From: Natronomonas sp.
GTDB taxonomy: Archaea; Halobacteriota; Halobacteria; Halobacteriales; Haloarculaceae
NCBI GenBank assembly: GCA_040409725.1
Contig: JARWGK010000105.1
Span: 1,808 to 65,807, forward strand
Length of the DNA: 64,000 nucleotides
Direction of reading: 5' to 3'
Position 1 is the first letter of the stretch; the number at the start of each line of letters is the position of its first letter. The notes under the pieces were generated by a model, which saw nothing but the letters and a program-made list of their open reading frames with translations, ran no database searches and was not told where the DNA came from. This document shows positions 1-64,000 of the stretch, piece after piece. The position numbers were made by a program, and so were the translations under genes.

Positions 1-254
1 GCCTGCCGACGACTGAGGCCTTCGGCCGTATCTCTTATTTTTTCGCCCGGACGGCGAACACCGCTCCACCGTTTTCGACCGACCGCCGTGTCACAGTGGC
101 GACAGCACAGAAGCGCAAGCCTCAGCGGCGCGTGTAACCAGATCGTACGATCGTCTGCTTCGAGACGGCGTGGTCGTTCCCGGAGGCTCCGGTCGTCTTG
201 CCTGCGTTCGACCCGGGAATCGTCGCTCTCAGGCTTCGTCTTCGGTAGCTTCGT

Positions 255-683
255 TCACTCCGGTCCTTCGGGATCCATCGAGACGGCCACGACGTCCCGG
301 AGTTCGAGGGCGCTTTCGAACTCCGCTGTGCGACCGAGTCGACGTCCGTCCTGTCGGAACTGCTCTCCGTGGAGGTGCCGGAGCACCTCGAGTTCGTGTT
401 CGCCGATCCCGAGTTCGGCCCCCAGATCCTCCCAGTGTCCCGTCTCGAAGAGATAGTACACGCGACCTCTCGCCCCGTCGATCCGTTCGTACCCGCGGTC
501 GTAGTCGTCGCTCTTCTCCTCGAGTGTCGCCTGCAGCGCGTTCAGAAGCTCCGAAAGTCGGCCGGTCGGGACACTTGTCATCGTGCCCACGGACAGGACG
601 ATCTGACCGTCGACGGGTGAACTCACGGTCGACGGAAGGGATCCAGCCGATCGGCTGGAGGCGTCTTCGGTTCCGGCCGACAC
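255..683 (-). CDS. hypothetical acidic protein (142 aa), co-oriented downstream of the amphi-Trp gene
   Basis: D/E-rich halophilic composition; GTG start 10 bp after the amphi-Trp stop; no recognised family. Confidence 0.7.
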   Translation of the reverse strand: MSAGTEDASSRSAGSLPSTVSSPVDGQIVLSVGTMTSVPTGRLSELLNALQATLEEKSDDYDRGYERIDGARGRVYYLFETGHWEDLGAELGIGEHELEVLRHLHGEQFRQDGRRLGRTAEFESALELRDVVAVSMDPEGPE

Positions 684-692
684 GGCGGCCGA

Positions 693-1001
693 TCACTCCA
701 CGGCGATACCACGGTCATCGTCGTCGGCATCCTCGAACTCGAATTCGATCTCCAACTCGCGGTCGGTACCACCGGAGAATTCGACCTCGACTTCGACCGG
801 ATCGGTGTACTCGAAGGGAATCTCCCAGTCGTCGCCGCTCACCAGCAACTCCCCGTCGCCGTCGTCGATCACGTCCGCGAGCGTTCTGAGAAACTCGACC
901 GTCTGATCGCTCGACAGACGCACCTCGCGTTCGAAGAACCCGTCGGTGATCGTCGTGGTGTCTTCCGTCTGATTGCTCGGAAAATCAACCTCTTTCGTCA
1001 T
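693..1001 (-). CDS. amphi-Trp domain-containing protein
   Basis: FEREVRLSSDQTVEFLRTLAD...DWEIPF...VEVEVE...ELEIEFEF pattern typical of haloarchaeal amphi-Trp proteins. Confidence 0.8.
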   Translation of the reverse strand: MTKEVDFPSNQTEDTTTITDGFFEREVRLSSDQTVEFLRTLADVIDDGDGELLVSGDDWEIPFEYTDPVEVEVEFSGGTDRELEIEFEFEDADDDDRGIAVE

Positions 1002-1095
1002 ATGAGTGTATTCGTTCCGGTCCGATTTAAAACTGCGTCCCGAACTCTCCGATTCCGGGGTCAGGTATTTATTTTATCCCGCTGTATCGCCTGCT

Positions 1096-1392
1096 ATGTC
1101 GTTGTTCAAGGTGTTCGGGAGCAGCCAGCGGCTGGAGATTCTACATCAACTCACCGACGGCCCGATGTACGTCTCCGAGTTGACCGAGGCCGTCGGCATG
1201 GACGGCAAAACGGCTGCACACCACCTGTCGGTGCTCGAGGACGCAGGACTCGTCGACTACCACCACCGCGGCAACCGGAAGTACTATCGGTTGATAAAGC
1301 GCGTGCGATTCGAAGCCTCGCCGCCGCCGGAGCGATCCTTCGTCCTGCAGGCGACGGATCAACCACAGACGGAGCAGAGTCGGTCCGATTGA
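1096..1392 (+). CDS. ArsR/SmtB-family winged-helix transcriptional regulator
   Basis: RLEILHQL-GPMYVSEL-GMDGKTAAHHLSVLEDAGLV wHTH signature; ATG at 1096 follows an AT-rich TATA-like tract and is preferred over 1006. Confidence 0.88.
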   Translation: MSLFKVFGSSQRLEILHQLTDGPMYVSELTEAVGMDGKTAAHHLSVLEDAGLVDYHHRGNRKYYRLIKRVRFEASPPPERSFVLQATDQPQTEQSRSD

Positions 1393-1473
1393 CCCGACGG
1401 CCTCACAGCCACGGCCGATATCGGTTCGCCCGCCCGACGTCGTCGATACCGGGCCGAATCCCGGAGATCGGCG

Positions 1474-2301
1474 TCACTCTCCCGTGATCGCCCGGTACTT
1501 CGCCGGCACCGTCTCGTTCGTTCCGACGACCACGTCCTCGCCGACGACGGTTTCACACTCCGTACACGTCACCGAGAGCAGGGTGTGAGGCCGGTCACAG
1601 CACGGATCGACCGTTTCCTCGGCGAACTCGGTGACACCGCCACAGTCCGGGCAGGATCGAACGAAGAGCCGAAGCCCGCGGAGCAACTCGATTCGATCTC
1701 CCGGAGACAGCGACTCCCAGCCCGCGACCCGTTCGGCGAACACCTCTCCGGCCGCGACATCGGCGGCGAGCGCTGCCTCCGAGAGCCACCGAACCGACCG
1801 ATTTCCGCCGACGACGCCTGCTGTCTCCGAGTGCATCGACACGTCGTCCGTCCCGAGCAACGTCTCGATCGCTTCCTCGTCGACCGCGGTGTCTTTCGTC
1901 GCTTCGATCGCCGTTTCCCACCTCGTGGCGAAGGCATCCTCGAGTTTCGGATCCTCGCCGTCGGTCAGCGCACCCGCGGCAACGAGCCACTCCCGCGGTG
2001 AGCCATCGACGTCGGCGTCGACCGTCCGTCGTCGGTCTACGACCGGTTCCTTGCCGAACAGCCGGAGAACGGACGGCGGCAGGTACCGCTTCGTGAGCCG
2101 TGGGGTTCCCGGCACGAGATACCCCCGGAGGTAGATGACTGCGATCGAACACAGAAAGACGAATCCACCGACCGCAGGCCTCGTCAGAGCACCGACACCG
2201 ACCGCAACCGCGGCCCCGATACCGACGTTGACGACTGTACACGGTGTACAGCGATTTTCGCCCGTGTACTCCGGCTGTTTGATCGAGTCGACCGCTCCCA
2301 T
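1474..2301 (-). CDS. conserved haloarchaeal hypothetical membrane protein with Cys motifs
   Basis: N-terminal YTGENRCTPC, two hydrophobic helices, C-terminal CPDC...CC...CTEC; acidic; start chosen at ATG 2301. Confidence 0.75.
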   Translation of the reverse strand: MGAVDSIKQPEYTGENRCTPCTVVNVGIGAAVAVGVGALTRPAVGGFVFLCSIAVIYLRGYLVPGTPRLTKRYLPPSVLRLFGKEPVVDRRRTVDADVDGSPREWLVAAGALTDGEDPKLEDAFATRWETAIEATKDTAVDEEAIETLLGTDDVSMHSETAGVVGGNRSVRWLSEAALAADVAAGEVFAERVAGWESLSPGDRIELLRGLRLFVRSCPDCGGVTEFAEETVDPCCDRPHTLLSVTCTECETVVGEDVVVGTNETVPAKYRAITGE

Positions 2302-2461
2302 CGCGTCGTGATACGTCCTCTTGACATATAAATCAAATCTGAATCTCTTCGTCGAGGTCCGATCTGATCGCACGATTTACGACTCCGTGTATAATCCTTC
2401 GGGGGAAACGGGTATACGCATCTGAGGATTCATGTAAGACCCCGCTGAGTACCAGGTATCG

Positions 2462-3577
2462 ATGACAGGAAACGGGTTCAGCCGACGGTCGGTTCTCCGG
2501 ACCACCGGAGTTGGTGCAGCAGGGTTCGGGATCACGACACTCGCCGGATGTATCGGCGGTGCAGAGGAAACCGGATCCGAACAGGTGCTCGGCAACCCCG
2601 AGTTCACCGAGGGGCGGCCCGACCCCGGCGGAACGACGATGGCGGAGTTGCCGGATCTCAGCGGCGAGATGACGGTCTACTCCGGCCGCAGCGAGCGTCG
2701 AGTCGGCGAGTTGATCCAGTACATCGAGGATCTGTACGACGATTTCGAGGTGAACGTCCGATACGCGGACTCCTCGGATCTCGTCAATGCGATCATGACC
2801 GAAGAGGAGACCCCGGCGGACATCTACTACACGACGGAGTCTGCAACGCTGACCTTCCTGAAAGAAGAAGGATTGACGACGGGGTTGCCGGGCCACGTCA
2901 CCGATCTGTGTCCGGCGGATCTTCGCGACCCGGACGACCAGTGGCTCGGTCTCTCCCGACGTTCGTGGGCGGTCGCCTACAACACGGAGGCGCTCACCGC
3001 CGAGGATATCCCGGAGGACATCCTCGCTTTCCCGGAGCGTGAGGAACTCGCCGGTCGGATGGGCTGGGCGCCGTTCCGCGGCTCGACGCAGGCGTTCGTG
3101 ACCGCGATGCGACTGCTTCACGGCGAAGAGGCGACCCGCGGCTGGATACGGGACATGCTGGATGCCGGTCTCAGAACTTACGAGGGGGGACGCAGCGCAC
3201 TCGCGGAGGCAACCGGAAGCGGCGAGGTCGACGCGAGTTTCTACAACCACTACGTCGTTCGGGGGAACCTCGAGTTGCCGCTCGACATCACCTTCACGAC
3301 GAACGATGCCGGAGTGGTTCCGATCGTTCCGGGGGCGTGTGTCATGGACGACAGCGACGACGCCGAAACCGCCGCGAACTTCATCGGTCACTGGGCCTCG
3401 GCGGAGGCACAGGAGTACTTTGCAACGACGACGTGGGAGTATCCCGTCAGTCCACACGTGGAGCCACTCGACGTGCTTCCGGATCGAAGCGAACTCCAGC
3501 CGCCGGATATCGACCTCAACGATCTGGCGAACTTCGAACCGACACTCGAGATGCTCCGCGAACTGGACGTGTTGTAG
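2462..3577 (+). CDS. ABC transporter substrate-binding lipoprotein, Fe3+/FbpA-like family, Tat-exported
   Basis: SRRSVL twin-arginine motif and LAGC lipobox; YSGRSE, GLSRRSWAVAYN, TWEYP segments like haloarchaeal iron-binding proteins; upstream of permease. Confidence 0.85.
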   Translation: MTGNGFSRRSVLRTTGVGAAGFGITTLAGCIGGAEETGSEQVLGNPEFTEGRPDPGGTTMAELPDLSGEMTVYSGRSERRVGELIQYIEDLYDDFEVNVRYADSSDLVNAIMTEEETPADIYYTTESATLTFLKEEGLTTGLPGHVTDLCPADLRDPDDQWLGLSRRSWAVAYNTEALTAEDIPEDILAFPEREELAGRMGWAPFRGSTQAFVTAMRLLHGEEATRGWIRDMLDAGLRTYEGGRSALAEATGSGEVDASFYNHYVVRGNLELPLDITFTTNDAGVVPIVPGACVMDDSDDAETAANFIGHWASAEAQEYFATTTWEYPVSPHVEPLDVLPDRSELQPPDIDLNDLANFEPTLEMLRELDVL

Positions 3578-3613
3578 CGTGAACACGAACCACAGCACAG
3601 ACACGACGCACTG

Positions 3614-6433
3614 ATGTCGGACACGCCGGCGACAACGGAGACGGCCGAGGACCCGCCGCTGGGAGCGACGCTTCTCGCCGGCGTGATCGCAGCCATCATC
3701 GTCGTTCCGGTCCTGTGGGTCGCGGTCGTCGCGGCCAGCGTCGATCCGGGTCGGGCCGCGGAACTGCTGTTCCGAGAAAAGACCCTCGGAATTCTGTCGA
3801 ATACCCTCGCCCTCGTCGTCGGTGTCACGGTTCTTTCGGTGCTCATCTCGGTGCCGCTTGCGTGTCTCACCGAACTCACGGACCTGCCGTACCGACGCTT
3901 CTGGGCCGTCGTCGTCGCGCTGCCGCTCGTCGTCCCGAGCTACATCGGCGCGTTTTCCTACATTTCCGTGTGGGGTCCACAGGGAGAGATACAGACGCTT
4001 CTGGAACCGTTCGGTGTCGAGTCACTGCCGGAAATCTACGGCCTCGGCGGAGCTATATTCATCCTCGCGCTGTACAACTACCCCTACGTCTACATCACGA
4101 CGCGGGCCGGACTGCGATCGTTCGACAAGACGTATCTGGACGCCGCCCGTTCGCTGGACGAACGCGCCTGGCGTGGCTTTTTCCGGTCCGTCCTGCCGTT
4201 CGTTCGCCCGGCGATCGCCTCCGGGGCGTTGCTCGTCGCGCTGTATGCCGTCGGTGACTTCGGAACGCCGTCGATGCTCCAACTGGACGTGTTCGCTCGG
4301 GTGATCTACGTCGAGTACAACGCCTTCGGACAGGAGTACGCCTCATTGCTTGCGATGCATCTGGTCGTCATTGCGCTGCTCGTCCTCGCCATCGAATCCA
4401 GCGTCCGCGGTGACGACACCCTCCACGGCAGCGCCCGGGGCAGTTCCCGCGAGTACGTCCTCGAACTCGGTCGCTGGAAGTACGCTGCTGTCGCTGGATG
4501 TGGACTCCTCGTCGCGGTGAGTCTCCTGTTTCCGGTTGGGGTGTTGCTGATGTGGCTGTTCAGAACGCCGGACGTGTACGCGCCGACGCTCGCCTTCGAT
4601 TGGTCGTATGCGATCAACTCGGTGACGGTGTCTGCGGCTGCTGCAGTCGTCGCCGCCCTCGCTGCGATTCCGGTTGCCTACCTCTCGGCGCGGTACTCCT
4701 CGCGGCTCGTCGCGCTGTTCGAGCGGGCGACGTACATCGGCTACGCCGTTCCGGGTGTCGTCATCGGGTTGAGCCTCATCTATTTCAGCACCCGCTATGC
4801 GGCGTTTGCCTACCAGACGCTCCCGCTCGTCGTCTTTGCCTACGTCGTGTTGTATCTGCCACAGGCAGTCGGTGCGACCAGAACTGGCGTGTTACACGTC
4901 AATCCGCGGCTCGTGGAAGCGGCCCGCTCTCTCGGCTGTTCGCCGCTTCGGGCGTTTCGACACGTCGTGTTACCGCTCATCGTTCCCGGACTCATCGCCG
5001 GTGCAGCACTCGTTTTCCTGACCGCGATGAAGGAACTGCCCGCGACGCTGCTGCTTGGACCTGCTGGATTCGAGACGCTTGCGACGTTCATCTGGCGGAT
5101 CGAACGCAGCATGCTGTACGGCTTTGCGGCCGTTCCTGCCCTCGTGTTGATCTGTGTCTCTGGGCTGTCGATGCTCGTCGTCGTCTTCCGTGATCGCTAC
5201 GACCGCCGCGGAACGATCAGCGGATCGATCCAGTTCGACGACGAGGAACTGGACGTCTCTGAACCGACCGCCACAGACGGCGGAACGACGACCGGTGCCG
5301 GTCGCTCCGACTCGAATTTCTCTCCCTCTGCCGGTGGATTTGCGGCGTTCGAAGACGACACACACAAATCCACTGGAGTGAACGACAGTGATGTGGTCCT
5401 GACACTCGACGGCGTGGGAAAATCCTTCGGCGAGACCGCCGCAGTCGAGGCGTTCTCGATCGATGTCGAGGAGGGTGAACTGTTGACCCTCGTCGGTCCC
5501 TCCGGCTGTGGGAAAACGACGACACTCCGGCTGATCGCCGGATTGGAGTCTCCTGACGCCGGCGAGATACAGATCGGCGGTGAGACCGTCGCAACCGAGG
5601 AGTTCTCCCGATCGATCGAGGACCGAAACGTCGGAATCGTCTTCCAGGATTTTGCGCTGTTTCCACACAAAACCGTCGCCGAAAACATCGCCTTCGGACT
5701 GTACAACGTCGACGACGACGAGCGCAATCGACGCGTCGCGGAGTTACTCGAGACTGTCGGGCTTTCGGGGTACGAGGACACCTATCCGGCGTCGCTGTCG
5801 GGCGGGCAGAAACAGCGCGTCGCACTGGCGCGCTCACTCGCCCCCGAGCCGGACGTGCTTCTGCTCGATGAACCGCTGTCGAACCTCGACGTCGGCCTGC
5901 GGGTGGAGATGCGAGAGGCCGTCAGATCCATCCTCGGGGACGTCGGCGTCACCGCGGTGTGGGTCACTCACGACCAAGAAGAGGCGCTGTCGATCGGCGA
6001 CCGCGTCGGGGTGATGTCCGACGGCGAACTCAGACAGGTCGGATCGCCGGACGACGTGTTCCTCCGCCCTGCCTCACGAACGGTCGCGGACTTCCTCGGG
6101 GAGGCGAGTTTCCTCACCGGTGAGATCCGCGGCGGGACAGCCGAGACGCCGATCGGACCGATCGACACCGATCGGTTGCTCGGTCCGACGGCCGGTTCGG
6201 TCGATATCCTGCTCCGCCCGGACGATATCGAACTGGAACCCACCGATTCCGCGGCCGCCGACGGCCGAATCGTCTACCGCCGATTCAACGGCCCGACGGT
6301 CAGCTACCGGATCGAACTTTCCGATGGGACCCAACTCGGCTGCACCCGCCCCCACGACCGAATTCTCGATTACGGGACGCCGGTGTCGATCGAGGTCGTC
6401 GCCGAACACGAGTTGCGATCGTTCTCCCGATAG
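3614..6433 (+). CDS. fused ABC transporter permease (two BPD_transp_1 repeats) plus ATP-binding domain, FbpB/FbpC-like
   Basis: Two EAA loops (YLDAARSL, LVEAARSLG), about 12 TM segments, then Walker A GPSGCGKT, LSGGQ, Walker B LLLDE, H-loop VTHD and a TOBE-like tail in one 939-aa ORF. Confidence 0.9.
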   Translation: MSDTPATTETAEDPPLGATLLAGVIAAIIVVPVLWVAVVAASVDPGRAAELLFREKTLGILSNTLALVVGVTVLSVLISVPLACLTELTDLPYRRFWAVVVALPLVVPSYIGAFSYISVWGPQGEIQTLLEPFGVESLPEIYGLGGAIFILALYNYPYVYITTRAGLRSFDKTYLDAARSLDERAWRGFFRSVLPFVRPAIASGALLVALYAVGDFGTPSMLQLDVFARVIYVEYNAFGQEYASLLAMHLVVIALLVLAIESSVRGDDTLHGSARGSSREYVLELGRWKYAAVAGCGLLVAVSLLFPVGVLLMWLFRTPDVYAPTLAFDWSYAINSVTVSAAAAVVAALAAIPVAYLSARYSSRLVALFERATYIGYAVPGVVIGLSLIYFSTRYAAFAYQTLPLVVFAYVVLYLPQAVGATRTGVLHVNPRLVEAARSLGCSPLRAFRHVVLPLIVPGLIAGAALVFLTAMKELPATLLLGPAGFETLATFIWRIERSMLYGFAAVPALVLICVSGLSMLVVVFRDRYDRRGTISGSIQFDDEELDVSEPTATDGGTTTGAGRSDSNFSPSAGGFAAFEDDTHKSTGVNDSDVVLTLDGVGKSFGETAAVEAFSIDVEEGELLTLVGPSGCGKTTTLRLIAGLESPDAGEIQIGGETVATEEFSRSIEDRNVGIVFQDFALFPHKTVAENIAFGLYNVDDDERNRRVAELLETVGLSGYEDTYPASLSGGQKQRVALARSLAPEPDVLLLDEPLSNLDVGLRVEMREAVRSILGDVGVTAVWVTHDQEEALSIGDRVGVMSDGELRQVGSPDDVFLRPASRTVADFLGEASFLTGEIRGGTAETPIGPIDTDRLLGPTAGSVDILLRPDDIELEPTDSAAADGRIVYRRFNGPTVSYRIELSDGTQLGCTRPHDRILDYGTPVSIEVVAEHELRSFSR

Positions 6434-6529
6434 TACTCGGACAAAATCGAGTTTCGTATGGTCTAATCCAGCTGATTTTGCCGCATTCATCCCATAGTAT
6501 TATCAATGTAGTAATGCATTAACGCATCT

Positions 6530-8059
6530 ATGCCAGTTTCGACTGGCAGCCCCACGCTCGATTCGATTCTCGACGGCGGACTGCCAGAGCAGCGAACAGT
6601 ATTGGTTTCGGGGACACCGGGAACGGGGAAATCGACGCTTGCGATGGGTTTCCTGCAGGCCGGAGTCAAGGAGGGTGATGAGTGTATCTACATCAGCACC
6701 GAACAGACGAGCGACGAACTGCGGGATTCGTTCGCGCCGTTCGATTTCGACCTCGATGCGGACAATCTCCGGGTTACGTCGCTGCATCCCCGTCCCGGAC
6801 AGGGCACCGATCAGTACGAAAGCGGCGACGTCACGCGACGCTACCGGAGTGACCGCGGGGGTGACGGGGGCGGGTCCGGTAGTGGCTACGTCCTACGGAC
6901 ACTCGAAGGTGACGCCGACATCGACGACCGGGAAATCGACTTCACCCCGGAGAATCTCCGGCAGTACCTCCAGAACAACACCAACTGTGACCGGGTCGTC
7001 ATCGACAGCGTCTCCGGACTGCAGGCGATTGCGACACGGGAGGGACAGTACAGACGGGTCGTCCTCGATCTGATCCAGACGTTCAACAGCGACATCGGTG
7101 CAACGGCGCTGTTTACGACCGAATCCTCGGGAACCCACGCCAGGGCCGAAGGGGCCGAACAGCTCGGGACGGACGATCTGGTCCAGTACCACGTCCACGG
7201 CGTGATCCGGCTGTGGCGACAGCGCGTCAAAGGGAGCTACCAGCGGTATCTGGACGTGATGAAGATGCGCGGGGTGAACCACGACACCCGCAGTTTCATG
7301 ATCGCCTTCGCCGACGACGGCCTGCGTGTGTTCCCGAAACGGCGGAGCCACGGCGAGATGTTCGTCGTCGGCGGGAAGCTGCCGACCGGCATGCCGAGTC
7401 TCGATTCCCTTCTCGACGGCGGCCTCATCAAAGGCGGTGGCGTCACACTCGAACACGACGGCAACGCCGGCATCGAGCTCTTCCTGTACACCGGACTGTC
7501 GAGTACGCTCGATGAGATGATGTCTCTCGTTCTCGTCCCGCGGGTCGACACGCCCGATGAGTTCCCACAGGCCGTCCTCGACCGCTTCGGCGTGTCACTC
7601 TCCTCGCTTTTGGACAACAATCAGCTGTTCATCCTCGATCCCTTCGGATCGAGACCGCCACACGAGAACATCTACGACCTCAGCGACGAGGACACCGACC
7701 CGAGGGCGGCAGTAAAAGACATCAACACGAAAGCCCGCGGAAAGGGGATCATGTACGCAAAACACACCGACGCCATGGTCCAGTCCCTCGGTGAGGACAA
7801 CGCACGGGCGTTTCGGTACTGGCTTCAGACCAACCAGGTCAGCGGGAACGACATCATCTTCGACATCCACAATCCCAACCTCATGAGCGACGAGGTTGGT
7901 TCCTTCTATCTCGATTCCTCGGCACAGATCATCGACACCTGGGTCGAAAACGACGGCATCCAGTACCTGCAGTTGAAGAAGAGTCCGAGCGGCGACGTCG
8001 GATCGGTCCGGGTGGTAGAGTATATCAACGAGCCGCCGTTTGCCCGGCTGGTGTCCTGA
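6530..8059 (+). CDS. KaiC/RAD55-family tandem-domain ATPase (second domain degenerate)
   Basis: STGSPTLDSILDGG, Walker A GTPGTGKST, YISTEQ, Walker B RVVIDS, KMRG finger; the second TGMPSLDSLLDGG domain lacks a canonical Walker A. Confidence 0.88.
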   Translation: MPVSTGSPTLDSILDGGLPEQRTVLVSGTPGTGKSTLAMGFLQAGVKEGDECIYISTEQTSDELRDSFAPFDFDLDADNLRVTSLHPRPGQGTDQYESGDVTRRYRSDRGGDGGGSGSGYVLRTLEGDADIDDREIDFTPENLRQYLQNNTNCDRVVIDSVSGLQAIATREGQYRRVVLDLIQTFNSDIGATALFTTESSGTHARAEGAEQLGTDDLVQYHVHGVIRLWRQRVKGSYQRYLDVMKMRGVNHDTRSFMIAFADDGLRVFPKRRSHGEMFVVGGKLPTGMPSLDSLLDGGLIKGGGVTLEHDGNAGIELFLYTGLSSTLDEMMSLVLVPRVDTPDEFPQAVLDRFGVSLSSLLDNNQLFILDPFGSRPPHENIYDLSDEDTDPRAAVKDINTKARGKGIMYAKHTDAMVQSLGEDNARAFRYWLQTNQVSGNDIIFDIHNPNLMSDEVGSFYLDSSAQIIDTWVENDGIQYLQLKKSPSGDVGSVRVVEYINEPPFARLVS

Positions 8060-8205
8060 CAATGGGGACCCATCTGTAGCCCCCAGATACCCATACCGGA
8101 CGGACTGTAGATAGTAATCGGACCCGAACCAATCGAGGAGGCCACAGAAACAATCGACGAACTGGACGACCTACAACCGGATCTGTGGGACTGACTCCCT
8201 GTCGT

Positions 8206-8718
8206 TCACATCGATTTGATCGCCTGCTGGATGTGGTTGATTTCCGGTGATTCGAAGTTGTCATCGGCCTGCCACGCGTAGTTGATTATTCCATCTGCGG
8301 AGACGAGATACACCGACCGCTGTGGCATCCCCGGAATGCCGTTTACGTCCATCTCCTGTCTCGGGAGGTCCTCGACGGTCGCATCGGTTTCGAGGGCGTC
8401 GTAGGCCGCACAGGCCTCGCCCTCGACGTCGGACAGAAGCGGGTAACCGAGGTCGTTGTCCTCGGCGAACTTTTTGTGGCTGAACGGGCCGTCGCGGCTG
8501 ATGCCCCAGATTTCGAGGTTCGTCTTGTACTGGAACCAGTTTGCGTCCTGATAGTCACACATCTGTGTGGAACACACCGGCGAGAAGTCGGCATAGTAGA
8601 ACGTCAAAAGCACACTCTTTCCATCCTCGAGGACATCGGACAGCCGGTACGTGTCGAACTTCCCACCCTGATAGCCACGGAGGGCAAAATCCGGGGCCTC
8701 GTCGCCTTTATTGAGCAT
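8206..8718 (-). CDS. peroxiredoxin-like redoxin (BCP/PrxQ type)
   Basis: GDEAPDFAL, FYYADFSPVCSTQMC, GISRDGPFSHKKFA, YPLLSD, QRSVYLV. Confidence 0.85.
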   Translation of the reverse strand: MLNKGDEAPDFALRGYQGGKFDTYRLSDVLEDGKSVLLTFYYADFSPVCSTQMCDYQDANWFQYKTNLEIWGISRDGPFSHKKFAEDNDLGYPLLSDVEGEACAAYDALETDATVEDLPRQEMDVNGIPGMPQRSVYLVSADGIINYAWQADDNFESPEINHIQQAIKSM

Positions 8719-8868
8719 TCAATTTGTTTCTGTACTCCTGTTAATATATTTTTACCGGGGACCACAGCGGGATCCCCGCAGAGGCTGTGGCCACATCGGG
8801 CCGAATTCGAGGCCAGCAGCTATATGTATCTCTGATGTTACGGTCGCGTACACAGGTACCGACACGGC

Positions 8869-9558
8869 ATGGACGGGTATTTCAACACGAAGAGTCCGGA
8901 ACTCGACGAACTCCTCGGCGGCGGCGTCCTCTACGGCGAAGGGACTCTGATCAAGTATCACGCCGACGGAGCCGCAGACGGCCTCTTCGTCAACGCCGGC
9001 ATCGACGTCGTCGACAACATGCTGACCGCCGTGTTGCTCCCGAGACAGTCGCTCTCGCCAACGGAACTCGAGAAGTATCTCGAGATGCTGGGTGCCTCAC
9101 TCGATGCGCTCCTCGAACACAACCAACTTTTCGTCCTCGACACCGAAGATCGGTGGGAGGAGCGAAAGAATGTCTTCCACGTCGAGACGCTTACCGACAT
9201 CCAGACGGCGACGGAGACGGCACTCGAACGCTCACGCGCCCGTGGCACCGTTCATATGTCCGACGTGGGTGCAGTCGAAGCCGCCATCGGTGCCGCCGAC
9301 GCTCGGACGCTGCGGCGGTGGTACCAGACCGACTGCTTCCGCGGCGACCGGGATTTTCTCCTGGAGGGTGCCCCCGTCCACCGGCTTCCCGACGACCTGA
9401 TCGAGTTCTACGAATCGATGGACAGACAGGTGCTCGACGTCGAACAGACCACAGGTGGCGACCTCCGGTTGACGATCGAGGCCGCTCCAGACGGGGCTGT
9501 CGGGGCGACCCGAACGCTACAGTTCAGCACCGAACGGCCATTCGTCCGGATCCTCTGA
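8869..9558 (+). CDS. single degenerate KaiC/RAD55-like domain protein
   Basis: TKSPELDELLGGG start, NQLFVLD and ARTLRRWYQT match the C-terminal domain of 6530-8059; no Walker A lysine. Confidence 0.75.
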   Translation: MDGYFNTKSPELDELLGGGVLYGEGTLIKYHADGAADGLFVNAGIDVVDNMLTAVLLPRQSLSPTELEKYLEMLGASLDALLEHNQLFVLDTEDRWEERKNVFHVETLTDIQTATETALERSRARGTVHMSDVGAVEAAIGAADARTLRRWYQTDCFRGDRDFLLEGAPVHRLPDDLIEFYESMDRQVLDVEQTTGGDLRLTIEAAPDGAVGATRTLQFSTERPFVRIL

Positions 9559-9590
9559 CACGCGGTGCCGCGGTATCCCGACAGGCCGTC

Positions 9591-10811
9591 TCAACACCAT
9601 TCCTCGTACTGATACACGCGAGCGCGGTTCAGCGGCTCCGGTTCGCGATCGGTGCCGTCGTAGGCCGCCCGGTGGGTCTCGTAGGAAATCGACAGCGAAC
9701 CCTCCGGATCGAGGTCCCGTGGGATCGTCTCCTCGGCCCGTCGGCGGTTCCAGGCTTCCAGTGCGTCGGTGCCGGACTCCGAAAGCGGTTCGATTTCGAG
9801 GGCCTCTGCAGCCGTTTCGAGGGCCCGCTTTCCGCGTTCGCTCCGGGTGATCAGCGTCGTCGCGTCGTTCGGACTACCGATCGTTCCGGCGCTGATGTCG
9901 GCCGCCCGCCCGGTGAAGTCGGCACACTCGTCACAGCCACGCAACACCGCAGTCGAGAGGTCCTCCAGGTCGACCGACAGCAGTTCCCGGCCGTCCTCGT
10001 CGTAGACCGTGACCGCGCTGCCGATCACCTGCAGCCCCTCGACGGCCGTCGGATCGACGCCGTGGTCTGCGATCAGCGATCGGAGCCGATCGGCCTCGAA
10101 GCTGCTCGTACACATGAGCGAGACGGTGAGATCGACGCTCGCCAGATCGTCCTCGCGTCCGAATTCGAGCAGGGCGGCGGCTCCCTCGATGACACACGGC
10201 GTTCCGACGAGTGCCAGATCCGGGTCCTCGAGTCCGGAATCCTTCAGAAGCTCTCTGAGACGCCCCAGTTGCATCGTCTGGCTGTAGACGCTGCCGGCCG
10301 TCTCGATCAGTTCCGTCGGTGACGTGACCAGGGCGGCCTCGCCTCCGAACGCGTCGTTGTCGCTTGCGACGACGGCGCCGTCGATCGCTCCGGCCGACAG
10401 CAGCGATGCGAGCAGGGCGGTGACGGCACCGCCGTTTTCTCCGGCGTCGTGGACCACGGACTCCGTTGCCCGGGCGGCGTAGGTTTCCGGCTCGGGTCGG
10501 GAGGCCTCGATCGTCTCGAGGACCCGTTCGTACCGCAGTCCGGCCCGTGGGCAGTAGTCCCAACACCGCGAGCAGCCGGTACACATCTTCACGAGCGTCG
10601 GCCGCCCTTCGAGTTCGTCGATCCCGAGTGAGTTCGACGGACAGGCCGCAACACAGCTACCACACTGGACACAGCGACCCGATTCGATCACCGCCTCGTC
10701 CAGATCGCGGAACCACGTCTTTCCGGCCGGTTCGTTCACGTCCGAATCGTCCCGTGGGTCGTTGCCGACCGACGGGGATCGCGTTTCGTAGGTATCGTTC
10801 GATTTCGACAT
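9591..10811 (-). CDS. coenzyme F420 hydrogenase/dehydrogenase beta-subunit family protein (FrhB/FpoF-like) with 2x[4Fe-4S] ferredoxin domain
   Basis: CVQCGSCVAAC and CTGCSRCWDYC, GGAVTALL, AGSVY, LVGTPC, CDECADF, DISAG. Confidence 0.88.
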   Translation of the reverse strand: MSKSNDTYETRSPSVGNDPRDDSDVNEPAGKTWFRDLDEAVIESGRCVQCGSCVAACPSNSLGIDELEGRPTLVKMCTGCSRCWDYCPRAGLRYERVLETIEASRPEPETYAARATESVVHDAGENGGAVTALLASLLSAGAIDGAVVASDNDAFGGEAALVTSPTELIETAGSVYSQTMQLGRLRELLKDSGLEDPDLALVGTPCVIEGAAALLEFGREDDLASVDLTVSLMCTSSFEADRLRSLIADHGVDPTAVEGLQVIGSAVTVYDEDGRELLSVDLEDLSTAVLRGCDECADFTGRAADISAGTIGSPNDATTLITRSERGKRALETAAEALEIEPLSESGTDALEAWNRRRAEETIPRDLDPEGSLSISYETHRAAYDGTDREPEPLNRARVYQYEEWC

Positions 10812-13207
10812 CAGTCTCCCTCCGCTTGCTTCGTGATCGGTCCTGTCTCTGCTCGTCCGGTCACGATTCGATAGAGCCGTTCCTCCGAGGCCGAATCGAG
10901 GAAGTCACTCACGTCGCCGTCTGCGGCGGTGACGAGACGGCGGACGATCGCCGGCAACCGCTCGGTCGGCACCTCCGTCGTCAGCCAGTCGGCGAACGTC
11001 TCGGCGCCGAGATCGCCGCCGAGTCCGATGTCGACCGCCGGCTTCGTCCCCGACTCGTCGCGGTGGGTTTCCCCTCGCAGGGCGATGTCGGCGATCTGTG
11101 GCTGTGCACAGGATGCCGAACAGCCGCTCATGTGGAGCCGGACGACCTCGGGTGGGTCCTCGAGTTCGGCCTCGACCCACTCGTCGAGTTCACGCGCCCA
11201 CCGAAAGCCCCGAGATTTCGTCTCGATGACGCCGTAGCTGCAGAACTCCGATCCGGTGCAGGTGACGATCCCGCGGCTGAAGGGACCCGGATCGGGGCTG
11301 TACCGATCCAGCAGGTCCGTACTCCGGAGCCGCTCTAGGTCCTCCGAACTGACGCCGGTCAGGACGACGTTCTGGTTGGGCGTCAGCCGGAGCCGGCCGT
11401 CGCCGTAGGTTTCGGCCAACTCGCCCAGCCGAGCGAACTCCGAGCCGCCGATCCGTCCGGTGGGGAGACACAGTCCGACCCGGTAGGTCCCGTCGGATTC
11501 CGGCTGAACGCCGACGTGATCACCCCGGTAGCCGGTCGTCAGATCCTCGCCGCCGTCCTCGAACGCGAAGGGAAGGTACGACTCGAGTTCCGATCGGAAT
11601 CGGTCGATGCCCCACTCCGCGACGATGAACTTCAGACGGTTGACCGCGGTGTCGAGGTAGCTGCCGTGATCGATGAACAACTCCGCCGCGGCGAGGGTAA
11701 CGGGCGTGACCTGATCCGGCTCGAGGAACACGCCGAGGTCAGTTCCGACGCGCGGTCCGTCGGAGAGTCCGCCACCGACGGTGACGTGAAAGCCCTCACG
11801 GCCATCCTTCCGTGCCGGTCGGAAGCCGAGATCCTGAATCTCCGCCCGTCCGCAGTTCTCCCGACAGCCGACGACGCTCACCTTCAGCTTCCGTGGCAGA
11901 TTCGCGTACCGACGTTCTCCCTCGAAGGCGTCGGCGATTTCCTCGGCGATCGCATCCGGATCCAGCGTCGTGTCGGCGTGGCTGTGGTCGGGTGTGGGAC
12001 AGGAGACGACGTTCCTGAGGGTGTTTCCACTCGCCTGAAGCGTCGTCAGCCCAACCGCCTCGTAGCGATCCCAGATCTCGGGGACGTCCTCCGGTGAGAT
12101 CCAGTGCATCTGGATCCCCTGTCTGGTCGTCACGTCGAGGAAGCCGTCGCCGAAGATCGGATTCTGCTCGTCACCGCCGTGTTCTGGCGGTGCACACGCA
12201 AACTCCTCGGCAATCCTTCCGAGGGTCTTCGCCTGGGCTGCGGTCAGACGCCCGGCCGGAACCTTCGTCCGAAGCATGAAGTGGTCGTCCTGCTTTTGGG
12301 TGTACAGTCCGAGCAGGTGGAGGCGGCTGAAGATGTCCTCGCCGAGTTCCTCGGAGAGCCCGTCGAACCCCTTCGGGGCGACCTGACGCACCGCCTCGTG
12401 TAACTGCACCGGATCCCAGCCGGCCGATTCCCGACGGATCCAGTCCGTCAGACTCCCTTCGTAGAACCGGACGTCCTCGAATCCCAGCTCCCGCAGGACG
12501 ACGTAGGTGTGACTGAGCCGTCTGGCGGTGTTGCAGTACAGCAGGATCTCGTCGTCCCGGGAGATTCCCCGCTCTTCGAGTTCGGCTTCGATCTCCGCCC
12601 GCGGACGGAGCCGTCTGTCTGGGCCGACGAGCGCCTCCCATCCTAGCTGCAGTGCTCCCGGAATATGGGCCTGATCGTACTCCGCCTCCGTCCTCGTGTC
12701 GACGAGCTTCGCCTCGGCCCGCTCCGTCGCCTCCTCGACGGCCTTCCGGTCGGCGATCGGCGGATGCTCCGGTGGATCGGCGTCGTAGCACACCGGGGTC
12801 GAATCCGGTTCGTTCGTCGTGGTTTCACGACCGCGTCGCCAGACGGTGATGTCACCGTCCAGGAGGGACAACTCGCCGCGGTGGCCACAGACCGCCGCCG
12901 TGAGAAGAAAGCGGGCGGCGTTGACGCCTCGATCCCCGTCGTAGGCGACGACGTGATCGTCTGCTGTGACCCCGGCAGATCCGAGCAGTTCGGCAAACTC
13001 CTCGGGATCCGGCAGCATCCCGGGTGTGACCGTACTCGGGTCGCGGAACGAATCGAGCGGTACGTTGATCGCCCCCGGGATGTGGCCGGCGCGATACTCC
13101 TGTGGATCTCTCGTGTCGACGACGGTGACCGACGAGAGGGTGTCACGGAGCGCACCCGGAGACAGGAACACGTCTGTCGGTTGTTCGAGCATACGCTGTA
13201 TGGTCAT
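10811..13207 (-). CDS. fusion of tandem-rhodanese sulfurtransferase and ferredoxin-type nitrite/sulfite reductase (siroheme/[4Fe-4S])
   Basis: N-terminal DTR...GHIPGA rhodanese repeats with active-site LYCNTARR and FYEGSLTDW; C-terminal MLRTKVPAG, TTRQGIQMH, LPRKLK, CTGSEFC...SGCSASC; start at ATG 13207. Confidence 0.9.
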   Translation of the reverse strand: MTIQRMLEQPTDVFLSPGALRDTLSSVTVVDTRDPQEYRAGHIPGAINVPLDSFRDPSTVTPGMLPDPEEFAELLGSAGVTADDHVVAYDGDRGVNAARFLLTAAVCGHRGELSLLDGDITVWRRGRETTTNEPDSTPVCYDADPPEHPPIADRKAVEEATERAEAKLVDTRTEAEYDQAHIPGALQLGWEALVGPDRRLRPRAEIEAELEERGISRDDEILLYCNTARRLSHTYVVLRELGFEDVRFYEGSLTDWIRRESAGWDPVQLHEAVRQVAPKGFDGLSEELGEDIFSRLHLLGLYTQKQDDHFMLRTKVPAGRLTAAQAKTLGRIAEEFACAPPEHGGDEQNPIFGDGFLDVTTRQGIQMHWISPEDVPEIWDRYEAVGLTTLQASGNTLRNVVSCPTPDHSHADTTLDPDAIAEEIADAFEGERRYANLPRKLKVSVVGCRENCGRAEIQDLGFRPARKDGREGFHVTVGGGLSDGPRVGTDLGVFLEPDQVTPVTLAAAELFIDHGSYLDTAVNRLKFIVAEWGIDRFRSELESYLPFAFEDGGEDLTTGYRGDHVGVQPESDGTYRVGLCLPTGRIGGSEFARLGELAETYGDGRLRLTPNQNVVLTGVSSEDLERLRSTDLLDRYSPDPGPFSRGIVTCTGSEFCSYGVIETKSRGFRWARELDEWVEAELEDPPEVVRLHMSGCSASCAQPQIADIALRGETHRDESGTKPAVDIGLGGDLGAETFADWLTTEVPTERLPAIVRRLVTAADGDVSDFLDSASEERLYRIVTGRAETGPITKQAEGD

Positions 13208-13449
13208 AGTACCACCCCTACTGTATGGGTTCCTGAGCGGGAAACAACGGCACCAACCGCGGACGCCTCGCCCATCCGTGCTACTCTGGTATTTGAGATA
13301 GGTTCTCGGAGCGTTCGGCGCTTTGAGGTGCTGTACCCGGCGAATACGCGGATCGCAGCGCGGCCGGAAAAACGGACACGATTGCCGGATTCGTGGCGGC
13401 ACACGGGTCGTGTCTCCTCGGTGGCTGTCGCGGTCCCCCGACCCGGGTC

Positions 13450-13485
13450 GGTCAGTCCGTTGCGGGCGGTCAGTCCGTTGTGGGC
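13450..13485. repeat. 18-bp tandem duplication spanning the histidine kinase stop codon
   Basis: ggtcagtccgttgcgggc (13450-13467) followed by ggtcagtccgttgtgggc (13468-13485), 1 mismatch. Confidence 0.7.
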
Positions 13486-15446
13486 GGTCGGTTCGTGCCG
13501 GGTTCTGTCACCCGAACCGTGCGCTCGTCGTCCCGGATCTCGAAGCGAGCCCCACCGTCTCGGCCGTCGGTTACGGTTATCTGCCAGCCGTGGGCCTCGA
13601 CGATCTCCTCGACGATCGCCAGTCCGAAGCCGGTTCCCTGTTCTGCGGTGGTGTAGCCCGACTCGAACACCTGGTTTCGGTCTTCCGGTGGGATCCCGGG
13701 TCCGTCGTCCTCGACGTAGAACCCGTCCTCCAGATCGCCGACCCGAACGACCACCGAGGAAACCTCGTCCTCGTCGTCACCTTCGGCCTCCGGCCGATTG
13801 CTCGTGGAGCTGTGCTCCACGCTGTCACCGGGAGCGTCAGCGACCGGTGGCTCGGAAGAGCTTGCTCTTCCGGTGTCGTCGGACTTCGTCCGACTATTCG
13901 TCGAACTATGTTCGACGCTATTCCGATACAGATTCTCGAACAGCTCCTTGATGCGGCTCGGGTCTGCGTGGACCGTTCCGCTCGCGGTGATTTCGATCTG
14001 TGCCCCGTCTGTGGCGACGTTTTGCCACGTCGATTCGGCGACACCGCGGAGCCCGACCGTCTCGCGTTCGTCGACGGTCTCGCCCTGTCTCGCCAGCCTG
14101 AGGAGGTCTTCGAGCAGCTCCTCCATTCGATCGAGCGCCGACACCGCTTCGGCCAGCTCCTCGCCCTCGAAGTCGGCCTGTGCCAACTCGACGTACCCGC
14201 GGGCGACGTTCAGCGGATTTCGCAGGTCGTGGCTGACGATGCTCGTAAACTCCTCGAGTCGGTCCCGTTCCCGACGGAGCTGCCAGTACTGCTCTTCTTC
14301 CTTCCCCACGTCGACGACCGTTCCGATCACCGCCGGTTCGCCTTCGAGTTCGATCCCCCGGCCGAGGAGTTCGACGTTGATCGTCTCGCCGTCGGGCGTC
14401 ACCGCGATGTACGGCTGCCGGATCGATTCGGCGTCGCCGCCTTCGACCTGCCGGAGGTTTTCTGCGAGCCGATCCCGATCGGCCGGCTCGACGAGTTCGA
14501 GCAGCGACTCCTCGACGAGTTCGTTCGCGGTCGATCGATACCCGAACAGCTCCGCGAAGGGTTCGTTGTGGTAGATGATCGTCTCGTTTCGGGCGATGTA
14601 GATGCCGACGAGATTCTGCTCGACGAGCAGCTGATACCGCTGTTTCGCCTTTGCGAGTGTCCGTTCGCGCTCCTTCCGCTCGGAGATATCGCGGAGCACG
14701 CCGAGTGAACCCTGGAAGCGCTCACCCTCGTACGGCAACACGCCCATGTGGTCCTCACACGGCACCGGAGCACCCTCCTTCGGCTGTATCTCCACCTCGA
14801 AGGTGACGCTATCGGGTCCCGCCTCGGAGAGGATCTCCCCGAGCTTTCTTTCGCCGGTCGCCACAGCATCCGGATCCTTGATGATCGACGGCTTCGACCC
14901 GATGATCTCGCGTCTGTCGTATCCCACGAGGTCGAGAAACGCCTCGTTGACGTACGTGAACCGACCGTCGGTGTCGAGAATGTACACCGGGTCGTCGAGT
15001 GCCTGCAACAGCGTTTTGAATCGATCGCTGTCACGCTCTGCCCGCGCCGTCCGTATGTCGTGTTTGATTCGCTCTGCGACGTATTCGAAGGTTTCCGAGG
15101 TGCCCTTCTGGATGTAACTCGATGCGCCCGCGTTGAGGGCGTCGGCCGCGACCGTCTCATTGCCCTCGCCAGTCAGCAGAATAAACGGTACCGACGCATC
15201 CGGGAACTGCCGACGAAACGTCTGCAGAAATTCGATGCCGTCCGTTCCGGGCATCTGGTAGTCGCTGACGATACAGTCGATTTCCTCCCGCTCGTCGGTG
15301 AGTCGTCTCAGTGCAGCCTCGGCAGTTTGCTCCGTTATCACTTCGAACCGCTCGTCTTCTCGTTCGAGAAATTCCGCAGTGAGTTCGCCAAATTCGGCGT
15401 CGTCGTCGACGTGCAGGATCCGGATCGAGCGACCCATGTTGGACAT
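13470..15446 (-). CDS. hybrid sensor histidine kinase (REC-PAS-PAS-HisKA-HATPase)
   Basis: ILHVDDD/CIVSDYQMP/ILLTG receiver, two PAS-like repeats, H-box SHDLRNPL, N-box ENLYRNSVEH, G boxes VEDDGPGI and GTGFGL. Confidence 0.92.
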   Translation of the reverse strand: MSNMGRSIRILHVDDDAEFGELTAEFLEREDERFEVITEQTAEAALRRLTDEREEIDCIVSDYQMPGTDGIEFLQTFRRQFPDASVPFILLTGEGNETVAADALNAGASSYIQKGTSETFEYVAERIKHDIRTARAERDSDRFKTLLQALDDPVYILDTDGRFTYVNEAFLDLVGYDRREIIGSKPSIIKDPDAVATGERKLGEILSEAGPDSVTFEVEIQPKEGAPVPCEDHMGVLPYEGERFQGSLGVLRDISERKERERTLAKAKQRYQLLVEQNLVGIYIARNETIIYHNEPFAELFGYRSTANELVEESLLELVEPADRDRLAENLRQVEGGDAESIRQPYIAVTPDGETINVELLGRGIELEGEPAVIGTVVDVGKEEEQYWQLRRERDRLEEFTSIVSHDLRNPLNVARGYVELAQADFEGEELAEAVSALDRMEELLEDLLRLARQGETVDERETVGLRGVAESTWQNVATDGAQIEITASGTVHADPSRIKELFENLYRNSVEHSSTNSRTKSDDTGRASSSEPPVADAPGDSVEHSSTSNRPEAEGDDEDEVSSVVVRVGDLEDGFYVEDDGPGIPPEDRNQVFESGYTTAEQGTGFGLAIVEEIVEAHGWQITVTDGRDGGARFEIRDDERTVRVTEPGTNRPPTTD

Positions 15447-15520
15447 TCACTACTGCCGGTAATGCATCTTTTGATCGTTCGGAACGATAGTTCATGGATT
15501 GACAGGATCGTCGATCTGGC

Positions 15521-15706
15521 TCAAAATGCCATCCGAAGCGCCCAGATCACCGCGGCGACGGCGACGACGACGGCCGGGGCGACGGTACCGGCTGTGACAC
15601 CGAAGGCGTCGAACAGGACGACCACGACGGCCCCGGACAGGACGATAAACAGCAGCTGTAGTGCAACGATACCGGCATCCGAAATGTCGCTATCCGTCGT
15701 CGACAT
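15521..15706 (-). CDS. small membrane protein (about 61 aa, two TM helices)
   Basis: Acidic N-terminus MSTTDSDISD then two hydrophobic segments; start at ATG 15706 avoids overlap with the upstream gene. Confidence 0.55.
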   Translation of the reverse strand: MSTTDSDISDAGIVALQLLFIVLSGAVVVVLFDAFGVTAGTVAPAVVVAVAAVIWALRMAF

Positions 15707-15735
15707 ACCCGATCCTTCGAACTTCTGCCACCTCT

Positions 15736-16650
15736 TTATTCCGGTCTCCTCGTAATATATTCCAGTTGACACTCTGGACAAATGTCACCGGTTCGTAACG
15801 AAGTGGATTCGACGTGCTGTGTCATCCCGCAGTTCGGACAGCGGAGCCGTTCCGATCGACCTGAACCGGATTCCGTCTCCCCTGTGGCTTTCGACCGCCG
15901 ATTTTTCTCCCACTTCTCCGGCCCTTTGCCGTCGTTTGCCGCCTCTCCCGGCCACCGCCCGCTCCGTTCCTCGGACGTGTCGTCGAGGATCACCGCGTCG
16001 TCGTCGGGGCGGCCGTCGTCGAACGCCTCCGATTCCGTTTCCCCAGATTCGGTATCGGTCGCCGATCCAGCCGCCGACTCACGCTTCATTTCCCCATCTG
16101 TTTTCGTCTCCGGCACTGACGTCTGTGACTCCTCCGAGGCTGATGTCTGTGACCCTTCCGAGGCTGTCGTCGCCTCGCTGTCGGTCGTCGCTGTCTCGCT
16201 CGAATCGCCCGTATTCGTTCGATCCGACGATGGGGTCACCGATGATTTCGCCTCGGCGCCGGGATCCGTCGAAACGGAGTCGGCCGCATCCTCGGGAGAC
16301 GAATCGAGCGCGGCCTGTTTCGAATCGTCCCGCCTCGCTGTGGGTGTTGTATCGGTGGTGTTCGCCTCCGCCTCGTCGCTCACTCGGCCTTCCTCGGGAG
16401 CGGTGTCGTCCCGTTTCTCCGGGTGATCGGCCTCTGTTTCCGATCGCGTCGAGTCGGTGTCTGTCCTCTTCGGGGTGTCCTCGTCGAGGCCGACCACTGC
16501 CGTATTCTGGGTGATTATCTCCTCTTCCCCACACCGGCGACACTGCCTCACGTCACGTGTGACGATGACCAGTTCACCGTCCTGCCTCTCTCGCTCCTGT
16601 TCGTGTTCTGGATTCGTGAAATCGTGGCCGAACAGACACCTGAAACCCAT
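15736..16650 (-). CDS. hypothetical protein with terminal Zn-finger motifs and long acidic low-complexity linker (DUF7093-like)
   Basis: MGFRCLFGHDF...CRRC at the N-terminus, CPNC...GDICPEC at the C-terminus, D/E/S/T-rich middle; start at ATG 16650. Confidence 0.78.
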   Translation of the reverse strand: MGFRCLFGHDFTNPEHEQERERQDGELVIVTRDVRQCRRCGEEEIITQNTAVVGLDEDTPKRTDTDSTRSETEADHPEKRDDTAPEEGRVSDEAEANTTDTTPTARRDDSKQAALDSSPEDAADSVSTDPGAEAKSSVTPSSDRTNTGDSSETATTDSEATTASEGSQTSASEESQTSVPETKTDGEMKRESAAGSATDTESGETESEAFDDGRPDDDAVILDDTSEERSGRWPGEAANDGKGPEKWEKNRRSKATGETESGSGRSERLRCPNCGMTQHVESTSLRTGDICPECQLEYITRRPE

Positions 16651-16697
16651 CACTCGAAACGTGGGCACTGTAGTATAAAAATCCGGCACCTGACCGC

Positions 16698-17903
16698 TCA
16701 CCGTGGGTCGAGCCGGACGATCGGTGCATCTCTGTCGTCGACCGCAACGTAGAGACGATCCGTGTCGGGAGCCACCGCAACGTCCCGCACTCGCCAGCCG
16801 CGTCCGGCGAGCAGTGGATCGCGTTCCTCGACCGCCCGCCCGTCGACGGCGAATCGACCGAGGTACTCTCCGGCCAGATTCCCGACGAAGAGATCCCCCT
16901 GCCAGTCGGGAAACGCCGACCCGTCGTAGAACGTCGCACCCGACGGCGGAAACCCACCCGATCCACACTCCCAGTAGTACACGGGATTCACGACGTCGTC
17001 GCGTTCGTGTGGCTGCTCACCGATCGGGTCGCCCGACGTGTAGCTACACCCGTAGTGTGTCACCGGCCAGCCGTAGTTGCCGCCTGCCTCGAGGACGTTT
17101 ATTTCATCGCCGTCCTGTTCGCCGTGTTCACTCTGCCAGATCTCTCCGGTTTCGGGATGGACGGTCATTCCCTGGACGTTTCGGTGTCCGTAGCTGAAGA
17201 TCGAATCCCGAACGTCCGGGTCGTCGACGAACGGATTGTCCCCGGGAATCGATCCCTTGCTCGTGAGCCGCAGCGTGGCCCCGAGTTCGTTCGTCGTGTC
17301 CTGTGAGACGTGATCCGGCCCGAAATCTTTGAACTGCCGATCGCCGGTCGTCACGTAGAGCATTCCATCGGGGCCGAAGAGCACCCGAGAGCCGTAGTGG
17401 CCACTCGAATCGACGAACGGCCCGGCGACGTGTATCGTCTCGAAGTCGACGAGCCGCTTCCCTTCCCGATCGAATCGGCCTCTCCCGAGGTGAGTCGCCG
17501 TCTCTCCGGCCTCGTTTTCGGCTGCGTAGGTCAGATACACCCACGGCTGGGCCGGGAAATCCGGATGGATCGCCACGTCGAGCAGCCCGCCCTGCCCGAC
17601 CGCGTGTACCTCCGGCGTTCCGTCGAGTTCTTCGATCGATCCCGTCTCGCGGTCGAGGAGATTCAACTGACCGGTTCGCTCCGTGACGAGCATCGCCGAC
17701 TCCTCCGGCAGGAACTCGATTCCCCACGGGTGTGTCAGCCCATCGGCGACCGTTTCGAGCCTGAAATCCCCGTCTTCTCCGCCCGACTCTTCGGTCTCCT
17801 CGGAGAAGCTGACACAGCCACCGAGTGCAACCGCCGCCACCGCCGGTGTCGTTCGCAACACGGTGCGCCGATCGATTCTGTCTGGTGTCTTCATCGTAGT
17901 CAC
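16698..17903 (-). CDS. PQQ-dependent glucose/sorbosone dehydrogenase family lipoprotein (Tat)
   Basis: DRRTVL Tat motif, LGGC lipobox, GLTHPWGI, GQGGLLD, HYGSR, YGHRNVQG, GGNYGWP; GTG start overlaps upstream stop (alternative ATG 17894). Confidence 0.9.
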   Translation of the reverse strand: MTTMKTPDRIDRRTVLRTTPAVAAVALGGCVSFSEETEESGGEDGDFRLETVADGLTHPWGIEFLPEESAMLVTERTGQLNLLDRETGSIEELDGTPEVHAVGQGGLLDVAIHPDFPAQPWVYLTYAAENEAGETATHLGRGRFDREGKRLVDFETIHVAGPFVDSSGHYGSRVLFGPDGMLYVTTGDRQFKDFGPDHVSQDTTNELGATLRLTSKGSIPGDNPFVDDPDVRDSIFSYGHRNVQGMTVHPETGEIWQSEHGEQDGDEINVLEAGGNYGWPVTHYGCSYTSGDPIGEQPHERDDVVNPVYYWECGSGGFPPSGATFYDGSAFPDWQGDLFVGNLAGEYLGRFAVDGRAVEERDPLLAGRGWRVRDVAVAPDTDRLYVAVDDRDAPIVRLDPR

Positions 17904-19576
17904 CGTTCGAAGTGAGCGAGCAACGCGTCGTGCAGCGAGCCGTTGCTTCCGAGCAGGGGACGCCGGGTGGCGTCCTCGTCGAGGACGAGCCGATACTCCG
18001 ATCCCGTTTCGTCAGTGATCCGACCACCGGCCTCACGCAGCAGGAGTATGCCGGCCGCGACGTCCCACGGGTAGGTGTCGTTTTCCCAGACCGCGTCGGC
18101 GCTTCCGACGGCCACGTACGCGAGATTCAACGCTGCGCTGCCGATCCGCCGAACCCCCTGTGTCTCGTCGTAGAACTGCCGAAGGAACGCGCCCTGTGGA
18201 TCGTACCCGCTCAACAGCATCCCCTCGTCGAGTCGGTTCCGGTCGGTTGGTTCGGCCCGAACGTCGTTCTGATAACAGCCACGGCCACGGACTGCGTGAA
18301 ACATCTCGTCGGCTTCGGGGTTGTACACGACGCCGACGACCGGTTCTCGATTCTCGTCTACCATCGCTATCGAAATCGCGTAGTTCGGGTTTCCGTGTGC
18401 GAAGTTCCCCGTCCCGTCGAGTGGGTCGACGATCCAGACGTACTCCGGTGTCCCCTCGACGACCATGTCCTCCTCGGAGCGGAATCCGTGTGACGGAAAC
18501 TCGTTTTCGATCACGGCCTCGATTATGTGTTGACTCTGATAATCCGCCTCCGTGACGATGTCTGCCTTGTCGGATTTGTACTTGATCTGCTCCACCTGCC
18601 CGTGGAGTTCACGGAGCGCTTCACCGGCCGCCCGTGCTGCTTCCCGTGCGACCCGCGATGCGACCGTGAGGAAATCCTCCGGTGCGGTCTCCGGGAGCGT
18701 TTCGGTGGGTCCGGCGTCGGTCAGTTCACGCAGACTCCACCCGAGTTTTCCGGCCAGAGCGGCCATGAACGGATCGTCGAACGACGTTCGAACCACCTGA
18801 ACCGGGCGCTCTGCTCCGGTTATCTCGATCACCTCGTCTTCGACGTGCGTGACGTGCCGACCGCCGTCTATGACCACCATCGCCTCCGTCTCCGGCACCA
18901 CCCGGATCGTCGATTCCTCGCTCACGACGATCGGCTTCGCGCTGACGTTGTGGGTCTGGTACGGAACGATCTGGAGGGTGAAGTTGTTGTTCGGGTAGTG
19001 GATCGGCCCGTCGTTCGACAGCGCCTGTCCCGTACTCCCCGTTGGCGTACTGATTATGAGTCCGGTGCCGAAATACTCCCCGACGTACTCCGTGTCCACG
19101 AAACAGTGGAGTTTACACACCTTCCGTCCGTGTGATTTCTCTGGTGGGACGGTTTCGATCGTCACCTCGTTGATACCGGTCGTATCCAGGTCGGCGCCGG
19201 AGACGTGGTACTGCTGTCGCCTGTGGACGGTACTTCGACCGCGGAGAATCTCTGTCAGGGCGTCCGTCGCCTGTTCGGGATACACGCGGGAGAGGAAGGC
19301 GAGTGAACCGGTGTTGATCCCGAGAAAGGGGATGCTGTGCGGTGTGAACGTCCGTGCCGCCTCCAGAAACACGCCGTCACCACCGACGACGATACCGAGT
19401 GTCTCCCGTGCCGTATCGAACTGCTCCGTCGTCACGTCGTCACCGACGTCCAGGACGGTGAGTGCGATGTCGTTTTCGTCCGCCCACGCCGAAATTCGAT
19501 CGAGAACGGCCCCGCTTTCGGGTGTGGTGAGTACGATGAGTTCACGCACCGTCGCCAGACGACGTCCATGCATCAT
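17900..19576 (-). CDS. bifunctional NAD kinase / inositol monophosphatase-family phosphatase
   Basis: N-terminal GGDG, GINTGSLAFL, NE, STPTGST (NAD kinase); C-terminal SEE, DPLDGT, R.IGSAAL, WDVAAG (IMPase/FIG). Confidence 0.88.
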   Translation of the reverse strand: MMHGRRLATVRELIVLTTPESGAVLDRISAWADENDIALTVLDVGDDVTTEQFDTARETLGIVVGGDGVFLEAARTFTPHSIPFLGINTGSLAFLSRVYPEQATDALTEILRGRSTVHRRQQYHVSGADLDTTGINEVTIETVPPEKSHGRKVCKLHCFVDTEYVGEYFGTGLIISTPTGSTGQALSNDGPIHYPNNNFTLQIVPYQTHNVSAKPIVVSEESTIRVVPETEAMVVIDGGRHVTHVEDEVIEITGAERPVQVVRTSFDDPFMAALAGKLGWSLRELTDAGPTETLPETAPEDFLTVASRVAREAARAAGEALRELHGQVEQIKYKSDKADIVTEADYQSQHIIEAVIENEFPSHGFRSEEDMVVEGTPEYVWIVDPLDGTGNFAHGNPNYAISIAMVDENREPVVGVVYNPEADEMFHAVRGRGCYQNDVRAEPTDRNRLDEGMLLSGYDPQGAFLRQFYDETQGVRRIGSAALNLAYVAVGSADAVWENDTYPWDVAAGILLLREAGGRITDETGSEYRLVLDEDATRRPLLGSNGSLHDALLAHFER

Positions 19577-19722
19577 CTACCATACTGGCGGGAGCAGTAT
19601 ATGATGTTGGGTCTGTGATCGGCTTTGGCTCGCGCCATCTTCCGTCGTGGCGGTCGTGACAAGCGTTGAATGTTGTTGGTTAGCCCGGGTTTATATTCGT
19701 TCGTGCGCATCAATCAATTTAC

Positions 19723-21147
19723 ATGAGCGACACTCCGGGCGGGACGAACGTACAGGGGGAGGCCCCCGACGCCGAACCCGTCGTCGAAACCGAGGAGGCG
19801 ACACTCACGGAGGACGCCGAACTCGAACGGACGCTCGGGCTCAGCGGCGGGCTCGCGATCGGAATCGGGACGATGATCGGTGCCGGGATCTTCGTCTTCC
19901 CCGGTCTCGCCGGCGGACAGATCGGGACAGCCGCGACGGTCTCATTCGGGATCGGGGGCGTCGTCGCACTGCTCGTCGCGCTGCCGACCTCGGAGTTGGC
20001 AACCGCGATGCCGAAAAGCGGCGGCGGGTACTACTTCATCTCACGCGGACTCGGGACGCTCGCCGGAACGGTCATCGGCCTGTCCCTCTGGTTCGGCCTC
20101 GTCTTCGCCACGGCGTTTTATCTCGTCGGACTGGGGTTTTATACCTTGGATGCACTCGCCGAGGTTGGAATCACGATCTCGGCGAGTCCGGGCGCCGTCG
20201 TCTCCGCCATCGCCGTCCTCGCGGGAATTGGATTCACCGTTTTGAACGTGACGGGGACCGAAAACGCAGCGAAGCTCCAAAACGGGATCGTCGCACTGCT
20301 TTTGTCGATGCTCACCGCCTTTCTTGGCTTCGGGCTGCTCGAGGCGTTCGGCATCGTCGATGCCGGCACACCGCCGGGAGAGGCCGCAAACGTCTGGGAG
20401 GTCGTCCCGATCATGTCCGTCGCCGCGCTCGTTTTCACCTCGTATCTGGGGTTCGCACAGGTCGCGACCGTCGCAGGTGAAATGAAACGACCGGGGCGAA
20501 ACCTTCCGCTTGCGATGATCGGGTCGGTGCTGATCGTCACGGCGCTGTACGTGTTGACGATCTTCGTCGCCACGGACATCTTCACCCAGCAACAGCTGCT
20601 GGATGCGGGCGAAACGGCGATGGTCGAGGTCGGCCGACAGCTGCTCGGGGGGATCGGCGCGCTCGTGATCATCGTCGGTGGCCTGCTCGCGACGATGTCC
20701 TCGGCGAACGCATCGATCCTGAGCACGTCCCGGGCGATCTACGGCGTCTCGAAGGACGCATTGCTGCCGAAGTGGGCAAGCCGGATCAACCTGAAATACG
20801 GAACGCCTCACGTCGCACTCGGGATGGCCGGCGGCCCCGTCGTCGTGCTCGCGGCCACGAGACAGGTGCAACTGCTCGCCGAGGTGGCCTCCTTTCTCCA
20901 CCTGATCATGTACGGGCTGATGTGTGTTGCGTTGCTCGCGATCCGACGCGATCAACCGGAGTGGTACGACCTGGATTTCGTCGTCCCCGGCGGTCCGGTG
21001 ATCCCCGTACTCGGCGCGCTTGCGAGCTTCGGTCTGATCGCGTTCATGCAACCGACCTCGATCGTGGTCGGACTCGCGGTCATCGTCGGAACCTCCGGGT
21101 GGTACTTCTATTACGCTCGGGGCATCACCCTCAAGGGGGCCCTATAG
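19723..21147 (+). CDS. APC-family amino acid permease
   Basis: LERTLG...GTMIGAGIF, ELATAMPKSGGGY, AGEMK.P.RNLP; about 12 TM segments. Confidence 0.92.
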   Translation: MSDTPGGTNVQGEAPDAEPVVETEEATLTEDAELERTLGLSGGLAIGIGTMIGAGIFVFPGLAGGQIGTAATVSFGIGGVVALLVALPTSELATAMPKSGGGYYFISRGLGTLAGTVIGLSLWFGLVFATAFYLVGLGFYTLDALAEVGITISASPGAVVSAIAVLAGIGFTVLNVTGTENAAKLQNGIVALLLSMLTAFLGFGLLEAFGIVDAGTPPGEAANVWEVVPIMSVAALVFTSYLGFAQVATVAGEMKRPGRNLPLAMIGSVLIVTALYVLTIFVATDIFTQQQLLDAGETAMVEVGRQLLGGIGALVIIVGGLLATMSSANASILSTSRAIYGVSKDALLPKWASRINLKYGTPHVALGMAGGPVVVLAATRQVQLLAEVASFLHLIMYGLMCVALLAIRRDQPEWYDLDFVVPGGPVIPVLGALASFGLIAFMQPTSIVVGLAVIVGTSGWYFYYARGITLKGAL

Positions 21148-21148
21148 T

Positions 21149-21841
21149 ATGACTCGCGTACTCGTTCCCGTCGAGGTGCTCGAAGGGAAAACGGTGTCAC
21201 CGGGACTGATGAACCTGCTCGGGACCGTCGACGTGACCGTCCTCGGCTACCACGTGTTGCCCGAACAGACGCCGCCCGATCAGGCTCGACTCCAGTTCGA
21301 GGAGCGGGCAACCGACGCACTGGAGGATCTCACCCAGGAGTTCGAGACGGCCGGCGGCGCGGCCGACCATCGACTCGTCTTCACCCACAACCGCGAGCAG
21401 ACGATCACCCGGGTCGCAGACGAGATCGACGCCCGAGCGTTTGCAATCTCCGGCATGACCGGCGACGTCGACCGGCTGCTCGTCTCGCTTTCGGGTGACG
21501 TCGCAACCGACCGAATCCTCACGTTCGTCGAAGACGTCGTCGGCGGCCGAGACATCGGCGTCACGCTGTTTTTCGCCGGTGCCGAACCCGACGAAGGGCG
21601 ACTCGAAGGCGACGCGGATCGACTTCGAAACGCGGGAATCGACGTCACGACGGAACTGGTCGAGAGCAACTCGCCGTTCAAGGCGCTGATGGAGATGGTT
21701 CCGGGTCACGATGCCGTCGTCATGGGTGAGAACGCGCCCTCGATCCGCTCGCTCGTCTTCGGCGACGAGGGCGACCGGGTCGCCTCGGCTTCGGTCGGTC
21801 CGGTGTTGGTCGTCCGATACGACGAGTCCCTCGACGGGTGA
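21149..21841 (+). CDS. universal stress protein (USP) domain protein associated with APC permease
   Basis: RVLVPV start, DAVVMGE...PVLVVR ending; starts 1 bp after the permease stop. Confidence 0.8.
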   Translation: MTRVLVPVEVLEGKTVSPGLMNLLGTVDVTVLGYHVLPEQTPPDQARLQFEERATDALEDLTQEFETAGGAADHRLVFTHNREQTITRVADEIDARAFAISGMTGDVDRLLVSLSGDVATDRILTFVEDVVGGRDIGVTLFFAGAEPDEGRLEGDADRLRNAGIDVTTELVESNSPFKALMEMVPGHDAVVMGENAPSIRSLVFGDEGDRVASASVGPVLVVRYDESLDG

Positions 21842-21852
21842 TTCGACCCGTC

Positions 21853-22125
21853 TCAACCGTCGACTGAAAAGTCCTCGACCGATCGGCCGGTGCGAACGAC
21901 CCGTTCGCTTATCATCAGCTGCTTTTGTCGATCGAGTTCCTCCCAGCGAAGCGATTCCGGCGGCGACTCCTCCAAGGACTGAAACTTCTCGAACACGGCG
22001 TCGTTGATGAATCGCTCGAAGGACTCACAGTTCGGACAGGTGACGGAGAGGTGTGACGTGTCGAACGGACGCGTGATGGTGTGCTCCAGACAGTCGAGAC
22101 ACCGGTACAGGCGGTCAGTGGGCAT
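21853..22125 (-). CDS. small CxxC zinc-finger hypothetical protein
   Basis: YRCLDC...VTCPNC motifs; start at ATG 22125. Confidence 0.75.
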   Translation of the reverse strand: MPTDRLYRCLDCLEHTITRPFDTSHLSVTCPNCESFERFINDAVFEKFQSLEESPPESLRWEELDRQKQLMISERVVRTGRSVEDFSVDG

Positions 22126-22311
22126 GGCCGGGGGTACGACGCCGATGCGGTAATATCTGTTCTTCGTTACAGTCCTCTGAAAGTACATTAACATTTATTA
22201 AGAATAGGTCCATAGCAGGTGATGGAGAGATGCTCGACACCGTACCTGTACGCGTCTGATTTTGACTCCCCGATATCGTACCGACTGTTCAAGATTCGAT
22301 ACACATCCGTC

Positions 22312-22620
22312 ATGTACGACCCGTACGCAGCCCCGATCGTTCCGATCGATGTCGAATCGTCCGCTCGAGACACAGCGAAATCCACCGACACACCGGAGTC
22401 ACGTGTGACAGACGACGGGCGACCCCGGTCGACGCCCGCGGAGTTCGGTGCACCGCTCGTCCCGGTGACCGACGAACGGGGCGAAACGCCCGCTCTCTCG
22501 GATGAAGACGACGCTGCGGTGTGGGGCGCGAACCCGGTCGAAACCCCCGAAATAACGGAGTACGAGCGCGAACAGGAAGAGATTCTGCCGGCGGTTGGGA
22601 CCCTCCGTCTGTCCCACTGA
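22312..22620 (+). CDS. hypothetical acidic protein
   Basis: Acidic composition, fills an otherwise empty gap; start uncertain (22219 or 22312). Confidence 0.4.
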   Translation: MYDPYAAPIVPIDVESSARDTAKSTDTPESRVTDDGRPRSTPAEFGAPLVPVTDERGETPALSDEDDAAVWGANPVETPEITEYEREQEEILPAVGTLRLSH

Positions 22621-22657
22621 GAACTCGCCACCGGCCACCGCGATTTTCATGCCGTTG

Positions 22658-23794
22658 TCACTCGACGCGGCCGCCGTCGGCCACGCGCCGTTTTCCGTGC
22701 GGAAACCAGGCGAGTTCGTGATCTGCGTTGAGCGAGACACAGACCCGCTCGTCCAGTGAAATCCGTTCGGCGTGGTTGTGCATACACTCGACGACGTCTC
22801 CGGAGTCCAGCTCGACGCGGTACAGCACCGTCGGACCGAGATACCGTCGATAGACGACGGTCCCGTTTGCACCCGTCGTACACGGCGCCGCTTCGATGTC
22901 GTCCGGCCGCACCATCAGATCGACCCTCGAGTTGATGTAGTCGTCCGTCAGTCCGTGAACCTGCGAAAGCGGAAAACACCCGATGGTGGTGTCGACACAG
23001 TCGCTTTCGACGGTGCCGGAGATGAACGACGCGTGGCCGAGGAACCCGGCGACGAACCGAGACTCGGGTTGCTGGAACACCTCCTCGGGTGTGCCGACCT
23101 GTTCGATCTGTCCCTCGTTCATCACCGCAACGCGGTCGCTTATGGACATCGCCTCCTCCTGATCGTGCGTGACCGACACCGCCGTGACGCCGGCTTCCTT
23201 GAGGATGCGGCGGACCTCTTCCCGCATCTCGACGCGCAGGTCGACGTCGAGATTGGAAAACGGTTCATCGAGCAACAGCAGACTCGGTTCGGGGGCGAGC
23301 GATCTGGCGAGTGCCACCCGCTGTTGTTGACCGCCGGAGAGGTCCTCGGGCGGCTTGTCGCCGTGATCGGTCAGTCCAACGAGTTCGAGGAGTTCGTCCA
23401 CCCGCCGTTCGACGGCCGCCTCGTCGTCTTCCTGCAGACCGAAGGCGATGTTCTCACGCGCACTCAGATGCGGAAACAGCGCGAACTCCTGAAACACGAC
23501 GCCGACGTCTCGCTGCTCGGGTGGCCGAAACCGGCTTCCGGTCACGGCGGCCCCGTCCAGCGATATCGTTCCGCTGTCCGGCCGTTCGAGTCCGGCGATC
23601 AACCGCAGGGTCGTCGTTTTCCCACAGCCGGATGGGCCGAGCAGCGTCAGCAGTTCCCCGTCCCTGACAGAAAGCGACAGGTCGTGGATGACAGACGTTC
23701 CCTGAAACGACTTGTTGATATCGTCCAACTCCAGAACCGTTCGGGTCGAACCGCGGCGCCTCTGTGTCCCTGCGGTGGAAAGTTCACTGGACAT
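22658..23794 (-). CDS. stand-alone ABC ATP-binding protein, FbpC/PotA-like
   Basis: GPSGCGKT, LSGGQQQR, LLLDEPFSNLD, VTHDQEEA, TOBE tail; clear paralogue of the ATPase part of 3614-6433. Confidence 0.92.
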   Translation of the reverse strand: MSSELSTAGTQRRRGSTRTVLELDDINKSFQGTSVIHDLSLSVRDGELLTLLGPSGCGKTTTLRLIAGLERPDSGTISLDGAAVTGSRFRPPEQRDVGVVFQEFALFPHLSARENIAFGLQEDDEAAVERRVDELLELVGLTDHGDKPPEDLSGGQQQRVALARSLAPEPSLLLLDEPFSNLDVDLRVEMREEVRRILKEAGVTAVSVTHDQEEAMSISDRVAVMNEGQIEQVGTPEEVFQQPESRFVAGFLGHASFISGTVESDCVDTTIGCFPLSQVHGLTDDYINSRVDLMVRPDDIEAAPCTTGANGTVVYRRYLGPTVLYRVELDSGDVVECMHNHAERISLDERVCVSLNADHELAWFPHGKRRVADGGRVE

Positions 23795-23843
23795 CACGAC
23801 CACCTCCACGTTCGGGCCGGCTGACGTTCATCACCTCACATTG

Positions 23844-23859
23844 TTTAGGCAAGCCAAAA
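23844..23859. promoter_or_regulatory. putative DtxR/IdeR-family metal-repressor operator
   Basis: TTTAGGCAAGCCAAAA, a near match to the TTAGGnnnnCCTAA-type palindrome, about 50 bp upstream of the Fe-family ABC ATPase start. Confidence 0.55.
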
Positions 23860-24069
23860 ATACCTTCCGCTCCGTTCCGGTTTCCGGGATGTTTACATCG
23901 TGGAAACTGCGTCGATTCTCCCGAAATAATAATACAATCTGAAACAGATATAATGTCATGGGATCCTGTCCAAGGACAACCACTATTAGCACAACTACAC
24001 CGGATTGTGTATGGAGAATCCTGCAGTGATGGACACCGACACGACGAAACCGAACGGGGAGGAGTCCTG

Positions 24070-24819
24070 ATGGCTCTGGAAGATCAGACGTGTGTCGTCA
24101 CGGGTGCATCACGCGGTATCGGCCGTGGAATTGCGAAGGAACTCGGCCGCTACGGTGCGGAGGTCGTCGTGAACTACCGTTCCTCCGAGCAGGCGGCCCA
24201 CGACGTGGTCGACACGATCAGGGGATTCGACAACGACAGCGATGCGATTGCCGTACAGGCCGACGTCACCGACGAGGAGGCGGTCCTCGAGATGGCAGAG
24301 CGGACACAGGAGACGTTCGGCGGGGCCGATGTCCTCGTCAACAACGCCGGTCTGACCGTCGACAAGAAGTTCGAGAACATGACACGGGACGACTGGGACG
24401 CGGTCGTCGAGGTGAACCTGGGTGGGGTGTTCAACTGTACGAACGCCTTCTTCGAGGACATCCGATCGGCTGATCACGGTCGGTTGATCAACATCTCCTC
24501 GGTCGTTGGTCAGCAGGGCAACTACGGGCAGGCGAACTACGCCACGACGAAGTCGGGGTTGTTCGGGTTCACCCGGACGATCGCACTCGAACTCGCCCCG
24601 GAGGGATCGACGGCGAACTGTGTCGCGCCGGGATTCGTCGAAACGGACATGCTCGAGGAGGTTCCCGAACGCGTCCAAGAGAAGATCCTTCGTCGTATTC
24701 CGCTCGATCGATTCGCCACCACGGACGACGTGGCGGGAATCGTTCGCTTCGTCGCCAGCGAGGACTCCGCCTACATGACCGGTCAGGTGCTCGGCGTCAA
24801 CGGCGGGATGGAGTGGTGA
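24070..24819 (+). CDS. fabG: short-chain dehydrogenase, 3-oxoacyl-ACP/acetoacetyl-CoA reductase (FabG/PhaB-like)
   Basis: TGASRGIG, VNNAG, NISSVVG, YATTK, NCVAPGFVETDM, GQVLGVNGG; start at ATG 24070. Confidence 0.88.
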   Translation: MALEDQTCVVTGASRGIGRGIAKELGRYGAEVVVNYRSSEQAAHDVVDTIRGFDNDSDAIAVQADVTDEEAVLEMAERTQETFGGADVLVNNAGLTVDKKFENMTRDDWDAVVEVNLGGVFNCTNAFFEDIRSADHGRLINISSVVGQQGNYGQANYATTKSGLFGFTRTIALELAPEGSTANCVAPGFVETDMLEEVPERVQEKILRRIPLDRFATTDDVAGIVRFVASEDSAYMTGQVLGVNGGMEW

Positions 24820-24820
24820 A

Positions 24821-26389
24821 ATGAGCTCTGACACCTCGGAGATCGAACGCGAGGATCCGGTCGCGGAGCTGCGTGCTCGCCGCGAGCGAGCGAAAAAAGG
24901 CGGCGGCGACGACCGGATCGAAAAGCAACACGAGAAAGGCAAGATGACCGCCCGCGAGCGGATCGAGTACTTCCTCGACGACGACACGTTCCGGGAACTC
25001 GACCCGTTCGTCGAACACCGGTCGGACAACTTCGACATGGCCGAAAAGCGGTTCGCCGGCGACGCCGTTGTCACCGGATACGGTGAGATCGACGGCCGAA
25101 AGGTGTTCGTCTTCGCACACGACTTCACCGTTCTCGGTGGATCCGTCGGAGAGGTCGTCGCCGACAAGATCACGAAGGCGATGGACCACGCCGTCGAGGC
25201 CGGCGTTCCGATCGTCGGTCTCAACGACTCCGCGGGTGCTCGCATCCAGGAAGGCGTCGATTCACTCGTCGGATTCGCCCGGATCTTCAAGCGAAACACC
25301 GACGCCTCCGGACTCGTCCCACAGATCTCCGCGATCATGGGGCCGTGTGCCGGCGGCGCGACGTACTCCCCGGCGTTGACCGACTTCACCTTCATGGTTC
25401 GGGACACGGCACACGCCTTCATCACCGGCCCCGACGTCATCGAGACGGTCACCGGCGAGCAGGTGTCGATGCAGGAACTCGGTGGCGCCCGCGCTCACGC
25501 GAGCAAATCCGGCGTCGCCCACATGGCGTGTGACGACGAGGAGGCGACCCTCGATTCGATCCGGCGACTGCTGTCGTATCTGCCGCAGAACAACATGGAG
25601 GATCCACCGGCGATCGATTCGTGGGACGACCCGACACGCGACGCCGACGTCGGTGACATCGTTCCTGAGGCTCCAAAGAAGCCCTACGACGTTCTCGACG
25701 TCATCGACGAGGTGCTCGACGAGCAGTCGTTTTACGAGGTTCACGACGGCTACGCCCGAAACGTCGTCGTCGGCTTCGCCCGACTCGACGGCAGAGCCGT
25801 CGGCGTCGTCGCAAATCAGCCGCGGGTGAGCGCCGGAACCCTCGATATCGACTCCTCGGAGAAGGCCGCTCGCTTCGTCCGGACCTGTGATTCGTTCAAC
25901 CTCCCCATCGTCACGCTCGTCGACGTCCCCGGCTTCATGCCCGGAACCGATCAGGAGCACAACGGAATCATCCGCCACGGCGCGAAGCTGATCTACGCCT
26001 ACGCCGAGGCGACGGTTCCGCTTTTGACCGTCATCACGCGAAAGGCCTACGGCGGCGCCTACATCGTGATGGGATCGAAGGAACTCGGTGCAGACGCAAA
26101 CTACGCGTGGCCGGGTGCAGAGATGGCCGTTCTCGGCCCACGCGGCGCGGTCAACATCCTCTACCGGAGTGAACTCCAGGAGGCAGAGGACACCGAGACG
26201 CGGCGACAGGAACTGATGGACGAGTACCGCGAGGAGTTCGCAAACCCGTACAAACCCGCAAAGCGAGGGTACATCGACGACGTGATCGAACCGGCCGACA
26301 CCAGACGGCGGCTGATCGACGACCTCGAACTCCATTCGCGGAAACGAACGGACACTCCACCGAAGGACCACGGAAACATTCCCCTATAA
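24821..26389 (+). CDS. pccB: acyl-CoA (propionyl-CoA) carboxylase carboxyltransferase beta subunit
   Basis: GKMTARERI, DSAGARIQEG, GPCAGGATY, DVPGFMPG, RKAYGGAY, KDHGNIPL. Confidence 0.93.
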   Translation: MSSDTSEIEREDPVAELRARRERAKKGGGDDRIEKQHEKGKMTARERIEYFLDDDTFRELDPFVEHRSDNFDMAEKRFAGDAVVTGYGEIDGRKVFVFAHDFTVLGGSVGEVVADKITKAMDHAVEAGVPIVGLNDSAGARIQEGVDSLVGFARIFKRNTDASGLVPQISAIMGPCAGGATYSPALTDFTFMVRDTAHAFITGPDVIETVTGEQVSMQELGGARAHASKSGVAHMACDDEEATLDSIRRLLSYLPQNNMEDPPAIDSWDDPTRDADVGDIVPEAPKKPYDVLDVIDEVLDEQSFYEVHDGYARNVVVGFARLDGRAVGVVANQPRVSAGTLDIDSSEKAARFVRTCDSFNLPIVTLVDVPGFMPGTDQEHNGIIRHGAKLIYAYAEATVPLLTVITRKAYGGAYIVMGSKELGADANYAWPGAEMAVLGPRGAVNILYRSELQEAEDTETRRQELMDEYREEFANPYKPAKRGYIDDVIEPADTRRRLIDDLELHSRKRTDTPPKDHGNIPL

Positions 26390-26679
26390 TGGCGACGCTC
26401 GAATCAGCCGACGAGGACGAAACTGCGGTGGTCGAAATCCCGACGCCAGAGGGCAAAGCGAGGCTGTCCGTTCCGGACCGGGCGACGGACGAGGAGGTAG
26501 CCGCGCTGATCGCCGCCGTCACGACCCGTCTCGGCGGCGACGACGCCGCGGCCGAAACCGGCCCAGACCCGACCGACCGCTGGCTTCTCGCCGGAAAACT
26601 CGACGCCAGACGGCGGTACGACCTGCCCCGTGAGTGTCGACGTGGCGACGAGTGGAAGGCCGCCGGCCGCCGTCCCTGA
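26389..26679 (+). CDS. acyl-CoA carboxylase small (epsilon/PccX-like) subunit
   Basis: ATDEEVAALIAAV and terminal W..AGR motifs; overlaps the pccB stop. Confidence 0.75.
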   Translation: MATLESADEDETAVVEIPTPEGKARLSVPDRATDEEVAALIAAVTTRLGGDDAAAETGPDPTDRWLLAGKLDARRRYDLPRECRRGDEWKAAGRRP

Positions 26680-26736
26680 TCGATCCACATTTTCCACAAC
26701 AATTACCTCCCCCGCCTCGCCAGAGGTATGCATACA

Positions 26737-27891
26737 ATGAGTGACGTAGCTGTCATCGGTGCGTCGATGACGAAGTTCGGACAGCGAGAGGAGTGGGTAC
26801 TCGAGTTGCTCTCACAGGCCGGGACGGCCTGTCTGGAGGATGCAAACGTCTCGCCGGACGACGTGGAGCATCTCTACACCTCGAACATGGCGAGCGGAGA
26901 GTTCGAGGGCCAGACCGGGATCATGAACGCACTGGCGAACGATCTGTCGGCGATGCCGGCGTACACGGAACGGGTCGATCAGACGTCCTCCTCCGGTGGC
27001 GCCGGAATCTACGCCGCCTGGCGGTCCGTCGCCTCCGGAGCCTCCGACATGACGCTGCTCGTCGGTGGCGAGAAGATGACCCACCGGACGACCTCGGAGG
27101 CGACGGACGTCATCGCCTCGATCACCCACCCGGTCGAGTACAAGGTCGGAGTCACGCTACCCTCCTTCGCCGGGATGACCGCACGGCTCTACCTCGATAC
27201 GTACGACGCACCGCGGGAGAGTCTCGCGAAGGTGGCGGTGAAGAACCACAAGAACGGTCTTAACAACCCCCACGCCCAGTTCCAGAAGGAAGTCGACATG
27301 GAGACGGTGTTGAACTCACCGATCGTCGCCGACCCCCTCCGACTGTACGACTTCTGTCCGATCACCGACGGATCCGCCGCGCTGCTGTTCTGTCCGGTCG
27401 ACGTCGCCGAGGAGTACACGGACGACTACGCCGTGATCTCCGGAATCGGTGGTGCGACCGACACCCACGTCGTCCACGAACGCGCCGACCCGACGACGAT
27501 GGGCGGTGTCGTCGAATCCGGCCGGCAGGCCTACGAGATGTCCGGCTACGGCCCGGAGGACCTGGACGTCGCCGAACTCCACGATATGTTCACCATCCTC
27601 GAGTTCCTCCAGATGGAGGGGCTGGACATCGCACCGGAGGGTGAAGCCTGGAAGGAGATGGACAAGGGAACGACCCAGATGGACGGTGCGTTGCCGATCA
27701 ACACCTCCGGAGGTCTCAAATCCAAAGGCCACCCACTCGGTGCAAGCGGCGTCGCACAGGGCTATGAAATCTACAAACAGGTCGTCGGCGAGGCAGGGCC
27801 ACGACAGGTGGATGCGGACGTCGGTCTGGCCTGCAACGTCGGTGGCTTCGGGAACTGTGTCATCACCACGATCATGGAGGCAGGCAAATGA
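26737..27891 (+). CDS. acaB: thiolase (acetyl-CoA C-acyltransferase, archaeal SCP2-like catalytic subunit)
   Basis: VGGEKM, KNHKNG, CPITDGSAA, ELHDMF, NTSGGLKSKGHPLGASG, NVGGFGNC. Confidence 0.88.
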   Translation: MSDVAVIGASMTKFGQREEWVLELLSQAGTACLEDANVSPDDVEHLYTSNMASGEFEGQTGIMNALANDLSAMPAYTERVDQTSSSGGAGIYAAWRSVASGASDMTLLVGGEKMTHRTTSEATDVIASITHPVEYKVGVTLPSFAGMTARLYLDTYDAPRESLAKVAVKNHKNGLNNPHAQFQKEVDMETVLNSPIVADPLRLYDFCPITDGSAALLFCPVDVAEEYTDDYAVISGIGGATDTHVVHERADPTTMGGVVESGRQAYEMSGYGPEDLDVAELHDMFTILEFLQMEGLDIAPEGEAWKEMDKGTTQMDGALPINTSGGLKSKGHPLGASGVAQGYEIYKQVVGEAGPRQVDADVGLACNVGGFGNCVITTIMEAGK

Positions 27892-28250
27892 CGATGGAAG
27901 CATACGAGTACGCCGACGGAAGCATCGTGTATCCGGGCCACCCGATCGGTCCGGACGGAAGCGAACCGGTCGATACGGTCGATCTCAGCGAGTACACGGC
28001 CGAGGTCATCACGTGGACGACCTCGATGGCGACGCCCCCCGGCGTCCGTGAACCAAACCACCTCGGCATCGTCGAATTCGACGTCGATGGAACGCCGGTC
28101 CGGGCGCTCGTCCAGTTCGAAACCGGTGACATCGAGATCGGTGACGAGGTCGAGGGGAGTTACGTCGAGGAGATCCGCGAACCCGGTGCCGGAATCCGGG
28201 AAGCCGACAGCCAGGAGTGGGACGGCTACCGCTTCGCTCCGACGGAGTGA
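27888..28250 (+). CDS. DUF35-type OB-fold thiolase partner subunit (Zn-ribbon cysteines absent)
   Basis: ATGA overlap with thiolase; YPGHP, VITWT, ATPPGV, IVEFD OB-fold pattern. Confidence 0.82.
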   Translation: MTMEAYEYADGSIVYPGHPIGPDGSEPVDTVDLSEYTAEVITWTTSMATPPGVREPNHLGIVEFDVDGTPVRALVQFETGDIEIGDEVEGSYVEEIREPGAGIREADSQEWDGYRFAPTE

Positions 28251-28259
28251 GTGGGTCGC

Positions 28260-28847
28260 TCACTCGTCGTCGCCGTCGTCGATCTGTCTTCGAATATCGT
28301 CGAGTTCCGCCTCGACGTCGATTTCCGTCGCTTCTTCGTCCGTGGTCGTCTCCGTTCCGTCGGTTCGTCGATCGTCGGCCTCTGACACGGCCTTCGACCC
28401 GTCGGCTTCCGCCGCGAGCCGCTCGTTGACCTCCTCGCGCAGTTCTCGGGCCTGTTCGAGTAGCCGTCTGGCCTCGGGATTCGACGGCTCGCCGCCTTCG
28501 ATCGCCGATCCGATGTCGGCGAGTGCATCGTCGACGGCGTCGAGACTCCGCTGCCCGAGGTCGGCCACGCGTTCTCGCCGTTCGGATCTCGGCGGCCTGC
28601 CGTCGGCAAGCCGGATCAGCCCCGCGAGCAGTTCCAGCGCCCGAATCGCGGCTTCAAGTCCGGCGATTGCCGCCGGAATCGCGTACTCCTCGGTGAATCG
28701 GAGGAACTCCCCCGGCGTCGGAGGACGCGGCACGCCGAGTGGCCCTCGGGGTGGCTCGGGTGGCGATTCGAGTTCCTGCTGTAGATCCTCCAGCACGGTC
28801 CGCAACTCCTCGATATCGCGTGCGAATTCCTCGTCTGGATCGTCCAT
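28260..28847 (-). CDS. conserved haloarchaeal coiled-coil hypothetical protein (DUF7547-like)
   Basis: PRPPTPGEFLRFTEEYAIPAAIA..EAAIRALE pattern; acidic tail DVEAELDDI. Confidence 0.75.
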   Translation of the reverse strand: MDDPDEEFARDIEELRTVLEDLQQELESPPEPPRGPLGVPRPPTPGEFLRFTEEYAIPAAIAGLEAAIRALELLAGLIRLADGRPPRSERRERVADLGQRSLDAVDDALADIGSAIEGGEPSNPEARRLLEQARELREEVNERLAAEADGSKAVSEADDRRTDGTETTTDEEATEIDVEAELDDIRRQIDDGDDE

Positions 28848-28916
28848 ACCGACACTCCACGCGCCAGCACCAAAAGCCCGATCCGATTCAGTCGACCAGC
28901 CGATCCCCTCGAACGA

Positions 28917-29729
28917 TCAACTCCGGTAGATCTCCTCGATTCCCTCGACCCGTTCCGTGTGCTTTTCTGCCGGGAACGATCCGTCTTCGACCGCGTCGAC
29001 GTACGAGCTGAGTGCCTCCTGCATCTCTCCGCGGACGTCCCCGAAGGCCTTCGAGAATGGCGCAACCTCCTCCGTGAGTCCGATCACCTCGTCGATCGTG
29101 AGAACCTGTCCGTCACAGTCCGGCCCGGCCCCGATTCCGATCGTCGGAATGTCGACGGCCTCGGTGACGGCCGCGCCGAGATTCGCCGGGATGTGTTCCA
29201 GGACGACGGAGAAAGCCCCCGCAGCCTCGTGTTTTTCGGCCAACTCGAGGATCCGGCGGGCCGATTCCTGGTCCGTTCCCTGCTGGAACAGCCCCGTCTC
29301 GTTTTCGCGGTGGGGCGTCAACCCGAGGTGGGCCTGCACGGGGATCCCCAGCCCCGTGAGTTCGCGGGTCAACTCGACCGTGTGTGGCCCACACTCGAGT
29401 TTGATGCCGTCGGCCTTCGCCTCCTTCAGCATGCGGCCACAGTTTTCGATCGACTCCGCTCTGTCGGCGCCAAAGGAGAGAAACGGCATATCCGCGACGA
29501 CGAGTGCGTCCTCGACGGCTCGCTCGACGGCCGCGGTCGCACTCACCATCTCATCCATCGTGACGGGGATCGTCGAGTCGTATCCGAGGCGCAGATTCCC
29601 GATCGAATCGCCGACGAGTGCGATGTCGACGCCGGCCTCGTCGGCGAGTTGCGCCGTGGGTGCGTCGTACGCCGTCAGCATCGTGATCGGCTCCGTCTCC
29701 GTCCGCTCGCGGATATCCTTCGCTCTCAT
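28917..29729 (-). CDS. panB: 3-methyl-2-oxobutanoate hydroxymethyltransferase
   Basis: ITMLTAYD, LVGDS, VADMPF, HLGLTP, PTIGIGAG..CDGQVL; start at ATG 29729. Confidence 0.95.
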   Translation of the reverse strand: MRAKDIRERTETEPITMLTAYDAPTAQLADEAGVDIALVGDSIGNLRLGYDSTIPVTMDEMVSATAAVERAVEDALVVADMPFLSFGADRAESIENCGRMLKEAKADGIKLECGPHTVELTRELTGLGIPVQAHLGLTPHRENETGLFQQGTDQESARRILELAEKHEAAGAFSVVLEHIPANLGAAVTEAVDIPTIGIGAGPDCDGQVLTIDEVIGLTEEVAPFSKAFGDVRGEMQEALSSYVDAVEDGSFPAEKHTERVEGIEEIYRS

Positions 29730-29837
29730 ACCCGACCGTCGGAGGTGACCGATTGTAAACCCTCCCACGTCCCCCGGAGGACGGGACCGTCGCCCCGGAT
29801 CGTAATCGCTTAGCACGTTCCCCACCAATCCCGGACG

Positions 29838-30086
29838 ATGCGGGAGCCTGTCGAGTCAACCGATCCGGAGGGCGTCGACTACGGCTGGGTGATGCAGGTG
29901 ACCTTCGTTCTCACCATCGTCGTCGGCGCGCCCGTCGTCGCCGTCCTGTCGCTTCCGTTCTCGCTTTCGACGTGGACCGACAAGGCCGAATTCGCCGTCC
30001 GTGCCGGTGCCGTCGTCTGGCTGTGTATCGGAATCCCGGTGTTTCTGTACGCCCGCTCGACGACCGATTCCGCGTCCGGTGAGTGA
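29838..30086 (+). CDS. small membrane protein (DUF5822-like)
   Basis: PEGVDYGWVMQVTFVLTIVVGAP; two TM helices. Confidence 0.72.
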   Translation: MREPVESTDPEGVDYGWVMQVTFVLTIVVGAPVVAVLSLPFSLSTWTDKAEFAVRAGAVVWLCIGIPVFLYARSTTDSASGE

Positions 30087-30119
30087 TCGCCGAGGCGGCG
30101 ACAGTCCCGCCTGTGACTC

Positions 30120-30614
30120 TCACCCTTCCGTGAGTTCGATATCGAGAAACGACTCGAGTTCTGCGATGAGCGACCCACCGATGCCGGCGCGGATCGCTCG
30201 GCCCTGTTCGACCGCGATGATGGCGTCCTCGGAGACGTCGAGTTCGTCGGCCAACTCGGCGATCTGGTAGCCGGCGTCCTGACGTGCCTCGCGGAGTCGG
30301 TCGCCGTAGTCGTTCAGCAGGTACGGCAGGGGGTCGTCCTCGTAGTCGGCGCCGCTTTCCCAGTCGTGGTCGACCTCCTGGGCGTCTTTCATTCTGGCCG
30401 TGTTCTGTGCCGCCTTGCGTCGTCGTTCCTGTTCGTCCCGCTTGTCGTCCGTCGTCGTCTTCTCGGCGTCCTCGCCGTGTCGGAGACAGTTGCTGCAGAC
30501 CTCCAACCGGGCTCCGGCGACAGTCGTCGCCTGAAGATCGGTGGTTTCCGTGCCACAGAGTTCGCAGGCGTCGGCGCTGCCGCCGCTGCCGCCGCCGGTC
30601 GAGTACTTCGCCAT
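30120..30614 (-). CDS. archaeal multiprotein bridging factor aMBF1 (Zn-ribbon plus Cro-type HTH)
   Basis: CELCG...VCSNC then YGDRLREARQDAGYQIAELA HTH; start at ATG 30614. Confidence 0.85.
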   Translation of the reverse strand: MAKYSTGGGSGGSADACELCGTETTDLQATTVAGARLEVCSNCLRHGEDAEKTTTDDKRDEQERRRKAAQNTARMKDAQEVDHDWESGADYEDDPLPYLLNDYGDRLREARQDAGYQIAELADELDVSEDAIIAVEQGRAIRAGIGGSLIAELESFLDIELTEG

Positions 30615-30721
30615 AGTCGAGATGGGTTGGCACCACACTTGAACCCTCGCCGTTGCTCGGCGGGGGAAAGGAAAGCCCTTTTACTGCGCCCATCGCTATC
30701 TCCGGTTGCAGCAGACATCGT

Positions 30722-30806
30722 GCGTGGGTAGCCAAGCCAGGCCAACGGCGCAGCGTTGAGGGCGCTGTCCTGTAGAGGTCCGCCGGTTCAAATCCGGTCC
30801 CACGCA
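30722..30806 (+). tRNA. tRNA-Leu (anticodon GAG)
   Basis: Acceptor stem GCGTGGG/CCCACGC, anticodon arm CAGCG-TTGAGGG-CGCTG, long variable arm, T-arm GGTTCAAATCC; 85 nt, no encoded CCA, no intron. Confidence 0.96.
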
Positions 30807-30846
30807 TCCCGTATCAAACGAACGTGAGAGACGTGTATGTACACAG

Positions 30847-30912
30847 CGGATTTGAGCCCTAAAAGACGAGCGTCAGCGAGTCTTTGTCCGGTTCAAATCC
30901 GGTCCCACGCAT
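30847..30912. repeat. hairpin element ending in a duplicate of the tRNA-Leu 3' end
   Basis: 30888-30912 is identical to 30783-30807 (ccggttcaaatccggtcccacgcat); inverted repeats GGATTTGAGCC/GGTTCAAATCC and AAAGAC/GTCTTT. Confidence 0.85.
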
Positions 30913-30972
30913 TTTCTGTCAGAACGACAGTGAAGACGAACATCGAGTGGTCCGGATGCGGACTGATCACCT

Positions 30973-31179
30973 TTATGTACGATCCGATTCGAGCGTCTCA
31001 GCGATCCGTTCGACCGCCCGGACCAGTCGCCACAGCAGATACACCACCACGAGGACCAGGGTGAACTGCACCCAGCGATCGACCGCCTGCATGATGAGGA
31101 TGCTGTAGAGAAGTGAGACGACCGCGAGGATGCCGACACCGACCAGTACGGTTCGCTCGGTGAGTCGTATGGAGGGCAT
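30973..31179 (-). CDS. small membrane protein (two TM helices)
   Basis: Two hydrophobic segments and LVRAVERIAETLE ending; start at 31179 or 31191. Confidence 0.6.
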   Translation of the reverse strand: MPSIRLTERTVLVGVGILAVVSLLYSILIMQAVDRWVQFTLVLVVVYLLWRLVRAVERIAETLESDRT

Positions 31180-31318
31180 ACCGACCACCAATGGGCCGTG
31201 GAATACTAATTCTGTGATGCAGGATCGCCTCCATTCGGGCGCGCGACGATAGAAATCGTCAGACGGAGCCCTGACATCGCCCGGCCTTTTTTATACAGTC
31301 GGGATGATTTATAAGTAG

Positions 31319-32128
31319 ATGACCCAGATTGGCGACCTCCTCGGGGATATCGTAGCGGATGTCGACAGCGTCGTACTCTTCGAACCGAGTGGGTCGTTGT
31401 ACGGTAGATTCACGGAAAGCGACACGCAGGTCGTCGTCGTGGCAGCGTCGAACGACGTCGGTGCGGACAACTACGTCGAGTTGCCGCTTGCGTTTTCCGA
31501 TATCACGGAGCGGATTCGCTTCGGCCTCGAGGGCGGCGTCGACGGAGGCTACCTGAACGACGGCGATCAGGTCGCCTGCGTCGTATCGACGTTCGTCGAC
31601 GACGCCGATTCGGTGATCCGGGCTCGGGTCGGTGACTTCGAGAACTCCGGGGTGTACGATCTGTTCGTCAACAGCCGCGCCGATCCATCCGTCGTTCGGG
31701 ACGTTCTGGAGGTCGCGATCGAACTCGGCAAGAAGGGACAGAAAGGAAAGCGCGTCGGGGCCCTTTTTGTCGTCGGTGACGCCGGGAAGGTGATGAACAA
31801 GTCTCGGCCGCTTTCGTACAACCCCTTCGAGAAGAGCCACGTCCACGTCGGCGATCCGATCGTCAACGTGATGTTGAAGGAGTTTTCCCGCCTCGACGGC
31901 GCCTTCGTCATCTCCGATTCTGGCAAGATCGTCTCGGCGTATCGCTACCTCGAACCGTCCGCGGAAGGGGTCGACATTCCGAAAGGACTGGGTGCACGAC
32001 ACATGGCGGCGGGGTCCGTCACGCGCGACACGAACGCCATCGCCATCGTCCTCTCGGAGTCCGACGGGCTGGTTCGGGCCTTCGACGGCGGTGAAATCGT
32101 TCTCGAACTCGATCCGGAGGAGTACTGA
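31319..32128 (+). CDS. dacZ: diadenylate cyclase DacZ (c-di-AMP synthase)
   Basis: RLDGAF and LGARHMAA DAC motifs, GQKGKRVGALF, LSESDG; TATA about 25-30 bp upstream. Confidence 0.93.
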   Translation: MTQIGDLLGDIVADVDSVVLFEPSGSLYGRFTESDTQVVVVAASNDVGADNYVELPLAFSDITERIRFGLEGGVDGGYLNDGDQVACVVSTFVDDADSVIRARVGDFENSGVYDLFVNSRADPSVVRDVLEVAIELGKKGQKGKRVGALFVVGDAGKVMNKSRPLSYNPFEKSHVHVGDPIVNVMLKEFSRLDGAFVISDSGKIVSAYRYLEPSAEGVDIPKGLGARHMAAGSVTRDTNAIAIVLSESDGLVRAFDGGEIVLELDPEEY

Positions 32129-32131
32129 GGA

Positions 32132-32929
32132 ATGATCGGGCCGGTTGCACTCGTCCGGGGGTTGCTCGAAGGGCTTACGCCGACCGAGCAGAACCTCGTC
32201 GTCGCCCTCGCCGTGCTGTTTGCCGGATTGACCGCCGGGGTTATCGCGGCGTGGCTCGTCCGAAAGGTACTGCTTCTCACCGGTGTCGATGCGGCCGTCG
32301 AAGGAACCGTTCTGGAACGCTCGGCGCGACGGCTCGGCAGTTCGACCGTCAGGCTGCTCGCCGGCGTGTGTGGACTGTTCGTCTTCCTCGTCGCGGCCAC
32401 GTACGCCACACAGACCGTCGGACTGGTCGCGGACGAAGCAGTTTTGAGCGTGCTTGCGTCGTTCGTCCCGCGGCTGTTCGTCGCGGTGATCGTGCTCCTC
32501 GTCGGACTTCTCGTCGGCGAGAAGGTCGAACTCGTCGCCAACGAGCGGCTTCGGAGCATCAAGCTACCGGAGTTGACCCTCGTTCCGACTCTCCTGAAGT
32601 TCTCCATCTACTACGTCGCGGGGCTGATCGCCCTGTCACAGATCGGCGTCGCGACGGCCGCGCTGCTCGTACTGCTCGCCGCCTACGCCTTCGGGGTGTT
32701 CTTCCTCGGTGGCCTCGCCTTCAAGGACCTGCTTGCGTCGGCTGCCGCCGGCGTCTATCTGCTCTTGACCGAACCCTACAGCATCGGCGACGAGATCGCA
32801 ATCGATGGAAACCGCGGAATCGTCCAGGAGGTCGACGTGTTCGTCACACAGATCGAAAACGAAGACGAGGAGTACATCGTTCCGAATCGGAAGGTGCTGT
32901 GCGACGGTGCGACGCGGATTCGACGCTGA
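32132..32929 (+). CDS. MscS-family mechanosensitive channel protein
   Basis: Several TM helices then LAFKDLLASAAAG, PYSIGDEI, GIVQEV, IVPN; 3 bp after dacZ. Confidence 0.88.
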   Translation: MIGPVALVRGLLEGLTPTEQNLVVALAVLFAGLTAGVIAAWLVRKVLLLTGVDAAVEGTVLERSARRLGSSTVRLLAGVCGLFVFLVAATYATQTVGLVADEAVLSVLASFVPRLFVAVIVLLVGLLVGEKVELVANERLRSIKLPELTLVPTLLKFSIYYVAGLIALSQIGVATAALLVLLAAYAFGVFFLGGLAFKDLLASAAAGVYLLLTEPYSIGDEIAIDGNRGIVQEVDVFVTQIENEDEEYIVPNRKVLCDGATRIRR

Positions 32930-32958
32930 CGGGTACGGGCGAACCCATTCCTCGAGGC

Positions 32959-33480
32959 TCAGGACGATTCCGAAAGCGGCTCTGCCGGAACCCCGGCCCA
33001 CGTCTCCCCCGGTGGAACGTCCTCGGCGACGAGTGAATTCGCCGCGATCTGTGCGTCGGCACCGATCTCGACGCCCGGAAGGACGACCACCCCGGCTCCG
33101 ATCATCGCCCGCTCCCCGATCCGGACCTCGCCGGTCCGATACTCGTCCTGGAGAAACTCGTGACACAGGATCGTCGCGTCGTAGCCGACGATCACGTCGT
33201 CCTCGACGGTGATCAACTCCGGCCAGAACACGTCAGGCGTCGACTCCAGTCCCCACGAGACGCCCGATCCGACCGTCACGCCGATCTGTCGGAGCAGCCA
33301 CGTCTTCGCCCGAAGACTCGGTGCGTGTCGTGCGGCCACGATGACGATGTAGTTCAACACGATCCGCAGGGGATGTTTTGCCTCGGTCCACCATCGGAGC
33401 GAGTTGAATCCTCCCGGCGTCGGATGGCGGGCGAGACGCTCGTGTCTGGGGCGTTTCCCGGTGGATGCGTCGTCTGTCAC
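32959..33480 (-). CDS. hexapeptide-repeat (LbH) acyltransferase
   Basis: GVTVG, ITVEDDVIVG, VRIGERAMIGAG, IGADAQIAANSLV..DVP; GTG start at 33480 inferred. Confidence 0.85.
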   Translation of the reverse strand: MTDDASTGKRPRHERLARHPTPGGFNSLRWWTEAKHPLRIVLNYIVIVAARHAPSLRAKTWLLRQIGVTVGSGVSWGLESTPDVFWPELITVEDDVIVGYDATILCHEFLQDEYRTGEVRIGERAMIGAGVVVLPGVEIGADAQIAANSLVAEDVPPGETWAGVPAEPLSESS

Positions 33481-33511
33481 GTCACAGCGAACGGCCGGGC
33501 GCCGCTTGAAA

Positions 33512-35500
33512 CTACTCCCCGTCGTCGAGGGGGCCACCGGCGTTCGTCGCTTCCTCCGTCTCCGCTTCGAGCGTTCCGCTCTCGGCTTCGAAGGCGGCCG
33601 GATCGGTCTGCCGGACACGCACGCCGCGGGCGGCGAGGTGCTTGCTCCGATTCCGGGCGAAGGTCTCCTCCCGACTCCCACGCGTCGCGAGGACGTACAT
33701 CCGCGCCTTTCCGACCGGTCGCATCGTCCGTCCGGCCCGCTGGGCGCCCTGTCGTCTGGACCCACCCAGGCCGGAGGCGTCGATGGCGATTTCGGCGTTC
33801 GGCAGATCGATCCCCTCGTCGCCGACCCGGGAGACGACGAGCACGTTCACGTCGCCCCGACGGAACCGATCGAACAGCCGATTCCGGCGGGCGTGTGGCG
33901 TTTCGCCGCTGATAAACGGGACGCCCAGCGCCTCGGCGATGTCGTCGCCGTGGTCGAGATACTCCACGAAGACGAGCGCCTTCGATCCGGGGTGATTCCG
34001 CAGGATCGCCTCGATCTCTCGTATCTTCGCCGGATTCTGTGCCGCGAGCTGTCGCTTTCGGTGCCCCTCGCTCGCGCCGTATTCGTTTCTGTGGCCCTCG
34101 GAGGCCCACGGGATCGTCCGGATCTCGACTTCCGGTTCGGCGACGTAGCCGGCGTCGAAAAGCGCCTCCCAGTCGGTACCGATCGGCGGACCGATGAGGG
34201 TGAAGATCTCCTCCTGTTTGTCGTCGGCCCGGACCGGCGTCGCCGACAGTCCGAGCCGGTGTTTCGTCTGCAGCGACGCGCTTCGGCGACTCACCGGAGT
34301 CGGGATGTGTTGACACTCGTCGTAGACGATCAGTCCCCATTTCCTGGAGTCGAACAGCCGTCGGTGTCGATCCATGCCGGCGGTCTGGTAGGTTGCGATC
34401 GTCACCGGGCGGATCTGCTTTTCGCCGCCGTGGTACTGGCCGACCTGATCGGCCGACAGCGTCGTCTGTTCGAGGATTCGCTCTCGCCACTGCTCTGCCA
34501 GCTCGCGGGACGGAACCAAAACGAGTGTCTCACCGCCGACGTCGGCCGTGATTGCCAGGGCGGTGATCGTCTTCCCCGACCCGGGTGGGCCGACGAGGAC
34601 GCCGGATCCCGCGTCGCTGAAGCGGGCGACCCAGTCGGCCTGATACGGCCGCAGCGTCGCCTCGAGTTCGAAGGAAAGCGGATCGCCCGACTCCAAGTGT
34701 CGGTGATCCTGCACCGGATAGCCGGCCTCGTACAGCGTCCGTTTCGCCTCGGCGGTTCTGTCGGCGTCGATCCACGCGGTCGTGTCGTCGATCCGCGCCC
34801 GGAGGACGCCCTCCGAGAGGTGTGATTCGGCCACGTTTCCGAGGAGATCCGCGCTGGATGCCTCGAGTACCACGTAGCCGTCGTCGTGTGTCGCAAGGCG
34901 GAATCGGTGGGCGCGTTCCCACTGTCCCTCGATCCACTCCTCTAGGGCCTCGTATCGACCGCCGAGTGCCGAACGGACGGTCGAGCGGAGGTCCTCGAGT
35001 CTGTCGTGGGGGACGTTCCAGACGTCCTGTTCGCGGATCTCGTAGGCGTAGGCGCCCTCGCGGTTCGTATCCCGGAGTCTGGCGAACTGCGACAGCTGTG
35101 CCCGGGTGAACTGCGCCGGTTGATCGACGATCACCTCGCGTCGCTCCGGGAACACGACCGCCCGTTCACCGGCACCCGTATCCCGGTAATCCGACGGATA
35201 CCAGACCGAATCGGCGTCCGTGACGTCGAGTCGATCGATTCGCCCGGTCGATTCGAGGTCGTACAATCGATCCGTGATGGCTTCGGGTGACTCGTCGACG
35301 GTTTCTGCGACGTCGGCCGCCGTGACGGTCGGTCGCTCCACCGACTGCAGGGTCTCGAAAAACGCCGCGATGGTCGATCCCGGCTCCGATCCGGTGTCTG
35401 CCTGTCGTGTGGTCGGAGCCCTCTCCTCGGGCACGTCCGTCCGTTCGGCCGAATCCGTCTTCTCGGAGTCGATGTCGTCCGTCACGTCGGTCACTTCCAC
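33512..35500 (-). CDS. Rad25/XPB-like SF2 DNA helicase
   Basis: LRPYQ, GPPGSGKT, YDECQH, GLSATP, GIDLPNA, QRAGRTMR. Confidence 0.9.
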   Translation of the reverse strand: MEVTDVTDDIDSEKTDSAERTDVPEERAPTTRQADTGSEPGSTIAAFFETLQSVERPTVTAADVAETVDESPEAITDRLYDLESTGRIDRLDVTDADSVWYPSDYRDTGAGERAVVFPERREVIVDQPAQFTRAQLSQFARLRDTNREGAYAYEIREQDVWNVPHDRLEDLRSTVRSALGGRYEALEEWIEGQWERAHRFRLATHDDGYVVLEASSADLLGNVAESHLSEGVLRARIDDTTAWIDADRTAEAKRTLYEAGYPVQDHRHLESGDPLSFELEATLRPYQADWVARFSDAGSGVLVGPPGSGKTITALAITADVGGETLVLVPSRELAEQWRERILEQTTLSADQVGQYHGGEKQIRPVTIATYQTAGMDRHRRLFDSRKWGLIVYDECQHIPTPVSRRSASLQTKHRLGLSATPVRADDKQEEIFTLIGPPIGTDWEALFDAGYVAEPEVEIRTIPWASEGHRNEYGASEGHRKRQLAAQNPAKIREIEAILRNHPGSKALVFVEYLDHGDDIAEALGVPFISGETPHARRNRLFDRFRRGDVNVLVVSRVGDEGIDLPNAEIAIDASGLGGSRRQGAQRAGRTMRPVGKARMYVLATRGSREETFARNRSKHLAARGVRVRQTDPAAFEAESGTLEAETEEATNAGGPLDDGE

Positions 35501-35535
35501 GAACTATGGGATCGAACGACAAAAGGGACGCGTCC

Positions 35536-35826
35536 TCAGCCGAGGCGATCCGTGTCGATTTCCCTGCCCGGCGGCGCGACGACCAGAAACTCACGGAAGT
35601 GCATCAACTCGCCGCCCATATCTCGGATCTCGCGGGCGAATCCGGCGGCGAGTTCGTTCAGATCCCCCTCGACTGCGAGCACGAGCGTATCGCCGCCGTC
35701 GACGTGTGCGATCCACTCCTCGGGATCGGTGCTGCCGTCGAGGACGGCGAGTACGACCTGTCCGTCGCCGAGTTCGTCGAGTTCACCCTCTGCGGTCTGT
35801 AGATCGAGGTCGAAACTGTCTCCCAT
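35536..35826 (-). CDS. conserved haloarchaeal protein (DUF5779-like)
   Basis: FDLDLQTAE, VVLAVLDG, LAVEGDLN, GGELMHFREFL. Confidence 0.75.
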   Translation of the reverse strand: MGDSFDLDLQTAEGELDELGDGQVVLAVLDGSTDPEEWIAHVDGGDTLVLAVEGDLNELAAGFAREIRDMGGELMHFREFLVVAPPGREIDTDRLG

Positions 35827-35939
35827 ACCTCCCCTGAGTCCGAGTTCGAAAAAAGCCTGCCGGCAGATCGGGTTGCGACGGAACGATGGCGGCCGATCGA
35901 ATCTGTGGGTTTAATCGGTCCGAGCCCTTCGACTCCGGT

Positions 35940-36602
35940 ATGCCAATAAAAGCAAGCGGGACGACCGACATGGAGACGGTCGATCGCTTCGAAGACGGCG
36001 TCGGCTGGATCGCCTATCCCGAGGAGATGATGCAGCGGTGTTCACACGCCGTCGCCCGCGACGACGGCGTGTGGCTGTTCGATCCGGTCGACGCCGACGG
36101 GGTCGACGACCTCGTCGCCGAGTACGGTGACGTCGCCGGCGTGGCCGTGCTCTTCGATCGACACAGCCGCGATGCTGGTGCGATCGCATCACGACACGGT
36201 GTTCCCGTTTCGGTCCCATCGTGGATGAGTGGGGTCGACTCGAAGATCGACGCGCCGATCGAGCGGTTCGAGGGCGAAGTCGCCGGCTTCGACGTTCGGC
36301 CCCTCGTCGACAACCCCGCGTGGCAGGAGGCCGTCTGTTTCGACGGCGACACGCTGATCGTCCCGGAGGCACTCGGCACGGTTTCGTACTTTCGAACCGA
36401 CTCCGAACGACTGGGCGTCCACCCGATGTTGCGGCTGAATCCACCGCGGTCGCTGCGGGAGTACGACGCCGATCGACTGCTCGTCGGTCACGGCGAGGGG
36501 CTGTTCGACGACGTCCCACGGACGATCCGCGAGACGTTGTCGAACGCCCGGGGCAACACGCTGTCACTGTACTGGAAGAACCTGCGTTCGCTCGTCGGGT
36601 GA
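35940..36602 (+). CDS. hypothetical protein, probable metallo-beta-lactamase-like fold
   Basis: DRHSRD, LLVGHGEG; TATA-like TTTAAT about 27 bp upstream of ATG 35940. Confidence 0.7.
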   Translation: MPIKASGTTDMETVDRFEDGVGWIAYPEEMMQRCSHAVARDDGVWLFDPVDADGVDDLVAEYGDVAGVAVLFDRHSRDAGAIASRHGVPVSVPSWMSGVDSKIDAPIERFEGEVAGFDVRPLVDNPAWQEAVCFDGDTLIVPEALGTVSYFRTDSERLGVHPMLRLNPPRSLREYDADRLLVGHGEGLFDDVPRTIRETLSNARGNTLSLYWKNLRSLVG

Positions 36603-36658
36603 CGCCGCCCGTGGTCTGCTCCGACGGAGGTTTATAACCGCCCCGTGTACTACGGGAC

Positions 36659-37072
36659 GTGCGTGACATCTACATCACGCGGGGGCTGCTGACGGCGCTT
36701 CTGGAACTTGCCGCCGAGCGCGACCCCAAGTCGGTGACGGTCGCCCTCGCGGTGACGGACGGTTCGGAGCTCGACGCCGACATCCCGGACGACGCGCCGG
36801 TGTACACCGACATGTACCTGCCCGATACCGGTGGGTCCGTCGCTGCCGTCTTCGGAATGGACCTCTCGACGCCGGAGGCCGCCGGCCGATTCGTCTCCCA
36901 CCCCGACGGACTGCTGGCGCTGACGAAGGCCGACGACTTACACGAGGTCGTCTTCGTCGCCGTTCCGCCGTACGACGACGATTCTGTCGCCGCCTTCGGG
37001 CGATCCGGCGAGAGCCACGACTTCGTGATCGTCGATGCGGCCCCGCCGCCGGGATCGATCGACGGCTTCTGA
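36659..37072 (+). CDS. degenerate MPN/JAB-fold-like hypothetical protein
   Basis: IYITRGLL..LLE.A...P, RFVSHPDG, L...DD pattern; TTTATAA at 36631 supports the GTG start. Confidence 0.65.
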   Translation: MRDIYITRGLLTALLELAAERDPKSVTVALAVTDGSELDADIPDDAPVYTDMYLPDTGGSVAAVFGMDLSTPEAAGRFVSHPDGLLALTKADDLHEVVFVAVPPYDDDSVAAFGRSGESHDFVIVDAAPPPGSIDGF

Positions 37073-37172
37073 ACGGTGTAGTCGTCGTCCACCGCCTCGG
37101 CCGTGTCTGTTTTCCACGACTGTTGTCGGCGTAGCGTGGGGCTTTAGGTACATCCCCTTCTATCGGAGCGTA

Positions 37173-37502
37173 ATGGGCGTTCGGCCACCACAGCAGGACG
37201 ACGACGACGAACCGGATACGGTTGCCTTCGGGATCGCTGCACTCGACGACCGACTCGAACGAGCCGAGTTGTACTTCCCGGCGACGAGCGAGGAGGTGCT
37301 CGAAGCACTCGGCGATCAGACGATTCCCTACGACGCAAGCGGCAACGAGGTCCGCCTCTCTGACGTGCTCGAAGAAACGCACAAGACACGATTCGAGAAC
37401 CGCCAGCAGCTGATGAACGCACTCCATCCGGTCTTCGAGGCCCGCAGAGAACAGAAAAACAACAGCGTCGTCGGTCGACTGCGCTCGCTGCTTCCCTTTT
37501 GA
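37173..37502 (+). CDS. small conserved haloarchaeal protein (DUF2795/DUF5789-like)
   Basis: FGIAALDDRL, FPATSEE, IPYDASG, LHPVFE; start at ATG 37173. Confidence 0.72.
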   Translation: MGVRPPQQDDDDEPDTVAFGIAALDDRLERAELYFPATSEEVLEALGDQTIPYDASGNEVRLSDVLEETHKTRFENRQQLMNALHPVFEARREQKNNSVVGRLRSLLPF

Positions 37503-37520
37503 GCTCCCCGTCCGTCGCAC

Positions 37521-38459
37521 TCACATCCGGTCGTCGTCGATCTGCTCCCGTAGCTCCTCGATCCGCCGCCGCTGTTCGCGGTTCATCGAGACGACGATAT
37601 CCGAAAGCACACCGAACATCAGCAACTGGACGGAAAGCAGGATCAAAAACGCCGCGAGCAGGGCACTGATCTCCCGCGACACCCCGTTGACGAAGAACTC
37701 GTAGCCGACGAACAGCCCGACGCCGACGCCCGCCACCAGTCCGAGGAGTGCAACGCTGCCGAAGTAGAAGATCGGATTGTTGGTTCGGGCGAGACGATAC
37801 AGCGTGAGTCCGATGCGAGCGCCGTCCTTCAGCGGACGGAGGTTGGTCTCGGATCCTCCCGGCCGGGATTCGTACCCGATTGGAACGACCGTGGTCGAAA
37901 TCCCGTTTCTGATGCACTCGACGGCCAGTTCCGTCTCGATTCCGAACCCCTCGGCGGTGAGGCGGGATCGTTCGAACGATTCCCGCGTGAACGCCCGGTA
38001 CCCGGAGAGTATATCGGTGTAGTTCGTCCCATGGATGATCCCGAAGGCGCGATTGATCAGGCGATTTCCGACCCGATTGAGTCGATCCATCGCCCCCGGT
38101 TCCATCTCCGCGAACCGGTTGCCGATGACGTGTTCGGATCGCCCCTCGAAAAGCGGTTCGAGCATCGCCTCCGCATCCGCCGGCCTGTACGTGCCGTCGC
38201 CGTCGGCCATCAGCACGTACTCCGCGTCGACGTGTTCGGCCACCGCCTCCCGAACCGCCTGTCCCTTCCCGCTTCCGGACTGTTCGACGACCCGCCCGCC
38301 GGCCTCGGCGGCGAGTTCCCGTGTCCCGTCGTCGGAGCCACCGTCTACGACGAGGATGTCGTCGAACCCTTCGTCTCGAAACCCGGATACGACATCGGCG
38401 ATCGCAGCCGCCTCGTTGTAGGTCGGCAGGAGCACACAGACGTCATCTCGGGTCGGCAT
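37521..38459 (-). CDS. aglJ: dolichol-phosphate glycosyltransferase AglJ (GT2)
   Basis: VCVLLPTYNEA, VDGGSDDGT, GKGQAV, DGDGTY, VIGNR, GFGIETE, NPIFYF plus two C-terminal TM helices; start at ATG 38459. Confidence 0.85.
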   Translation of the reverse strand: MPTRDDVCVLLPTYNEAAAIADVVSGFRDEGFDDILVVDGGSDDGTRELAAEAGGRVVEQSGSGKGQAVREAVAEHVDAEYVLMADGDGTYRPADAEAMLEPLFEGRSEHVIGNRFAEMEPGAMDRLNRVGNRLINRAFGIIHGTNYTDILSGYRAFTRESFERSRLTAEGFGIETELAVECIRNGISTTVVPIGYESRPGGSETNLRPLKDGARIGLTLYRLARTNNPIFYFGSVALLGLVAGVGVGLFVGYEFFVNGVSREISALLAAFLILLSVQLLMFGVLSDIVVSMNREQRRRIEELREQIDDDRM

Positions 38460-38586
38460 CACCGAAATGTCGACCCATCGACTGTTAAGTGTACGCTTTC
38501 CCGGGCGACCACTTTCGACCCGTCGGTGGTCCTTTGCCCCGATGTCTTCGAGCAGCTTTATGTCCGGCTGCCGGCAACCCCGAGAC

Positions 38587-39729
38587 ATGGCGACCGTCTT
38601 CCTCGGCCTCGCTTTGCTCGTCGTCGCCGGGATTCCCTACGGCCTGTATCTGACAGCAGGTCTGCTCCGGTCCGGGACCGATTCGCCGGCCGAAAAGACG
38701 CCGGCGATCGAACCGGTCAGCGTCGTCGTTCCGACCTACAACGAGGCAGCGATCGTCGAGGACACCCTTGAGGAACTCTGTTCGGTCGAGTATCCCGCAG
38801 AACACCTCGAAATCGTCGTCGTCGATTCGAGCGACGACGAAACCGCGGCGATCGTTCGCGACTTCTTCGCCGACAGGGCCGATCCGACGCTGACGCTGAT
38901 CGAGGAGGACGACCGGGGTGGCGTCGCCCGGGCGGTCAACCGGGCAGTCGAGGCGGCAACCCACGACATCATCTTCCGGACCGACTGTGACGCCCGCATC
39001 GGCGCCGAGACGATCCGCCACGCCGTCGCAAACCTACAGGACGACGCGATCGGTGGCGTGACGGGACGACAGACGACGGTCCTCGGCGGCAGCGAGGTCG
39101 AGGCGCAGTACCGGAGCCTCCAGACGAGAAACCAACTGCTCGAATCACACCTCGATTCGACCTTCATCGTCCACGGCCCCTGCTTTGCCTTCCGCCGGGA
39201 GTACTTCGAGGAACTGCCGACGGCCACGATCGCCGACGACACCGCCATCGCCGTCGCCATCCGACGACAGGGGAAACGCGTCGTGCTCGACCCTGCGATG
39301 GAGTTCACGGAGACGGGGACCTCCGACATCCGCGGTCGACGAACCCGAAAGGATCGGCGTGCGATGGGGCTTTTGCAGTTGCTCGATCGGAACCGCGATT
39401 TACTCGGCCGATACGGACGCTACGGGTCGATCGTCGTCCCGTTCAACTGGTGGTTTCTGTCGATCTCACCGTGGCTGTCGATCGGCGGCTGGTTTCTGAT
39501 CCTTTTCGGCATCTCGATCACGGTTCCACCGCTCGGCGTCGTTGCCGTGCTCGGAACCCTCGTCGGGGTGTACCTGGGCCAGCGTGATCGACTCGGCCGA
39601 CTGCAGGCTCCCTACGCCGTCTTCGATGCACACCTCTCGCTTCTCGTCGCGCGACTCCGACTGTGGCGGGAAGACCCCGACGGCAGCTGGTCGGTGGACG
39701 AAGAATCGAGGACGACGCTTGAGTCCTGA
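38587..39729 (+). CDS. GT2 membrane glycosyltransferase (cellulose synthase/PgaC-like)
   Basis: N-terminal TM helix, VSVVVPTYNE, RTDCD, IADD, RRTRK.RR, C-terminal TM helices; start at ATG 38587. Confidence 0.88.
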   Translation: MATVFLGLALLVVAGIPYGLYLTAGLLRSGTDSPAEKTPAIEPVSVVVPTYNEAAIVEDTLEELCSVEYPAEHLEIVVVDSSDDETAAIVRDFFADRADPTLTLIEEDDRGGVARAVNRAVEAATHDIIFRTDCDARIGAETIRHAVANLQDDAIGGVTGRQTTVLGGSEVEAQYRSLQTRNQLLESHLDSTFIVHGPCFAFRREYFEELPTATIADDTAIAVAIRRQGKRVVLDPAMEFTETGTSDIRGRRTRKDRRAMGLLQLLDRNRDLLGRYGRYGSIVVPFNWWFLSISPWLSIGGWFLILFGISITVPPLGVVAVLGTLVGVYLGQRDRLGRLQAPYAVFDAHLSLLVARLRLWREDPDGSWSVDEESRTTLES

Positions 39730-39734
39730 TCGGC

Positions 39735-40685
39735 TCAACGCTCCTCCGAGCGCACCTGACGGACCGTGCGACGAACGCGCCCGCGGGCGACGGCGAGGGC
39801 CTCCCGGTAGTAGCCGACCCCTCGGACGGCGGTCATCCCGATCCCGAGCAGGCTCACGAGCGCCCGTTCGACGCCCGTGAATCGGTCCGCCACGGATGAG
39901 GCGGATCCCCGGCCCACTTCGAGTTGATCGCGGTGAATCCCGCTCGGCCGGGGCGGAATCCCGACCCGCCCGTACCGATCCGGGTAGTATCGCTGGAGCT
40001 GGCAGTGACCGCGACCGATGCGGAGATTTCGGCTTATCAGCGATCGAAGCGAATCCCGCGTCGGGTGATACACTACGACCTCCGGCGCGTAATGGAGGTC
40101 GTAGCCCGCCGACCGGACCCGGTTGCCGAACTCCCTGTCGCCGCCGGAGACGAGTCGCTCGTCGAACGACCCGACATCGTCGATCAGTTCGCGCGTGACG
40201 AACAGACAGGCCGTCGGCGCAAAGCCATGCCGTTCGATGAACTCCTCGATCGGAAACCCCGTCGCCCGGTTGTACCGGCCGGCGAGCGTCGGCGTCTCCG
40301 GCGACGACAGACGCACATCCGGTGCGAGATAGGCTCCACTTCGGGCTTCGAGCGCCTCGAGTCCGGTTTCGAGCCAGCTGTCCGTGACCGTCTGGTCGGC
40401 GTCGAGAAACACGACCACATCGCCGGAGGCGACTTCGAGACCGGTGTTGCGGGCGGCATAGGAGCCCTGAACCGCCCGTTCGTGTTCGAGTCGAACGTGT
40501 GGATACTCCTCGACGTACGATCTGACGACCGCCGGCGTGTGATCCGTCGATCCGTTGTCGACGACGATGATCTCGGGGCGGTCGTCGGTGTGGTCGAGAA
40601 TCGAATCGAGCGTGTCACGGATCCCGTCGGGGTCGTTGTACACGGGAACGATGATCGACGTCGATTCGGTGGTGACCCGGGCCAC
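39735..40685 (-). CDS. GT2 glycosyltransferase (soluble)
   Basis: SIIVPVYN, VDNGSTD, SYAARNTG, FLDAD, SGGDREF. Confidence 0.9.
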   Translation of the reverse strand: MARVTTESTSIIVPVYNDPDGIRDTLDSILDHTDDRPEIIVVDNGSTDHTPAVVRSYVEEYPHVRLEHERAVQGSYAARNTGLEVASGDVVVFLDADQTVTDSWLETGLEALEARSGAYLAPDVRLSSPETPTLAGRYNRATGFPIEEFIERHGFAPTACLFVTRELIDDVGSFDERLVSGGDREFGNRVRSAGYDLHYAPEVVVYHPTRDSLRSLISRNLRIGRGHCQLQRYYPDRYGRVGIPPRPSGIHRDQLEVGRGSASSVADRFTGVERALVSLLGIGMTAVRGVGYYREALAVARGRVRRTVRQVRSEER

Positions 40686-40760
40686 ATCACGAGGTACTCA
40701 CGTCGAAATATAAAATGATGCGCCACGGTGGCGGTCGCATCGGCGGACGTACCCCGGCGA

Positions 40761-41741
40761 TCAATCCACGTATCCAAGCGCCCTGAGATTCTCTTCGATC
40801 GCTTCTTCGGGTACGTCCGTGGTTTCGACGGGCGGTTCGGACACCGTTTCTCTCCGCTCGCCGCCGTCGACTTCCAGCCAGGGCACGACCCGCAGCTCCG
40901 GCGTGTACACGTTTCCCGGATGGCCGTATCGCTTCGGGACGAACCAGCCGTCGGGGTCGCCGAGCAACTCGCCGTGGTCGGTCGACACGACGGATCTGCC
41001 GTCGAGTTCCTCGAGGAGCCGTTCGACCTCCTCGAGAACGATCTCCAGATTCTCGACGTACAGGTCGTACAGCACGTCGTCGGTGATGTACCCGTCCTCT
41101 GCGGCGTTTCGTAGCTGTGAGAACGACAGGTCGGGGTCGTCGGCGTCCGATCCGTGCATGACGTTCATCTTCTCAAACTCCATTCCGTGTTCGTCCCGCA
41201 GTTGGCCGCGAATTCGGTCGGCCTTCGGTCCGATGTACGGCGTGTGTGGCTGCATGAAGTGGACGACGAGCCGCTTGTCCGGATGTGCCTCGTGGGCCTC
41301 TGCCGCCACCTCACGGATGTGATCCGGCATCCATCCCCGATACCGACGCTCGTGACGATCGTACGTTTTCACGATCTTGAAGAAGACATCGTCGGCGATT
41401 CGTTCGGTGTTGCCGTTTCCGGTCACGTAGACCGTATCGTGTAACTCGCGGTCCGCGAAGTTCTTCCGCATGAACTCGTAGCTCGTAGAGCCCCGGGAGA
41501 CGACCGAGCGGAGGTCACCGGTGATGTCGTTTACCGCCTCGAAGGTGTCGTACCGACACGCGTCCAGAAGGAGCAGATTGTCCCAGTCCTCGGCCATCAC
41601 GTCGAGACCGGACCCATGTTTGTCGACGAAGGCTCTCCGCTGTGTCCGGGTGTGGAGCAGAAACTTCAGCTCCTCGGCGAAGAGCCCGGGGTTCCGCAGC
41701 GCGTTTTTCAGCCCTTCGACGGTGTACCGCTCCGGTAGCAT
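40761..41741 (-). CDS. sulfatase/alkaline-phosphatase superfamily protein
   Basis: LLLDACRYD, HFMQPHTPY, STDHGELLG, GHP...PWL; start at ATG 41741. Confidence 0.82.
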   Translation of the reverse strand: MLPERYTVEGLKNALRNPGLFAEELKFLLHTRTQRRAFVDKHGSGLDVMAEDWDNLLLLDACRYDTFEAVNDITGDLRSVVSRGSTSYEFMRKNFADRELHDTVYVTGNGNTERIADDVFFKIVKTYDRHERRYRGWMPDHIREVAAEAHEAHPDKRLVVHFMQPHTPYIGPKADRIRGQLRDEHGMEFEKMNVMHGSDADDPDLSFSQLRNAAEDGYITDDVLYDLYVENLEIVLEEVERLLEELDGRSVVSTDHGELLGDPDGWFVPKRYGHPGNVYTPELRVVPWLEVDGGERRETVSEPPVETTDVPEEAIEENLRALGYVD

Positions 41742-41884
41742 GCTGAGACGGTTGTAAGGCGGCACGGAAGAATATCGGGGGAACCGTGTGGCTGTGCCGA
41801 TCGAGGTGGCGTCGGATCGACGGCCGGGTGCCCGGGCCGTCGTCAAGAACTATACGCCGCCGGGGAAAACCACCGACTCAGTCG

Positions 41885-43033
41885 ATGGAAACCGTCTACG
41901 ATCTGGCCGTTTCGTTTGCCGATCGGGGACTCGGGGAGTTGCGGGCCGACGGGTCGATGCCGCCGGGATGCAACGGACCGTGGGACGACGCCGAGACGCC
42001 GGTCAGAAACACCGGCCACTGGCTGATCACGTTCCTCGAGGCTCACGAAATCACAGACGAGACCCGGTATCTGGATGCGGCGCGGGATGCGGCGGCGTAT
42101 CTCCTGTCCGAGGAGGCCCGCCCACACGGCGAGACGTTCCACCACCGACACGGCGGCGACCGGGACCGGTGCAACGGGCTGATCGGACAGGCGTGGTCGA
42201 TCGAGGCACTCGCCGTCGCCGCGGAGCGACTGGACGACACCCGGCTGTGTTCGGTCGCAGAGCGGACGTTCCTGCGTCACCCCTTCGATCGCCGTCTCGC
42301 CGCGTGGCGTCCCGTCGAGATAGACGGAACATCCCTCCCGCTCGATATGACCTTCAACCACCAGCTCTGGTTCGCAGCAGCCGGCGCGATTCTCGCAAAT
42401 CTGCCCGAGGTCGATCCTCGCGTCGGCCGCCGTGTCGAACGATTTCTGGACGAACTGGCGGCGAACGTCGACACCACCCCGGAGGGCCGGATCGAGCACA
42501 TCTTCAAACCCGAGTTCGATCTCTCGAAGTATCTGCGGATCTTCTACGACGGCCTTCGGGCCGGGACCGCCCACAAGATGGTCGCCGGACAGCTTCGGTC
42601 GATCCTCGGTCGGGACGGCGACGGAACCGGCGGAACGTTCGAAAAACAGGCCGTCGGCTACCACAGCTTCAACCTGTACGGGCTGGCCATCCTGTACGAC
42701 GAGTATCCGGATCACCGCTTCTGGGAGACCCGGACGTTTCGATCCACCCTCGAATACGCCGAAAGCGACACCTACGAGCGACGCCTCGCGGACAATCCGT
42801 ACGGCTACCCGTACAACTGTGCGGGGATCGAACTCGCGGTCGCCTTCGAACGCTTCGGCGTAGGAGACGACGAGACGCGACGGGCTTGGATCGGCCGCCA
42901 ACTTGAGGCCACGTACGACGACGAAACGGGCACCTTTTCACGCAACACGCCCGATCCGCGAACGTTGACCGCCCGCATATACGAAGCGACGAGGCTCTCG
43001 GATATCCGGCTGCCGGAGTCGATCCACCACTGA
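41885..43033 (+). CDS. aglQ: AglQ-like protein of N-glycosylation cluster
   Basis: DGSMPPGCNGPW.D.ETPVRNTGHW, CNGLIGQAWSIE, TFNHQLW, YHSFNLY resemble Haloferax AglQ as I recall it; cluster context; start at ATG 41885. Confidence 0.75.
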   Translation: METVYDLAVSFADRGLGELRADGSMPPGCNGPWDDAETPVRNTGHWLITFLEAHEITDETRYLDAARDAAAYLLSEEARPHGETFHHRHGGDRDRCNGLIGQAWSIEALAVAAERLDDTRLCSVAERTFLRHPFDRRLAAWRPVEIDGTSLPLDMTFNHQLWFAAAGAILANLPEVDPRVGRRVERFLDELAANVDTTPEGRIEHIFKPEFDLSKYLRIFYDGLRAGTAHKMVAGQLRSILGRDGDGTGGTFEKQAVGYHSFNLYGLAILYDEYPDHRFWETRTFRSTLEYAESDTYERRLADNPYGYPYNCAGIELAVAFERFGVGDDETRRAWIGRQLEATYDDETGTFSRNTPDPRTLTARIYEATRLSDIRLPESIHH

Positions 43034-43036
43034 GCT

Positions 43037-43843
43037 ATGACCGGGGGAGCCATCGCGGAGGGGCTGAAGATCCTCCGACACGATGGACCGCTGGAGGCAC
43101 TTCGGGCCGGACTCCGATTCTGCAACCTCAACTACCAGGGTTATTACTACTACCTCCGCCGCGAGTACCGAATCCGGAGGGATCGATCGATCGGGCGGAC
43201 GGACCCCTTCACCGTTCTGTGGGTCGATCCGCGGCGGATCACCGCCGTTCCAGAAACGCTCTGGTACCGCTGGACGCACTTCGGCGAGACACGCGACGGC
43301 GAGTGGGATCGGACCGACCGCACCGTCGACGATCTGATCAAATACCGAAGCGTCGTCGATCGATTCGAGAACGACCGACCGTGGGAGGAGACGGCGGTGT
43401 ATCGGGAGGCGATGAAGCGCGTCAGGAGCGGGGGGACGTACTGGAACGGCTGTCGAACCGCAGCGGACGTTCGACGGCGGGCAGAGCACGTCGAGGAACT
43501 GTACGAACGAATCGACGAACACGGGTACAGGTCACAGGAACAGCTACGCGGCGAGTCGCTCCGAGAGATCACGCTGAGTCGAACGTTCGATCGATCACAG
43601 GAGGAGGTCGCGGTTGCAGTCGGCCGTAACGGTGAGTTCCTGTTCGTCGACGGCAACCACCGCCTTGCGATCGCACACGTCATCGGCATCGAAGAGATTC
43701 CCGTCCACGTCGTGACCCGACACGCAGAGTGGGAGTCGATTCGACGCCGGATCGATGCCGGTAGCGCACCACGGGCCGAAGTCGATGCCTACGGCGACCA
43801 CCCGGACATCCCCACCTCGATTTTCGACTCGGACGTTCCGTAA
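43037..43843 (+). CDS. ParB/sulfiredoxin-like domain protein (copy 1)
   Basis: VAVAVGRNGEFLFVDGNHRLAIA...IPVHVVTRH. Confidence 0.75.
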   Translation: MTGGAIAEGLKILRHDGPLEALRAGLRFCNLNYQGYYYYLRREYRIRRDRSIGRTDPFTVLWVDPRRITAVPETLWYRWTHFGETRDGEWDRTDRTVDDLIKYRSVVDRFENDRPWEETAVYREAMKRVRSGGTYWNGCRTAADVRRRAEHVEELYERIDEHGYRSQEQLRGESLREITLSRTFDRSQEEVAVAVGRNGEFLFVDGNHRLAIAHVIGIEEIPVHVVTRHAEWESIRRRIDAGSAPRAEVDAYGDHPDIPTSIFDSDVP

Positions 43844-43875
43844 CATATTGTTGTCCGACCCGCCATCCTCCGGTC

Positions 43876-44631
43876 GTGTTGGGTCACATCCGTCGCGGCG
43901 TCTCGACGCTCCTGTCGTACCCCCGGTCGCTCGCCTCGAGCTACCGCGACGGTGGCGTCTCGGAGGTGGCGACCGATATTCGGGAACACCTCTGGTGGCG
44001 GTGGTACCGACTCCGGATGCACCCGCAGTTCAGGCCGATCTATACGCGCTTCAACCGCGTCGGACACCGGCTCCTGCCCGCTCACTTCACCGACGCGGAC
44101 CCGTTCGAGACGATTCACGTCGACCCGGCGAACGTCGAGAGCGTGGCCGTCGGGCTTCCGTCCGTCTGGGGCCGGGTCATCGGCGGCGACTGGGAGCGAC
44201 GACCGTTCGACGACGAGGCCGCCTATCGGGCGGCGAAGGAGCGGTTTCTGGACGGAACGCCGTGGACCGAGATCGATCGGACGGTCGCGGATCCGGAGGT
44301 CTACGAACGGCTGTACGAATCGATCGAGAGACACGGGTATCGATCACAGGCCGAACTGTCCGAGACGGCGGGTCTCTCCGGGAGACGGGACTGTGAGATC
44401 GGCGTGGCCATCGACCGCGACGGGTCGATCCTCTGGGTCAAACGCGGCTTCCATCGGCTCACGATCGCAAAGCTCCTCGAAATCGAGTCGATCCCGGTGC
44501 AGGTCAGGGTCAGACACCCAGCCTGGCAGGCGATCCGAGACGAGGTTCGCGCCGCCGACACCCACCGCCTGCTTTCGTCCCCGGCGATCAGACACCTCGA
44601 CCATCCGGATCTGGAGGACCTCACGGAATAA
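43876..44631 (+). CDS. ParB/sulfiredoxin-like domain protein (copy 2)
   Basis: IGVAIDRDGSILWVKRGFHRLTIA...IPVQVRVRH; DPF...VDP and GDW shared with copy 1. Confidence 0.72.
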   Translation: MLGHIRRGVSTLLSYPRSLASSYRDGGVSEVATDIREHLWWRWYRLRMHPQFRPIYTRFNRVGHRLLPAHFTDADPFETIHVDPANVESVAVGLPSVWGRVIGGDWERRPFDDEAAYRAAKERFLDGTPWTEIDRTVADPEVYERLYESIERHGYRSQAELSETAGLSGRRDCEIGVAIDRDGSILWVKRGFHRLTIAKLLEIESIPVQVRVRHPAWQAIRDEVRAADTHRLLSSPAIRHLDHPDLEDLTE

Positions 44632-44634
44632 CAG

Positions 44635-45930
44635 ATGGACGTGACACGACTCGCCAGGAGCGCTCCGGCACAACTGCTTCGTGCCCGCCGGAAATACGCA
44701 TCCGACGGTGCCGCCGAGTTGCTCTCGGAGGCGGTTGCCACGGTACTCGAATCTGAACCGGTTCGATCGACCGTCTGTCGGTCGTTGCTCGGGTCTATCG
44801 ATGTCCTCGGATGGGACGAACTGCGAGAACGGACAGACCGATCGTGGACGTGTTCGATCGCGGATTCGGTCCCACCCGAGGTACCGATCCCACCGAAACA
44901 GCGACTGCCGAGGCGACACTCCTTCGAGGGGCTCGACTCGACGCCCCCGCGACGCCCGGGCGTCGTCGAGTGCGACGGGGTGGTTCTCGGTCCCGGCGGT
45001 ATCGGGCGTACGGCCGACGGCGATCTCCTCGTCAGTACCGTCGGACCGGATCACGCGCGGAGTCGCATCGAAACGCTCCTCGTCCGAAGCCTCCGACACA
45101 ACGGCATTGAGGCGACGAGACGCGGACTCGAATCGCTGTCGGCCGACCGACGACTCGACTGTGCCGTTTCACTCGTTCCGGTCTGGAACAACTACTACCA
45201 CTGGACGGTCGAGTGTCTGCCCCGACTGCTCGGCGTCGAAACGTACCGTCGCCGGACCGGCCGTCGGCCGACGCTCCTCGTCCCGGCCGACCCGCCGTCG
45301 TGGCTCACCGAATCGCTCTCGATTCTCGGCGTCGACGACTCGACGGTACAGCCGATCGGCGACGAATCGATCGCCGTCGACCGACTCGTCGTTCCGTCGT
45401 ATCCGACCCCCTCACGACTGGAGTGTCGGTGGCTCTCCGACCGCGTCCGACGGCGATCCGACGACGCGGAAAGCGGTCCCGCTGGCCGTCGCCGAGGTCG
45501 GCCGGAGGCGCTTCCGTCCCGGATTTACGTTTCGAGACAGAACGCGAACGTCCGACGGGTGCGAAACGACTCGGCGGTGTTCGAGACGCTCGAGGCCTTC
45601 GGTGTCGAGCCGTACGCCCTCGAAGCCCACGATGTCGAAACGCAGATTCGGTTATTTCGAAACGCCGAGTTGGTCGTCGCACCCCACGGTGCCGGACTCG
45701 GAAATCTCGTCTACGCCGAATCGGATCCGCCGACCGTCCTCGAACTGTTCGGAGACAAACAGAAGACGACGTTCTACCGCCTCTCGAAGCTGTTCGGTTC
45801 CGAGTATCACGCCCTGTTCTGTGATCACGTCCGAAAGGATCTCGTCGTCGATACGGCACACCTCGCGGCTGCTCTCGACGGCATCTGCTCGGGAACCCGA
45901 CAGCCGGTGTTTCCCGTCCGACGCGACTGA
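44635..45930 (+). CDS. glycosyltransferase family 61 (DUF563) protein
   Basis: NNYYHWTVECLPRL, RIYVSR, RRVRN, QIRLF..AELVVAPHGAGLGN. Confidence 0.85.
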   Translation: MDVTRLARSAPAQLLRARRKYASDGAAELLSEAVATVLESEPVRSTVCRSLLGSIDVLGWDELRERTDRSWTCSIADSVPPEVPIPPKQRLPRRHSFEGLDSTPPRRPGVVECDGVVLGPGGIGRTADGDLLVSTVGPDHARSRIETLLVRSLRHNGIEATRRGLESLSADRRLDCAVSLVPVWNNYYHWTVECLPRLLGVETYRRRTGRRPTLLVPADPPSWLTESLSILGVDDSTVQPIGDESIAVDRLVVPSYPTPSRLECRWLSDRVRRRSDDAESGPAGRRRGRPEALPSRIYVSRQNANVRRVRNDSAVFETLEAFGVEPYALEAHDVETQIRLFRNAELVVAPHGAGLGNLVYAESDPPTVLELFGDKQKTTFYRLSKLFGSEYHALFCDHVRKDLVVDTAHLAAALDGICSGTRQPVFPVRRD

Positions 45931-45986
45931 CCTGTCGAAACGAGAAAAGGTATAACCCTTCTACGCCGGTACTCGCACAGAGCTGT

Positions 45987-47432
45987 ATGCGTCTCGGCCA
46001 GACCTCAGTCGTCTATCTCGTCTCGAAGATCGTCGCCTCCGGACTGGGGTTTCTCGCGACGATCTACTTCACGAGGCTGCTCGGCGAGGAGGTGTACGGG
46101 GCGTACGCACTGACGCTCGCCGTCGTCTCCTGGCTCGGCATCGTCAAGAGCGTCGGCTTCGGGACGGCGGTCGTCAAACGGATGAGCGAAGCCGAGGAAC
46201 CGGACGCCTATCTCGCCGCCGGGACGGCGATCAAGACGGGTCTGGTCTTCGCCGTCGTCGTCGGCGTACTGGTCTTCGAGGATGCCCTGAACTCGTACGT
46301 CGGTCGTCCCGTCGCCGGATTCGTCGTCGTTTTGCTCGTCGTTTCGATCTTCGGCGACCTCGTGAGTGCCGCACTCAAGGGGAGCCATCGGGTCCACATC
46401 TACGCGCCGCTGAGCACCTTCCGGCAGGGCGCCCGGAGTCTGTGTATGGTCGCCCTCGTCTTTCTCGGCTGGGGGCTCACCGGGATGTTGGCCGGATACG
46501 CCGTCGGGACCGCGGTGGCTGCGGCCATCGGACTCCTGATCGTCCGGCCGACGATCGTGGTTCCGCGATGGCGACACGTCGCCGGACTGTTCGATTTCGC
46601 GAAGTTTGCCTGGATCGGCAATCTGCGAAAGCGGACGTTCAGCGACGCAGACATCCTCGTTTTGGGACTGTTCGTCCCGGTCGGACTGACCGGCGTCTAC
46701 GCCGTGGCCTACGCCCTTTCGGAGTTTCTCGATCTCTTCGGGCGGGCGATCAGGGAGACGCTGTTCCCGGAGATGAGTCGGTTCTCGGCACAGGACGACA
46801 CCGAAGCCGTCGCAGCGCTCACGGACGATGCACTGGCGTTTGCGGGGCTGTTTTTGATACCCGGTGTCGTCGGTGGCGCACTCCTCGGCGATCGGCTGAT
46901 GGCGGTGTACGGACCGGGATTTGCGATCGGCGATCGGGTGCTCGGGATTCTCCTCTTCGGACTGCTCGTCTACAGCTACACGAAACAGCTTCTCAACACC
47001 CTCAACGCGGTCGATCGCCCGGATCTCAGCTTTCGGGCCAACGGTCTCTTCGTGTCGAGTAACGTCGTTCTCAACGTCGTCCTCGTCGTCTCGATCGGCT
47101 GGATCGGGGCCGCAATCGCAACTGCGATTTCGGCCGTCGTCGGGCTGGTGGCTTCGCTGTACTACGCCCGACGCCTGCTCCCGGTCGAGGTGCCGTACGG
47201 AGAGATCGGCCGACAGTGGGGGGCGGCCCTCGGGATGGGCGCGGTCGTCTACGCGGCGCGCGTGGCCGTCGAGACGACCGTTCCGTGGATCGACTCCTAC
47301 AATGCGGCCTTCGTTCTCTGTCTCGTCGGACTCGGAGCGGCCGTCTACTTCCTCCTTCTTTCGTTGCTTTCGGAGCGATTCCGGTCGACGGTTCTGGCGA
47401 ACCTTCCGTTCGATCCACCGACCCGTCTCTGA
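45987..47432 (+). CDS. MOP-superfamily oligosaccharide flippase (Wzx/AglR-like)
   Basis: About 12-14 TM segments, TRLLGEEVYG, TLFPEMS, IGWIGAAIAT. Confidence 0.88.
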   Translation: MRLGQTSVVYLVSKIVASGLGFLATIYFTRLLGEEVYGAYALTLAVVSWLGIVKSVGFGTAVVKRMSEAEEPDAYLAAGTAIKTGLVFAVVVGVLVFEDALNSYVGRPVAGFVVVLLVVSIFGDLVSAALKGSHRVHIYAPLSTFRQGARSLCMVALVFLGWGLTGMLAGYAVGTAVAAAIGLLIVRPTIVVPRWRHVAGLFDFAKFAWIGNLRKRTFSDADILVLGLFVPVGLTGVYAVAYALSEFLDLFGRAIRETLFPEMSRFSAQDDTEAVAALTDDALAFAGLFLIPGVVGGALLGDRLMAVYGPGFAIGDRVLGILLFGLLVYSYTKQLLNTLNAVDRPDLSFRANGLFVSSNVVLNVVLVVSIGWIGAAIATAISAVVGLVASLYYARRLLPVEVPYGEIGRQWGAALGMGAVVYAARVAVETTVPWIDSYNAAFVLCLVGLGAAVYFLLLSLLSERFRSTVLANLPFDPPTRL

Positions 47433-47523
47433 GGCGGCCGACGACCGATACGAACGACGAAATCACACGCAGGACGCTGCGAGTTGAGAAGGCTTATGAG
47501 GCTTTTGACAGTGTTGGTGTATA

Positions 47524-50301
47524 ATGAGTGTGAGCGATCGACTGGAGGTGGTCAGGGAAGCCGTAGCGGAGTTCGAAGAACCCCTGAACCGCCTCTACGA
47601 ACTGTATCATATCCCGGTTCTCGCCGGTCTTATGGCGTTTATGCTCTGGGTTCGAACCAGACACTACGAGCGCTTCATGGCCGAGGACGGTACGATGACG
47701 TTCATCGGAAACGACGCGTGGTACCACTACCGGACGACCGGCTACGTGCTGGAGAACTATCCGTTCAACCAGCCCTTCGACCCCTGGACGTCGTTCGACA
47801 CCGGTCAACACGTCGGCCAGTTCGGTACCATCTTCGATCAGATGATCGCAACGGTGATACTGGTCGTCGGCCTCGGAAGCCCTGCTCAGTCGACGATCGA
47901 TCAGGTGTTTTTCTTCGCCCCGGCGATCTTCGGTGTGCTCTGTATCGTTCCGGTTTATCTCATCGGCAAGCGCCTCGGCGGTCGCTTCGGTGGGATCATC
48001 GCGGCGACGATCCTCGCCGTGACGCCCGGAATCTTTCTCTCACGGAGCATGGCCGGATTCGTCGACCACCACGTCACCGAGGTGCTGTTTCAGGCGACGG
48101 CGCTGTTTGCGGTGATGGTCATGATTGCCGTCGCCAGGGAGGATCGACCGATCTACGAACTCATCGAGGCGCGGGAGTTCGACGCACTCCGTCGCCCCGT
48201 TCTCTGGGGTGTCATTTCGGGCGTGGCGATCACGCTTCACATGCTCAACTGGCAGCCGGCCGTCTTCTTCGTCGGTCTCATCGGCATCTTCCTGCTCGTC
48301 TATCTCACGCTGGAGTACCTTCGCGGATACAGCCCGGATCACGTCGCCATTCCGACGGTCGTCGCGATGGCAATTCCGACTGTGGTCATGCTGTTGTATC
48401 TACAGGAGCTGAGCTTCGGGGCGACCGACTACTCCCTGACGCAGGTGTTCGTCCCCTTCGCCGTCGGAGCGACGGCCGTCTTTATGGCCGGGTTGGCCCG
48501 TGTCTGGAACGCCCGTGAGCTGTCGAAGCGGTCCTACGCCGGAGTCATCGCGGCTCTCACAGTCGCCCTCCCGGCGATCGCGGCTCTTGCTCTCCCGGAC
48601 GTGTTCGGCTTCTTCATCGACAACCTCCGGCAGGTCGCCGGATTCGGGGCGACCGACACGGCCCGAACTATCGGCGAGGCACAGGCACCGAGAGATCCGA
48701 TCGCGTTCTTCTACAACTCCTACGGACTCGCCTTTTATACCGGCATGGCGGGACTGGCGCTGCTCGCCTTCCGTGGTCTCACCGCCAAACGGCCGAGAGG
48801 CGAATACCTGCTCGTCGTCATCTTCAGTCTGTTCACGCTCTCGGCGACGCTCACCCAGCAGCGCTTCGACTACTACCTCGTCATCGCCATCGGCGCGTTG
48901 AACGCCTATCTCGTCGGCGCGGTGTACAACTTCGTCGACCTGCAGGCCGTCAGACAGAACGTGTTGAACGTCAAGCCGTATCAGTTCCTCATCGTCATCG
49001 CCATCCTCTTCGTGATCGTCGGGCCGGTCATTCTCACCGGCGGTCCTGTCGCTGCCGCCGATCAGGCGGCAAACCCAGGCGAGTACCAGCAGTGGGAGGA
49101 CAGCCTCGAGTGGCTCTCGGAGGACACACCCGAGGTCGGTGCCTACGGGACCGGTGACGACCCGCGGCTGGAGTACAACGGCGCGTACCCTGTCACAGAC
49201 GACTTCGACTATCAGGAGGGCGAATACGGCGTCCTCGCGTGGTGGGATTACGGCCACTGGATCACCGTGACCGGCGAGCGGATCCCGGTTGCGAACCCGT
49301 TCCAGCGACACGCAGAGGAGTCCGCCGACTTCCTGCTCGCCGACGACGAGGAAGAGTCACTCGAAATCCTCGAAGAAGACAGCGGCGACGGCTCCGGCGT
49401 CCAGTACGTGATGGTCGACCGCGAACTCGGCTACGCCGGCACCCAGAAGTACACCGCGCCGACGGCGTGGGAGGCCCGACACGATGTCGAAAGCGGAGAC
49501 CTCGGCGTGACCGTTCGGGACCCACAGACGGCACAGCCGATCTACGGCATCCACTCACAGCGGTCCTACGAGAGCATGCGCGTCCGGCTGTACCAACACC
49601 ACGGCAGTGCGGTCGATCCCGCACCGTTCGTCGCACGCTTCGGCGTCGAGGATCAGTTCGGATTCGCCGTTCCACCAGAGGGACAGCTGATCGAGGAGTT
49701 CGACACCGTCGAGGAGGCCCGTGAGGCCGCCGAGGACGATCCGAACGCGATCCACGGTGGACTCCTCGGATTCCCCGGCGAACGCGTCGAGGCCCTCGAG
49801 CAGTTCCGTCTCGTCCACGGCAGCGAGACGACGGGGCCGTCGCCGTTCAACCTCGCAACCGGCCAGGCGGACGAACAGGAGTCGTGGGTCAAGACCTTCG
49901 AGCGCGTCGAGGGTGCGACAATCGAGGGTGAAAACGCCGTGCCCGAAAACGAGGTCCGGGCGGTAGTCGAAATGGAGATCGGCGCGACGGGTGAGACCTT
50001 CGAGTACGTCCAGTACGCACAGGCCGACGAGGACGGCAACTTCGAACTCCGGGTGCCGTACTCGACGACCGGCTACGACGAGTTCGGAACCGAGGCCGGC
50101 TACACCGACGTCGACGTCCGCGCGACCGGCGACTACCGGATCGAAGGCGGCTTCGACATCGACGAGGAGGCGGGCCCGATCGAACTCACGGCGGAGGTCG
50201 AGGTGAGCGAAGCGAAGGTGCTCGGTGAGGACGAGGAGTCGATCGAAGTCGACATGGAGGAGTTCGCCGAACCGCTGCAACAGCCCGAACAAGAGGAATG
50301 A
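47524..50301 (+). CDS. aglB: oligosaccharyltransferase AglB (STT3 family)
   Basis: GNDAWYH, DHHVTE, about 13 TM segments, WWDYGHWI, ANPFQ. Confidence 0.96.
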   Translation: MSVSDRLEVVREAVAEFEEPLNRLYELYHIPVLAGLMAFMLWVRTRHYERFMAEDGTMTFIGNDAWYHYRTTGYVLENYPFNQPFDPWTSFDTGQHVGQFGTIFDQMIATVILVVGLGSPAQSTIDQVFFFAPAIFGVLCIVPVYLIGKRLGGRFGGIIAATILAVTPGIFLSRSMAGFVDHHVTEVLFQATALFAVMVMIAVAREDRPIYELIEAREFDALRRPVLWGVISGVAITLHMLNWQPAVFFVGLIGIFLLVYLTLEYLRGYSPDHVAIPTVVAMAIPTVVMLLYLQELSFGATDYSLTQVFVPFAVGATAVFMAGLARVWNARELSKRSYAGVIAALTVALPAIAALALPDVFGFFIDNLRQVAGFGATDTARTIGEAQAPRDPIAFFYNSYGLAFYTGMAGLALLAFRGLTAKRPRGEYLLVVIFSLFTLSATLTQQRFDYYLVIAIGALNAYLVGAVYNFVDLQAVRQNVLNVKPYQFLIVIAILFVIVGPVILTGGPVAAADQAANPGEYQQWEDSLEWLSEDTPEVGAYGTGDDPRLEYNGAYPVTDDFDYQEGEYGVLAWWDYGHWITVTGERIPVANPFQRHAEESADFLLADDEEESLEILEEDSGDGSGVQYVMVDRELGYAGTQKYTAPTAWEARHDVESGDLGVTVRDPQTAQPIYGIHSQRSYESMRVRLYQHHGSAVDPAPFVARFGVEDQFGFAVPPEGQLIEEFDTVEEAREAAEDDPNAIHGGLLGFPGERVEALEQFRLVHGSETTGPSPFNLATGQADEQESWVKTFERVEGATIEGENAVPENEVRAVVEMEIGATGETFEYVQYAQADEDGNFELRVPYSTTGYDEFGTEAGYTDVDVRATGDYRIEGGFDIDEEAGPIELTAEVEVSEAKVLGEDEESIEVDMEEFAEPLQQPEQEE

Positions 50302-50341
50302 CCGCCCGTTCGTCCGGTCACACCGCGGCAGTCGACGAGGC

Positions 50342-51286
50342 GTGAGCCCCACCGACGCGACCGGAATCCGCGGCTGGGTCGTCGTCTTCCTGAAAGGCGC
50401 GTGTATGGGAATCGCCGACGCCGTCCCCGGCGTTTCCGGCGGTACGATCGCACTCATCGTCGGGATCTACGATCGACTGATAACGGCACTCACCGCCGTC
50501 GATCCGCGAATCCTCTTCGATGTCGGGAAGATCCGAACGACCAACGGGCGGCGCGTGCTTGCCGAGGAGCTCGTCGCGATGGATCTTCCATTTTTGTTGC
50601 TACTGGGCGTCGGGATCGTCTCGGCTGCTGGGACAGTCGCCACCACGGCGAACGTCGCCGTCACGACCGCTCCGGTTCCGACCTACGCCTTCTTTTTCGG
50701 CCTCATCGCCGCCTCCGGATTCGTGTTGTCCCGGTCCGTCGTCGTCGGGACGGTTCGGCGCCTCGCCGTCGGCGTCGTCGGCTTCGGAACGGCGTTTTTC
50801 GTCACCGGATTCACCGCCTCCGGCGGCGGGGCCCAACCCACGTCGGCGGTGTTGTTTCTCGTCGGCGCGGTCGTCATCTCGGCGATGGTGCTTCCGGGAA
50901 TCTCGGGTGCCTTCCTGCTCCTGTTGTTCGGCCAATACGAGTTTATCAGTGGCCTTCCACGAGCCGTCGTTTCGGGCGCCCTCACCGGGGATCCATCGGC
51001 GCTTGAACCGGCACTCGGCCCGCTTTTTGCCTTCCTCGCCGGCGCCGTCGTCGGGCTGTTTTCGTTTGCGTATCTCGTTCGATCGGCGCTGAGACGACAC
51101 CGGGACGCGACGCTCGTTTTCCTCCTCAGTCTCATGATCGGCTCACTCCGGCTTCCGGTGGAACGCGTCGCCGCCGACGCCGGTGGCCTCTCGCCGTCGA
51201 CCGCTGCGCTCGTCGCAATTCCGGCGTTTCTCGGGTGTGCGGTCGTCCTCCTCCTCGATTCCTACACGGACGAACTCGTGTACTGA
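50342..51286 (+). CDS. DUF368 membrane protein (PopT-like polyprenyl-phosphate transporter family)
   Basis: KGACMGIADAVPGVSGGTIA, FFFGLIAAS, AMVLPGISGAFLLLLFGQY; GTG start at 50342. Confidence 0.85.
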   Translation: MSPTDATGIRGWVVVFLKGACMGIADAVPGVSGGTIALIVGIYDRLITALTAVDPRILFDVGKIRTTNGRRVLAEELVAMDLPFLLLLGVGIVSAAGTVATTANVAVTTAPVPTYAFFFGLIAASGFVLSRSVVVGTVRRLAVGVVGFGTAFFVTGFTASGGGAQPTSAVLFLVGAVVISAMVLPGISGAFLLLLFGQYEFISGLPRAVVSGALTGDPSALEPALGPLFAFLAGAVVGLFSFAYLVRSALRRHRDATLVFLLSLMIGSLRLPVERVAADAGGLSPSTAALVAIPAFLGCAVVLLLDSYTDELVY

Positions 51287-51355
51287 TCGCTTTCGGGACG
51301 GCTACCTCGTCGGTCACCGACATCGTTTATAAGCTCCCTCGGTTACCCTTCGGCT

Positions 51356-51931
51356 GTGTTCCGCCGTCCGACACCCGTCACCCTCGGAGCGATCTGTCTG
51401 ACCTACCTGCTACAGACAGCCGCTGGATTTCTGGGACTCGGAACCGAGCTGTTTGCACTCGCCCTCCCGCTTTTGGATCGTCCTTGGACGCTGGTTCTCA
51501 GCGTCTACGCACACAGTTCACTCCTGCATCTCGCGACGAATGCGATCGCACTCCTCGTCGTCGGACCGATCGTCGCACACCTCTCGACGCCGGTGCGGTT
51601 CCACGCCTTCTTCGTGACCTCGGGTTCTCTTGCCGGGGCGATACAGGTGCTTCTCACCGCACCACTCGGACCGACGGCGGTACTCGGTGCCAGCGGGGCG
51701 ATCTTCGGGTTGTTCGGCTACCTCCTGATCGGCAACCGGGCGACGGACGCCGCCCTGTCGTGGGTACCCTTTGGCCGCCGCGGCCGGTTGCTCGTCGTCG
51801 TCGGACTTGGCGCCGCGTTGACGCTCGCCACGGCCGCCCCGGGGGTCGCACTCGTGGCACACTTCGCCGGATTCCTCATCGGTGGCGTCGCCGGTCGAAT
51901 CCGGCTGCTGCACGCTCCGTCGCGTCGGTGA
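51356..51931 (+). CDS. rhomboid-family intramembrane serine protease
   Basis: PWTLVLSVYAH...LHLATN, GASGAIF, AHFAG; TTTATAA at 51326. Confidence 0.9.
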   Translation: MFRRPTPVTLGAICLTYLLQTAAGFLGLGTELFALALPLLDRPWTLVLSVYAHSSLLHLATNAIALLVVGPIVAHLSTPVRFHAFFVTSGSLAGAIQVLLTAPLGPTAVLGASGAIFGLFGYLLIGNRATDAALSWVPFGRRGRLLVVVGLGAALTLATAAPGVALVAHFAGFLIGGVAGRIRLLHAPSRR

Positions 51932-51986
51932 CGCGGTCCACGCGCGGATCACAACACACACAAGCGACGGCGTTGCAGGGTAGTCC

Positions 51987-52676
51987 GTGTACGACGGCGT
52001 CTACGCGTATCCGGACGGCAGAGCAACCGTCGCCCGACACGCAGCGACCGCTGCAGACTACGGGTTCGACGGGATCGTCGTCCGGAATCACGGCGACGAG
52101 GCGGCCGACTACGACGCCGAAGCGATCGCCGACGCCTACGGAATCGACGTCGTCGAGGGCATCGAGATCAGGTGTGACGATCCAAGCCGGGCACGGGGAT
52201 TGATCGGTAACTACCGCAGCAAGCGAACGATCGTCTGTGTCCACGGCGGCGAACTGAACCGATTTGCGGTCGAGCAACCGCAGGTGGACGTGCTCTCACA
52301 CCCGATGGACGGCGGCGACATCAACCACGTCCTCGCGAAGGCGGCCACGGAACACAGCGTCCACCTCGAATTCGACCTCTCCTCGGTGTTGCGCGAGGAG
52401 GGTGGGTCCCGCGTCCAGACGATCGCCGACCTTCGAAAGCTTCGTGAGATCGTCGACGCATACGACACGCCCTACGTGGTGACCGCTGGCGCACGCTCTC
52501 ACCTCGAACTGCGGGCACCGCGGGAACTGATCGCCGTCGGGGAAGCAATCGGGTTCGATCCGGAGACGATCGAGGCCGGCCTCCGCGCCTGGAAGTCGAT
52601 AGCCGAGCGGAACCGGCACCGTGGTTCGGATGCCGTCCCCGAACCCGGCGTCGAGATCGAGAGGGAGGAACGATGA
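51987..52676 (+). CDS. rnp3: ribonuclease P protein component 3 (Rpp30)
   Basis: GFDGIVVRNH, VCVHGG..NRFAVE..VDVLSHP, SHLELRAPR. Confidence 0.9.
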   Translation: MYDGVYAYPDGRATVARHAATAADYGFDGIVVRNHGDEAADYDAEAIADAYGIDVVEGIEIRCDDPSRARGLIGNYRSKRTIVCVHGGELNRFAVEQPQVDVLSHPMDGGDINHVLAKAATEHSVHLEFDLSSVLREEGGSRVQTIADLRKLREIVDAYDTPYVVTAGARSHLELRAPRELIAVGEAIGFDPETIEAGLRAWKSIAERNRHRGSDAVPEPGVEIEREER

Positions 52677-52704
52677 AGCCGCTGCCGAACGGCGGGAGGC
52701 GTGT

Positions 52705-53190
52705 ATGAAACACCTGCCGAAGTATCTCCGACCGCGCTGGCGGTATCTGGCCGTCGAGATCGAGACCTGGCCGGAGGCAGAGATCACGCGGCGGTCGTTT
52801 CAGCGTGCGGTGTGGTACGCCGCGGGGAATTTGCTCGGCGACGCCGGCAGTGCGGCCATCGACGGGACCGTTCTCGGATTCGAACACGCCGAAGGGATCA
52901 CGACGGCGATCGTCCGCGCACATCGCGGCCAAGAGGACCGACTGCGGGCCGCGATTGCGACGATCGACGAGATCGACGGCGAGGAGGTCGGCGTCGTAAT
53001 CCGGGGTGTAAGCGGGACAGTCCGGGCCTGTGAGGAAAAGTATATACGGCGTCCACGGGAACGTTTAGACGAGAGAAACGTCGCGTTCGACGCCGCCAAC
53101 CGGCCCGCAATGGGACGGAACGACCGCTACGATGTGCGTCTTTCCGGTGGGTACGTTGGCGCGACCGCACTCGATATCCGCGACAACTGA
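52705..53190 (+). CDS. rnp2: ribonuclease P protein component 2 (Pop5/Rpp14)
   Basis: MKHLPKYLRPRWRYL, LLGD, GVSGTVRAC. Confidence 0.9.
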   Translation: MKHLPKYLRPRWRYLAVEIETWPEAEITRRSFQRAVWYAAGNLLGDAGSAAIDGTVLGFEHAEGITTAIVRAHRGQEDRLRAAIATIDEIDGEEVGVVIRGVSGTVRACEEKYIRRPRERLDERNVAFDAANRPAMGRNDRYDVRLSGGYVGATALDIRDN

Positions 53191-53192
53191 AT

Positions 53193-53939
53193 ATGCAAGG
53201 ACAATCACAGCAGCAGGCCTACGACCGGGGTATCACGATCTTTTCCCCGGACGGACGGCTGTACCAGGTCGAGTACGCGCGTGAGGCGGTCAAACGAGGC
53301 ACAGCATCCATCGGCGTTCGAACGGCCGACGGGGTCGTCTTCGCCGTCGACAAACGAATCCGCTCCCCGCTCATGGAGCGGACGTCGGTCGAGAAGATCC
53401 ACAAGGCCGACGATCACATCGGCATCGCAAGCGCCGGCCACGTGGCCGACGCCCGACAGCTGATCGACTTCGCCCGCCGGGAAGCGCAGGTGAACGAACT
53501 CCGGTACGGCGAACCGATCGGCGTCGAGACGCTGACGAAGTCGGTCACCGACCACATCCAGCAGTACACGCAGGTCGGCGGCGCTCGCCCGTTCGGCGTT
53601 GCCCTCATCATCGGGGGCATCGAGGACGGCGAACCCCGTCTCTACGAGACGGACCCCTCGGGAACGCCCTACGAGTGGCAGGCGCTGGCCGTCGGTGCCG
53701 ACCGCGGCGAAATCGAAGACTACCTCGAGGAACACTACAACCCAGAGATGGATTTGGCCGGCGGCATCGGCCTCGCCCTGGAGGCGCTCGCGTCGGTCAA
53801 CGACGACGAACTGTCCCCCGAAGGCATCGGCCTCGCGACGATCGACGTCGACGATCAGATGTTCACCGAACTCTCCGATTCGGAGACCGAGTCCTACCTC
53901 GCAGAACACGGACTCCTCGCCGAGGACGACGAGGAGTAA
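53193..53939 (+). CDS. psmA: proteasome alpha subunit
   Basis: YDRGITIFSPDGRLYQVEYA alpha signature. Confidence 0.97.
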   Translation: MQGQSQQQAYDRGITIFSPDGRLYQVEYAREAVKRGTASIGVRTADGVVFAVDKRIRSPLMERTSVEKIHKADDHIGIASAGHVADARQLIDFARREAQVNELRYGEPIGVETLTKSVTDHIQQYTQVGGARPFGVALIIGGIEDGEPRLYETDPSGTPYEWQALAVGADRGEIEDYLEEHYNPEMDLAGGIGLALEALASVNDDELSPEGIGLATIDVDDQMFTELSDSETESYLAEHGLLAEDDEE

Positions 53940-53993
53940 CGCCCCGTCGCCGAGGCACGACACTTTTTGCCACCCCCGTCCGTACCCGGTGGT

Positions 53994-54719
53994 ATGATAT
54001 CACTCGAAGATGCCGTAACCGCCCGCCTCGAATCACACGGCCAGCGATTCGAGGTGCTCGTCGACCCCGACGCCGCCTTGGCGATCAAACGCGGCGAGTT
54101 CGACGGCGACCTCGAGGACGTGATCGCTGCCGAGGACGTTTTCGAAGACGCCTCACGCGGCGATCGTCCGCCCGAGGACGCACTCGAGGAGGTTTTCGAG
54201 ACGACGGATCCGCTGGCGATCATTCCGGAGGTGATCAAACGCGGTGAGATCCAGATCACCGCCGAACAGCGCCGCGAGATGAAACAACAGAAGCACAACC
54301 AACTCGTGACGAAGATCACCCGCAACGCGGTCAACCCCCAGATGGACGACGCGCCACATCCACCGGATCGGATCGAACGCGCACTCGAGGAGGCAGGGTT
54401 CAGCGTCGATCCGATGGAGCCGGTCGACAGCCAGATCGACGACGCCCTCGATGCCCTTCGTCCCGTCATCCCCATCCGCTTCGACGAGGTCGTGATGGCG
54501 GTGCAGTTCCCCGCGGAGTACGCCGGCAGCGCACAGGCACAGGTCCGGGAGTTCGGCGACCTCGAAAGCGAGGAGTGGCAGTCCGACGGCTCTTGGGTCG
54601 GCGTCCTGCGGTTCCCGGCCGGCCTCCAGAACGACTTCTACGACCTCGTCAACGAACACTCCTCCGGAGAGGCCGAAACGCGGGTCGTCAAGGACGAAGA
54701 CGAGATCGGGACGCGGTGA
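53994..54719 (+). CDS. ribosome maturation factor SBDS/Sdo1
   Basis: AVTARLESHGQRFEVLVDP, EIQITAEQR, PHPP.RIE; start at ATG 53994. Confidence 0.93.
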   Translation: MISLEDAVTARLESHGQRFEVLVDPDAALAIKRGEFDGDLEDVIAAEDVFEDASRGDRPPEDALEEVFETTDPLAIIPEVIKRGEIQITAEQRREMKQQKHNQLVTKITRNAVNPQMDDAPHPPDRIERALEEAGFSVDPMEPVDSQIDDALDALRPVIPIRFDEVVMAVQFPAEYAGSAQAQVREFGDLESEEWQSDGSWVGVLRFPAGLQNDFYDLVNEHSSGEAETRVVKDEDEIGTR

Positions 54720-54769
54720 CTCCTTGGCTACCTGAGGGTTAAATATCGTCGTCGCATACCCTCGGGCGA

Positions 54770-56074
54770 GTGACGGATACGAACGGACCGGTGGTCGTGG
54801 CAAAGCGGGTCGATTCGGGGAGTGCCGACACCGAGGAGATCCGCGAACTAGCGGCCGCCGCCGGCTACACCGTCGTGGGCGAGGTGACACAGACCCGGAC
54901 CGAGGATCCAGCGCTGTGTCTGGGGGAAGGAAAGGTCGAGGAGTTGGCTGCACTCGTCGTCGAAACCGGGGCGACCACGGTCATCTTCGACAACCGCCTC
55001 GGACCGTATCAGACGTTCAACCTCGGCAACAAGCTTCCCGAAGACGTCGAGGTGATGGATCGATTCCGCCTCATCCTCGAGATATTCGGCCAGCGCGCAC
55101 AGACGAAGAAGGCCCAATTACAGGTCGAGTTGGCCGAGTTGCGCTATGAGTTGCCACGCGCCGAAACGAAGGCCTCCCTCGCCAAGCGCGACGAGCGCCC
55201 CGGATTCATGGGACTCGGAGAGTACGACGAGTCACGCGAGCGGGACATCAAGGCCCGCATCAGCCGGATCCGGGACGAACTCGAGGCGATCGAACAGACC
55301 GAAGCACACCGGAGACAACAGCGCCGGGAGTCGGGCTTCGATCTGGTCGCACTGGCTGGCTACACGAACGCCGGCAAATCGACGCTGCTCCGCCAACTCG
55401 CAACCGACGTCGAGGTCGACGAAAACGAGGGACTCCACCCCGATCTGGATGCGACCGCGGAATCCGAAGATCGGCTCTTCACCACGCTCGGAACGACGAC
55501 GCGTCGCGCGGAGATGGACCGCCGGGACGTTCTCGTGACCGACACCGTCGGATTCGTCTCGAATCTCCCCCACTGGCTCGTCGAATCGTTCAAATCGACG
55601 CTGTCGGAGGTGTATCGCGCCGACCTGGTGTTGCTCGTCGTCGACGTCTCCGATCCGATCGAGGAGATTCGCGAGAAACTCGTGACGTGTCACGACACCC
55701 TCTATGAGCGCAACGAGGCACCGATCGTCACCGTGTTGAACAAGATCGATCTGGTCGACGACGAGGAGTTGGCCGAAACGCAGGCGGCACTCTCCGGCCT
55801 CGCGCCGAACCCGGTCGCCGTCAGTGCCACGGAGGGGATCGGGATCGACGAACTCCGGAGTCGGATCGACGACGAACTCCCGGACTGGCGGCGGGAGCGT
55901 CTCGTCCTGCCGATGACCGACGACGCGATGAGCGTCGTCTCCTGGATCCACGACCACGGTCACGTGGAGGACGTCGACTACGGCGAGGAGGTTATCGTCG
56001 ACTTCGAGGCCCGGCCGGCGATCGTCGAACAGGCTCGATCGAAGGCCGGCGAACTGTCGATGCCGGAAGCCTGA
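54770..56074 (+). CDS. hflX: GTPase HflX
   Basis: LQVELAELRY, GYTNAGKST, LFTTL, DTVGF, NKID. Confidence 0.95.
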   Translation: MTDTNGPVVVAKRVDSGSADTEEIRELAAAAGYTVVGEVTQTRTEDPALCLGEGKVEELAALVVETGATTVIFDNRLGPYQTFNLGNKLPEDVEVMDRFRLILEIFGQRAQTKKAQLQVELAELRYELPRAETKASLAKRDERPGFMGLGEYDESRERDIKARISRIRDELEAIEQTEAHRRQQRRESGFDLVALAGYTNAGKSTLLRQLATDVEVDENEGLHPDLDATAESEDRLFTTLGTTTRRAEMDRRDVLVTDTVGFVSNLPHWLVESFKSTLSEVYRADLVLLVVDVSDPIEEIREKLVTCHDTLYERNEAPIVTVLNKIDLVDDEELAETQAALSGLAPNPVAVSATEGIGIDELRSRIDDELPDWRRERLVLPMTDDAMSVVSWIHDHGHVEDVDYGEEVIVDFEARPAIVEQARSKAGELSMPEA

Positions 56075-56104
56075 GCCGACCGTCTCCCCCAGTCACCCCT
56101 CGGC

Positions 56105-56587
56105 TCACTCGATCGGCCGCTTTTCCTTCGAGACCACCTTGACGTCGCCGATCCCCGTGTCCGGATACCCCCCGTCGGCGTCCTTTTCGGCGGCCTTGAC
56201 CATGTCCCAGACGACGTTCAGGCCGGTCGTCACACCCTCGAGTGCCTCCATCTCACAGCCGGTTTTGCCGGTCGTTCCGACGGTCACCGTGAGTTCGATT
56301 GCCTTCTCACCCAAGTCGAAGTGGGTGTCGACGTTCGTGATCGGGATCTGGTGACACATCGGGATCGTCTCCCAGGTGTGTTTCACCGCCTGAATCGCAC
56401 CGACGCGGGCAACGGCGAGGACGTCTCCCTTCTCGACGCCGTCGTCTCGAATCGATTCGATCGTCGATTCCTGAAGTCGGATCGTTCCGCGGGCGACGGC
56501 CTCCCGTTCGGTGTCGGGTTTGTCGCCGACGTCGACCATCTGTGCCTCGCCCTCCGCTGTCACGTGTGTCAACTCGTCGTCGGTCAT
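56105..56587 (-). CDS. moaC: cyclic pyranopterin monophosphate synthase
   Basis: LTHV, MVDVGDK, IPMCHQI, TGCEMEAL, WDMVK. Confidence 0.95.
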   Translation of the reverse strand: MTDDELTHVTAEGEAQMVDVGDKPDTEREAVARGTIRLQESTIESIRDDGVEKGDVLAVARVGAIQAVKHTWETIPMCHQIPITNVDTHFDLGEKAIELTVTVGTTGKTGCEMEALEGVTTGLNVVWDMVKAAEKDADGGYPDTGIGDVKVVSKEKRPIE

Positions 56588-56632
56588 ACGATCACCTGTG
56601 GCGGCGACGGCGAAGTATCCACCGCCTGCCGG

Positions 56633-58078
56633 TCAGTCGAACGTCAACGCCTCAGGCAGCGCTTCGAGGAGATCCGTGGCCAACAGCCCTCGCGATCCGG
56701 TCTCCGCCACGATCGAATCGCCGGCGCGACCGGTCGCGTAGGCCCCGACACCGGCCGCGTGAATCGGATCGAGGCGGGCGGCGAGTGCGGCCACCGTCCC
56801 GGCGAGGACGTCACCGGTTCCGCCGACGGTCATCCCCGGGTTGCCGGTGTGGTTCAGACGCGTGCGATCGCCGTTGGAGATCACGTCCGTCGGACCCTTG
56901 AGGAGAATCGTCGCGTCGAGCGCCTCCGCGACGGTTTCGACGGTATCGATCCGGTCCTCCGGGCGGGTTCCGTCGATCGAGACGTCGACACCGGGTGGGA
57001 CGAGCGCCGGAAACTCACCGGCGTGGGGCGTACAGACGAGGGTTGCCTCGGTGTCGGCCTCCGCAACGACCGAAAGGGCGTCGGCGTCGACGACGACGGT
57101 CCCGTCGTATGCTTCCAGAAATTCGACGACGGCCCGGAGCGTCGCGCCCTCGTCGCCGAGTCCCGGGCCGACGACGGCCGTATCCGTCGCTTTTGCGGCC
57201 GAAAGCACGGCCTCGACGTTGGTGCTTCGCAGCCGTTCTCCCGCAAACGGCCGGACGATCAGATTTTCGTCGTATCCGGCGACGCTGTCGGCGATGGATC
57301 GCGGACAGGCGACGTACGCCAGATCGCCGCCCGCCCTGAGGGCTGCCCGTCCGGTCAACGCCGGTGCGCCGGTGTAGGGACCGCCGCCGACGACGAGGAC
57401 GCGGCCGAAATCACCCTTGTGTGCGTCGCCGGGTGTTTCGAGGCGCAACAGGTCGCCCCGTTCGACGAACCGCTCTGCTGCCGTCGGGATTCCGATGTCC
57501 GCGACGGTCACCTCGGCGTCGAGCGACGTGAGCCCCGGCTTCGTGTCGTGGAAGGTGACGACGTGGTCTGCGTCGACGGCGATGCCCGTGGCCTCGCCGG
57601 TGTCGGCGTCGATGCCCGACGGAACGTCGACGGCGACGACCGTCGCGTCCGTCTCGTCGATTCGCTCTGCGACAGTCGCCTCGGGTTCCCGAAGGCCACC
57701 GGTGACGCCGGTGCCGAGCATCGCATCGACGACGACGTCCGGGTCACCGAAAGCGAAGTCGGCGGTGTCCCGGACCACCTCGATGCTCTCACCCGCCTGC
57801 CGTAGTGCCTCGAAGTTCTCTGCGGCGATCGTCGTGTTGATCGACTCCGGGCGTCCGAGCAGGTAGGTCCGGACACCCTCGAGAAATCGCGCGGCGACGA
57901 ACCCGTCGCCGCCGTTGTTTCCGCGTCCACAGACGATCGCGATTTCGGCGTCGGGGGCGGCGACGTCCCGAACGACACGCGCGATGGCGTTGCCGGAGGA
58001 TTCCATCAGCTGTTTGCGAGGAACGCCGAGTGCCGCCGCGTTCGCGTCGACGACCGCCATTTCGTTGCTCGTGATCAT
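56633..58078 (-). CDS. nnr: bifunctional NAD(P)H-hydrate epimerase/dehydratase (NnrE-NnrD)
   Basis: LMESSG, GRGNNGGDG, DAMLGTG, VDVPSG, HKGDFG, VVDADAL, TPHAGE, GGTGDVLAG; start at ATG 58078. Confidence 0.92.
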   Translation of the reverse strand: MITSNEMAVVDANAAALGVPRKQLMESSGNAIARVVRDVAAPDAEIAIVCGRGNNGGDGFVAARFLEGVRTYLLGRPESINTTIAAENFEALRQAGESIEVVRDTADFAFGDPDVVVDAMLGTGVTGGLREPEATVAERIDETDATVVAVDVPSGIDADTGEATGIAVDADHVVTFHDTKPGLTSLDAEVTVADIGIPTAAERFVERGDLLRLETPGDAHKGDFGRVLVVGGGPYTGAPALTGRAALRAGGDLAYVACPRSIADSVAGYDENLIVRPFAGERLRSTNVEAVLSAAKATDTAVVGPGLGDEGATLRAVVEFLEAYDGTVVVDADALSVVAEADTEATLVCTPHAGEFPALVPPGVDVSIDGTRPEDRIDTVETVAEALDATILLKGPTDVISNGDRTRLNHTGNPGMTVGGTGDVLAGTVAALAARLDPIHAAGVGAYATGRAGDSIVAETGSRGLLATDLLEALPEALTFD

Positions 58079-58080
58079 AC

Positions 58081-58362
58081 TCACCACCGGACGTCGAATC
58101 CGTCGATGCCGTCGTGTGGTTCGTAGTCGACCTCGACGTCGTCGACGCGGGCCCGCGGTGGCCCCTCGTGGCAAAATTCGATCATCTCCGTGACGGCCGA
58201 CTCCTCGCCTTCGAAGACGGCCTCGACGCGGCCATCCGAGAGATTTCTGACCCAGCCGTCGACGCCCCGCTCGCGGGCGGCGTCTCTGGTCGTCGCCCTG
58301 AAGTACACGCCCTGTACCTTCCCCGAAACGAAGACGTGGGCTCGGGTTCGATCGTCGGTCAT
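58081..58362 (-). CDS. acyP: acylphosphatase
   Basis: VSGKVQGVYFR, GWVRNLSDGRVE; start at ATG 58362. Confidence 0.93.
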   Translation of the reverse strand: MTDDRTRAHVFVSGKVQGVYFRATTRDAARERGVDGWVRNLSDGRVEAVFEGEESAVTEMIEFCHEGPPRARVDDVEVDYEPHDGIDGFDVRW

Positions 58363-58412
58363 ACCTACTGTTGCTGCCGGGACACAAAAATATCCTCGCA
58401 GTCCCAGGACAC

Positions 58413-59342
58413 TTACATCTCGATGTCCTCGCCGCCGGCACGGAGATAATAAAAGACGTAGGTCTGTGCGTACCCGGCGTACTCGCCGCCGAACTGCTCG
58501 CGGATCGCCCGGGAGGTTTCGGCGTAGTTGCCCCGTTCGCAGTCGGGGTAGTACTCGCCGATCGCGGTCTGAATCCACGTATCGAGCGGGACCGCCTGCA
58601 GATACCCCAAGGAAAACAACAGCACGCAGTCGGCGACCTTATCGCCGACGCCGACGAACTGCGTGAGGTGCTCGCGGGCGTCCTCGTAGTCGTGGTCCCG
58701 TGCGTCGTTTGGATCTGCGACCCCTTCCGCGATCATCTCTGCTGTTCGTTTGACGTACGGGGCGCGGTACCCAAGTGACAGCTCTCGCAGACGCGATTCC
58801 GTCCCGGCGGCCAACTGTGACGGCGTCGGGTAGGCGTGATAGGTCTGTCCGTCGACGCGCAGTTCGTCTCCGAACTCCTCGGCGAGTCGTCGCTGCATTC
58901 CGTGGATGCGGGCGACCCGCATCTGTGTCGAGCAGATAAACGAGATGAGGCTCCCAAACGGTGGGTCGCGGACGAGACGCATTCCGTCGAAGGTGTCGTA
59001 GGCCCGCCGCAAAAGCGGGTCGTCGGGCGTCGAACCGAGGATCGAATCGAGGTCGTCGTCGAGACGCAGCAGGCGGGTGAGGTGTCGTGGTGCCTCTGCC
59101 GTCGTTGCGGACCACGCGAGTCGGCCGTCGCGTTGTCTCACCCTGATCAACTCCGGTTCGTTCGTCTCCGTCTCCGTCGCCGGGAGGACGGTATAGTACC
59201 ACGCGTCGCCGCCGTGGCGATACAGCGAGTCGTAGCTTCGGCCGTCCTCGCGCCGCCAGAGGTAGGACTGTCCGCTTTCGACGGTCGACTGTAGATCGAA
59301 GGCACCGTCTAACTCCCCGACCGGCAGCGTCCCTTCGTGCAT
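58413..59342 (-). CDS. ogg: 8-oxoguanine DNA glycosylase (HhH-GPD, Ogg1-like)
   Basis: SGQSYLW, LISFICS, LGYRA, GVGDKVADCVLLF, VPLDTW; start at ATG 59342. Confidence 0.85.
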   Translation of the reverse strand: MHEGTLPVGELDGAFDLQSTVESGQSYLWRREDGRSYDSLYRHGGDAWYYTVLPATETETNEPELIRVRQRDGRLAWSATTAEAPRHLTRLLRLDDDLDSILGSTPDDPLLRRAYDTFDGMRLVRDPPFGSLISFICSTQMRVARIHGMQRRLAEEFGDELRVDGQTYHAYPTPSQLAAGTESRLRELSLGYRAPYVKRTAEMIAEGVADPNDARDHDYEDAREHLTQFVGVGDKVADCVLLFSLGYLQAVPLDTWIQTAIGEYYPDCERGNYAETSRAIREQFGGEYAGYAQTYVFYYLRAGGEDIEM

Positions 59343-59426
59343 GTCCGTACGTCGTGACCGAACCGTTTTGCTGTTTCGAGACCGCTCGGCCGAAACTTCT
59401 TGTTCATGGGGACGGTATACCACGGT

Positions 59427-59918
59427 ATGGATTGTCGAGTGGTCGTCGAAGCCGCCGTGCCGGTCTACGACGTCGAAACGGCCGACGAGGCGGTTCGAAT
59501 CGCAATCTCGAAAACGGGGGAGATGCTGAATCCGGACCTGAACTACGTCGAAATCGACATGGGGTCCCGGGCGTGTCCACACTGCGAGGGGGAACACGAC
59601 CCGGCGTTCATCGCCGCAGACGAGGGTCTCGTCGCCCTCGAACTGGAGATGACCGTCTTCAACGTCGAGCGTGACGAACACGCGGCCCGAATCGCGCGTA
59701 AAGAAATCGGCCAACGACTCGAGAACATCCCTCTGGAGGTAATCGAGGTGGCGGAGGCAGAGACCGACGAGGAAACGGACGACACGACCGAAACGGCGGA
59801 GTCGTCTCAATCGGAGTCGGCCGACACCACGACCGAGGAGCAAACCGCGAAGTACGACGACGTCTCGACGGACGACGAGGAGATTCTCCCGGAGTTCGAA
59901 GAACTGATCGACGAGTGA
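59427..59918 (+). CDS. DUF555 (UPF0212) family protein
   Basis: V.DVETADEAVRIAIS, CPHC, ALVALE, EHAARIA...IG, acidic tail. Confidence 0.82.
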   Translation: MDCRVVVEAAVPVYDVETADEAVRIAISKTGEMLNPDLNYVEIDMGSRACPHCEGEHDPAFIAADEGLVALELEMTVFNVERDEHAARIARKEIGQRLENIPLEVIEVAEAETDEETDDTTETAESSQSESADTTTEEQTAKYDDVSTDDEEILPEFEELIDE

Positions 59919-59970
59919 CGCAGTTGGTACTGACGGCGTTGTTCGTCCGGAAAACGGCGTTTGACTACGC

Positions 59971-60207
59971 TCAGTCCGCGGTGGCCGAAACGGGGGCTTC
60001 GGTCTCGCGTTCCATTTCTTCGGTCAATCCATTCGCAAGCGCGAAGACGGCGACCTTGTGGTCCGTCTTCGATTTGTGGATCGACGTTGGTCGAACGCCG
60101 AGTTCCGCGTACTCGGTGTGATCGACGTCGCAGCCTGTGGCTGCCTCGTAGTGATTGGATACCTCTGCGAGCAGGCCGTGGAGATGAATAAGCTCCTGCT
60201 TCTTCAT
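59971..60207 (-). CDS. UPF0058 family protein
   Basis: MKKQELIHLHGLL...PTSIHKSKTDHK.AVF. Confidence 0.85.
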   Translation of the reverse strand: MKKQELIHLHGLLAEVSNHYEAATGCDVDHTEYAELGVRPTSIHKSKTDHKVAVFALANGLTEEMERETEAPVSATAD

Positions 60208-60394
60208 GATCACCTTTTCGTAGCAACTCGGGGCATATAGAACTATCCTGATAGCCGTTACCACGGATCTTGGGGGCTGTGCGGCGGAATGGGAGGCCTG
60301 TTACCGAGGATTCTTGCCGTTCGATCGACGGATTGTCGGGCGATACTGGCGGGATTGGCTGAAGATTTTTTTATCTCCTATCGAACTCTGTGGT

Positions 60395-60799
60395 ATGAGC
60401 TACGAGGATCATCTCGATCGAGCACTCGAAGCGACGCCGGACATCGAGCGGTCGAGCGATCGGTTCTCACTCCCCGACGCGGACATCCGACAGGAGGGCA
60501 ACGTAACCGTCTACGAGAACTTCCAGTCGACGCTCGACAGACTCGACCGGAGCGAGCGTCACGTGATGCGGTACTTCCAGAACGAACTCGGCACCGCGGC
60601 GAACATCGACGAACGGGGGCGGCTGCGGCTCACCGGATCGTTCAAACAGGATCGCGTACAGAGCGCCCTCGAAACGTACGTCGAGGTGTACGTGCTCTGT
60701 GAGGAGTGTGGCCTCCCCGATACGAGCATCGAACGCGAAAACGGTGCCGAACTGCTGCAGTGTGATGCCTGCGGGGCCCGCTCCGCGACCGGAAGCTGA
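60395..60799 (+). CDS. eif2b: translation initiation factor aIF2 beta subunit
   Basis: YEDHLDRA, NF...DRL.R, ELGT, CEECGLPDT, CDACGA. Confidence 0.93.
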   Translation: MSYEDHLDRALEATPDIERSSDRFSLPDADIRQEGNVTVYENFQSTLDRLDRSERHVMRYFQNELGTAANIDERGRLRLTGSFKQDRVQSALETYVEVYVLCEECGLPDTSIERENGAELLQCDACGARSATGS

Positions 60800-60817
60800 T
60801 CCGTCACAACCCTTCGG

Positions 60818-61225
60818 TCACACGTCGAATACGACGTACGCCTCCCACCCATCCTCTGTCTCCTCGAGTCTCATCTCGGAGTAGGTCACCGCCTTGATCT
60901 CCCGGGCATCGATCGAGGAGAGCGGAACACCGCGGGCCGAGGCCTCCAGCGATAGCCGCTCCCGGTCGACGGTCACGCGATGTTCCGCCGGAAGCACCGC
61001 CCGAACGTCGCGTTGATAGATGAGTTCGTCGAGGTAATCGAACAGCAGCGCCTCGAGTCCGCTGGCCTCGACCGACAGCTCGAAGCGCTCACCGGCCGTG
61101 GTCTCGGGTTCGTAGTGAGCCGCCGTGAGGCCATCGGCGACGGACGCAAACGTCGCCCCGAGATCCTCGCCGGTCGCGAAGACGGCGATGTCGGCCGTGT
61201 GGCGGCGGAGTTCGTACGGTGTCAT
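60818..61225 (-). CDS. archease
   Basis: HTADI, EALLFDYLDEL, IKAVTY, VVFDV. Confidence 0.93.
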   Translation of the reverse strand: MTPYELRRHTADIAVFATGEDLGATFASVADGLTAAHYEPETTAGERFELSVEASGLEALLFDYLDELIYQRDVRAVLPAEHRVTVDRERLSLEASARGVPLSSIDAREIKAVTYSEMRLEETEDGWEAYVVFDV

Positions 61226-61354
61226 CCTGGGGTGTGTCTCACACCGAAGCGGTGACGGGCGGTCGACAAAACGCTTTGCCGTCCCGGTGGCAGAGACAGT
61301 TGCCGGGAGCGCCGTTCCGTGGCGGTGGAGTTATATTCCGCCGTCTCCTAATTC

Positions 61355-61846
61355 ATGGTAGTGAGTGTCACTATCGACCTGCGTGTGGTCGACCCGGGGG
61401 CCGAGACGTACATCGACGACGCCTGGCGGCTCAAAGAGCAGATCCACCGCAACGAGAACGTCCTGAAGCAGCGCCGTGGATTCTTCACCGACGCGTATCG
61501 TCGTTCGACGGTGTACGCGCTCGTCCAGTCGGGGGAGACGGACCGACTCGTCGGCTTCGCTGCGACGCGACGCGACGGCTACATCCTGTTTCTGGCGGTC
61601 GATCCGGAGCATCGGGGCGAGGGACTGGGCGGTCAACTGGTCGCCGCCGTCGCCGAGGACCACGACTCGGTCACCTGCCACGCCAGGGCGACCAACGAGG
61701 CGGCGATCGAGTTCTACAAACACCTCGGATTCAACGTCGAACGACACATCGAGGGCTACTACGAGGACAACGGCGACGCCTACTATCTCCGACTCGGTGA
61801 CGCCGGCCTCGCGACCCGTCTCTCCCGACTGGTTCGCGGTGGCTAG
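61355..61846 (+). CDS. GNAT-family N-acetyltransferase (RimI-like)
   Basis: LAVDPEHRGEGLG, NEAAIEFY..LGF, YYEDNGDA. Confidence 0.88.
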   Translation: MVVSVTIDLRVVDPGAETYIDDAWRLKEQIHRNENVLKQRRGFFTDAYRRSTVYALVQSGETDRLVGFAATRRDGYILFLAVDPEHRGEGLGGQLVAAVAEDHDSVTCHARATNEAAIEFYKHLGFNVERHIEGYYEDNGDAYYLRLGDAGLATRLSRLVRGG

Positions 61847-61895
61847 TTCGTCTGCGGGACAGCAACCCTTAGGTTCCCGGGCGTGAAGCGACGGT

Positions 61896-63074
61896 ATGGA
61901 TGGTCGCACCCGTGAGTACCTGAAGGGTCGGTTTGGCGACCACTACCGACAGACGGAGCTGTCGCCGCCGCCGGCGGCGGACGAACGCGAGTGGGGGTAC
62001 ATCACCTGGAGCGGCGGAACCACGACGATGGTGCGTCACAGCGGCTACATCGATCTGGTCGGTGGCGGTGGACTCGAGGAGTTTCTCGCCGGTGAACGTC
62101 CTCGCCACGTCTACTTCTCGGCGGGTCGGTACGACCGCCCCGACGCGGACACGATGTCGGAGAAAGGGTGGCGCGGCTCGGATCTCGTTTTCGATCTCGA
62201 TGCCGACCACCTACCCGACGTCGACCCCGAGACGGACAGCTACGCGGAGATGCTCTCGAGCTGTAAGGACGCCCTGCTTCGGCTCCTCGATCTCCTTAAG
62301 ACAGATTTCGGCTTCACCGAGCCGACGGTCGTCTTCTCGGGTGGCCGGGGCTACCACGTCCACGTTCGCCGCTCGGACGTGCAGGATCTCGGCCGGAGTG
62401 AACGCCGTGAGATCGTCGATTACCTCCTCGGCGACGGCGTGACCTTTGAGGACGTGGTCGAAACGGAGACCGTCTCCGGGGCGGCCGGGCGATCCTCGCC
62501 CGCACAGCGTCGGGAGCTACCGGCAGGCGGGTGGGCCGGTCGAACCCGCGACCGCCTCGATGCGTTCTGTGGCGACCTCCTCGCCGACGAAGACGCCGCC
62601 GTAGAGCGACTACGCGAGTTCGACGGGATCGGAACGGGCAAAGCCGAGGCGATCCTCCGTGTCGCCCGAGAGAATCGAGAGGCGATCGCCGCCGGCAACA
62701 TCGACGTGCATCCGGCGGTGTACAGCATCGCACAGCGGCTGTTCGAGGAGACACTCGAGGCGGAGTCGGCACCGATCGACGAACCGGTAACGACCGACAT
62801 CAACCGTCTCATCCGTCTTCCGGGCAGCCTCCATGGAGGCAGCGGTCTCGCCGTTCGACGGATCGATCCCGACGATCTGGCGGCGTTCGACCCCCTCGTC
62901 GACGCCGTCCCGGAGACGTTCAAAAGGAGTGAGATCCTGATCGACGTGACGGAGTCGGTCACGGTAGAACTGTGTGGGGAAAGCTTTAGTCTCTCGGAGA
63001 CGGTCCATTCAGTGCCAGAGTACATCGGCATCTTCGCCATGACACGAGGACACGCGAGGAAAGCAGCGGAGTAA
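61896..63074 (+). CDS. priS: DNA primase small (catalytic) subunit
   Basis: REWG, DLVFDLDADH, SGGRGYHV, IDEPVT.D..RLIRLPGSLHG. Confidence 0.95.
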   Translation: MDGRTREYLKGRFGDHYRQTELSPPPAADEREWGYITWSGGTTTMVRHSGYIDLVGGGGLEEFLAGERPRHVYFSAGRYDRPDADTMSEKGWRGSDLVFDLDADHLPDVDPETDSYAEMLSSCKDALLRLLDLLKTDFGFTEPTVVFSGGRGYHVHVRRSDVQDLGRSERREIVDYLLGDGVTFEDVVETETVSGAAGRSSPAQRRELPAGGWAGRTRDRLDAFCGDLLADEDAAVERLREFDGIGTGKAEAILRVARENREAIAAGNIDVHPAVYSIAQRLFEETLEAESAPIDEPVTTDINRLIRLPGSLHGGSGLAVRRIDPDDLAAFDPLVDAVPETFKRSEILIDVTESVTVELCGESFSLSETVHSVPEYIGIFAMTRGHARKAAE

Positions 63075-63076
63075 CC

Positions 63077-64000
63077 ATGCATCTCGAGGAACTACAGTCC
63101 GTACAGGCCGGCGAGCGACAATCCAGCGACCTCCAGCACCTGCGCCCGTCGTTTTACGACGAGGTCGGTCGCTTCATCGAAGAGATGCGCGATCGCCGTG
63201 CGTCGGTCGTCGAGACCGCGGACGATCCCTTCTCCTCGCCCGAGGTCCGCCGACTGACGGACGACATCGAGACGGCCGAAAACACGGTCGAGGCCATCTA
63301 CGAGCGACGGGTCGGAAAGATCGTCAAGAAGGCGTCGATCGCAGCAGCCGGTATGCCGGTCGACGACGACGGGCTCACCGCCGAGGAGCAGGCGCTCTTC
63401 GAGGATCTCGTCGACCGGATCGAGAGCAACCGCGAAACGGTGTTCGGCATCGTCGACGGCGAATCGCCGTCCGTGTCCTGCACCGTCGAGGACGGCGAGT
63501 CGGCGCCCGATACGGAGCGACAGAGCGACCCTGCCGCGGATCACCGGTCGGAGTCGCCGTCCTCGCCTGTAACGGCCGACTCCTCCGACCGGACGGCACC
63601 GGCGTCCGGAGCGGACACCGTCGAGGGGAGCCCCGAACCGGAGCCGCCGGACCCCGAACCGGCCGACGAGCACCGACCCGATGGCCTCGCCACCCCGGAG
63701 GAATCGCTCGACGAGGCGACGACTCAGGAGACGGAGACACCGACGGAACTGAGTGCCGCCGATCTGATGGGGACTTCGGAAGAGTCCGATCAGACGGACG
63801 GTACCCCACGGACGAACGGCGGCGAGGAACCGGCGGAGCGACCCCGGGAAGCCACGGCGTCCCCCTCGGCGGCCTCCGGTCGCGATTCGGCCGACGCCGG
63901 TCGAGATGCGACCGCGGGATCACACCCCGCATCCGCCGAGGCCGACCCGCGAACGACCGTTCGGATCACGGCCGATGTCGGCGAGATCGTCGGTACCGAC
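63077..64000 (+). CDS. ginS: DNA replication factor GINS (GINS51-type), truncated by window end
   Basis: Read by hand: MHLEELQSVQ..ER...LQHL...FY, YERRVGKIVK, acidic linker, then TVRITADVGEIVGTD; 2 bp after priS; absent from the ORF track because no stop lies in the window. Confidence 0.88.
   Translation, partial: MHLEELQSVQAGERQSSDLQHLRPSFYDEVGRFIEEMRDRRASVVETADDPFSSPEVRRLTDDIETAENTVEAIYERRVGKIVKKASIAAAGMPVDDDGLTAEEQALFEDLVDRIESNRETVFGIVDGESPSVSCTVEDGESAPDTERQSDPAADHRSESPSSPVTADSSDRTAPASGADTVEGSPEPEPPDPEPADEHRPDGLATPEESLDEATTQETETPTELSAADLMGTSEESDQTDGTPRTNGGEEPAERPREATASPSAASGRDSADAGRDATAGSHPASAEADPRTTVRITADVGEIVGTD

Follow-up and report, generated by a model that had tools for sequence, protein, structure and literature searches.

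A putative redox-sensing module of a KaiC-like ATPase, a PrxQ-type peroxiredoxin and a free-standing inactivated KaiC domain in a Natronomonas genome

Organization of the locus

The stretch of DNA analyzed here (the window, 64,000 nucleotides) belongs to the genome of a salt-lake archaeon of the genus Natronomonas, which was assembled from a metagenome. The list of open reading frames and their translations placed three genes, hereafter called the trio, where a first-pass annotation of the sequence had located them. The features of the locus, with the evidence for each in parentheses, are the following.

6530-8059, forward strand: P0001, a two-domain KaiC-like ATPase of 509 aa (open reading frame, translation, PF06745)
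6611-6637, forward strand: Walker A motif or P-loop GTPGTGKST, residues 28-36 of P0001 (sequence)
7373-8056, forward strand: inactivated KaiC C-domain of P0001, residues 282-509 (hhalign, AF2 model)
8206-8718, reverse strand: P0002, a PrxQ/BCP-type peroxiredoxin ("type-1" redoxin) of 170 aa (AhpC-TSA, Redoxin, PrxQ as best NCBIfam match)
8557-8574, reverse strand: redox-active site C49-STQM-C54 (CxxxxC) within DFSPVCSTQMC of P0002 (sequence)
8719-8868, no strand: divergent intergenic region of 150 nt between P0002 and P0003 (sequence and repeat search)
8869-9558, forward strand: P0003, a stand-alone inactivated KaiC-fold protein (iKaiC) of 229 aa (BLASTP, AF2, Foldseek)

As the annotation had described, the redoxin gene lies between the other two; it is convergent to P0001 and divergent to P0003, from which the 150-nt spacer separates it. 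The G+C content falls to 0.57-0.59 at 7.5-9.5 kb, compared with 0.62-0.67 in the surroundings. Within the spacer, there are two TATA-like boxes with predicted promoter function, one for P0002 at 8741-8754 and one for P0003 at 8820-8829, and an inverted repeat, CCACAGC/GCTGTGG, occupies 8762-8768 and 8784-8790. When orthologous spacers were aligned, an A/T-rich TTATA-type element could be matched and the inverted repeat was not conserved; sequence inspection, repeat search and spacer alignment revealed no conserved operator in the divergent spacers beyond A/T-rich TATA-like elements.

The genes flanking the trio differ at every trio locus, and the flanks in congeners are not syntenic. The first-pass annotation had proposed a coupling to the adjacent sulfur-reduction genes. 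This proposal was not sustained, as the rhodanese-sulfite reductase/FrhB pair is conserved, with different flanks, in five other Natronomonas genomes lacking the trio, and no trio orthologue adjoins genes of the rhodanese-sulfite reductase/FrhB type. P0001 homologues in relatives adjoin PilB3/PilC genes, and no PilB-type gene is present on the contig of the window. In this genome, nothing near the trio corresponds to the small accessory open reading frames of the metagenomic loci, which encode 85, 62, 83 and 108 aa.

KaiC-fold domains and the redoxin site

The N-domain of P0001 passed the cut-off of the Pfam KaiC family PF06745 (161.8 bits, cut-off 26.6, E 2e-47) and contains the Walker A motif G28-TPGTGKS-T36, the catalytic residue E58 (second position Q59) and the Walker B residue D159, in agreement with the intact N-terminal ATPase of the first-pass annotation. 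All 50 homologues compared share residues G28, P30, G31, G33, K34, T36, E58 and D159, and more than 2,333 haloarchaeal homologues are annotated as 'KaiC/GvpD/RAD55 family RecA-like ATPase'. The C-domain gave a faint KaiC match only (E 0.017) and aligned with the N-domain profile with a probability of 92% (hhalign, E 8e-7); it is well folded in the AF2 model of P0001 (pLDDT 88), which Foldseek matched to full-length KaiC at E 2e-29. In the profile-profile alignment, the C-domain motif LEHDGxA, which reads LEHDGNA in P0001 and KYHADGAAD in P0003, opposes Walker A, and VPRV (P0001 C-domain) or LPRQ (P0003) opposes the catalytic STEQ. Since other residues occupy the positions of Walker A and of the catalytic Glu, both the C-domain and P0003 have lost the catalytic glutamate as well as the lysine and threonine, which bears out the absence of a Walker A lysine remarked on earlier for the second domain, with the KaiC fold kept. 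On these residues, ATP binding and hydrolysis are predicted to be possible only in the N-domain of P0001, and the C-domain is predicted to be a KaiC fold without a P-loop.

P0003 matched residues 282-509 of P0001 over its whole length (BLASTP, 29% identity, 230 columns, E 6e-30), and all the motif pairs from which this correspondence had been read were present. Its AF2 model (pLDDT 93.2, pTM 0.90) gave KaiC CI and full-length KaiC as top Foldseek matches (E 4e-13, TM 0.70-0.74); together with hhalign, the models and structural matches support the description of the C-domain and P0003 as catalytically dead KaiC-fold units. P0003 retains G19, D91, R146, R149, F180 and P224, which are invariant in the fused C-domain family. 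Its eight orthologues, at 47-57% identity, have 44 invariant columns, and the stand-alone orthologues form one clade (support 100/100). P0003 is a free-standing iKaiC, a paralogue descended from the C-domain of P0001, and the conservation of its sequence shows it to be under selection.

P0002 scored 106.4 bits against AhpC-TSA (PF00578, cut-off 26, E 1e-30) and also matched Redoxin (E 3e-13); its best NCBIfam match was PrxQ, under the cut-off of that model, and all NCBIfam equivalog cut-offs were missed. In the PxxxT/SxxC region, S46, C49 and C54 are present, as is the arginine in PQRSVYL, and all are kept in seven relatives; the motif DFSPVC[ST]xQ[ML]C and the downstream arginine are conserved throughout the seven redoxins of types 1 and 2 that were compared. 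P0002 shares with the atypical 2-Cys PrxQ/BCP enzymes the AhpC/TSA domain, the CxxxxC motif with the peroxidatic cysteine five residues from the resolving one, and the S/T and Arg residues. It differs from them in that the motif proline is Tyr or Val in P0002 and its relatives, in the longer type-1 loop before the arginine, and in the genomic pairing of type-1 and type-2 redoxins with iKaiC proteins. P0002 is probably a peroxiredoxin of the PrxQ/BCP type, with an intact redox site and predicted activity.

Type-1 redoxins are monophyletic (support 99/97), and each iKaiC-containing unit has its own dedicated redoxin clade. A housekeeping-like paralogue of the redoxin subfamily (C45) is located in the same genome beside Cdc48 and Lhr-like genes. 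In the tree, the stand-alone iKaiC clade sits on a long branch and its position is uncertain. A block duplication, in which a type-2 redoxin and a KaiC-like gene gave rise to a type-1 redoxin and an iKaiC, was unsupported, because the C45 paralogue falls within the same redoxin clade and because of this uncertain long-branch position, too. The stand-alone iKaiC family has no conserved cysteine, and C52, the only conserved cysteine of the two-domain family, is also kept in clades without a redoxin. A thiol relay onto the iKaiC proteins is thus not indicated and, in view of these cysteine patterns, any coupling between redoxin and iKaiC must be non-covalent.

Cyanobacterial KaiC (for example PDB 2gbl and 7s67) was the best structural match for both P0001 and P0003, at just 15-18% identity. 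Two tandem RecA-like domains and a thioredoxin-fold partner, putative in the case of P0001, are common to P0001 and the KaiC-KaiB system, but the second domain of P0001 has no ATP site, so that there is no CII-type autokinase, and P0001 lacks the second ATP-binding domain with an autokinase site that is required of a circadian KaiC. P0001 did not reach the cut-offs of the NCBIfam circadian KaiC models NF006799 and TIGR02655 (105.9 versus 408 bits and 69.7 versus 546 bits, respectively). Among its neighbours at 1-17 kb there is no KaiB-like gene, neither kaiB nor kaiA is adjacent, and the sole thioredoxin-fold neighbour is the AhpC/TSA redoxin.

GvpD, a regulator of gas vesicles that acts on GvpE, combines a P-loop domain with a second domain lacking a P-loop. 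P0001 resembles this haloarchaeal regulator in joining an active RecA-like domain to a second half that is inactive, but it matches the GvpD P-loop model only faintly (20.0 bits, cut-off 24, E 7e-4, residues 22-68 only), and there are no gvp genes near P0001. A reading of the trio as a defence system was rejected, the PADLOC match (mad8, P0001 residues 17-75) being only at the level of the P-loop; P0002 and P0003 matched no PADLOC anti-phage model.

Distribution and linkage of the three genes

Sampling of about 400 other haloarchaeal species genomes yielded no stand-alone iKaiC; the gene does occur in about 12 metagenomic lineages, mostly uncultured. The type-1 redoxin is comparably rare, with 6 clusters next to 8 for the stand-alone iKaiC (about 12 with further representatives). 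None of 33 other Natronomonas genomes contains the trio.

Since these lineages share ancestry, the counts of linkage are not independent events. A type-1 redoxin, at 58-77% identity to P0002, is the immediate neighbour of the stand-alone gene in five of the six lineages whose upstream side is visible; the adjacent redoxin is missing in one lineage, L019/20. All six lineages with enough flanking sequence (the window, L015, L019/20, L080/81, L082 and L100) carry nearby a KaiC-like gene that belongs to the P0001 subclade. The type-1 redoxin is divergent to the stand-alone gene in the window, in L015/16, in L017/18 together with L080, and in L083/84, and L100 has a co-directional arrangement in the order redoxin, iKaiC, KaiC-like. 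In L015, L033/34/38, L082 and L085, the KaiC-like gene is preceded at a distance of 2-18 nt by a redoxin of a second clade (type-2), the spacing being 2 nt in three of these four lineages and 18 nt in the fourth. A DsbA/Thioredoxin_4 gene that precedes the P0007 orthologue was rejected as a substitute partner, as the Tat signal and lipobox of its product place it outside the cytoplasm. In the 28 reference genomes with a match at E<=1e-60, no redoxin was located within 1.5 kb of the two-domain homologue, indicating that the redoxin link is confined to one subclade.

Because the three parts recur together across lineages, the trio is a conserved module, and the concern raised by the first-pass annotation, that the redoxin might be a recent lone insertion among genes not conserved together, can be set aside.

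A possible redox input to a KaiC-like ATPase

Archaeal KaiC-like ATPases and iKaiC domains have been proposed as hubs of signal transduction (Makarova, Galperin and Koonin 2017, as cited in PMC5847659 and PMC4858521). It is recognised that inactivated KaiC domains serve in signalling (PMC5847659), and archaeal KaiC-like genes, which are frequently paired with a KaiB-like gene of the thioredoxin family, show a link to type IV pilus loci (PMC4858521). The trio shares with this theme the RecA/KaiC fold, with an active ATPase domain and P-loop-less derivatives, and the association with sensor proteins and type IV pilus loci, a thioredoxin-fold partner being frequent. It differs in that its thioredoxin-fold neighbour is a PrxQ/BCP peroxiredoxin with an intact site and not KaiB, and in that P0003 is a specific offshoot of the P0001 family's own C-domain. 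To our knowledge, archaea possess many KaiC-like ATPases, thought to be central signalling hubs, and almost none of them has a known input.

Since the same three parts are found together in several uncultured relatives, the trio is probably an undescribed redox-sensing switch; Makarova, Galperin and Koonin (2017) may mention it. We tentatively propose, with somewhat less than even confidence, that it is a conserved signalling module of a small haloarchaeal clade which supplies redox input to the KaiC-like ATPase, and we infer the protein contacts and the direction of signalling as follows. Peroxide would oxidise the C49/C54 pair of P0002, causing a conformational change, and the redox state of P0002 would be read through non-covalent binding to an iKaiC unit, akin to the way in which the thioredoxin-fold protein KaiB binds KaiC. 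P0003 would dock on, or compete for, the C-domain ring of a P0001 oligomer, and this would tune the ATPase activity or autophosphorylation of the N-domain towards some output, in relatives probably type IV pilus genes. The free iKaiC may then be the adaptor or competitor envisaged in the first-pass annotation.

It is also possible, although doubtful, that the proteins make no contact and are simply switched on together, as ordinary antioxidant peroxiredoxins and KaiC-like/iKaiC regulators of expression acting in the manner of GvpD on GvpE. Such co-regulation would suit a 101-kb metagenomic contig on which OsmC, HalOD1, three further AhpC/TSA genes and a histidine kinase share the same region of about 20 kb, as well as the full catalytic motifs retained in the redoxins, the housekeeping-like paralogue in their subfamily and the lack of a conserved cysteine in the iKaiC proteins. 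However, the 2-nt spacing between type-2 redoxin and KaiC-like genes points to translational coupling of the kind typical of genes whose products are subunits or partners, and the dedicated redoxin clade of each iKaiC-containing unit likewise argues for a closer relationship.

That the genes hitch-hike on a horizontally transferred island, their co-occurrence reflecting shared history and not joint function, seems quite unlikely. Their absence from the other Natronomonas genomes, the dip in G+C and the different flanks at each locus are consistent with transfer, but the association is kept despite changed order and orientation (divergent or co-directional genes, or pilus genes in between) and despite divergence of the proteins to 37-57% identity, and no integrase, transposase or repeat boundary was seen next to the trio.

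The circadian allusion of the first-pass annotation, which drew on the peroxiredoxin oxidation rhythms reportedly found in Halobacterium, received no support, the redoxin being of the PrxQ/BCP type and not the typical 2-Cys Prx said to have been detected there. In KaiC, the second domain carries the phosphorylation sites on which the cyanobacterial oscillator depends. A peroxiredoxin-coupled KaiC timer that generates or reads daily redox rhythms would fit those rhythms and the Haloferax cir (KaiC-like) transcripts that track light/dark cycles (PMC3941300), but it is highly improbable given the low score of P0001 on the KaiC equivalog, its lack of an ATP-binding second domain, the absence of adjacent kaiB or kaiA, the type of the redoxin and the restriction of the module to few lineages.

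Haloferax volcanii CirA-D and ArlH are, as is proposed for P0001, haloarchaeal KaiC-like regulators, but no report links any of them to a peroxiredoxin or to a free-standing inactive domain. ArlH is a binding partner of the secretion-type ATPase ArlI. Of the Cir proteins, CirC is composed of two active domains, and CirA, CirB and CirD are single-domain proteins (PMC3941300); CirA acts as a repressor of archaellum genes (PMC10983859).

Within the proposed redox-input module, a more specific arrangement, which we regard as unlikely, is that the PrxQ-type peroxiredoxin replaces KaiB: its active-site region would unfold locally upon oxidation, and only one redox state would bind the iKaiC ring, either fused (P0001) or free (P0003). 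If true, peroxide would act as a direct input to an archaeal KaiC-like hub, with the free iKaiC as a titratable decoy or adaptor, and this would be the first defined sensor-to-hub connection in the KaiC network of archaea, and might govern adhesion by pili during oxidative stress.

The module pairs a KaiC-like ATPase and a free dead domain with dedicated peroxiredoxins, which would provide a candidate partner and a concrete input, namely peroxide or the thiol redox state; its narrow distribution in mostly uncultured lineages limits this significance. P0003 represents an inactive ATPase domain freed as an independent, selected gene, a possible route to regulatory subunits. It differs from the described archaeal derivatives in being unrecognised by Pfam DUF7125, DUF7504, DUF7090 and MEDS. 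A Pfam search with P0003 returned no family, and three candidate assignments were rejected: MEDS, the only match (E 0.046), DUF7504 (hhalign probability 1%) and DUF7125 (PF23442; hhalign probability 35%, just 28 columns). A genuine DUF7125 gene is encoded elsewhere in the genome, at C38.

Three proteins of the trio and their surroundings

The genes under study and their immediate neighbours are arranged as follows:

3614-6433, upstream of the trio: fused ABC permease-ATPase
6530-8059, + strand: ORF of P0001, the 509-aa two-domain KaiC-like ATPase
8206-8718, - strand: ORF of P0002, the 170-aa redoxin, convergent to P0001 and divergent to P0003
8869-9558, + strand: ORF of P0003, the 229-aa stand-alone protein
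Downstream of the trio, - strand: FrhB-like gene and rhodanese-sulfite-reductase gene

The N-terminal domain of P0001 matches PF06745 with 161.8 bits and carries Walker A GTPGTGKST (28-36), the catalytic E58, and the Walker B D159, all invariant among 50 homologues; by these features, it is a bona fide KaiC/RecA ATPase domain. Residues 282-509 match KaiC only faintly (E 0.017). Compared profile to profile, the C-domain and N-domain families nonetheless align significantly (probability 92%, E 8e-7), with 'LEHDGxA' of the C-domain at the position of the P-loop and 'VPRV' at that of the catalytic 'STEQ'. In the AlphaFold model (pLDDT 88), both domains are well folded and a disordered linker connects them; their mutual orientation is uncertain (pTM 0.58). 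The model matches full-length KaiC over ~530 columns (E 2e-29). The family has more than 2,333 homologues, annotated as 'KaiC/GvpD/RAD55 family RecA-like ATPase'. The C-type domain has a patchy distribution: among the haloarchaea sampled, 87 of 401 species genomes and 34 of 91 genera have it. A Gly/Asp-rich insertion of ~50 residues (…RGGDGGGSGSG…; residues ~86-135, window 6785-6934) divides the Pfam KaiC match of the N-domain in two and is partly of low confidence in the model (pLDDT 63-68).

P0002 belongs to the AhpC/TSA proteins (E 1e-30). It has the motif DFSPVC49STQMC54 and a downstream Arg, the CxxxxC layout that characterises PrxQ/BCP-type atypical 2-Cys peroxiredoxins. Among NCBIfam models, PrxQ matches best, but P0002 missed all equivalog cut-offs. 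The source genome, assembled as 2.3 Mb in 135 contigs, encodes six other AhpC/TSA paralogues, the nearest with 37% identity.

P0003 and the C-domain of P0001 align over their whole lengths (29% identity, E 6e-30), and P0003 matched no Pfam family. Its model is confident (pLDDT 93.2, pTM 0.90), and the closest structures are KaiC CI and full-length KaiC (E 4e-13, TM 0.70-0.74, 15% identity). P0003 is therefore a stand-alone inactivated KaiC fold, a fold that has been called 'iKaiC' (PMC5847659). Assignment to DUF7125 or DUF7504 was ruled out by profile comparison; the source genome does have a true stand-alone DUF7125 gene at another locus (G000:C38:152-769, 216-aa frame, 287 bits).

The stand-alone form is rare. 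P0003 has relatives in seven other 90%-identity clusters, every one from metagenome assemblies; a profile search of 1.84 billion representatives gave 87 matches, mostly C-halves of ~500-aa proteins, with a few further stand-alone forms (P0139-P0142). In the 401 species genomes, a 240-aa frame was found only in the source genome, all other matches lying in open frames of at least 402 aa. Across eight orthologues (47-57% identity), 44 columns do not vary, among them the residues that are invariant in the fused domain; selection therefore maintains the gene. The C-domain tree groups the stand-alone proteins in a single clade (100/100) with a long branch, which indicates that they arose once.

Conservation of the linkage

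The first-pass annotation had proposed the trio as a unit, and its components do recur together, a redoxin and a KaiC-like gene lying near stand-alone orthologues in several lineages. Here, type-1 redoxins are the orthologues of P0002, and type-2 redoxins are a second clade, encoded upstream of KaiC-like genes.

Neighbours of stand-alone iKaiC genes (locus, stand-alone protein; redoxin; KaiC-like gene)
Window, P0003; type-1, divergent; P0001, adjacent
L015/16, P0013; type-1, 65% identity, divergent; 2.5 kb off, with its own type-2 redoxin
L017/18 and L080 (one lineage), P0012; type-1, 70-77% identity, divergent; ~7 kb off, past pilus genes
L083/84, P0011; type-1, 76% identity over a partial gene, divergent; side cut by contig end
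L100, P0142 (37% identity to P0003); type-1, co-directional, gaps of 80 and 44 nt; adjacent, downstream
L082, P0009; upstream side not visible, type-2 follows; one gene away
L019/20, P0007; no redoxin, upstream gene a Tat-lipoprotein DsbA-like protein; adjacent, convergent

A type-1 redoxin gene directly adjoins the stand-alone gene in five of the six lineages with that side visible, and a KaiC-like gene of the P0001 subclade (N-domain 52-62% identity) is close in all six with enough flank. In four lineages (L015, L033/34/38, L082, L085), a type-2 redoxin gene lies 2-18 nt 5' of the KaiC-like gene. With ~7 AhpC/TSA genes in ~2,400, we estimate random adjacency to a given gene at well below 1%. 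The trio-bearing lineages are related by descent; the association has nevertheless outlasted changes of order and orientation as well as deep sequence divergence, a sign that selection acts on the linkage. No such redoxin was found within 1.5 kb of a two-domain homologue in 28 reference genomes (matches at E<=1e-60); the redoxin link is specific to the P0001 subclade. Hitch-hiking of the trio on a transferred island is a rival explanation of this linkage; G+C falls to 0.57-0.59 across window 7500-9500 (the end of P0001, P0002, and P0003) from 0.62-0.67 on either side, which is compatible with a foreign origin of the module.

The type-2 redoxins have 36-42% identity to P0002. Each clade is monophyletic, and both form one subfamily with one housekeeping-like paralogue. 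Type-1 redoxins, with six clusters, are about as rare as stand-alone iKaiC.

A second two-domain paralogue in the source genome (L021, G000:C82:23291-24706; 495 aa, 41% identity to P0001) has an AhpC/TSA gene ~2.9 kb downstream (C82:27604-28074). In its family, such a gene lies ~6 kb away in genome G016 and is absent in G002 and G026, so this looser link is not conserved.

A possible redox input to a KaiC-like ATPase

Of the readings considered, the best supported is a conserved module whose dedicated PrxQ-type peroxiredoxins would feed redox signals to a KaiC-like ATPase via inactivated KaiC units. Beyond fold, motifs, and gene linkage, we infer the steps: the redox state of the peroxiredoxin would act on the inactivated units and these on the ATPase, with free iKaiC as an adaptor or competitor. 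The partner common to both redoxin clades is a protein with a C-type iKaiC domain, and this domain would therefore be the likeliest contact surface. Since the iKaiC proteins have no conserved Cys, any coupling would be non-covalent, nearer to KaiB-KaiC binding than to an Orp1-Yap1-type thiol relay. Pure co-regulation inside an oxidative-stress neighbourhood is a rival to this redox-input module, as is a clock role of the trio. The suggested coupling to the neighbouring sulfite-reductase genes found no support.

KaiC-like hubs, inactivated KaiC domains, thioredoxin-fold partners, and pilus-locus linkage are known themes; in general terms, KaiC-like genes have been linked to type IV pilus loci and KaiB-like thioredoxin-fold genes (PMC4858521). 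In the searchable literature, which does not include the key 2017 paper, we found neither a peroxiredoxin catalytically intact by motif as a dedicated neighbour, nor two parallel redoxin clades, nor a stand-alone gene from the family's own C-domain.

Pilus and regulatory contexts

The window's contig carries no PilB-type gene. A 101-kb metagenomic contig carries its genes in this order:

First block: histidine kinase, two AhpC genes, HalOD1, OsmC
Second block: PilB, PilC, pilin
Third block: type-2 redoxin, KaiC-like A, 85-aa gene, KaiC-like B
Fourth block: PilB3, PilC, pilin-like gene
Last blocks: divergent type-1 redoxin/stand-alone iKaiC pair, then DUF7504-DICT protein

In an uncultured haloarchaeon (L034/L080/L087; JGI contig Ga0207771_100047, ~77-100 kb), a ~20-kb region holds two PilB/PilC pairs, pilin genes, two tandem two-domain KaiC-like genes, five AhpC/TSA genes, OsmC, HalOD1, a HisKA_7TM kinase, and a DUF7504-DICT protein; its content suggests a pilus locus coupled to oxidative-stress sensing. 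Genes for DUF7504/DUF7090 proteins, a further family of degenerate KaiC-like proteins, lie directly 3' of stand-alone iKaiC orthologues (L080 7921-9369, where the protein is fused to a DICT sensory domain, and L083 1307-2221). Inactive KaiC-like proteins of several kinds cluster together here. In L015 and L085, DUF7125 genes lie next to the redoxin and KaiC-like operons.

In the window, a REC-PAS-PAS-HisKA-HATPase hybrid histidine kinase gene (13470-15446, - strand) lies just past the sulfite-reductase genes, with no tie to the trio seen. The divergent P0002/P0003 spacer, for its part, contains a perfect 7-bp inverted repeat, CCACAGC-N15-GCTGTGG (8762-8790), not conserved across orthologous spacers and located between two TATA-like boxes.

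Follow-up and report, generated by a model that had tools for sequence, protein, structure and literature searches.

In Group I Fsr (MJ0870; solved as 7NP8 and 7NPA), a single polypeptide that has no sulfurtransferase domain, an FrhB-like module preceded by a ferredoxin domain oxidises F420H2 and feeds a siroheme/[4Fe-4S] sulfite reductase of the Dsr-like kind. A two-subunit counterpart, 'aFsr', was predicted in 2012 by Susanti & Mukhopadhyay (PMC3448663), was still called 'putative' in 2022 (PMC9295563), and has no experimental paper that we could find in the literature. Other siroheme reductases are supplied with electrons differently: the NirA/SirA enzyme of Mycobacterium tuberculosis (Rv2391, 1ZJ8), a monomer with neither a rhodanese nor an FrhB partner, takes its electrons from soluble ferredoxin, and Escherichia coli CysJI likewise pairs a flavoprotein electron-input subunit with a siroheme hemoprotein, but its CysJ belongs to the diflavin NADPH reductases and has no relation to FrhB.

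Two further pieces of the system described here have been reported. A fusion of rhodanese with NirA was noted in 2024 (PMC11237513), and for Natronomonas pharaonis a route from thiosulfate through sulfite to sulfide, by NP3186A and NP4004A, is attributed to Falb et al. 2008 in PMC3402447. Judged by position, the fused gene of that species seems to be NP4004A itself, with NP_4006A as the beta, a protein described elsewhere as 'too distant to assume isofunctionality' (PMC8305020). The chemistry proposed for that route is the same as ours, with the steps on separate proteins; here the sulfurtransferase lies within the reductase chain.

In a 64,000-nucleotide stretch of DNA (the window) from a Natronomonas species, a salt-lake archaeon, we examined two adjoining genes, alpha and beta. 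On balance, we favour reading their products as the subunits of an assimilatory siroheme sulfite reductase of the aFsr kind, in a variant bearing an N-terminal tandem rhodanese. The resemblance to aFsr lies in an assimilatory-type alpha, an adjoining free-standing beta like Fsr-N and FpoF (2x[4Fe-4S], FrhB core), translational coupling of the two genes and a haloarchaeal host with F420 genes, aFsr itself being known as a prediction; the tandem rhodanese is unmentioned in the 2012 paper (PMC3448663). The initial annotation knew of no characterised enzyme with this arrangement, and none was found, but its novelty is reduced by the earlier publication of aFsr, of the rhodanese-NirA fusion and of the N. 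pharaonis route. As each element had been noticed before and the present work is computational, our claim is a limited one: what is new is that the fused alphas form a single clade, every member of which has its own dedicated, co-evolving beta.

Architecture of the alpha and beta genes

The features of the two genes are collected in Table 1. Alpha lies in a minus-strand open reading frame (13402..10811) longer than the called gene, and its start is probably the ATG at 13207, since homologues are about 790-800 aa long. Pfam assigns to it two Rhodanese domains (E 4e-35), NIR_SIR_ferr (1e-36) and NIR_SIR (9e-45), the latter two each matching in more than one stretch. One frame thus joins a tandem rhodanese to a siroheme reductase, as the initial annotation had it. 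The motifs named there were placed as well: YCNTARR spans aa 224-230 (its Cys225 is encoded at 12533-12535), CTGSEFC aa 650-656 and GCSASC aa 695-700. The rhodanese part, which is matched by RhdA (1e0c, E 3e-24), follows the layout of the tandem type, with a Cys-less N-terminal domain and a C-terminal domain that has its Cys in a six-residue loop. In the former, Asp90 (VVAYD) occupies the Cys position, so that this domain is catalytically inactive; in the latter, Cys225 is invariant, and the surrounding loop at least 95% conserved, among 97 fused proteins. The consensus loops of TST and MST are CRKGVT and CGSGVT, respectively, and CNTARR is unlike either. The reductase module is marked by Tyr302, Cys403 and NLPRK440-L-K442, and its four cluster/siroheme cysteines are invariant across the alpha family. 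In an AF2 model, the whole alpha chain forms a single compact body (pLDDT 89, pTM 0.80).

Table 1. Features of the alpha-beta locus (window coordinates)
Feature	Position	Strand	Remarks
alpha: predicted rhodanese-rhodanese-sulfite reductase fusion gene	10811..13207	minus	798 aa
N-terminal rhodanese domain of alpha	12833..13165	minus	~aa 15-125
C-terminal catalytic rhodanese domain of alpha	12428..12760	minus	~aa 150-260; loop LYCNTARRLSH
NirA/SirA-type siroheme/[4Fe-4S] reductase module of alpha	10928..12340	minus	~aa 290-760
Cluster/siroheme Cys650, 656, 696, 700 of alpha	11108-11260	minus	
TGATG, alpha stop and beta start sharing one base	10809..10813	minus	translational coupling
beta: FrhB/FpoF/Fsr-N-like flavo-iron-sulfur subunit	9591..10811	minus	406 aa
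N-terminal 2x[4Fe-4S] ferredoxin domain of beta	10539..10691	minus	CVQCGSCVAACP ... CTGCSRCWDYCP
FrhB_FdhB_N + FrhB_FdhB_C core of beta (predicted FAD/F420 site, [4Fe-4S])	9783..10484	minus	

The overlap of the two genes was found just as first described: the junction reads cTGATGt, with the alpha TGA at 10813-10811 and the beta ATG at 10811-10809. The description of the second product also stood, as beta contains two CxxCxxCxxxCP motifs together with both Pfam domains FrhB_FdhB_N (2e-18) and FrhB_FdhB_C (2e-29). Its motifs GENGGAVTALL, VGTPCVIEG, LMCTSSF and GCDECADFTGRAADISAGTIGSP align with Fsr 7np8, and from its sequence beta is predicted to be an F420H2 dehydrogenase of the aFsr-beta type.

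Distribution, pairing and gene neighbourhood

The initial annotation had proposed to measure by profile searches how often the domains occur together in Halobacteria. Of 401 genomes of this class, 35 have the fusion, at a total of 36 loci, and several of the 35 are assembled into a single contig; proteins with the fusion make up about 100 clusters when grouped at 90% identity. At every one of the 36 loci (35 genomes) a beta orthologue lies directly downstream on the same strand, the spacing between alpha stop and beta start being -1 to +3 nt in 34 cases, and beta is absent from seven same-genus genomes that have no fusion. In the alpha tree, the fused proteins group in a single clade (SH-aLRT 97), and their betas are split from those of unfused alphas with support of 100, a match between the two trees which indicates that both genes co-evolve. 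Compared with the fused pair, the widespread unfused pair falls in separate clades (identity 45-49% for alpha and 41-46% for beta), and its beta appears to be some 100-190 aa longer at an acidic, Cys-containing N-terminus, the start codons not being fixed.

The recurrence of the fusion also speaks against its being an artefact of assembly, a possibility raised at the outset, or of gene calling. The window's assembly is fragmented (135 contigs) and MAG-like in appearance, which would favour such an explanation; against it, a continuous frame recurs at the 36 loci, single-contig genomes included, the model of the entire alpha chain is confident, and a 4607-bp Logan contig, the product of a separate assembly of a salt-lake metagenome that may share the window's sample, matches 10567-13500 base for base. 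The sequence is present in one run only, a DNA run. We regard the chance of an artefact as negligible.

To compare gene neighbourhoods, the genes in the 20-kb flanks of 36 loci with fused alpha and 18 with unfused alpha were called and clustered, and the recurrent clusters annotated. Only alpha and beta are conserved across these flanks, in which no conserved sulfur-transport or cysteine-synthesis gene was found beside them. SepF, citrate synthase, FtsY, prefoldin and others were rejected as functional neighbours, their recurrence being lineage synteny of housekeeping genes, and the histidine kinase upstream (window 15446..13470) is not consistently present at the loci. A stand-alone rhodanese near unfused alpha was too weak a signal, since only 2 of the 18 loci have one less than 10 kb away and one more Natrialbaceae genome has it about 9 kb off, and transporters of the YeeE/TsuA type showed no correlation with the fusion. 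No SiR-FrhB fusion that would support a complex was found in the representative library, whose long SiR proteins are NirB-type fusions with Pyr_redox_2/BFD.

Substrate and electron donor of the predicted reductase

The alpha-beta complex very probably acts as a sulfite reductase, and the active-site residues of alpha look sulfite-type rather than nitrite-type. The invariant NLPRK-L-K442 aligns with K-W-N226 of tobacco NiR, which puts Lys442 where plant nitrite reductase has its specific Asn226, and alpha has both the K-x-K anion site and the four cluster/siroheme cysteines in common with M. tuberculosis SirA. Tyr302 is invariant and Cys403 98% conserved, the aligned NiR residues being Phe and Asn; Tyr302 and Cys403 may correspond to the covalent Tyr69-Cys161 link of SirA. 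The closest structural match is likewise the sulfite reductase 1zj8 (TMt 0.83, 30% identity), with the fold also matching 2akj and 5h8v. DsrA and DsrB models score only 27-49 bits on alpha (cut-offs 340-390), and CysI matches at 1e-15 only.

That the module is instead a nitrite reductase dependent on F420H2 or ferredoxin, with a regulatory or unrelated rhodanese, seems improbable, yet several observations speak for it. Plant NiR gives the best PDB matches by sequence score, eight NiR entries ranking above 1zj8, database records call alpha homologues 'ferredoxin-nitrite reductase', and the top NCBIfam match is the ferredoxin-nitrite reductase model NF007125, although at 329.5 bits it falls far below the cut-off of 594. 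For Group II Fsr (FsrII), moreover, the activity found was that of a nitrite reductase (PMC9295563), so that the substrate cannot safely be read from homology. Besides the active-site residues and the fold, it is the context that argues against nitrite: alpha is fused to a sulfurtransferase, its relatives lie in sulfate-assimilation operons, TusA is its upstream neighbour in a sister lineage, and the window's genome already encodes a separate NiR-type paralogue with PRKFN.

As for the electron donor of alpha-beta, we consider F420H2 probable. Among PDB entries, beta matches Fsr 7np8 best, over the N-terminal half (residues 8-301, E 1e-38), and other F420 enzymes next, and the architecture of 2x[4Fe-4S] plus FrhB is common to beta, Fsr-N and FpoF. 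In a relative from the Rubrobacteraceae, the operon reads cofD-cofC-cofE-cysH-alpha-beta-sat-cysC, the three cof genes standing immediately upstream of the sulfur genes; the arrangement of relatives is also given as cysH-alpha-beta-sat-cysC-TauE. The window's genome does hold cof genes, namely CofE (PF01996, 246 bits) and a CofH-like gene (matches of 277 and 60 bits in one frame, under the TIGR03551 cut-off), the latter adjoined by a weaker TIGR03551 match that may be cofG. The idea of a separate FrhB/FpoF-like subunit serving an assimilatory-type reductase gains support from the pairing at 36 of 36 loci, the conserved coupling and the place of Fsr as nearest solved relative. It is possible, though rather unlikely, that beta is an electron-input subunit that works without F420 and draws on ferredoxin or NAD(P)H: the FrhB fold occurs also in the ferredoxin-dependent HCAR (5dqr), every NCBIfam F420 model scores under its cut-off on beta, and the beta type shares a mere 27% or so of its residues with Fsr (PMC8305020). 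The match to HCAR is weak (5e-4), however, those to F420 enzymes being at least 30 orders of magnitude better, and both the shared architecture and the cof genes, in the bacterial operon as in the window's genome, tell against such a donor.

Possible roles of the fused rhodanese and implications for sulfur assimilation

Whether thiosulfate is the physiological input, by way of the rhodanese, we regard as evenly balanced, and a channelling of sulfite from rhodanese to reductase is plausible. In favour of both are the invariant Cys225, the scarcity of ATP sulfurylase and the TusA gene of the sister lineage (see below); the route already put forward for N. pharaonis (PMC3402447) also speaks for thiosulfate. 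Haloarchaea commonly have a tandem rhodanese that stands alone and has the identical two-domain layout and active-site loop (CNTARR); the rhodanese of alpha shares 48-55% identity with it, and genomes with the fusion keep it too. In the closest unfused relative, from the Bipolaricaulia (the sister lineage of the fused clade), a TusA with its Cys motif overlaps the alpha start. No ATP sulfurylase was found in the window's genome; of 67 genomes, 66 lack a Sat-type enzyme and one has it, and PAPS-reductase-like (PF01507) matches are weak everywhere among the genomes searched. The notion that the fusion tracks a loss of sulfate activation was rejected, since hardly any of the Halobacteria tested has Sat, whether its alpha is fused or unfused. 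The absence of sat and cysH is no mark of the fused form in particular, as it is equally true of genomes that have the unfused alpha-beta only.

The same sulfite reductase could use its rhodanese for sulfur trafficking and not for splitting thiosulfate, an alternative that we hold to be unlikely. Cys225 would then bind sulfur at or after the siroheme as a persulfide, in the way of DsrC or TusA, and pass sulfane sulfur on to the synthesis of cysteine, Fe-S or thio-cofactors, so that free sulfide is avoided. Rhodanese and TusA both carry persulfides, and in the sister lineage it is TusA that occupies the position of the rhodanese; the stand-alone rhodanese kept in fusion genomes implies that plain thiosulfate cleavage is already covered, and the compactness of the alpha model (pTM 0.80) fits as well. 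Conversely, assimilatory siroheme reductases (CysI, plant SiR) finish the six-electron reduction without releasing intermediates, loading a rhodanese from sulfide needs an oxidant, and the Arg-rich CNTARR loop suits an anionic donor such as thiosulfate. A little more doubtful still is the suggestion that the fused rhodanese, like the TusA of the sister lineage, takes part in catalysis together with the siroheme site and is not an accessory that splits thiosulfate. Cys225 might then take a partly reduced sulfur species, the product being protein-bound sulfane sulfur and not free sulfide, by analogy an assimilatory counterpart of DsrAB-DsrC; or the enzyme might be an eight-electron F420H2:thiosulfate reductase in which both sulfur atoms are moved intramolecularly.

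For the aFsr-like reductase with thiosulfate as its input, we propose a sequence of steps drawn entirely from homology and gene context. F420H2 would be oxidised at the FAD of beta, and single electrons would pass from the [4Fe-4S] of the FrhB core through the two ferredoxin-domain clusters to the [4Fe-4S]-siroheme of alpha, a relay by which beta would take the place of soluble ferredoxin. The sulfane sulfur of thiosulfate would be transferred to Cys225 as a persulfide, freeing sulfite beside the reductase for six-electron reduction to sulfide, and a thiol would then release the persulfide as a second sulfide, or an acceptor would receive it. Alpha-beta would in this manner turn thiosulfate or free sulfite into sulfide for cysteine in haloarchaea that lack the APS/PAPS route.

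Sulfide formation in haloarchaea is an acknowledged gap, for which the fusion offers a concrete, testable enzyme: a natural 'Rosetta stone' that physically ties a putative thiosulfate sulfurtransferase to a predicted F420-type sulfite reductase. Alpha-beta is also among the few candidates for a physiological role of F420 in haloarchaea, a role that is an open annotation issue (PMC8305020). Were the rhodanese a partner of the siroheme site, either version would make the complex the chief point at which inorganic sulfur enters the metabolism of haloarchaea without an APS/PAPS pathway. If its function is shown, alpha-beta would be the first characterised aFsr and, among assimilatory sulfite reductases, the first to have a sulfur-carrier domain built in.

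The coupled gene pair and its conservation

The alpha gene, in which a tandem rhodanese is joined to a NirA/SirA-type siroheme/[4Fe-4S] reductase, runs translationally into beta, the gene of an FrhB-like subunit. We take the ATG at 13207 as the alpha start since the resulting length agrees with that of homologues. Two rhodanese domains are followed in alpha by NIR_SIR_ferr and NIR_SIR (Pfam); the first rhodanese domain has Asp90 at the catalytic Cys position, the second carries Cys225, and the reductase part supplies C650, C656, C696 and C700 as the four Cys for the coupled [4Fe-4S]-siroheme centre. The beta ORF contains two CxxCxxCxxxCP motifs together with FrhB_FdhB_N and FrhB_FdhB_C (Pfam). 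The initial annotation had described the fusion, the motifs, the TGATG overlap and the FrhB-like ORF correctly in every detail. The first NIR_SIR half of alpha also has an extra GC-x3-C pair (Cys448, Cys452), which is 98% conserved among the fused alphas and recurs in an unfused halobacterial alpha (locus L052); plant nitrite reductase (NiR) is without the pair at the aligned position. Two other fused ORFs lie elsewhere in the window.

Features of the window and of compared genomes (G000, the window's genome; G and L, compared genomes and loci; C, contig)
Feature	Coordinates	Strand	Remarks
Alpha ORF	window 13402..10811	-	ATG at 13207, 798 aa; homologues 780-810 aa
Alpha second rhodanese loop, LYCNTARRLSH	window 12533-12535 (Cys225 codon)	-
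Alpha GC-x3-C pair	window 11852-11866		Cys448, Cys452
Alpha TGA / beta ATG	window 10813-10811 / 10811-10809	-	one base in common
Beta ORF	window 10811..9591	-	406 aa
NAD kinase + inositol monophosphatase	window 17900-19576	-	fused ORF, 558 aa
ABC permease + ATPase + TOBE domain	window 3614-6433	+	fused ORF, single 939-aa chain; adjoins 371-aa binding protein
NiR-type NirA paralogue	G000:C61:10868-12130 plus G000:C48:1-852		split over two contig ends; adjoins siroheme decarboxylase AhbA/B
Sulfite-oxidase-family molybdoenzyme	G000:C48:1592-3121		509 aa; after NiR-type paralogue
Stand-alone tandem rhodanese	G000:C124:5777-6484
Fused pair, window's genus	G120:1,952,438-1,956,006		genome's only beta
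Fused cassettes, Halorhabdus	G394 C5:227250-230831; C1:1335977-1339563		different subclades
Beta N-terminal extension, unfused loci	L043:10003-10440; L045:10014-10330		also in others
Rubrobacteraceae operons	L070:838-8960; L071:687-5748
Bipolaricaulia operon	L068:3040-9063
DmsR_N + HTH_10 regulator gene	L028:11917-12579		directly downstream of beta, same strand
Weak PAPS-reductase-family ORF	G154:C1:1161853-1162401		~324 aa; divergent

A search of 5.8 billion proteins returned about 100 clusters (90% identity) with the rhodanese plus NIR_SIR architecture, and those that are named all belong to Halobacteria (Natrialbaceae, Halorhabdus, Halovenus, Halococcoides, Haloplanus, Natranaeroarchaeum). 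Only one of 1.84 billion representatives (50% identity) matched both halves of the alpha query, so the fusion is confined to one family. As to how often the domains are fused or adjacent in Halobacteria, a check put forward by the initial annotation, 35 of 401 genomes carry the fusion, at 36 loci in total; all 36 have an FrhB-like orthologue (47-63% identity) downstream on the same strand, and in 34 of them the beta start overlaps the alpha stop or lies within 3 nt of it (TGATG, TAGATG or TGAATG). Lineage synteny aside, no gene besides alpha and beta is conserved in the 20-kb flanks of the fused loci. A separately assembled salt-lake metagenome contig, which may share the window's sample, covers both junctions and shows no difference. 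Within the window's own genus, seven genomes have neither a fused alpha nor any beta. At 13 Natrialbaceae-type loci (L028 and the same position in 12 others) a DmsR_N + HTH_10 gene follows beta, a hint that the pair may be under DmsR-like regulation; and in G154 only, a weak PAPS-reductase-family ORF lies about 700 bp from the fused alpha start.

Origin and spread of the fused form

In the majority of Halobacteria alpha is unfused, with a length of about 560-610 aa and 45-49% identity to the fused form, and has its own FrhB-like beta (41-46% identical), the stop and start overlapping here too. As called, the beta ORFs of the unfused pair measure about 500-690 aa, versus typically about 410-430 aa in the fused pair, the extra length being, on these calls, an acidic Cys-containing N-terminal extension. 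This apparent extension, which the fused pair's beta lacks, is of low complexity and about 100-140 aa long, and includes a short C..C.C motif rich in Cys. Maximum-likelihood analysis groups the fused alphas in a single clade (SH-aLRT 97) and the unfused halobacterial alphas in a separate one (support 100), with bacterial sequences placed between them, and the beta tree has the same split (support 100). Given this single clade and the matching beta split, alpha probably acquired its rhodanese once, and every alpha has a co-evolving beta. In both trees the fused clade is at odds with taxonomy, and a single Halorhabdus genome has two fused cassettes, of which one lies on a 295-kb replicon; together these suggest that the alpha-beta cassette has been transferred horizontally as a unit.

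Electron donor and substrate of the reductase

The best solved relative of beta is the F420H2-oxidase half of Fsr, the single-chain methanogen enzyme (7np8 residues 8-301, E 1e-38), and beta has every flavin and cluster motif of Fsr-N. Other F420 enzymes (FrhB, FdhB) come next, while the ferredoxin-dependent homologue HCAR reaches only 5e-4. In Rubrobacteraceae MAGs the genes run cofD-cofC-cofE-cysH-alpha-beta-(115 aa)-sat-cysC-TauE, alpha overlapping beta (sat, ATP sulfurylase; cysC, APS kinase), which puts the pair within assimilatory sulfate reduction, beside F420 biosynthesis. Cof genes, whose absence would by the initial annotation refute its reading, are present in the window's genome: CofE scores 246 bits, and next to a CofH-like gene lies a possible cofG, a weaker match to the CofH model. 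F420 is thus the likely electron donor of the pair, judging from these comparisons.

Ranked by sequence score, plant nitrite reductases are the solved proteins nearest to alpha, and M. tuberculosis NirA/SirA comes next. The NCBIfam nitrite-reductase model gives alpha 329 bits against a cut-off of 594, and on alignment to tobacco NiR, NLPRK-W-N is replaced by NLPRK-L-K, such that Lys442 stands in place of Asn226, the residue altered in entries 3vlx-3vm1 (N226K); neither Lys440 nor Lys442 varies within the alpha family. Tyr302 and Cys403 are conserved in alpha where NiR has Phe and Asn, and may correspond to the Tyr69-Cys161 pair that Schnell et al. 2005 reportedly described in SirA. The AF2 model of alpha (pLDDT 89, pTM 0.80) finds its best structure match in 1zj8 (TMt 0.83). 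Two further paralogues of the reductase occur in the window's genome, neither with a beta: one is of NiR type (PRKFN, GVF) and lies beside a siroheme decarboxylase and a sulfite-oxidase-family molybdoenzyme, and the other has PRKWK. The Lys442 substitution, the sub-threshold NiR score, the match to 1zj8 and the separate NiR-type paralogue point to sulfite as a likelier substrate than nitrite, with the caveat that FsrII, long taken for a sulfite reductase, turned out to be a nitrite reductase (PMC9295563).

The rhodanese domain and the source of sulfite

Across 97 fused proteins, conservation of Cys225 and its catalytic loop is 95% or higher, which indicates that the rhodanese domain is under selection as a predicted active sulfurtransferase. 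A tandem rhodanese that stands alone, widespread in haloarchaea and found in the window's genome too, is 48-55% identical to this domain and has the loop LYCNTARR(I/L)SH in common with it. The closest unfused relative, sister of the rhodanese-fused clade, is the alpha of a Bipolaricaulia MAG, whose start is overlapped by a 92-aa TusA (GEICPYT Cys motif) in the order TusA-alpha-beta (overlapping)-57 aa-phosphodiesterase/sulfatase-like-uroporphyrinogen methyltransferase-siroheme synthase; this alpha branch thus has two distinct persulfide carriers attached. YeeD, of the TusA family, takes part in the uptake of thiosulfate and its decomposition (PMC11073785).

Sat-type ATP sulfurylase was found in one of 67 halobacterial genomes searched and in none of the other 66, among them all fusion carriers, and 60 of the 67 have the alpha-beta sulfite reductase. 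Since, moreover, PAPS-reductase-family matches in halobacterial genomes are weak (25-65 bits), sulfate activation is probably not the source of sulfite, CysDN-type activation being judged solely via weak PF01507 matches; the absence of Sat holds equally for the unfused system. No transporter or cysteine-synthesis gene is linked to the pair, and YeeE-type genes do not correlate with the fusion. The simplest reading, a plausible one, is that of the initial annotation: thiosulfate would be split at Cys225 into persulfide and sulfite, and this sulfite would be reduced on the same alpha chain.

A two-subunit F420H2-dependent assimilatory sulfite reductase (aFsr) was predicted from gene adjacency by Susanti & Mukhopadhyay 2012, with an aSir-type aFsr-alpha and an Fsr-N homologue as aFsr-beta, in Halogeometricum, Halorhabdus, Halalkalicoccus and Haloterrigena, with homologues in Rubrobacter and Thermobaculum; the rhodanese is unmentioned there (PMC3448663). 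We found no experimental paper on any aFsr in the literature. For N. pharaonis, a route from thiosulfate to sulfite via NP3186A and on to sulfide via NP4004A is attributed to Falb et al. 2008 in the Natrinema J7-2 paper (PMC3402447), and Pfeiffer & Dyall-Smith 2021 list NP_4006A, 27% identical to MJ0870, as an unresolved F420-related protein (PMC8305020). The position of the fused pair in G120, of the window's genus, fits the locus tags NP_4004A/NP_4006A, so that NP4004A is almost certainly the fused gene.

The initial annotation's split F420-dependent thiosulfate-to-sulfide module thus stands in part: comparative evidence lends good support to the predicted architecture, Fsr-like but split, and to sulfite specificity, F420 remains the likely donor, and thiosulfate is a plausible input only. 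The pair is a variant of the already predicted aFsr kind, not a new kind of system. What is new is that the fused cassette is monophyletic, has a beta of its own and, as its distribution suggests, is horizontally mobile; that TusA in the sister lineage holds the place of the rhodanese in fused alpha; and that three separate threads of the literature meet at one gene pair.

What the first reader, a model, noticed from the sequence alone, without database searches (positions are those of the whole stretch)
47524..51286. DUF368 (PopT-like) gene 40 bp after aglB: candidate archaeal dolichol-phosphate recycling translocase
Seen: a DUF368 gene (MG.AD.VPGVSGGT and M.LPGISG repeats) follows aglB co-directionally. 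Established: bacterial DUF368 proteins (PopT, Vibrio VCA0040) translocate undecaprenyl phosphate back across the membrane, and AglB leaves the spent Dol-P carrier on the outer face. Inference: this gene supplies the carrier-recycling step of archaeal N-glycosylation, for which I know of no experimentally assigned protein. The linkage may already have been noted bioinformatically.
Basis: partly seen in the sequence, partly recalled or inferred. Interest (0 to 1): 0.7.

Follow-up and report, generated by a model that had tools for sequence, protein, structure and literature searches.

The report
Known aglB–DUF368 (PopT) gene pair
In this salt-lake haloarchaeon the gene for the protein-glycosylating enzyme AglB is followed 40 bases later by a DUF368/PopT-type membrane transporter gene that probably returns the spent dolichol-phosphate lipid carrier to the inside of the cell, but both the pairing and this idea were published in 2022-23, so this is an ordinary new example.

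Summary
aglB lies at 47524-50301 (925 aa; TIGR04154 839 bits; WWDYG at residues 573-577). After a 40-nt gap comes a co-directional DUF368 gene at 50342-51286 (314 aa; PF04018 186 bits). It carries both signature motifs, MGIADAVPGVSGGT and MVLPGISG.

The pair closes an N-glycosylation cluster that runs from aglJ through glycosyltransferases and an AglR-like flippase to aglB and DUF368.

I surveyed 89 DUF368 loci from 74 genera of class Halobacteria. aglB lies upstream and co-directional in 60 loci (54 genera). In 33 of these the estimated gap is -4 to +11 nt. Of the 29 unlinked copies, 23 form one separate clade. In Methanomicrobia none of the DUF368 genes whose distance to STT3 could be measured is adjacent to it.

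The interpretation (recycling of dolichol phosphate after AglB) is reasonable, but it is not new. Roney & Rudner (bioRxiv 10.1101/2022.02.03.479048) reported the duf368-aglB synteny and proposed exactly this. Sit et al. (PMC9876793) showed that the Haloferax volcanii homologue partly complements a Vibrio cholerae vca0040 mutant.

I found no direct test in an archaeon. Four DedA paralogues in this genome, and haloarchaea that have AglB but no DUF368, argue for redundancy.

Verdict: real, already known, low interest.

The parts
37521..38588 (-). aglJ: dolichyl-phosphate hexosyltransferase, the first step of the cluster. Longest ORF given; the true start is probably further downstream.
   Evidence: NCBIfam TIGR04182 (S-layer glycoprotein N-glycosyltransferase AglJ) 424.8 bits, cut-off 325; Pfam GT2
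38467..39729 (+). GT2 glycosyltransferase (start uncertain)
   Evidence: Pfam PF00535 86.7 bits
39735..40685 (-). GT2 glycosyltransferase
   Evidence: Pfam PF00535 114.4 bits
44635..45930 (+). GT61-family glycosyltransferase
   Evidence: Pfam PF04577 75 bits
45987..47432 (+). MOP/Wzx-type flippase (AglR-like): candidate for the outward flip of the Dol-P-linked sugar or glycan
   Evidence: Pfam Polysacc_synt 74.6 bits, Polysacc_synt_3, MurJ; NCBIfam MOP flippase hits below cut-off
47524..50301 (+). aglB: archaeal oligosaccharyltransferase, 925 aa, WWDYG at nt 49240-49254
   Evidence: TIGR04154 839.5 bits; Pfam STT3, AglB_core-like, AglB_L1; motif. It is the only STT3 gene in the assembly.
50302..50341 (+). 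40-nt GC-rich spacer between aglB and DUF368, with no TATA-like element. GAGG sits just before the GTG.
   Evidence: Read directly from the sequence. The scan looks only for bacterial sigma-70-type sites and found none, so it does not bear on an archaeal promoter.
50342..51286 (+). DUF368/PopT-family membrane protein, 314 aa: candidate dolichol-phosphate translocase
   Evidence: PF04018 186 bits; start supported by homologue alignment A1; the only copy in the assembly; falls in the aglB-linked clade of the tree
50405..50446 (+). Signature motif 1, MGIADAVPGVSGGT (residues 22-35)
   Evidence: D26, P29, G30, S32, G33 and T35 conserved in 100% of 95 homologues, V31 in 99%; helix break at residues 28-32 in the AF2 model
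50885..50908 (+). Signature motif 2, MVLPGISG (residues 182-189), the second-half counterpart of motif 1
   Evidence: P185, G186, S188 and G189 conserved in 99%; helix break at residues 184-188 in the AF2 model
51356..51931 (+). Rhomboid-family intramembrane protease gene with its own TATA-like box (TTTATAA, 51326-51332). A neighbour, probably a separate transcript.
   Evidence: Pfam PF01694 70.4 bits; sequence

Best explanation
The DUF368 gene encodes a polyprenyl-phosphate translocase of the PopT/VCA0040 family. It most likely works as the last step of the N-glycosylation lipid cycle. Haloarchaea build the glycan on dolichol monophosphate (established knowledge from H. volcanii). Here AglJ and the other glycosyltransferases of this cluster would build it on the cytoplasmic face. 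The AglR-like MOP flippase moves the loaded carrier outward. AglB transfers the glycan to Asn of surface proteins and leaves Dol-P on the outer leaflet. The DUF368 protein then returns the phosphate head group to the cytoplasmic face, probably through the cavity formed by its two PGxSG-containing broken helices while the lipid tail stays in the bilayer. Its position directly after aglB, with no recognisable promoter between them, suggests co-transcription so that carrier return keeps pace with carrier consumption. What is shown here: family membership, motif conservation and conserved gene order. What is shown by others: UndP translocation by bacterial homologues, and heterologous complementation by the H. 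volcanii homologue. What is inferred: Dol-P as the substrate, the direction of transport, co-transcription, and any physiological requirement.
For: The gene belongs to PF04018 (186 bits), and the family's invariant residues are kept. The AF2 model (pLDDT 71.7) places helix breaks at both PGxSG motifs, which fits the re-entrant, two-fold inverted architecture described for PopT. aglB lies upstream and co-directional in 60 of 89 Halobacteria loci, covering 54 of 74 genera. In 33 of those 60 the estimated gap is -4 to +11 nt, typical of translationally coupled operon genes. The pair sits at the end of a full agl cluster that also holds aglJ and an outward-flippase candidate. This genome has a single AglB and a single DUF368. 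Two haloarchaeal draft genomes lack both genes together. From the literature: bacterial DUF368 proteins move UndP inward, and the same synteny was reported. H. volcanii HVO_RS12060 partly rescues V. cholerae delta-vca0040.
Against: No experiment in any archaeon was found. The protein scores far below the NCBIfam equivalog cut-offs for the two characterised bacterial transporters (165.6 and 77.5 bits against 400), so equivalence of substrate is not established. The genome holds four DedA-family genes, the other known polyprenyl-phosphate translocase family. Genus g17 haloarchaea have AglB but no DUF368. M. jannaschii, S. acidocaldarius and M. acetivorans have STT3 and DedA but no DUF368 (controls). 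DUF368 therefore cannot be the universal or sole archaeal recycler. Twenty haloarchaeal genera carry only an unlinked copy. No RNA data exist for this organism, so co-transcription is unverified.
Confidence: 0.7

Rival explanations
1. DUF368 is a conditional or back-up Dol-P translocase, for example at high Na+ or alkaline pH. Under most conditions the DedA-family paralogues, or spontaneous flipping, do the bulk of carrier recycling. This is a rival about importance, not about chemistry.
For: There are four PF09335 (DedA) genes in this genome. DedA is present in all four archaeal control genomes, whereas DUF368 is present only in H. volcanii. Genus g17 keeps AglB without DUF368. In V. cholerae VCA0040 matters only at alkaline pH and is sodium-sensitive, and the family is enriched in halophiles. 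The B. subtilis and S. aureus double mutants are viable.
Against: DUF368 is nearly universal in Halobacteria (247 of 251 genomes). Tight, often overlapping coupling to aglB in most genera argues for a constitutive role tied to AglB.
Confidence: 0.15
2. DUF368 moves the loaded carrier (Dol-P-oligosaccharide) outward. It would then be the lipid-linked-oligosaccharide flippase that feeds AglB, not the recycler.
For: As far as I know, the flippase for the main Dol-P-linked oligosaccharide is not firmly assigned in haloarchaea. Gene order next to aglB would fit a supplier as well as a recycler.
Against: The cluster already has an AglR-like MOP/Wzx flippase directly upstream of aglB. Bacterial homologues act on free UndP: deletion raises surface-exposed UndP and over-expression protects against MX2401. 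The small 314-aa protein has a phosphate-sized motif pair and no large cavity is predicted (moderate-confidence model).
Confidence: 0.07
3. The protein transports something unrelated to dolichol, and its position after aglB is retained only by operon inertia.
For: Scores fall below the equivalog cut-offs. A whole clade of haloarchaeal DUF368 genes sits among housekeeping genes such as thermosome and MutS-like genes, away from any agl cluster. There is no adjacency in Methanomicrobia.
Against: Conservation of the pair across at least 54 genera, with overlapping stop and start codons, is hard to explain without a functional link. All family-invariant residues are kept. The H. volcanii homologue works in a bacterial UndP-dependent phenotype.
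Confidence: 0.05

Closest known systems
Archaeal duf368 (popT)-aglB synteny described by Roney & Rudner, 'Two broadly conserved families of polyprenyl-phosphate transporters' (bioRxiv 10.1101/2022.02.03.479048; to my knowledge published in Nature 2023), including the H. volcanii agl cluster (their Fig. S13)
   Same: The same gene family sits next to aglB inside an N-glycosylation cluster, and the proposed role is the same: recycling the DolP that AglB liberates.
   Different: Nothing in kind; this is another instance. My sample adds detail. In Halobacteria the linkage is much more frequent than their archaea-wide 37% (60 of 89 loci) and is often translationally coupled. The unlinked copies mostly form one separate clade.
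Haloferax volcanii DUF368 protein HVO_RS12060 (Sit et al., Nature 2022, PMC9876793)
   Same: A haloarchaeal DUF368 homologue. It is the only archaeal member with functional data: partial complementation of V. cholerae delta-vca0040 alkaline growth.
   Different: It comes from a different family of Halobacteria. I did not align its sequence, so identity to the window protein is unmeasured (other families in my sample are about 42-52% identical). It was tested only heterologously, on a bacterial UndP phenotype.
Staphylococcus aureus PopT (SAOUHSC_00846) and Vibrio cholerae VCA0040
   Same: Same Pfam family PF04018, twin PGxSG-type motifs, about 300 aa, polytopic with predicted inverted repeat.
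   Different: They are bacterial, carry undecaprenyl phosphate and serve peptidoglycan and teichoic-acid synthesis. The window protein reaches only 77.5 and 165.6 bits against their NCBIfam equivalog models (cut-off 400).
DedA-family UptA / YghB polyprenyl-phosphate translocases (PF09335)
   Same: The same proposed biochemical step: return of the polyprenyl phosphate to the cytoplasmic face.
   Different: An unrelated fold and family. Four paralogues sit elsewhere in this genome, none in the agl cluster.

Membership tests
DUF368 / VCA0040-like / PopT family (Pfam PF04018) | Score above the Pfam gathering threshold over most of the model | tested here: met
   186 bits against 26; model positions 1-226 of 246; residues 22-270
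DUF368 / VCA0040-like / PopT family (Pfam PF04018) | Twin signature motifs (D..PGVSGGT in the first half, LPGxSG in the second) with family-invariant residues | tested here: met
   D26, P29, G30, S32, G33 and T35 conserved in 100%, V31 in 99%, and P185, G186, S188 and G189 in 99% of 95 sequences from Halobacteria, Methanomicrobia and one bacterium
DUF368 / VCA0040-like / PopT family (Pfam PF04018) | Polytopic transporter-like fold with two-fold inverted symmetry and re-entrant or broken helices | tested here: inconclusive
   The AF2 model from 8 sequences has pLDDT 71.7 and pTM 0.65. It is all-helical with breaks at both motifs. Symmetry was not measured. There is no solved homologue by sequence or fold (best Foldseek E 0.27).
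PopT equivalog (NCBIfam NF052563) and V. cholerae-type equivalog (NF052564) | Score above the curated equivalog cut-off (400 bits) | tested here: not met
   77.5 and 165.6 bits. It is a family member but not an equivalog of either characterised bacterial protein.
Polyprenyl-phosphate translocase (functional class) | Catalyses transbilayer movement of polyprenyl phosphate (here Dol-P) | not testable with these tools
   Only literature on homologues is available.
aglB-duf368 linked pair (Roney & Rudner synteny class) | duf368 adjacent to and co-directional with aglB inside an N-glycosylation cluster, conserved in relatives | tested here: met
   40-nt gap. The cluster holds aglJ, three further glycosyltransferase genes (two GT2, one GT61) and a MOP flippase. 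The pair is linked in 60 of 89 Halobacteria loci and in all four other genomes of the same genus.
AglB / archaeal STT3 oligosaccharyltransferase | STT3 membrane domain plus AglB core with the WWDYG motif; NCBIfam subfamily cut-off | tested here: met
   TIGR04154 839.5 bits against 450; PF02516, PF22627, PF18079; WWDYG at residues 573-577

The most novel reading that the evidence does not exclude
AglB and the DUF368 protein may work as a physical, roughly 1:1 complex, so that Dol-P released at the AglB active site passes straight to the translocase (carrier channelling). The hint is that about half of the linked haloarchaeal pairs have overlapping or nearly abutting stop and start codons, and that the aglB-linked copies are phylogenetically distinct from a free-standing clade. 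This has not been proposed in the papers I read. Nothing here tests it directly.
Probability: 0.15. Interest if true: 0.5.

Novelty: already known. Interest (0 to 1): 0.15.

Why it matters
How the lipid carrier gets back across the membrane after glycan transfer is one of the last unassigned steps of N-glycosylation in archaea, and of the corresponding lipid cycle in eukaryotes. The aglB-DUF368 pair is the best genetic lead for archaea. That lead has been public since 2022, and this window adds only one more example from an uncultured salt-lake haloarchaeon. In Halobacteria the pairing is the rule (54 of 74 genera) and is often translationally coupled. A distinct unlinked clade exists, and a few lineages keep AglB without DUF368. 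These points help choose strains and paralogues for the deletion experiments that are still missing.

Tried and rejected
1. AglB-DUF368 fusion proteins. Long open frames around DUF368 hits (1066 aa in G159; 536 and 537 aa in G136 and G069) looked like possible fusions. In G159, aglB and DUF368 lie in different frames. In G136 the extension is Arg-rich with GC3 0.54 against 0.93 for the gene. Both are high-GC artefacts, so there is no fusion.

2. Solved structures. phmmer against PDB sequences found nothing at E <= 1. Foldseek of the AF2 model against the PDB gave no match better than E 0.27 and TM < 0.3. This was not informative.

3. Transcript evidence. Only one DNA metagenome run holds this sequence and there is no RNA run. 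Co-transcription remains an inference from the sequence.

4. The search for related loci with the single protein returned only 9 loci, so I switched to the genome search plus fetch from genomes.

5. My first synteny sample came from the 150 best-scoring hits. It gave an inflated figure of 50 of 56 loci linked. A second sample of the low-scoring genera corrected this to 60 of 89 loci and 54 of 74 genera.

6. Conserved neighbours of the unlinked clade. They turned out to be thermosome, MutS-like, GT2 and amidohydrolase-like genes, named by my reading of the translated sequences without a family search. They are not a second glycosylation cluster, and many apparent ORF clusters were antisense artefacts.

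7. Adjacency outside Halobacteria. In Methanomicrobia, DUF368 is present in 29 of 51 genomes. Among the genomes where both genes share a contig, STT3 is never adjacent; it lies 12-15 kb away in four genomes and far away in the rest.
Full report
**What is there.** The window is GC-rich (about 63%) and its proteins are acidic. It comes from a 2.3-Mb, 135-contig assembly. The only public run holding this sequence is a salt-lake metagenome. The closest DUF368 relative is in a Haloarculaceae MAG at 60% identity.

The ORF 47524-50301 (+) encodes a 925-aa AglB. It matches Pfam STT3, AglB_core-like and AglB_L1. It scores 839.5 bits against NCBIfam TIGR04154, cut-off 450. The WWDYG motif is at residues 573-577.

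The next ORF on the same strand matches Pfam PF04018, now titled 'undecaprenyl phosphate translocase-like', at 186 bits. Alignment with seven homologues places its start at GTG 50342. That gives 314 aa and a gap of exactly 40 nt after the aglB stop.

Their core residues are conserved in 99-100% of 95 aligned homologues from Halobacteria, Methanomicrobia and one bacterium.

**Context in the window.** The pair closes an N-glycosylation cluster:
- aglJ at 37521-38588 (-), TIGR04182 424.8 bits
- two GT2 genes
- four ORFs with no family match
- a GT61 gene
- an AglR-like MOP flippase at 45987-47432
- aglB, then DUF368

Downstream lies a rhomboid protease gene. Beyond it is a conserved housekeeping block: RNase P p30, Pop5, proteasome alpha, SBDS and HflX.

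The 40-nt spacer between aglB and DUF368 is GC-rich and has no TATA-like element. A canonical TTTATAA sits 24-30 nt before the rhomboid start. From the sequence alone this suggests that DUF368 is transcribed with aglB and that the rhomboid gene has its own promoter. No RNA data exist to check this. The assembly holds one STT3 gene, one DUF368 gene and four DedA-family genes.

**How general is the pairing?** DUF368 occurs in 247 of 251 sampled genomes of the class, and in 74 of 75 genera. I fetched ±8 kb around 89 DUF368 genes from 74 genera and searched them with the window's AglB.

aglB lies upstream on the same strand in 60 loci (54 genera):

| Estimated gap, aglB stop to DUF368 start | Loci |
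|---|---|
| -4 to +11 nt | 33 |
| 27 to 171 nt | 23 |
| 1.5 to 2.3 kb insertion | 3 |
| ambiguous | 1 |

These starts were estimated automatically, so the gaps are approximate. The first sample was biased to high-scoring hits and gave 50 of 56 linked. The second sample corrected this.

A maximum-likelihood tree puts 23 of the 29 unlinked genes in one clade (SH-aLRT 97). That clade is confined to two families. Two genomes (G008, G219) carry both a linked and an unlinked copy, so this clade is a relocated or paralogous lineage. By my reading of their translated sequences, its neighbours are housekeeping genes (thermosome, MutS-like).

The window's gene falls in a fully supported group of eight aglB-linked sequences (the window plus seven relatives). 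Four of these relatives are the other genomes of the same genus.

Outside the class, 29 of 51 Methanomicrobia genomes have DUF368. Where both genes share a contig, none is adjacent to STT3.

**What it most likely does.** The literature I read establishes three points. First, bacterial DUF368 proteins (S. aureus PopT, V. cholerae VCA0040) return undecaprenyl phosphate to the cytoplasmic face. Second, the H. volcanii homologue HVO_RS12060 partly complements V. cholerae delta-vca0040. [quoted passage not shown] They proposed that the PopT homologue recycles the DolP liberated by AglB.

Haloarchaea use dolichol monophosphate carriers (established knowledge). AglB therefore leaves Dol-P directly on the outer leaflet, and no pyrophosphatase step is needed. 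A translocase encoded right after aglB fits as the closing step of the cycle. The AglR-like flippase immediately upstream of aglB already covers the outward step.

A moderate-confidence AF2 model (pLDDT 71.7) shows helix breaks exactly at the two PGxSG motifs. This fits the re-entrant architecture described for PopT. I put 0.7 on this explanation.

**Caveats.**
- The protein is well below the NCBIfam equivalog cut-offs for both characterised bacterial proteins.
- Four DedA paralogues could do the same job.
- Genus g17 haloarchaea keep AglB without DUF368.
- Three model archaea with STT3 and DedA lack DUF368 (controls).
- Twenty haloarchaeal genera have only an unlinked copy.

DUF368 is therefore not the universal archaeal recycler and may be conditional or redundant. 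Two draft genomes lack both aglB and DUF368. This fits physical linkage, but it could also reflect one unassembled locus.

**Novelty.** Both the linkage and the hypothesis are published. I found no paper reporting a direct test in an archaeon. A 2024 review of archaeal N-glycosylation does not mention recycling or flippases at all. Earlier agents of this scan reached the same verdict on other haloarchaeal windows. Those notes repeat my reading and are not independent evidence.

The finding is real and correctly interpreted, but it is already known. The modest additions are the class-wide frequency, the frequent stop/start overlap, the separate unlinked clade, and the lineages that have AglB without DUF368.

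Noticed in passing
window 51356-51931 (+), TATA-like box 51326-51332: A short (191-aa) rhomboid protease gene directly follows DUF368 and has its own TTTATAA box. tblastn finds it in the same position in three of the four other genomes of the same genus and in two related MAGs (L007, L010, L106, L107, L114), but not in G044 or elsewhere in the class. [quoted passage not shown] 2014, as cited in PMC11985538). A rhomboid next to aglB-DUF368 may therefore be more than coincidence.
   Followed up: partly
window 40761-44631: Four GC3-supported ORFs inside the agl cluster have no Pfam or NCBIfam match: 40761-41846 (-), 41786-43033 (+), 43037-43843 (+) and 43876-44631 (+). They may be novel glycan-modifying enzymes.
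   Followed up: partly
loci L064, L069, L115, L117-L121, L123-L137 (other Halobacteria): A distinct clade of DUF368 genes (SH-aLRT 97) in two haloarchaeal families is never next to aglB and sits among housekeeping genes. Some genomes (G008, G219) have both types. The function of this second lineage, and which copy serves AglB where only the unlinked one exists, is open.
   Followed up: partly
genomes G003, G026 (genus g17); G211, G227 (genus g15): Genus g17 (genomes of about 2 Mb) has two STT3 genes but no DUF368. Two g15 draft genomes lack both STT3 and DUF368.
   Followed up: partly
window 31319-32929 (+): A DacZ-type diadenylate cyclase gene (PF19294 + PF02457) is directly followed by an MscS-like mechanosensitive channel gene. 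This looks like a c-di-AMP/osmoregulation pair.
   Followed up: no
window 47524-56074 compared with L060, L106, L107, L114: Within the same genus, AglB (53-58%) and DUF368 (55-59%) are much less conserved than the housekeeping genes a few kb downstream (against G044/L060: PsmA 87%, SBDS 85%, HflX 82%). This fits the agl island, with DUF368 included, being a fast-evolving or exchanged unit.
   Followed up: no
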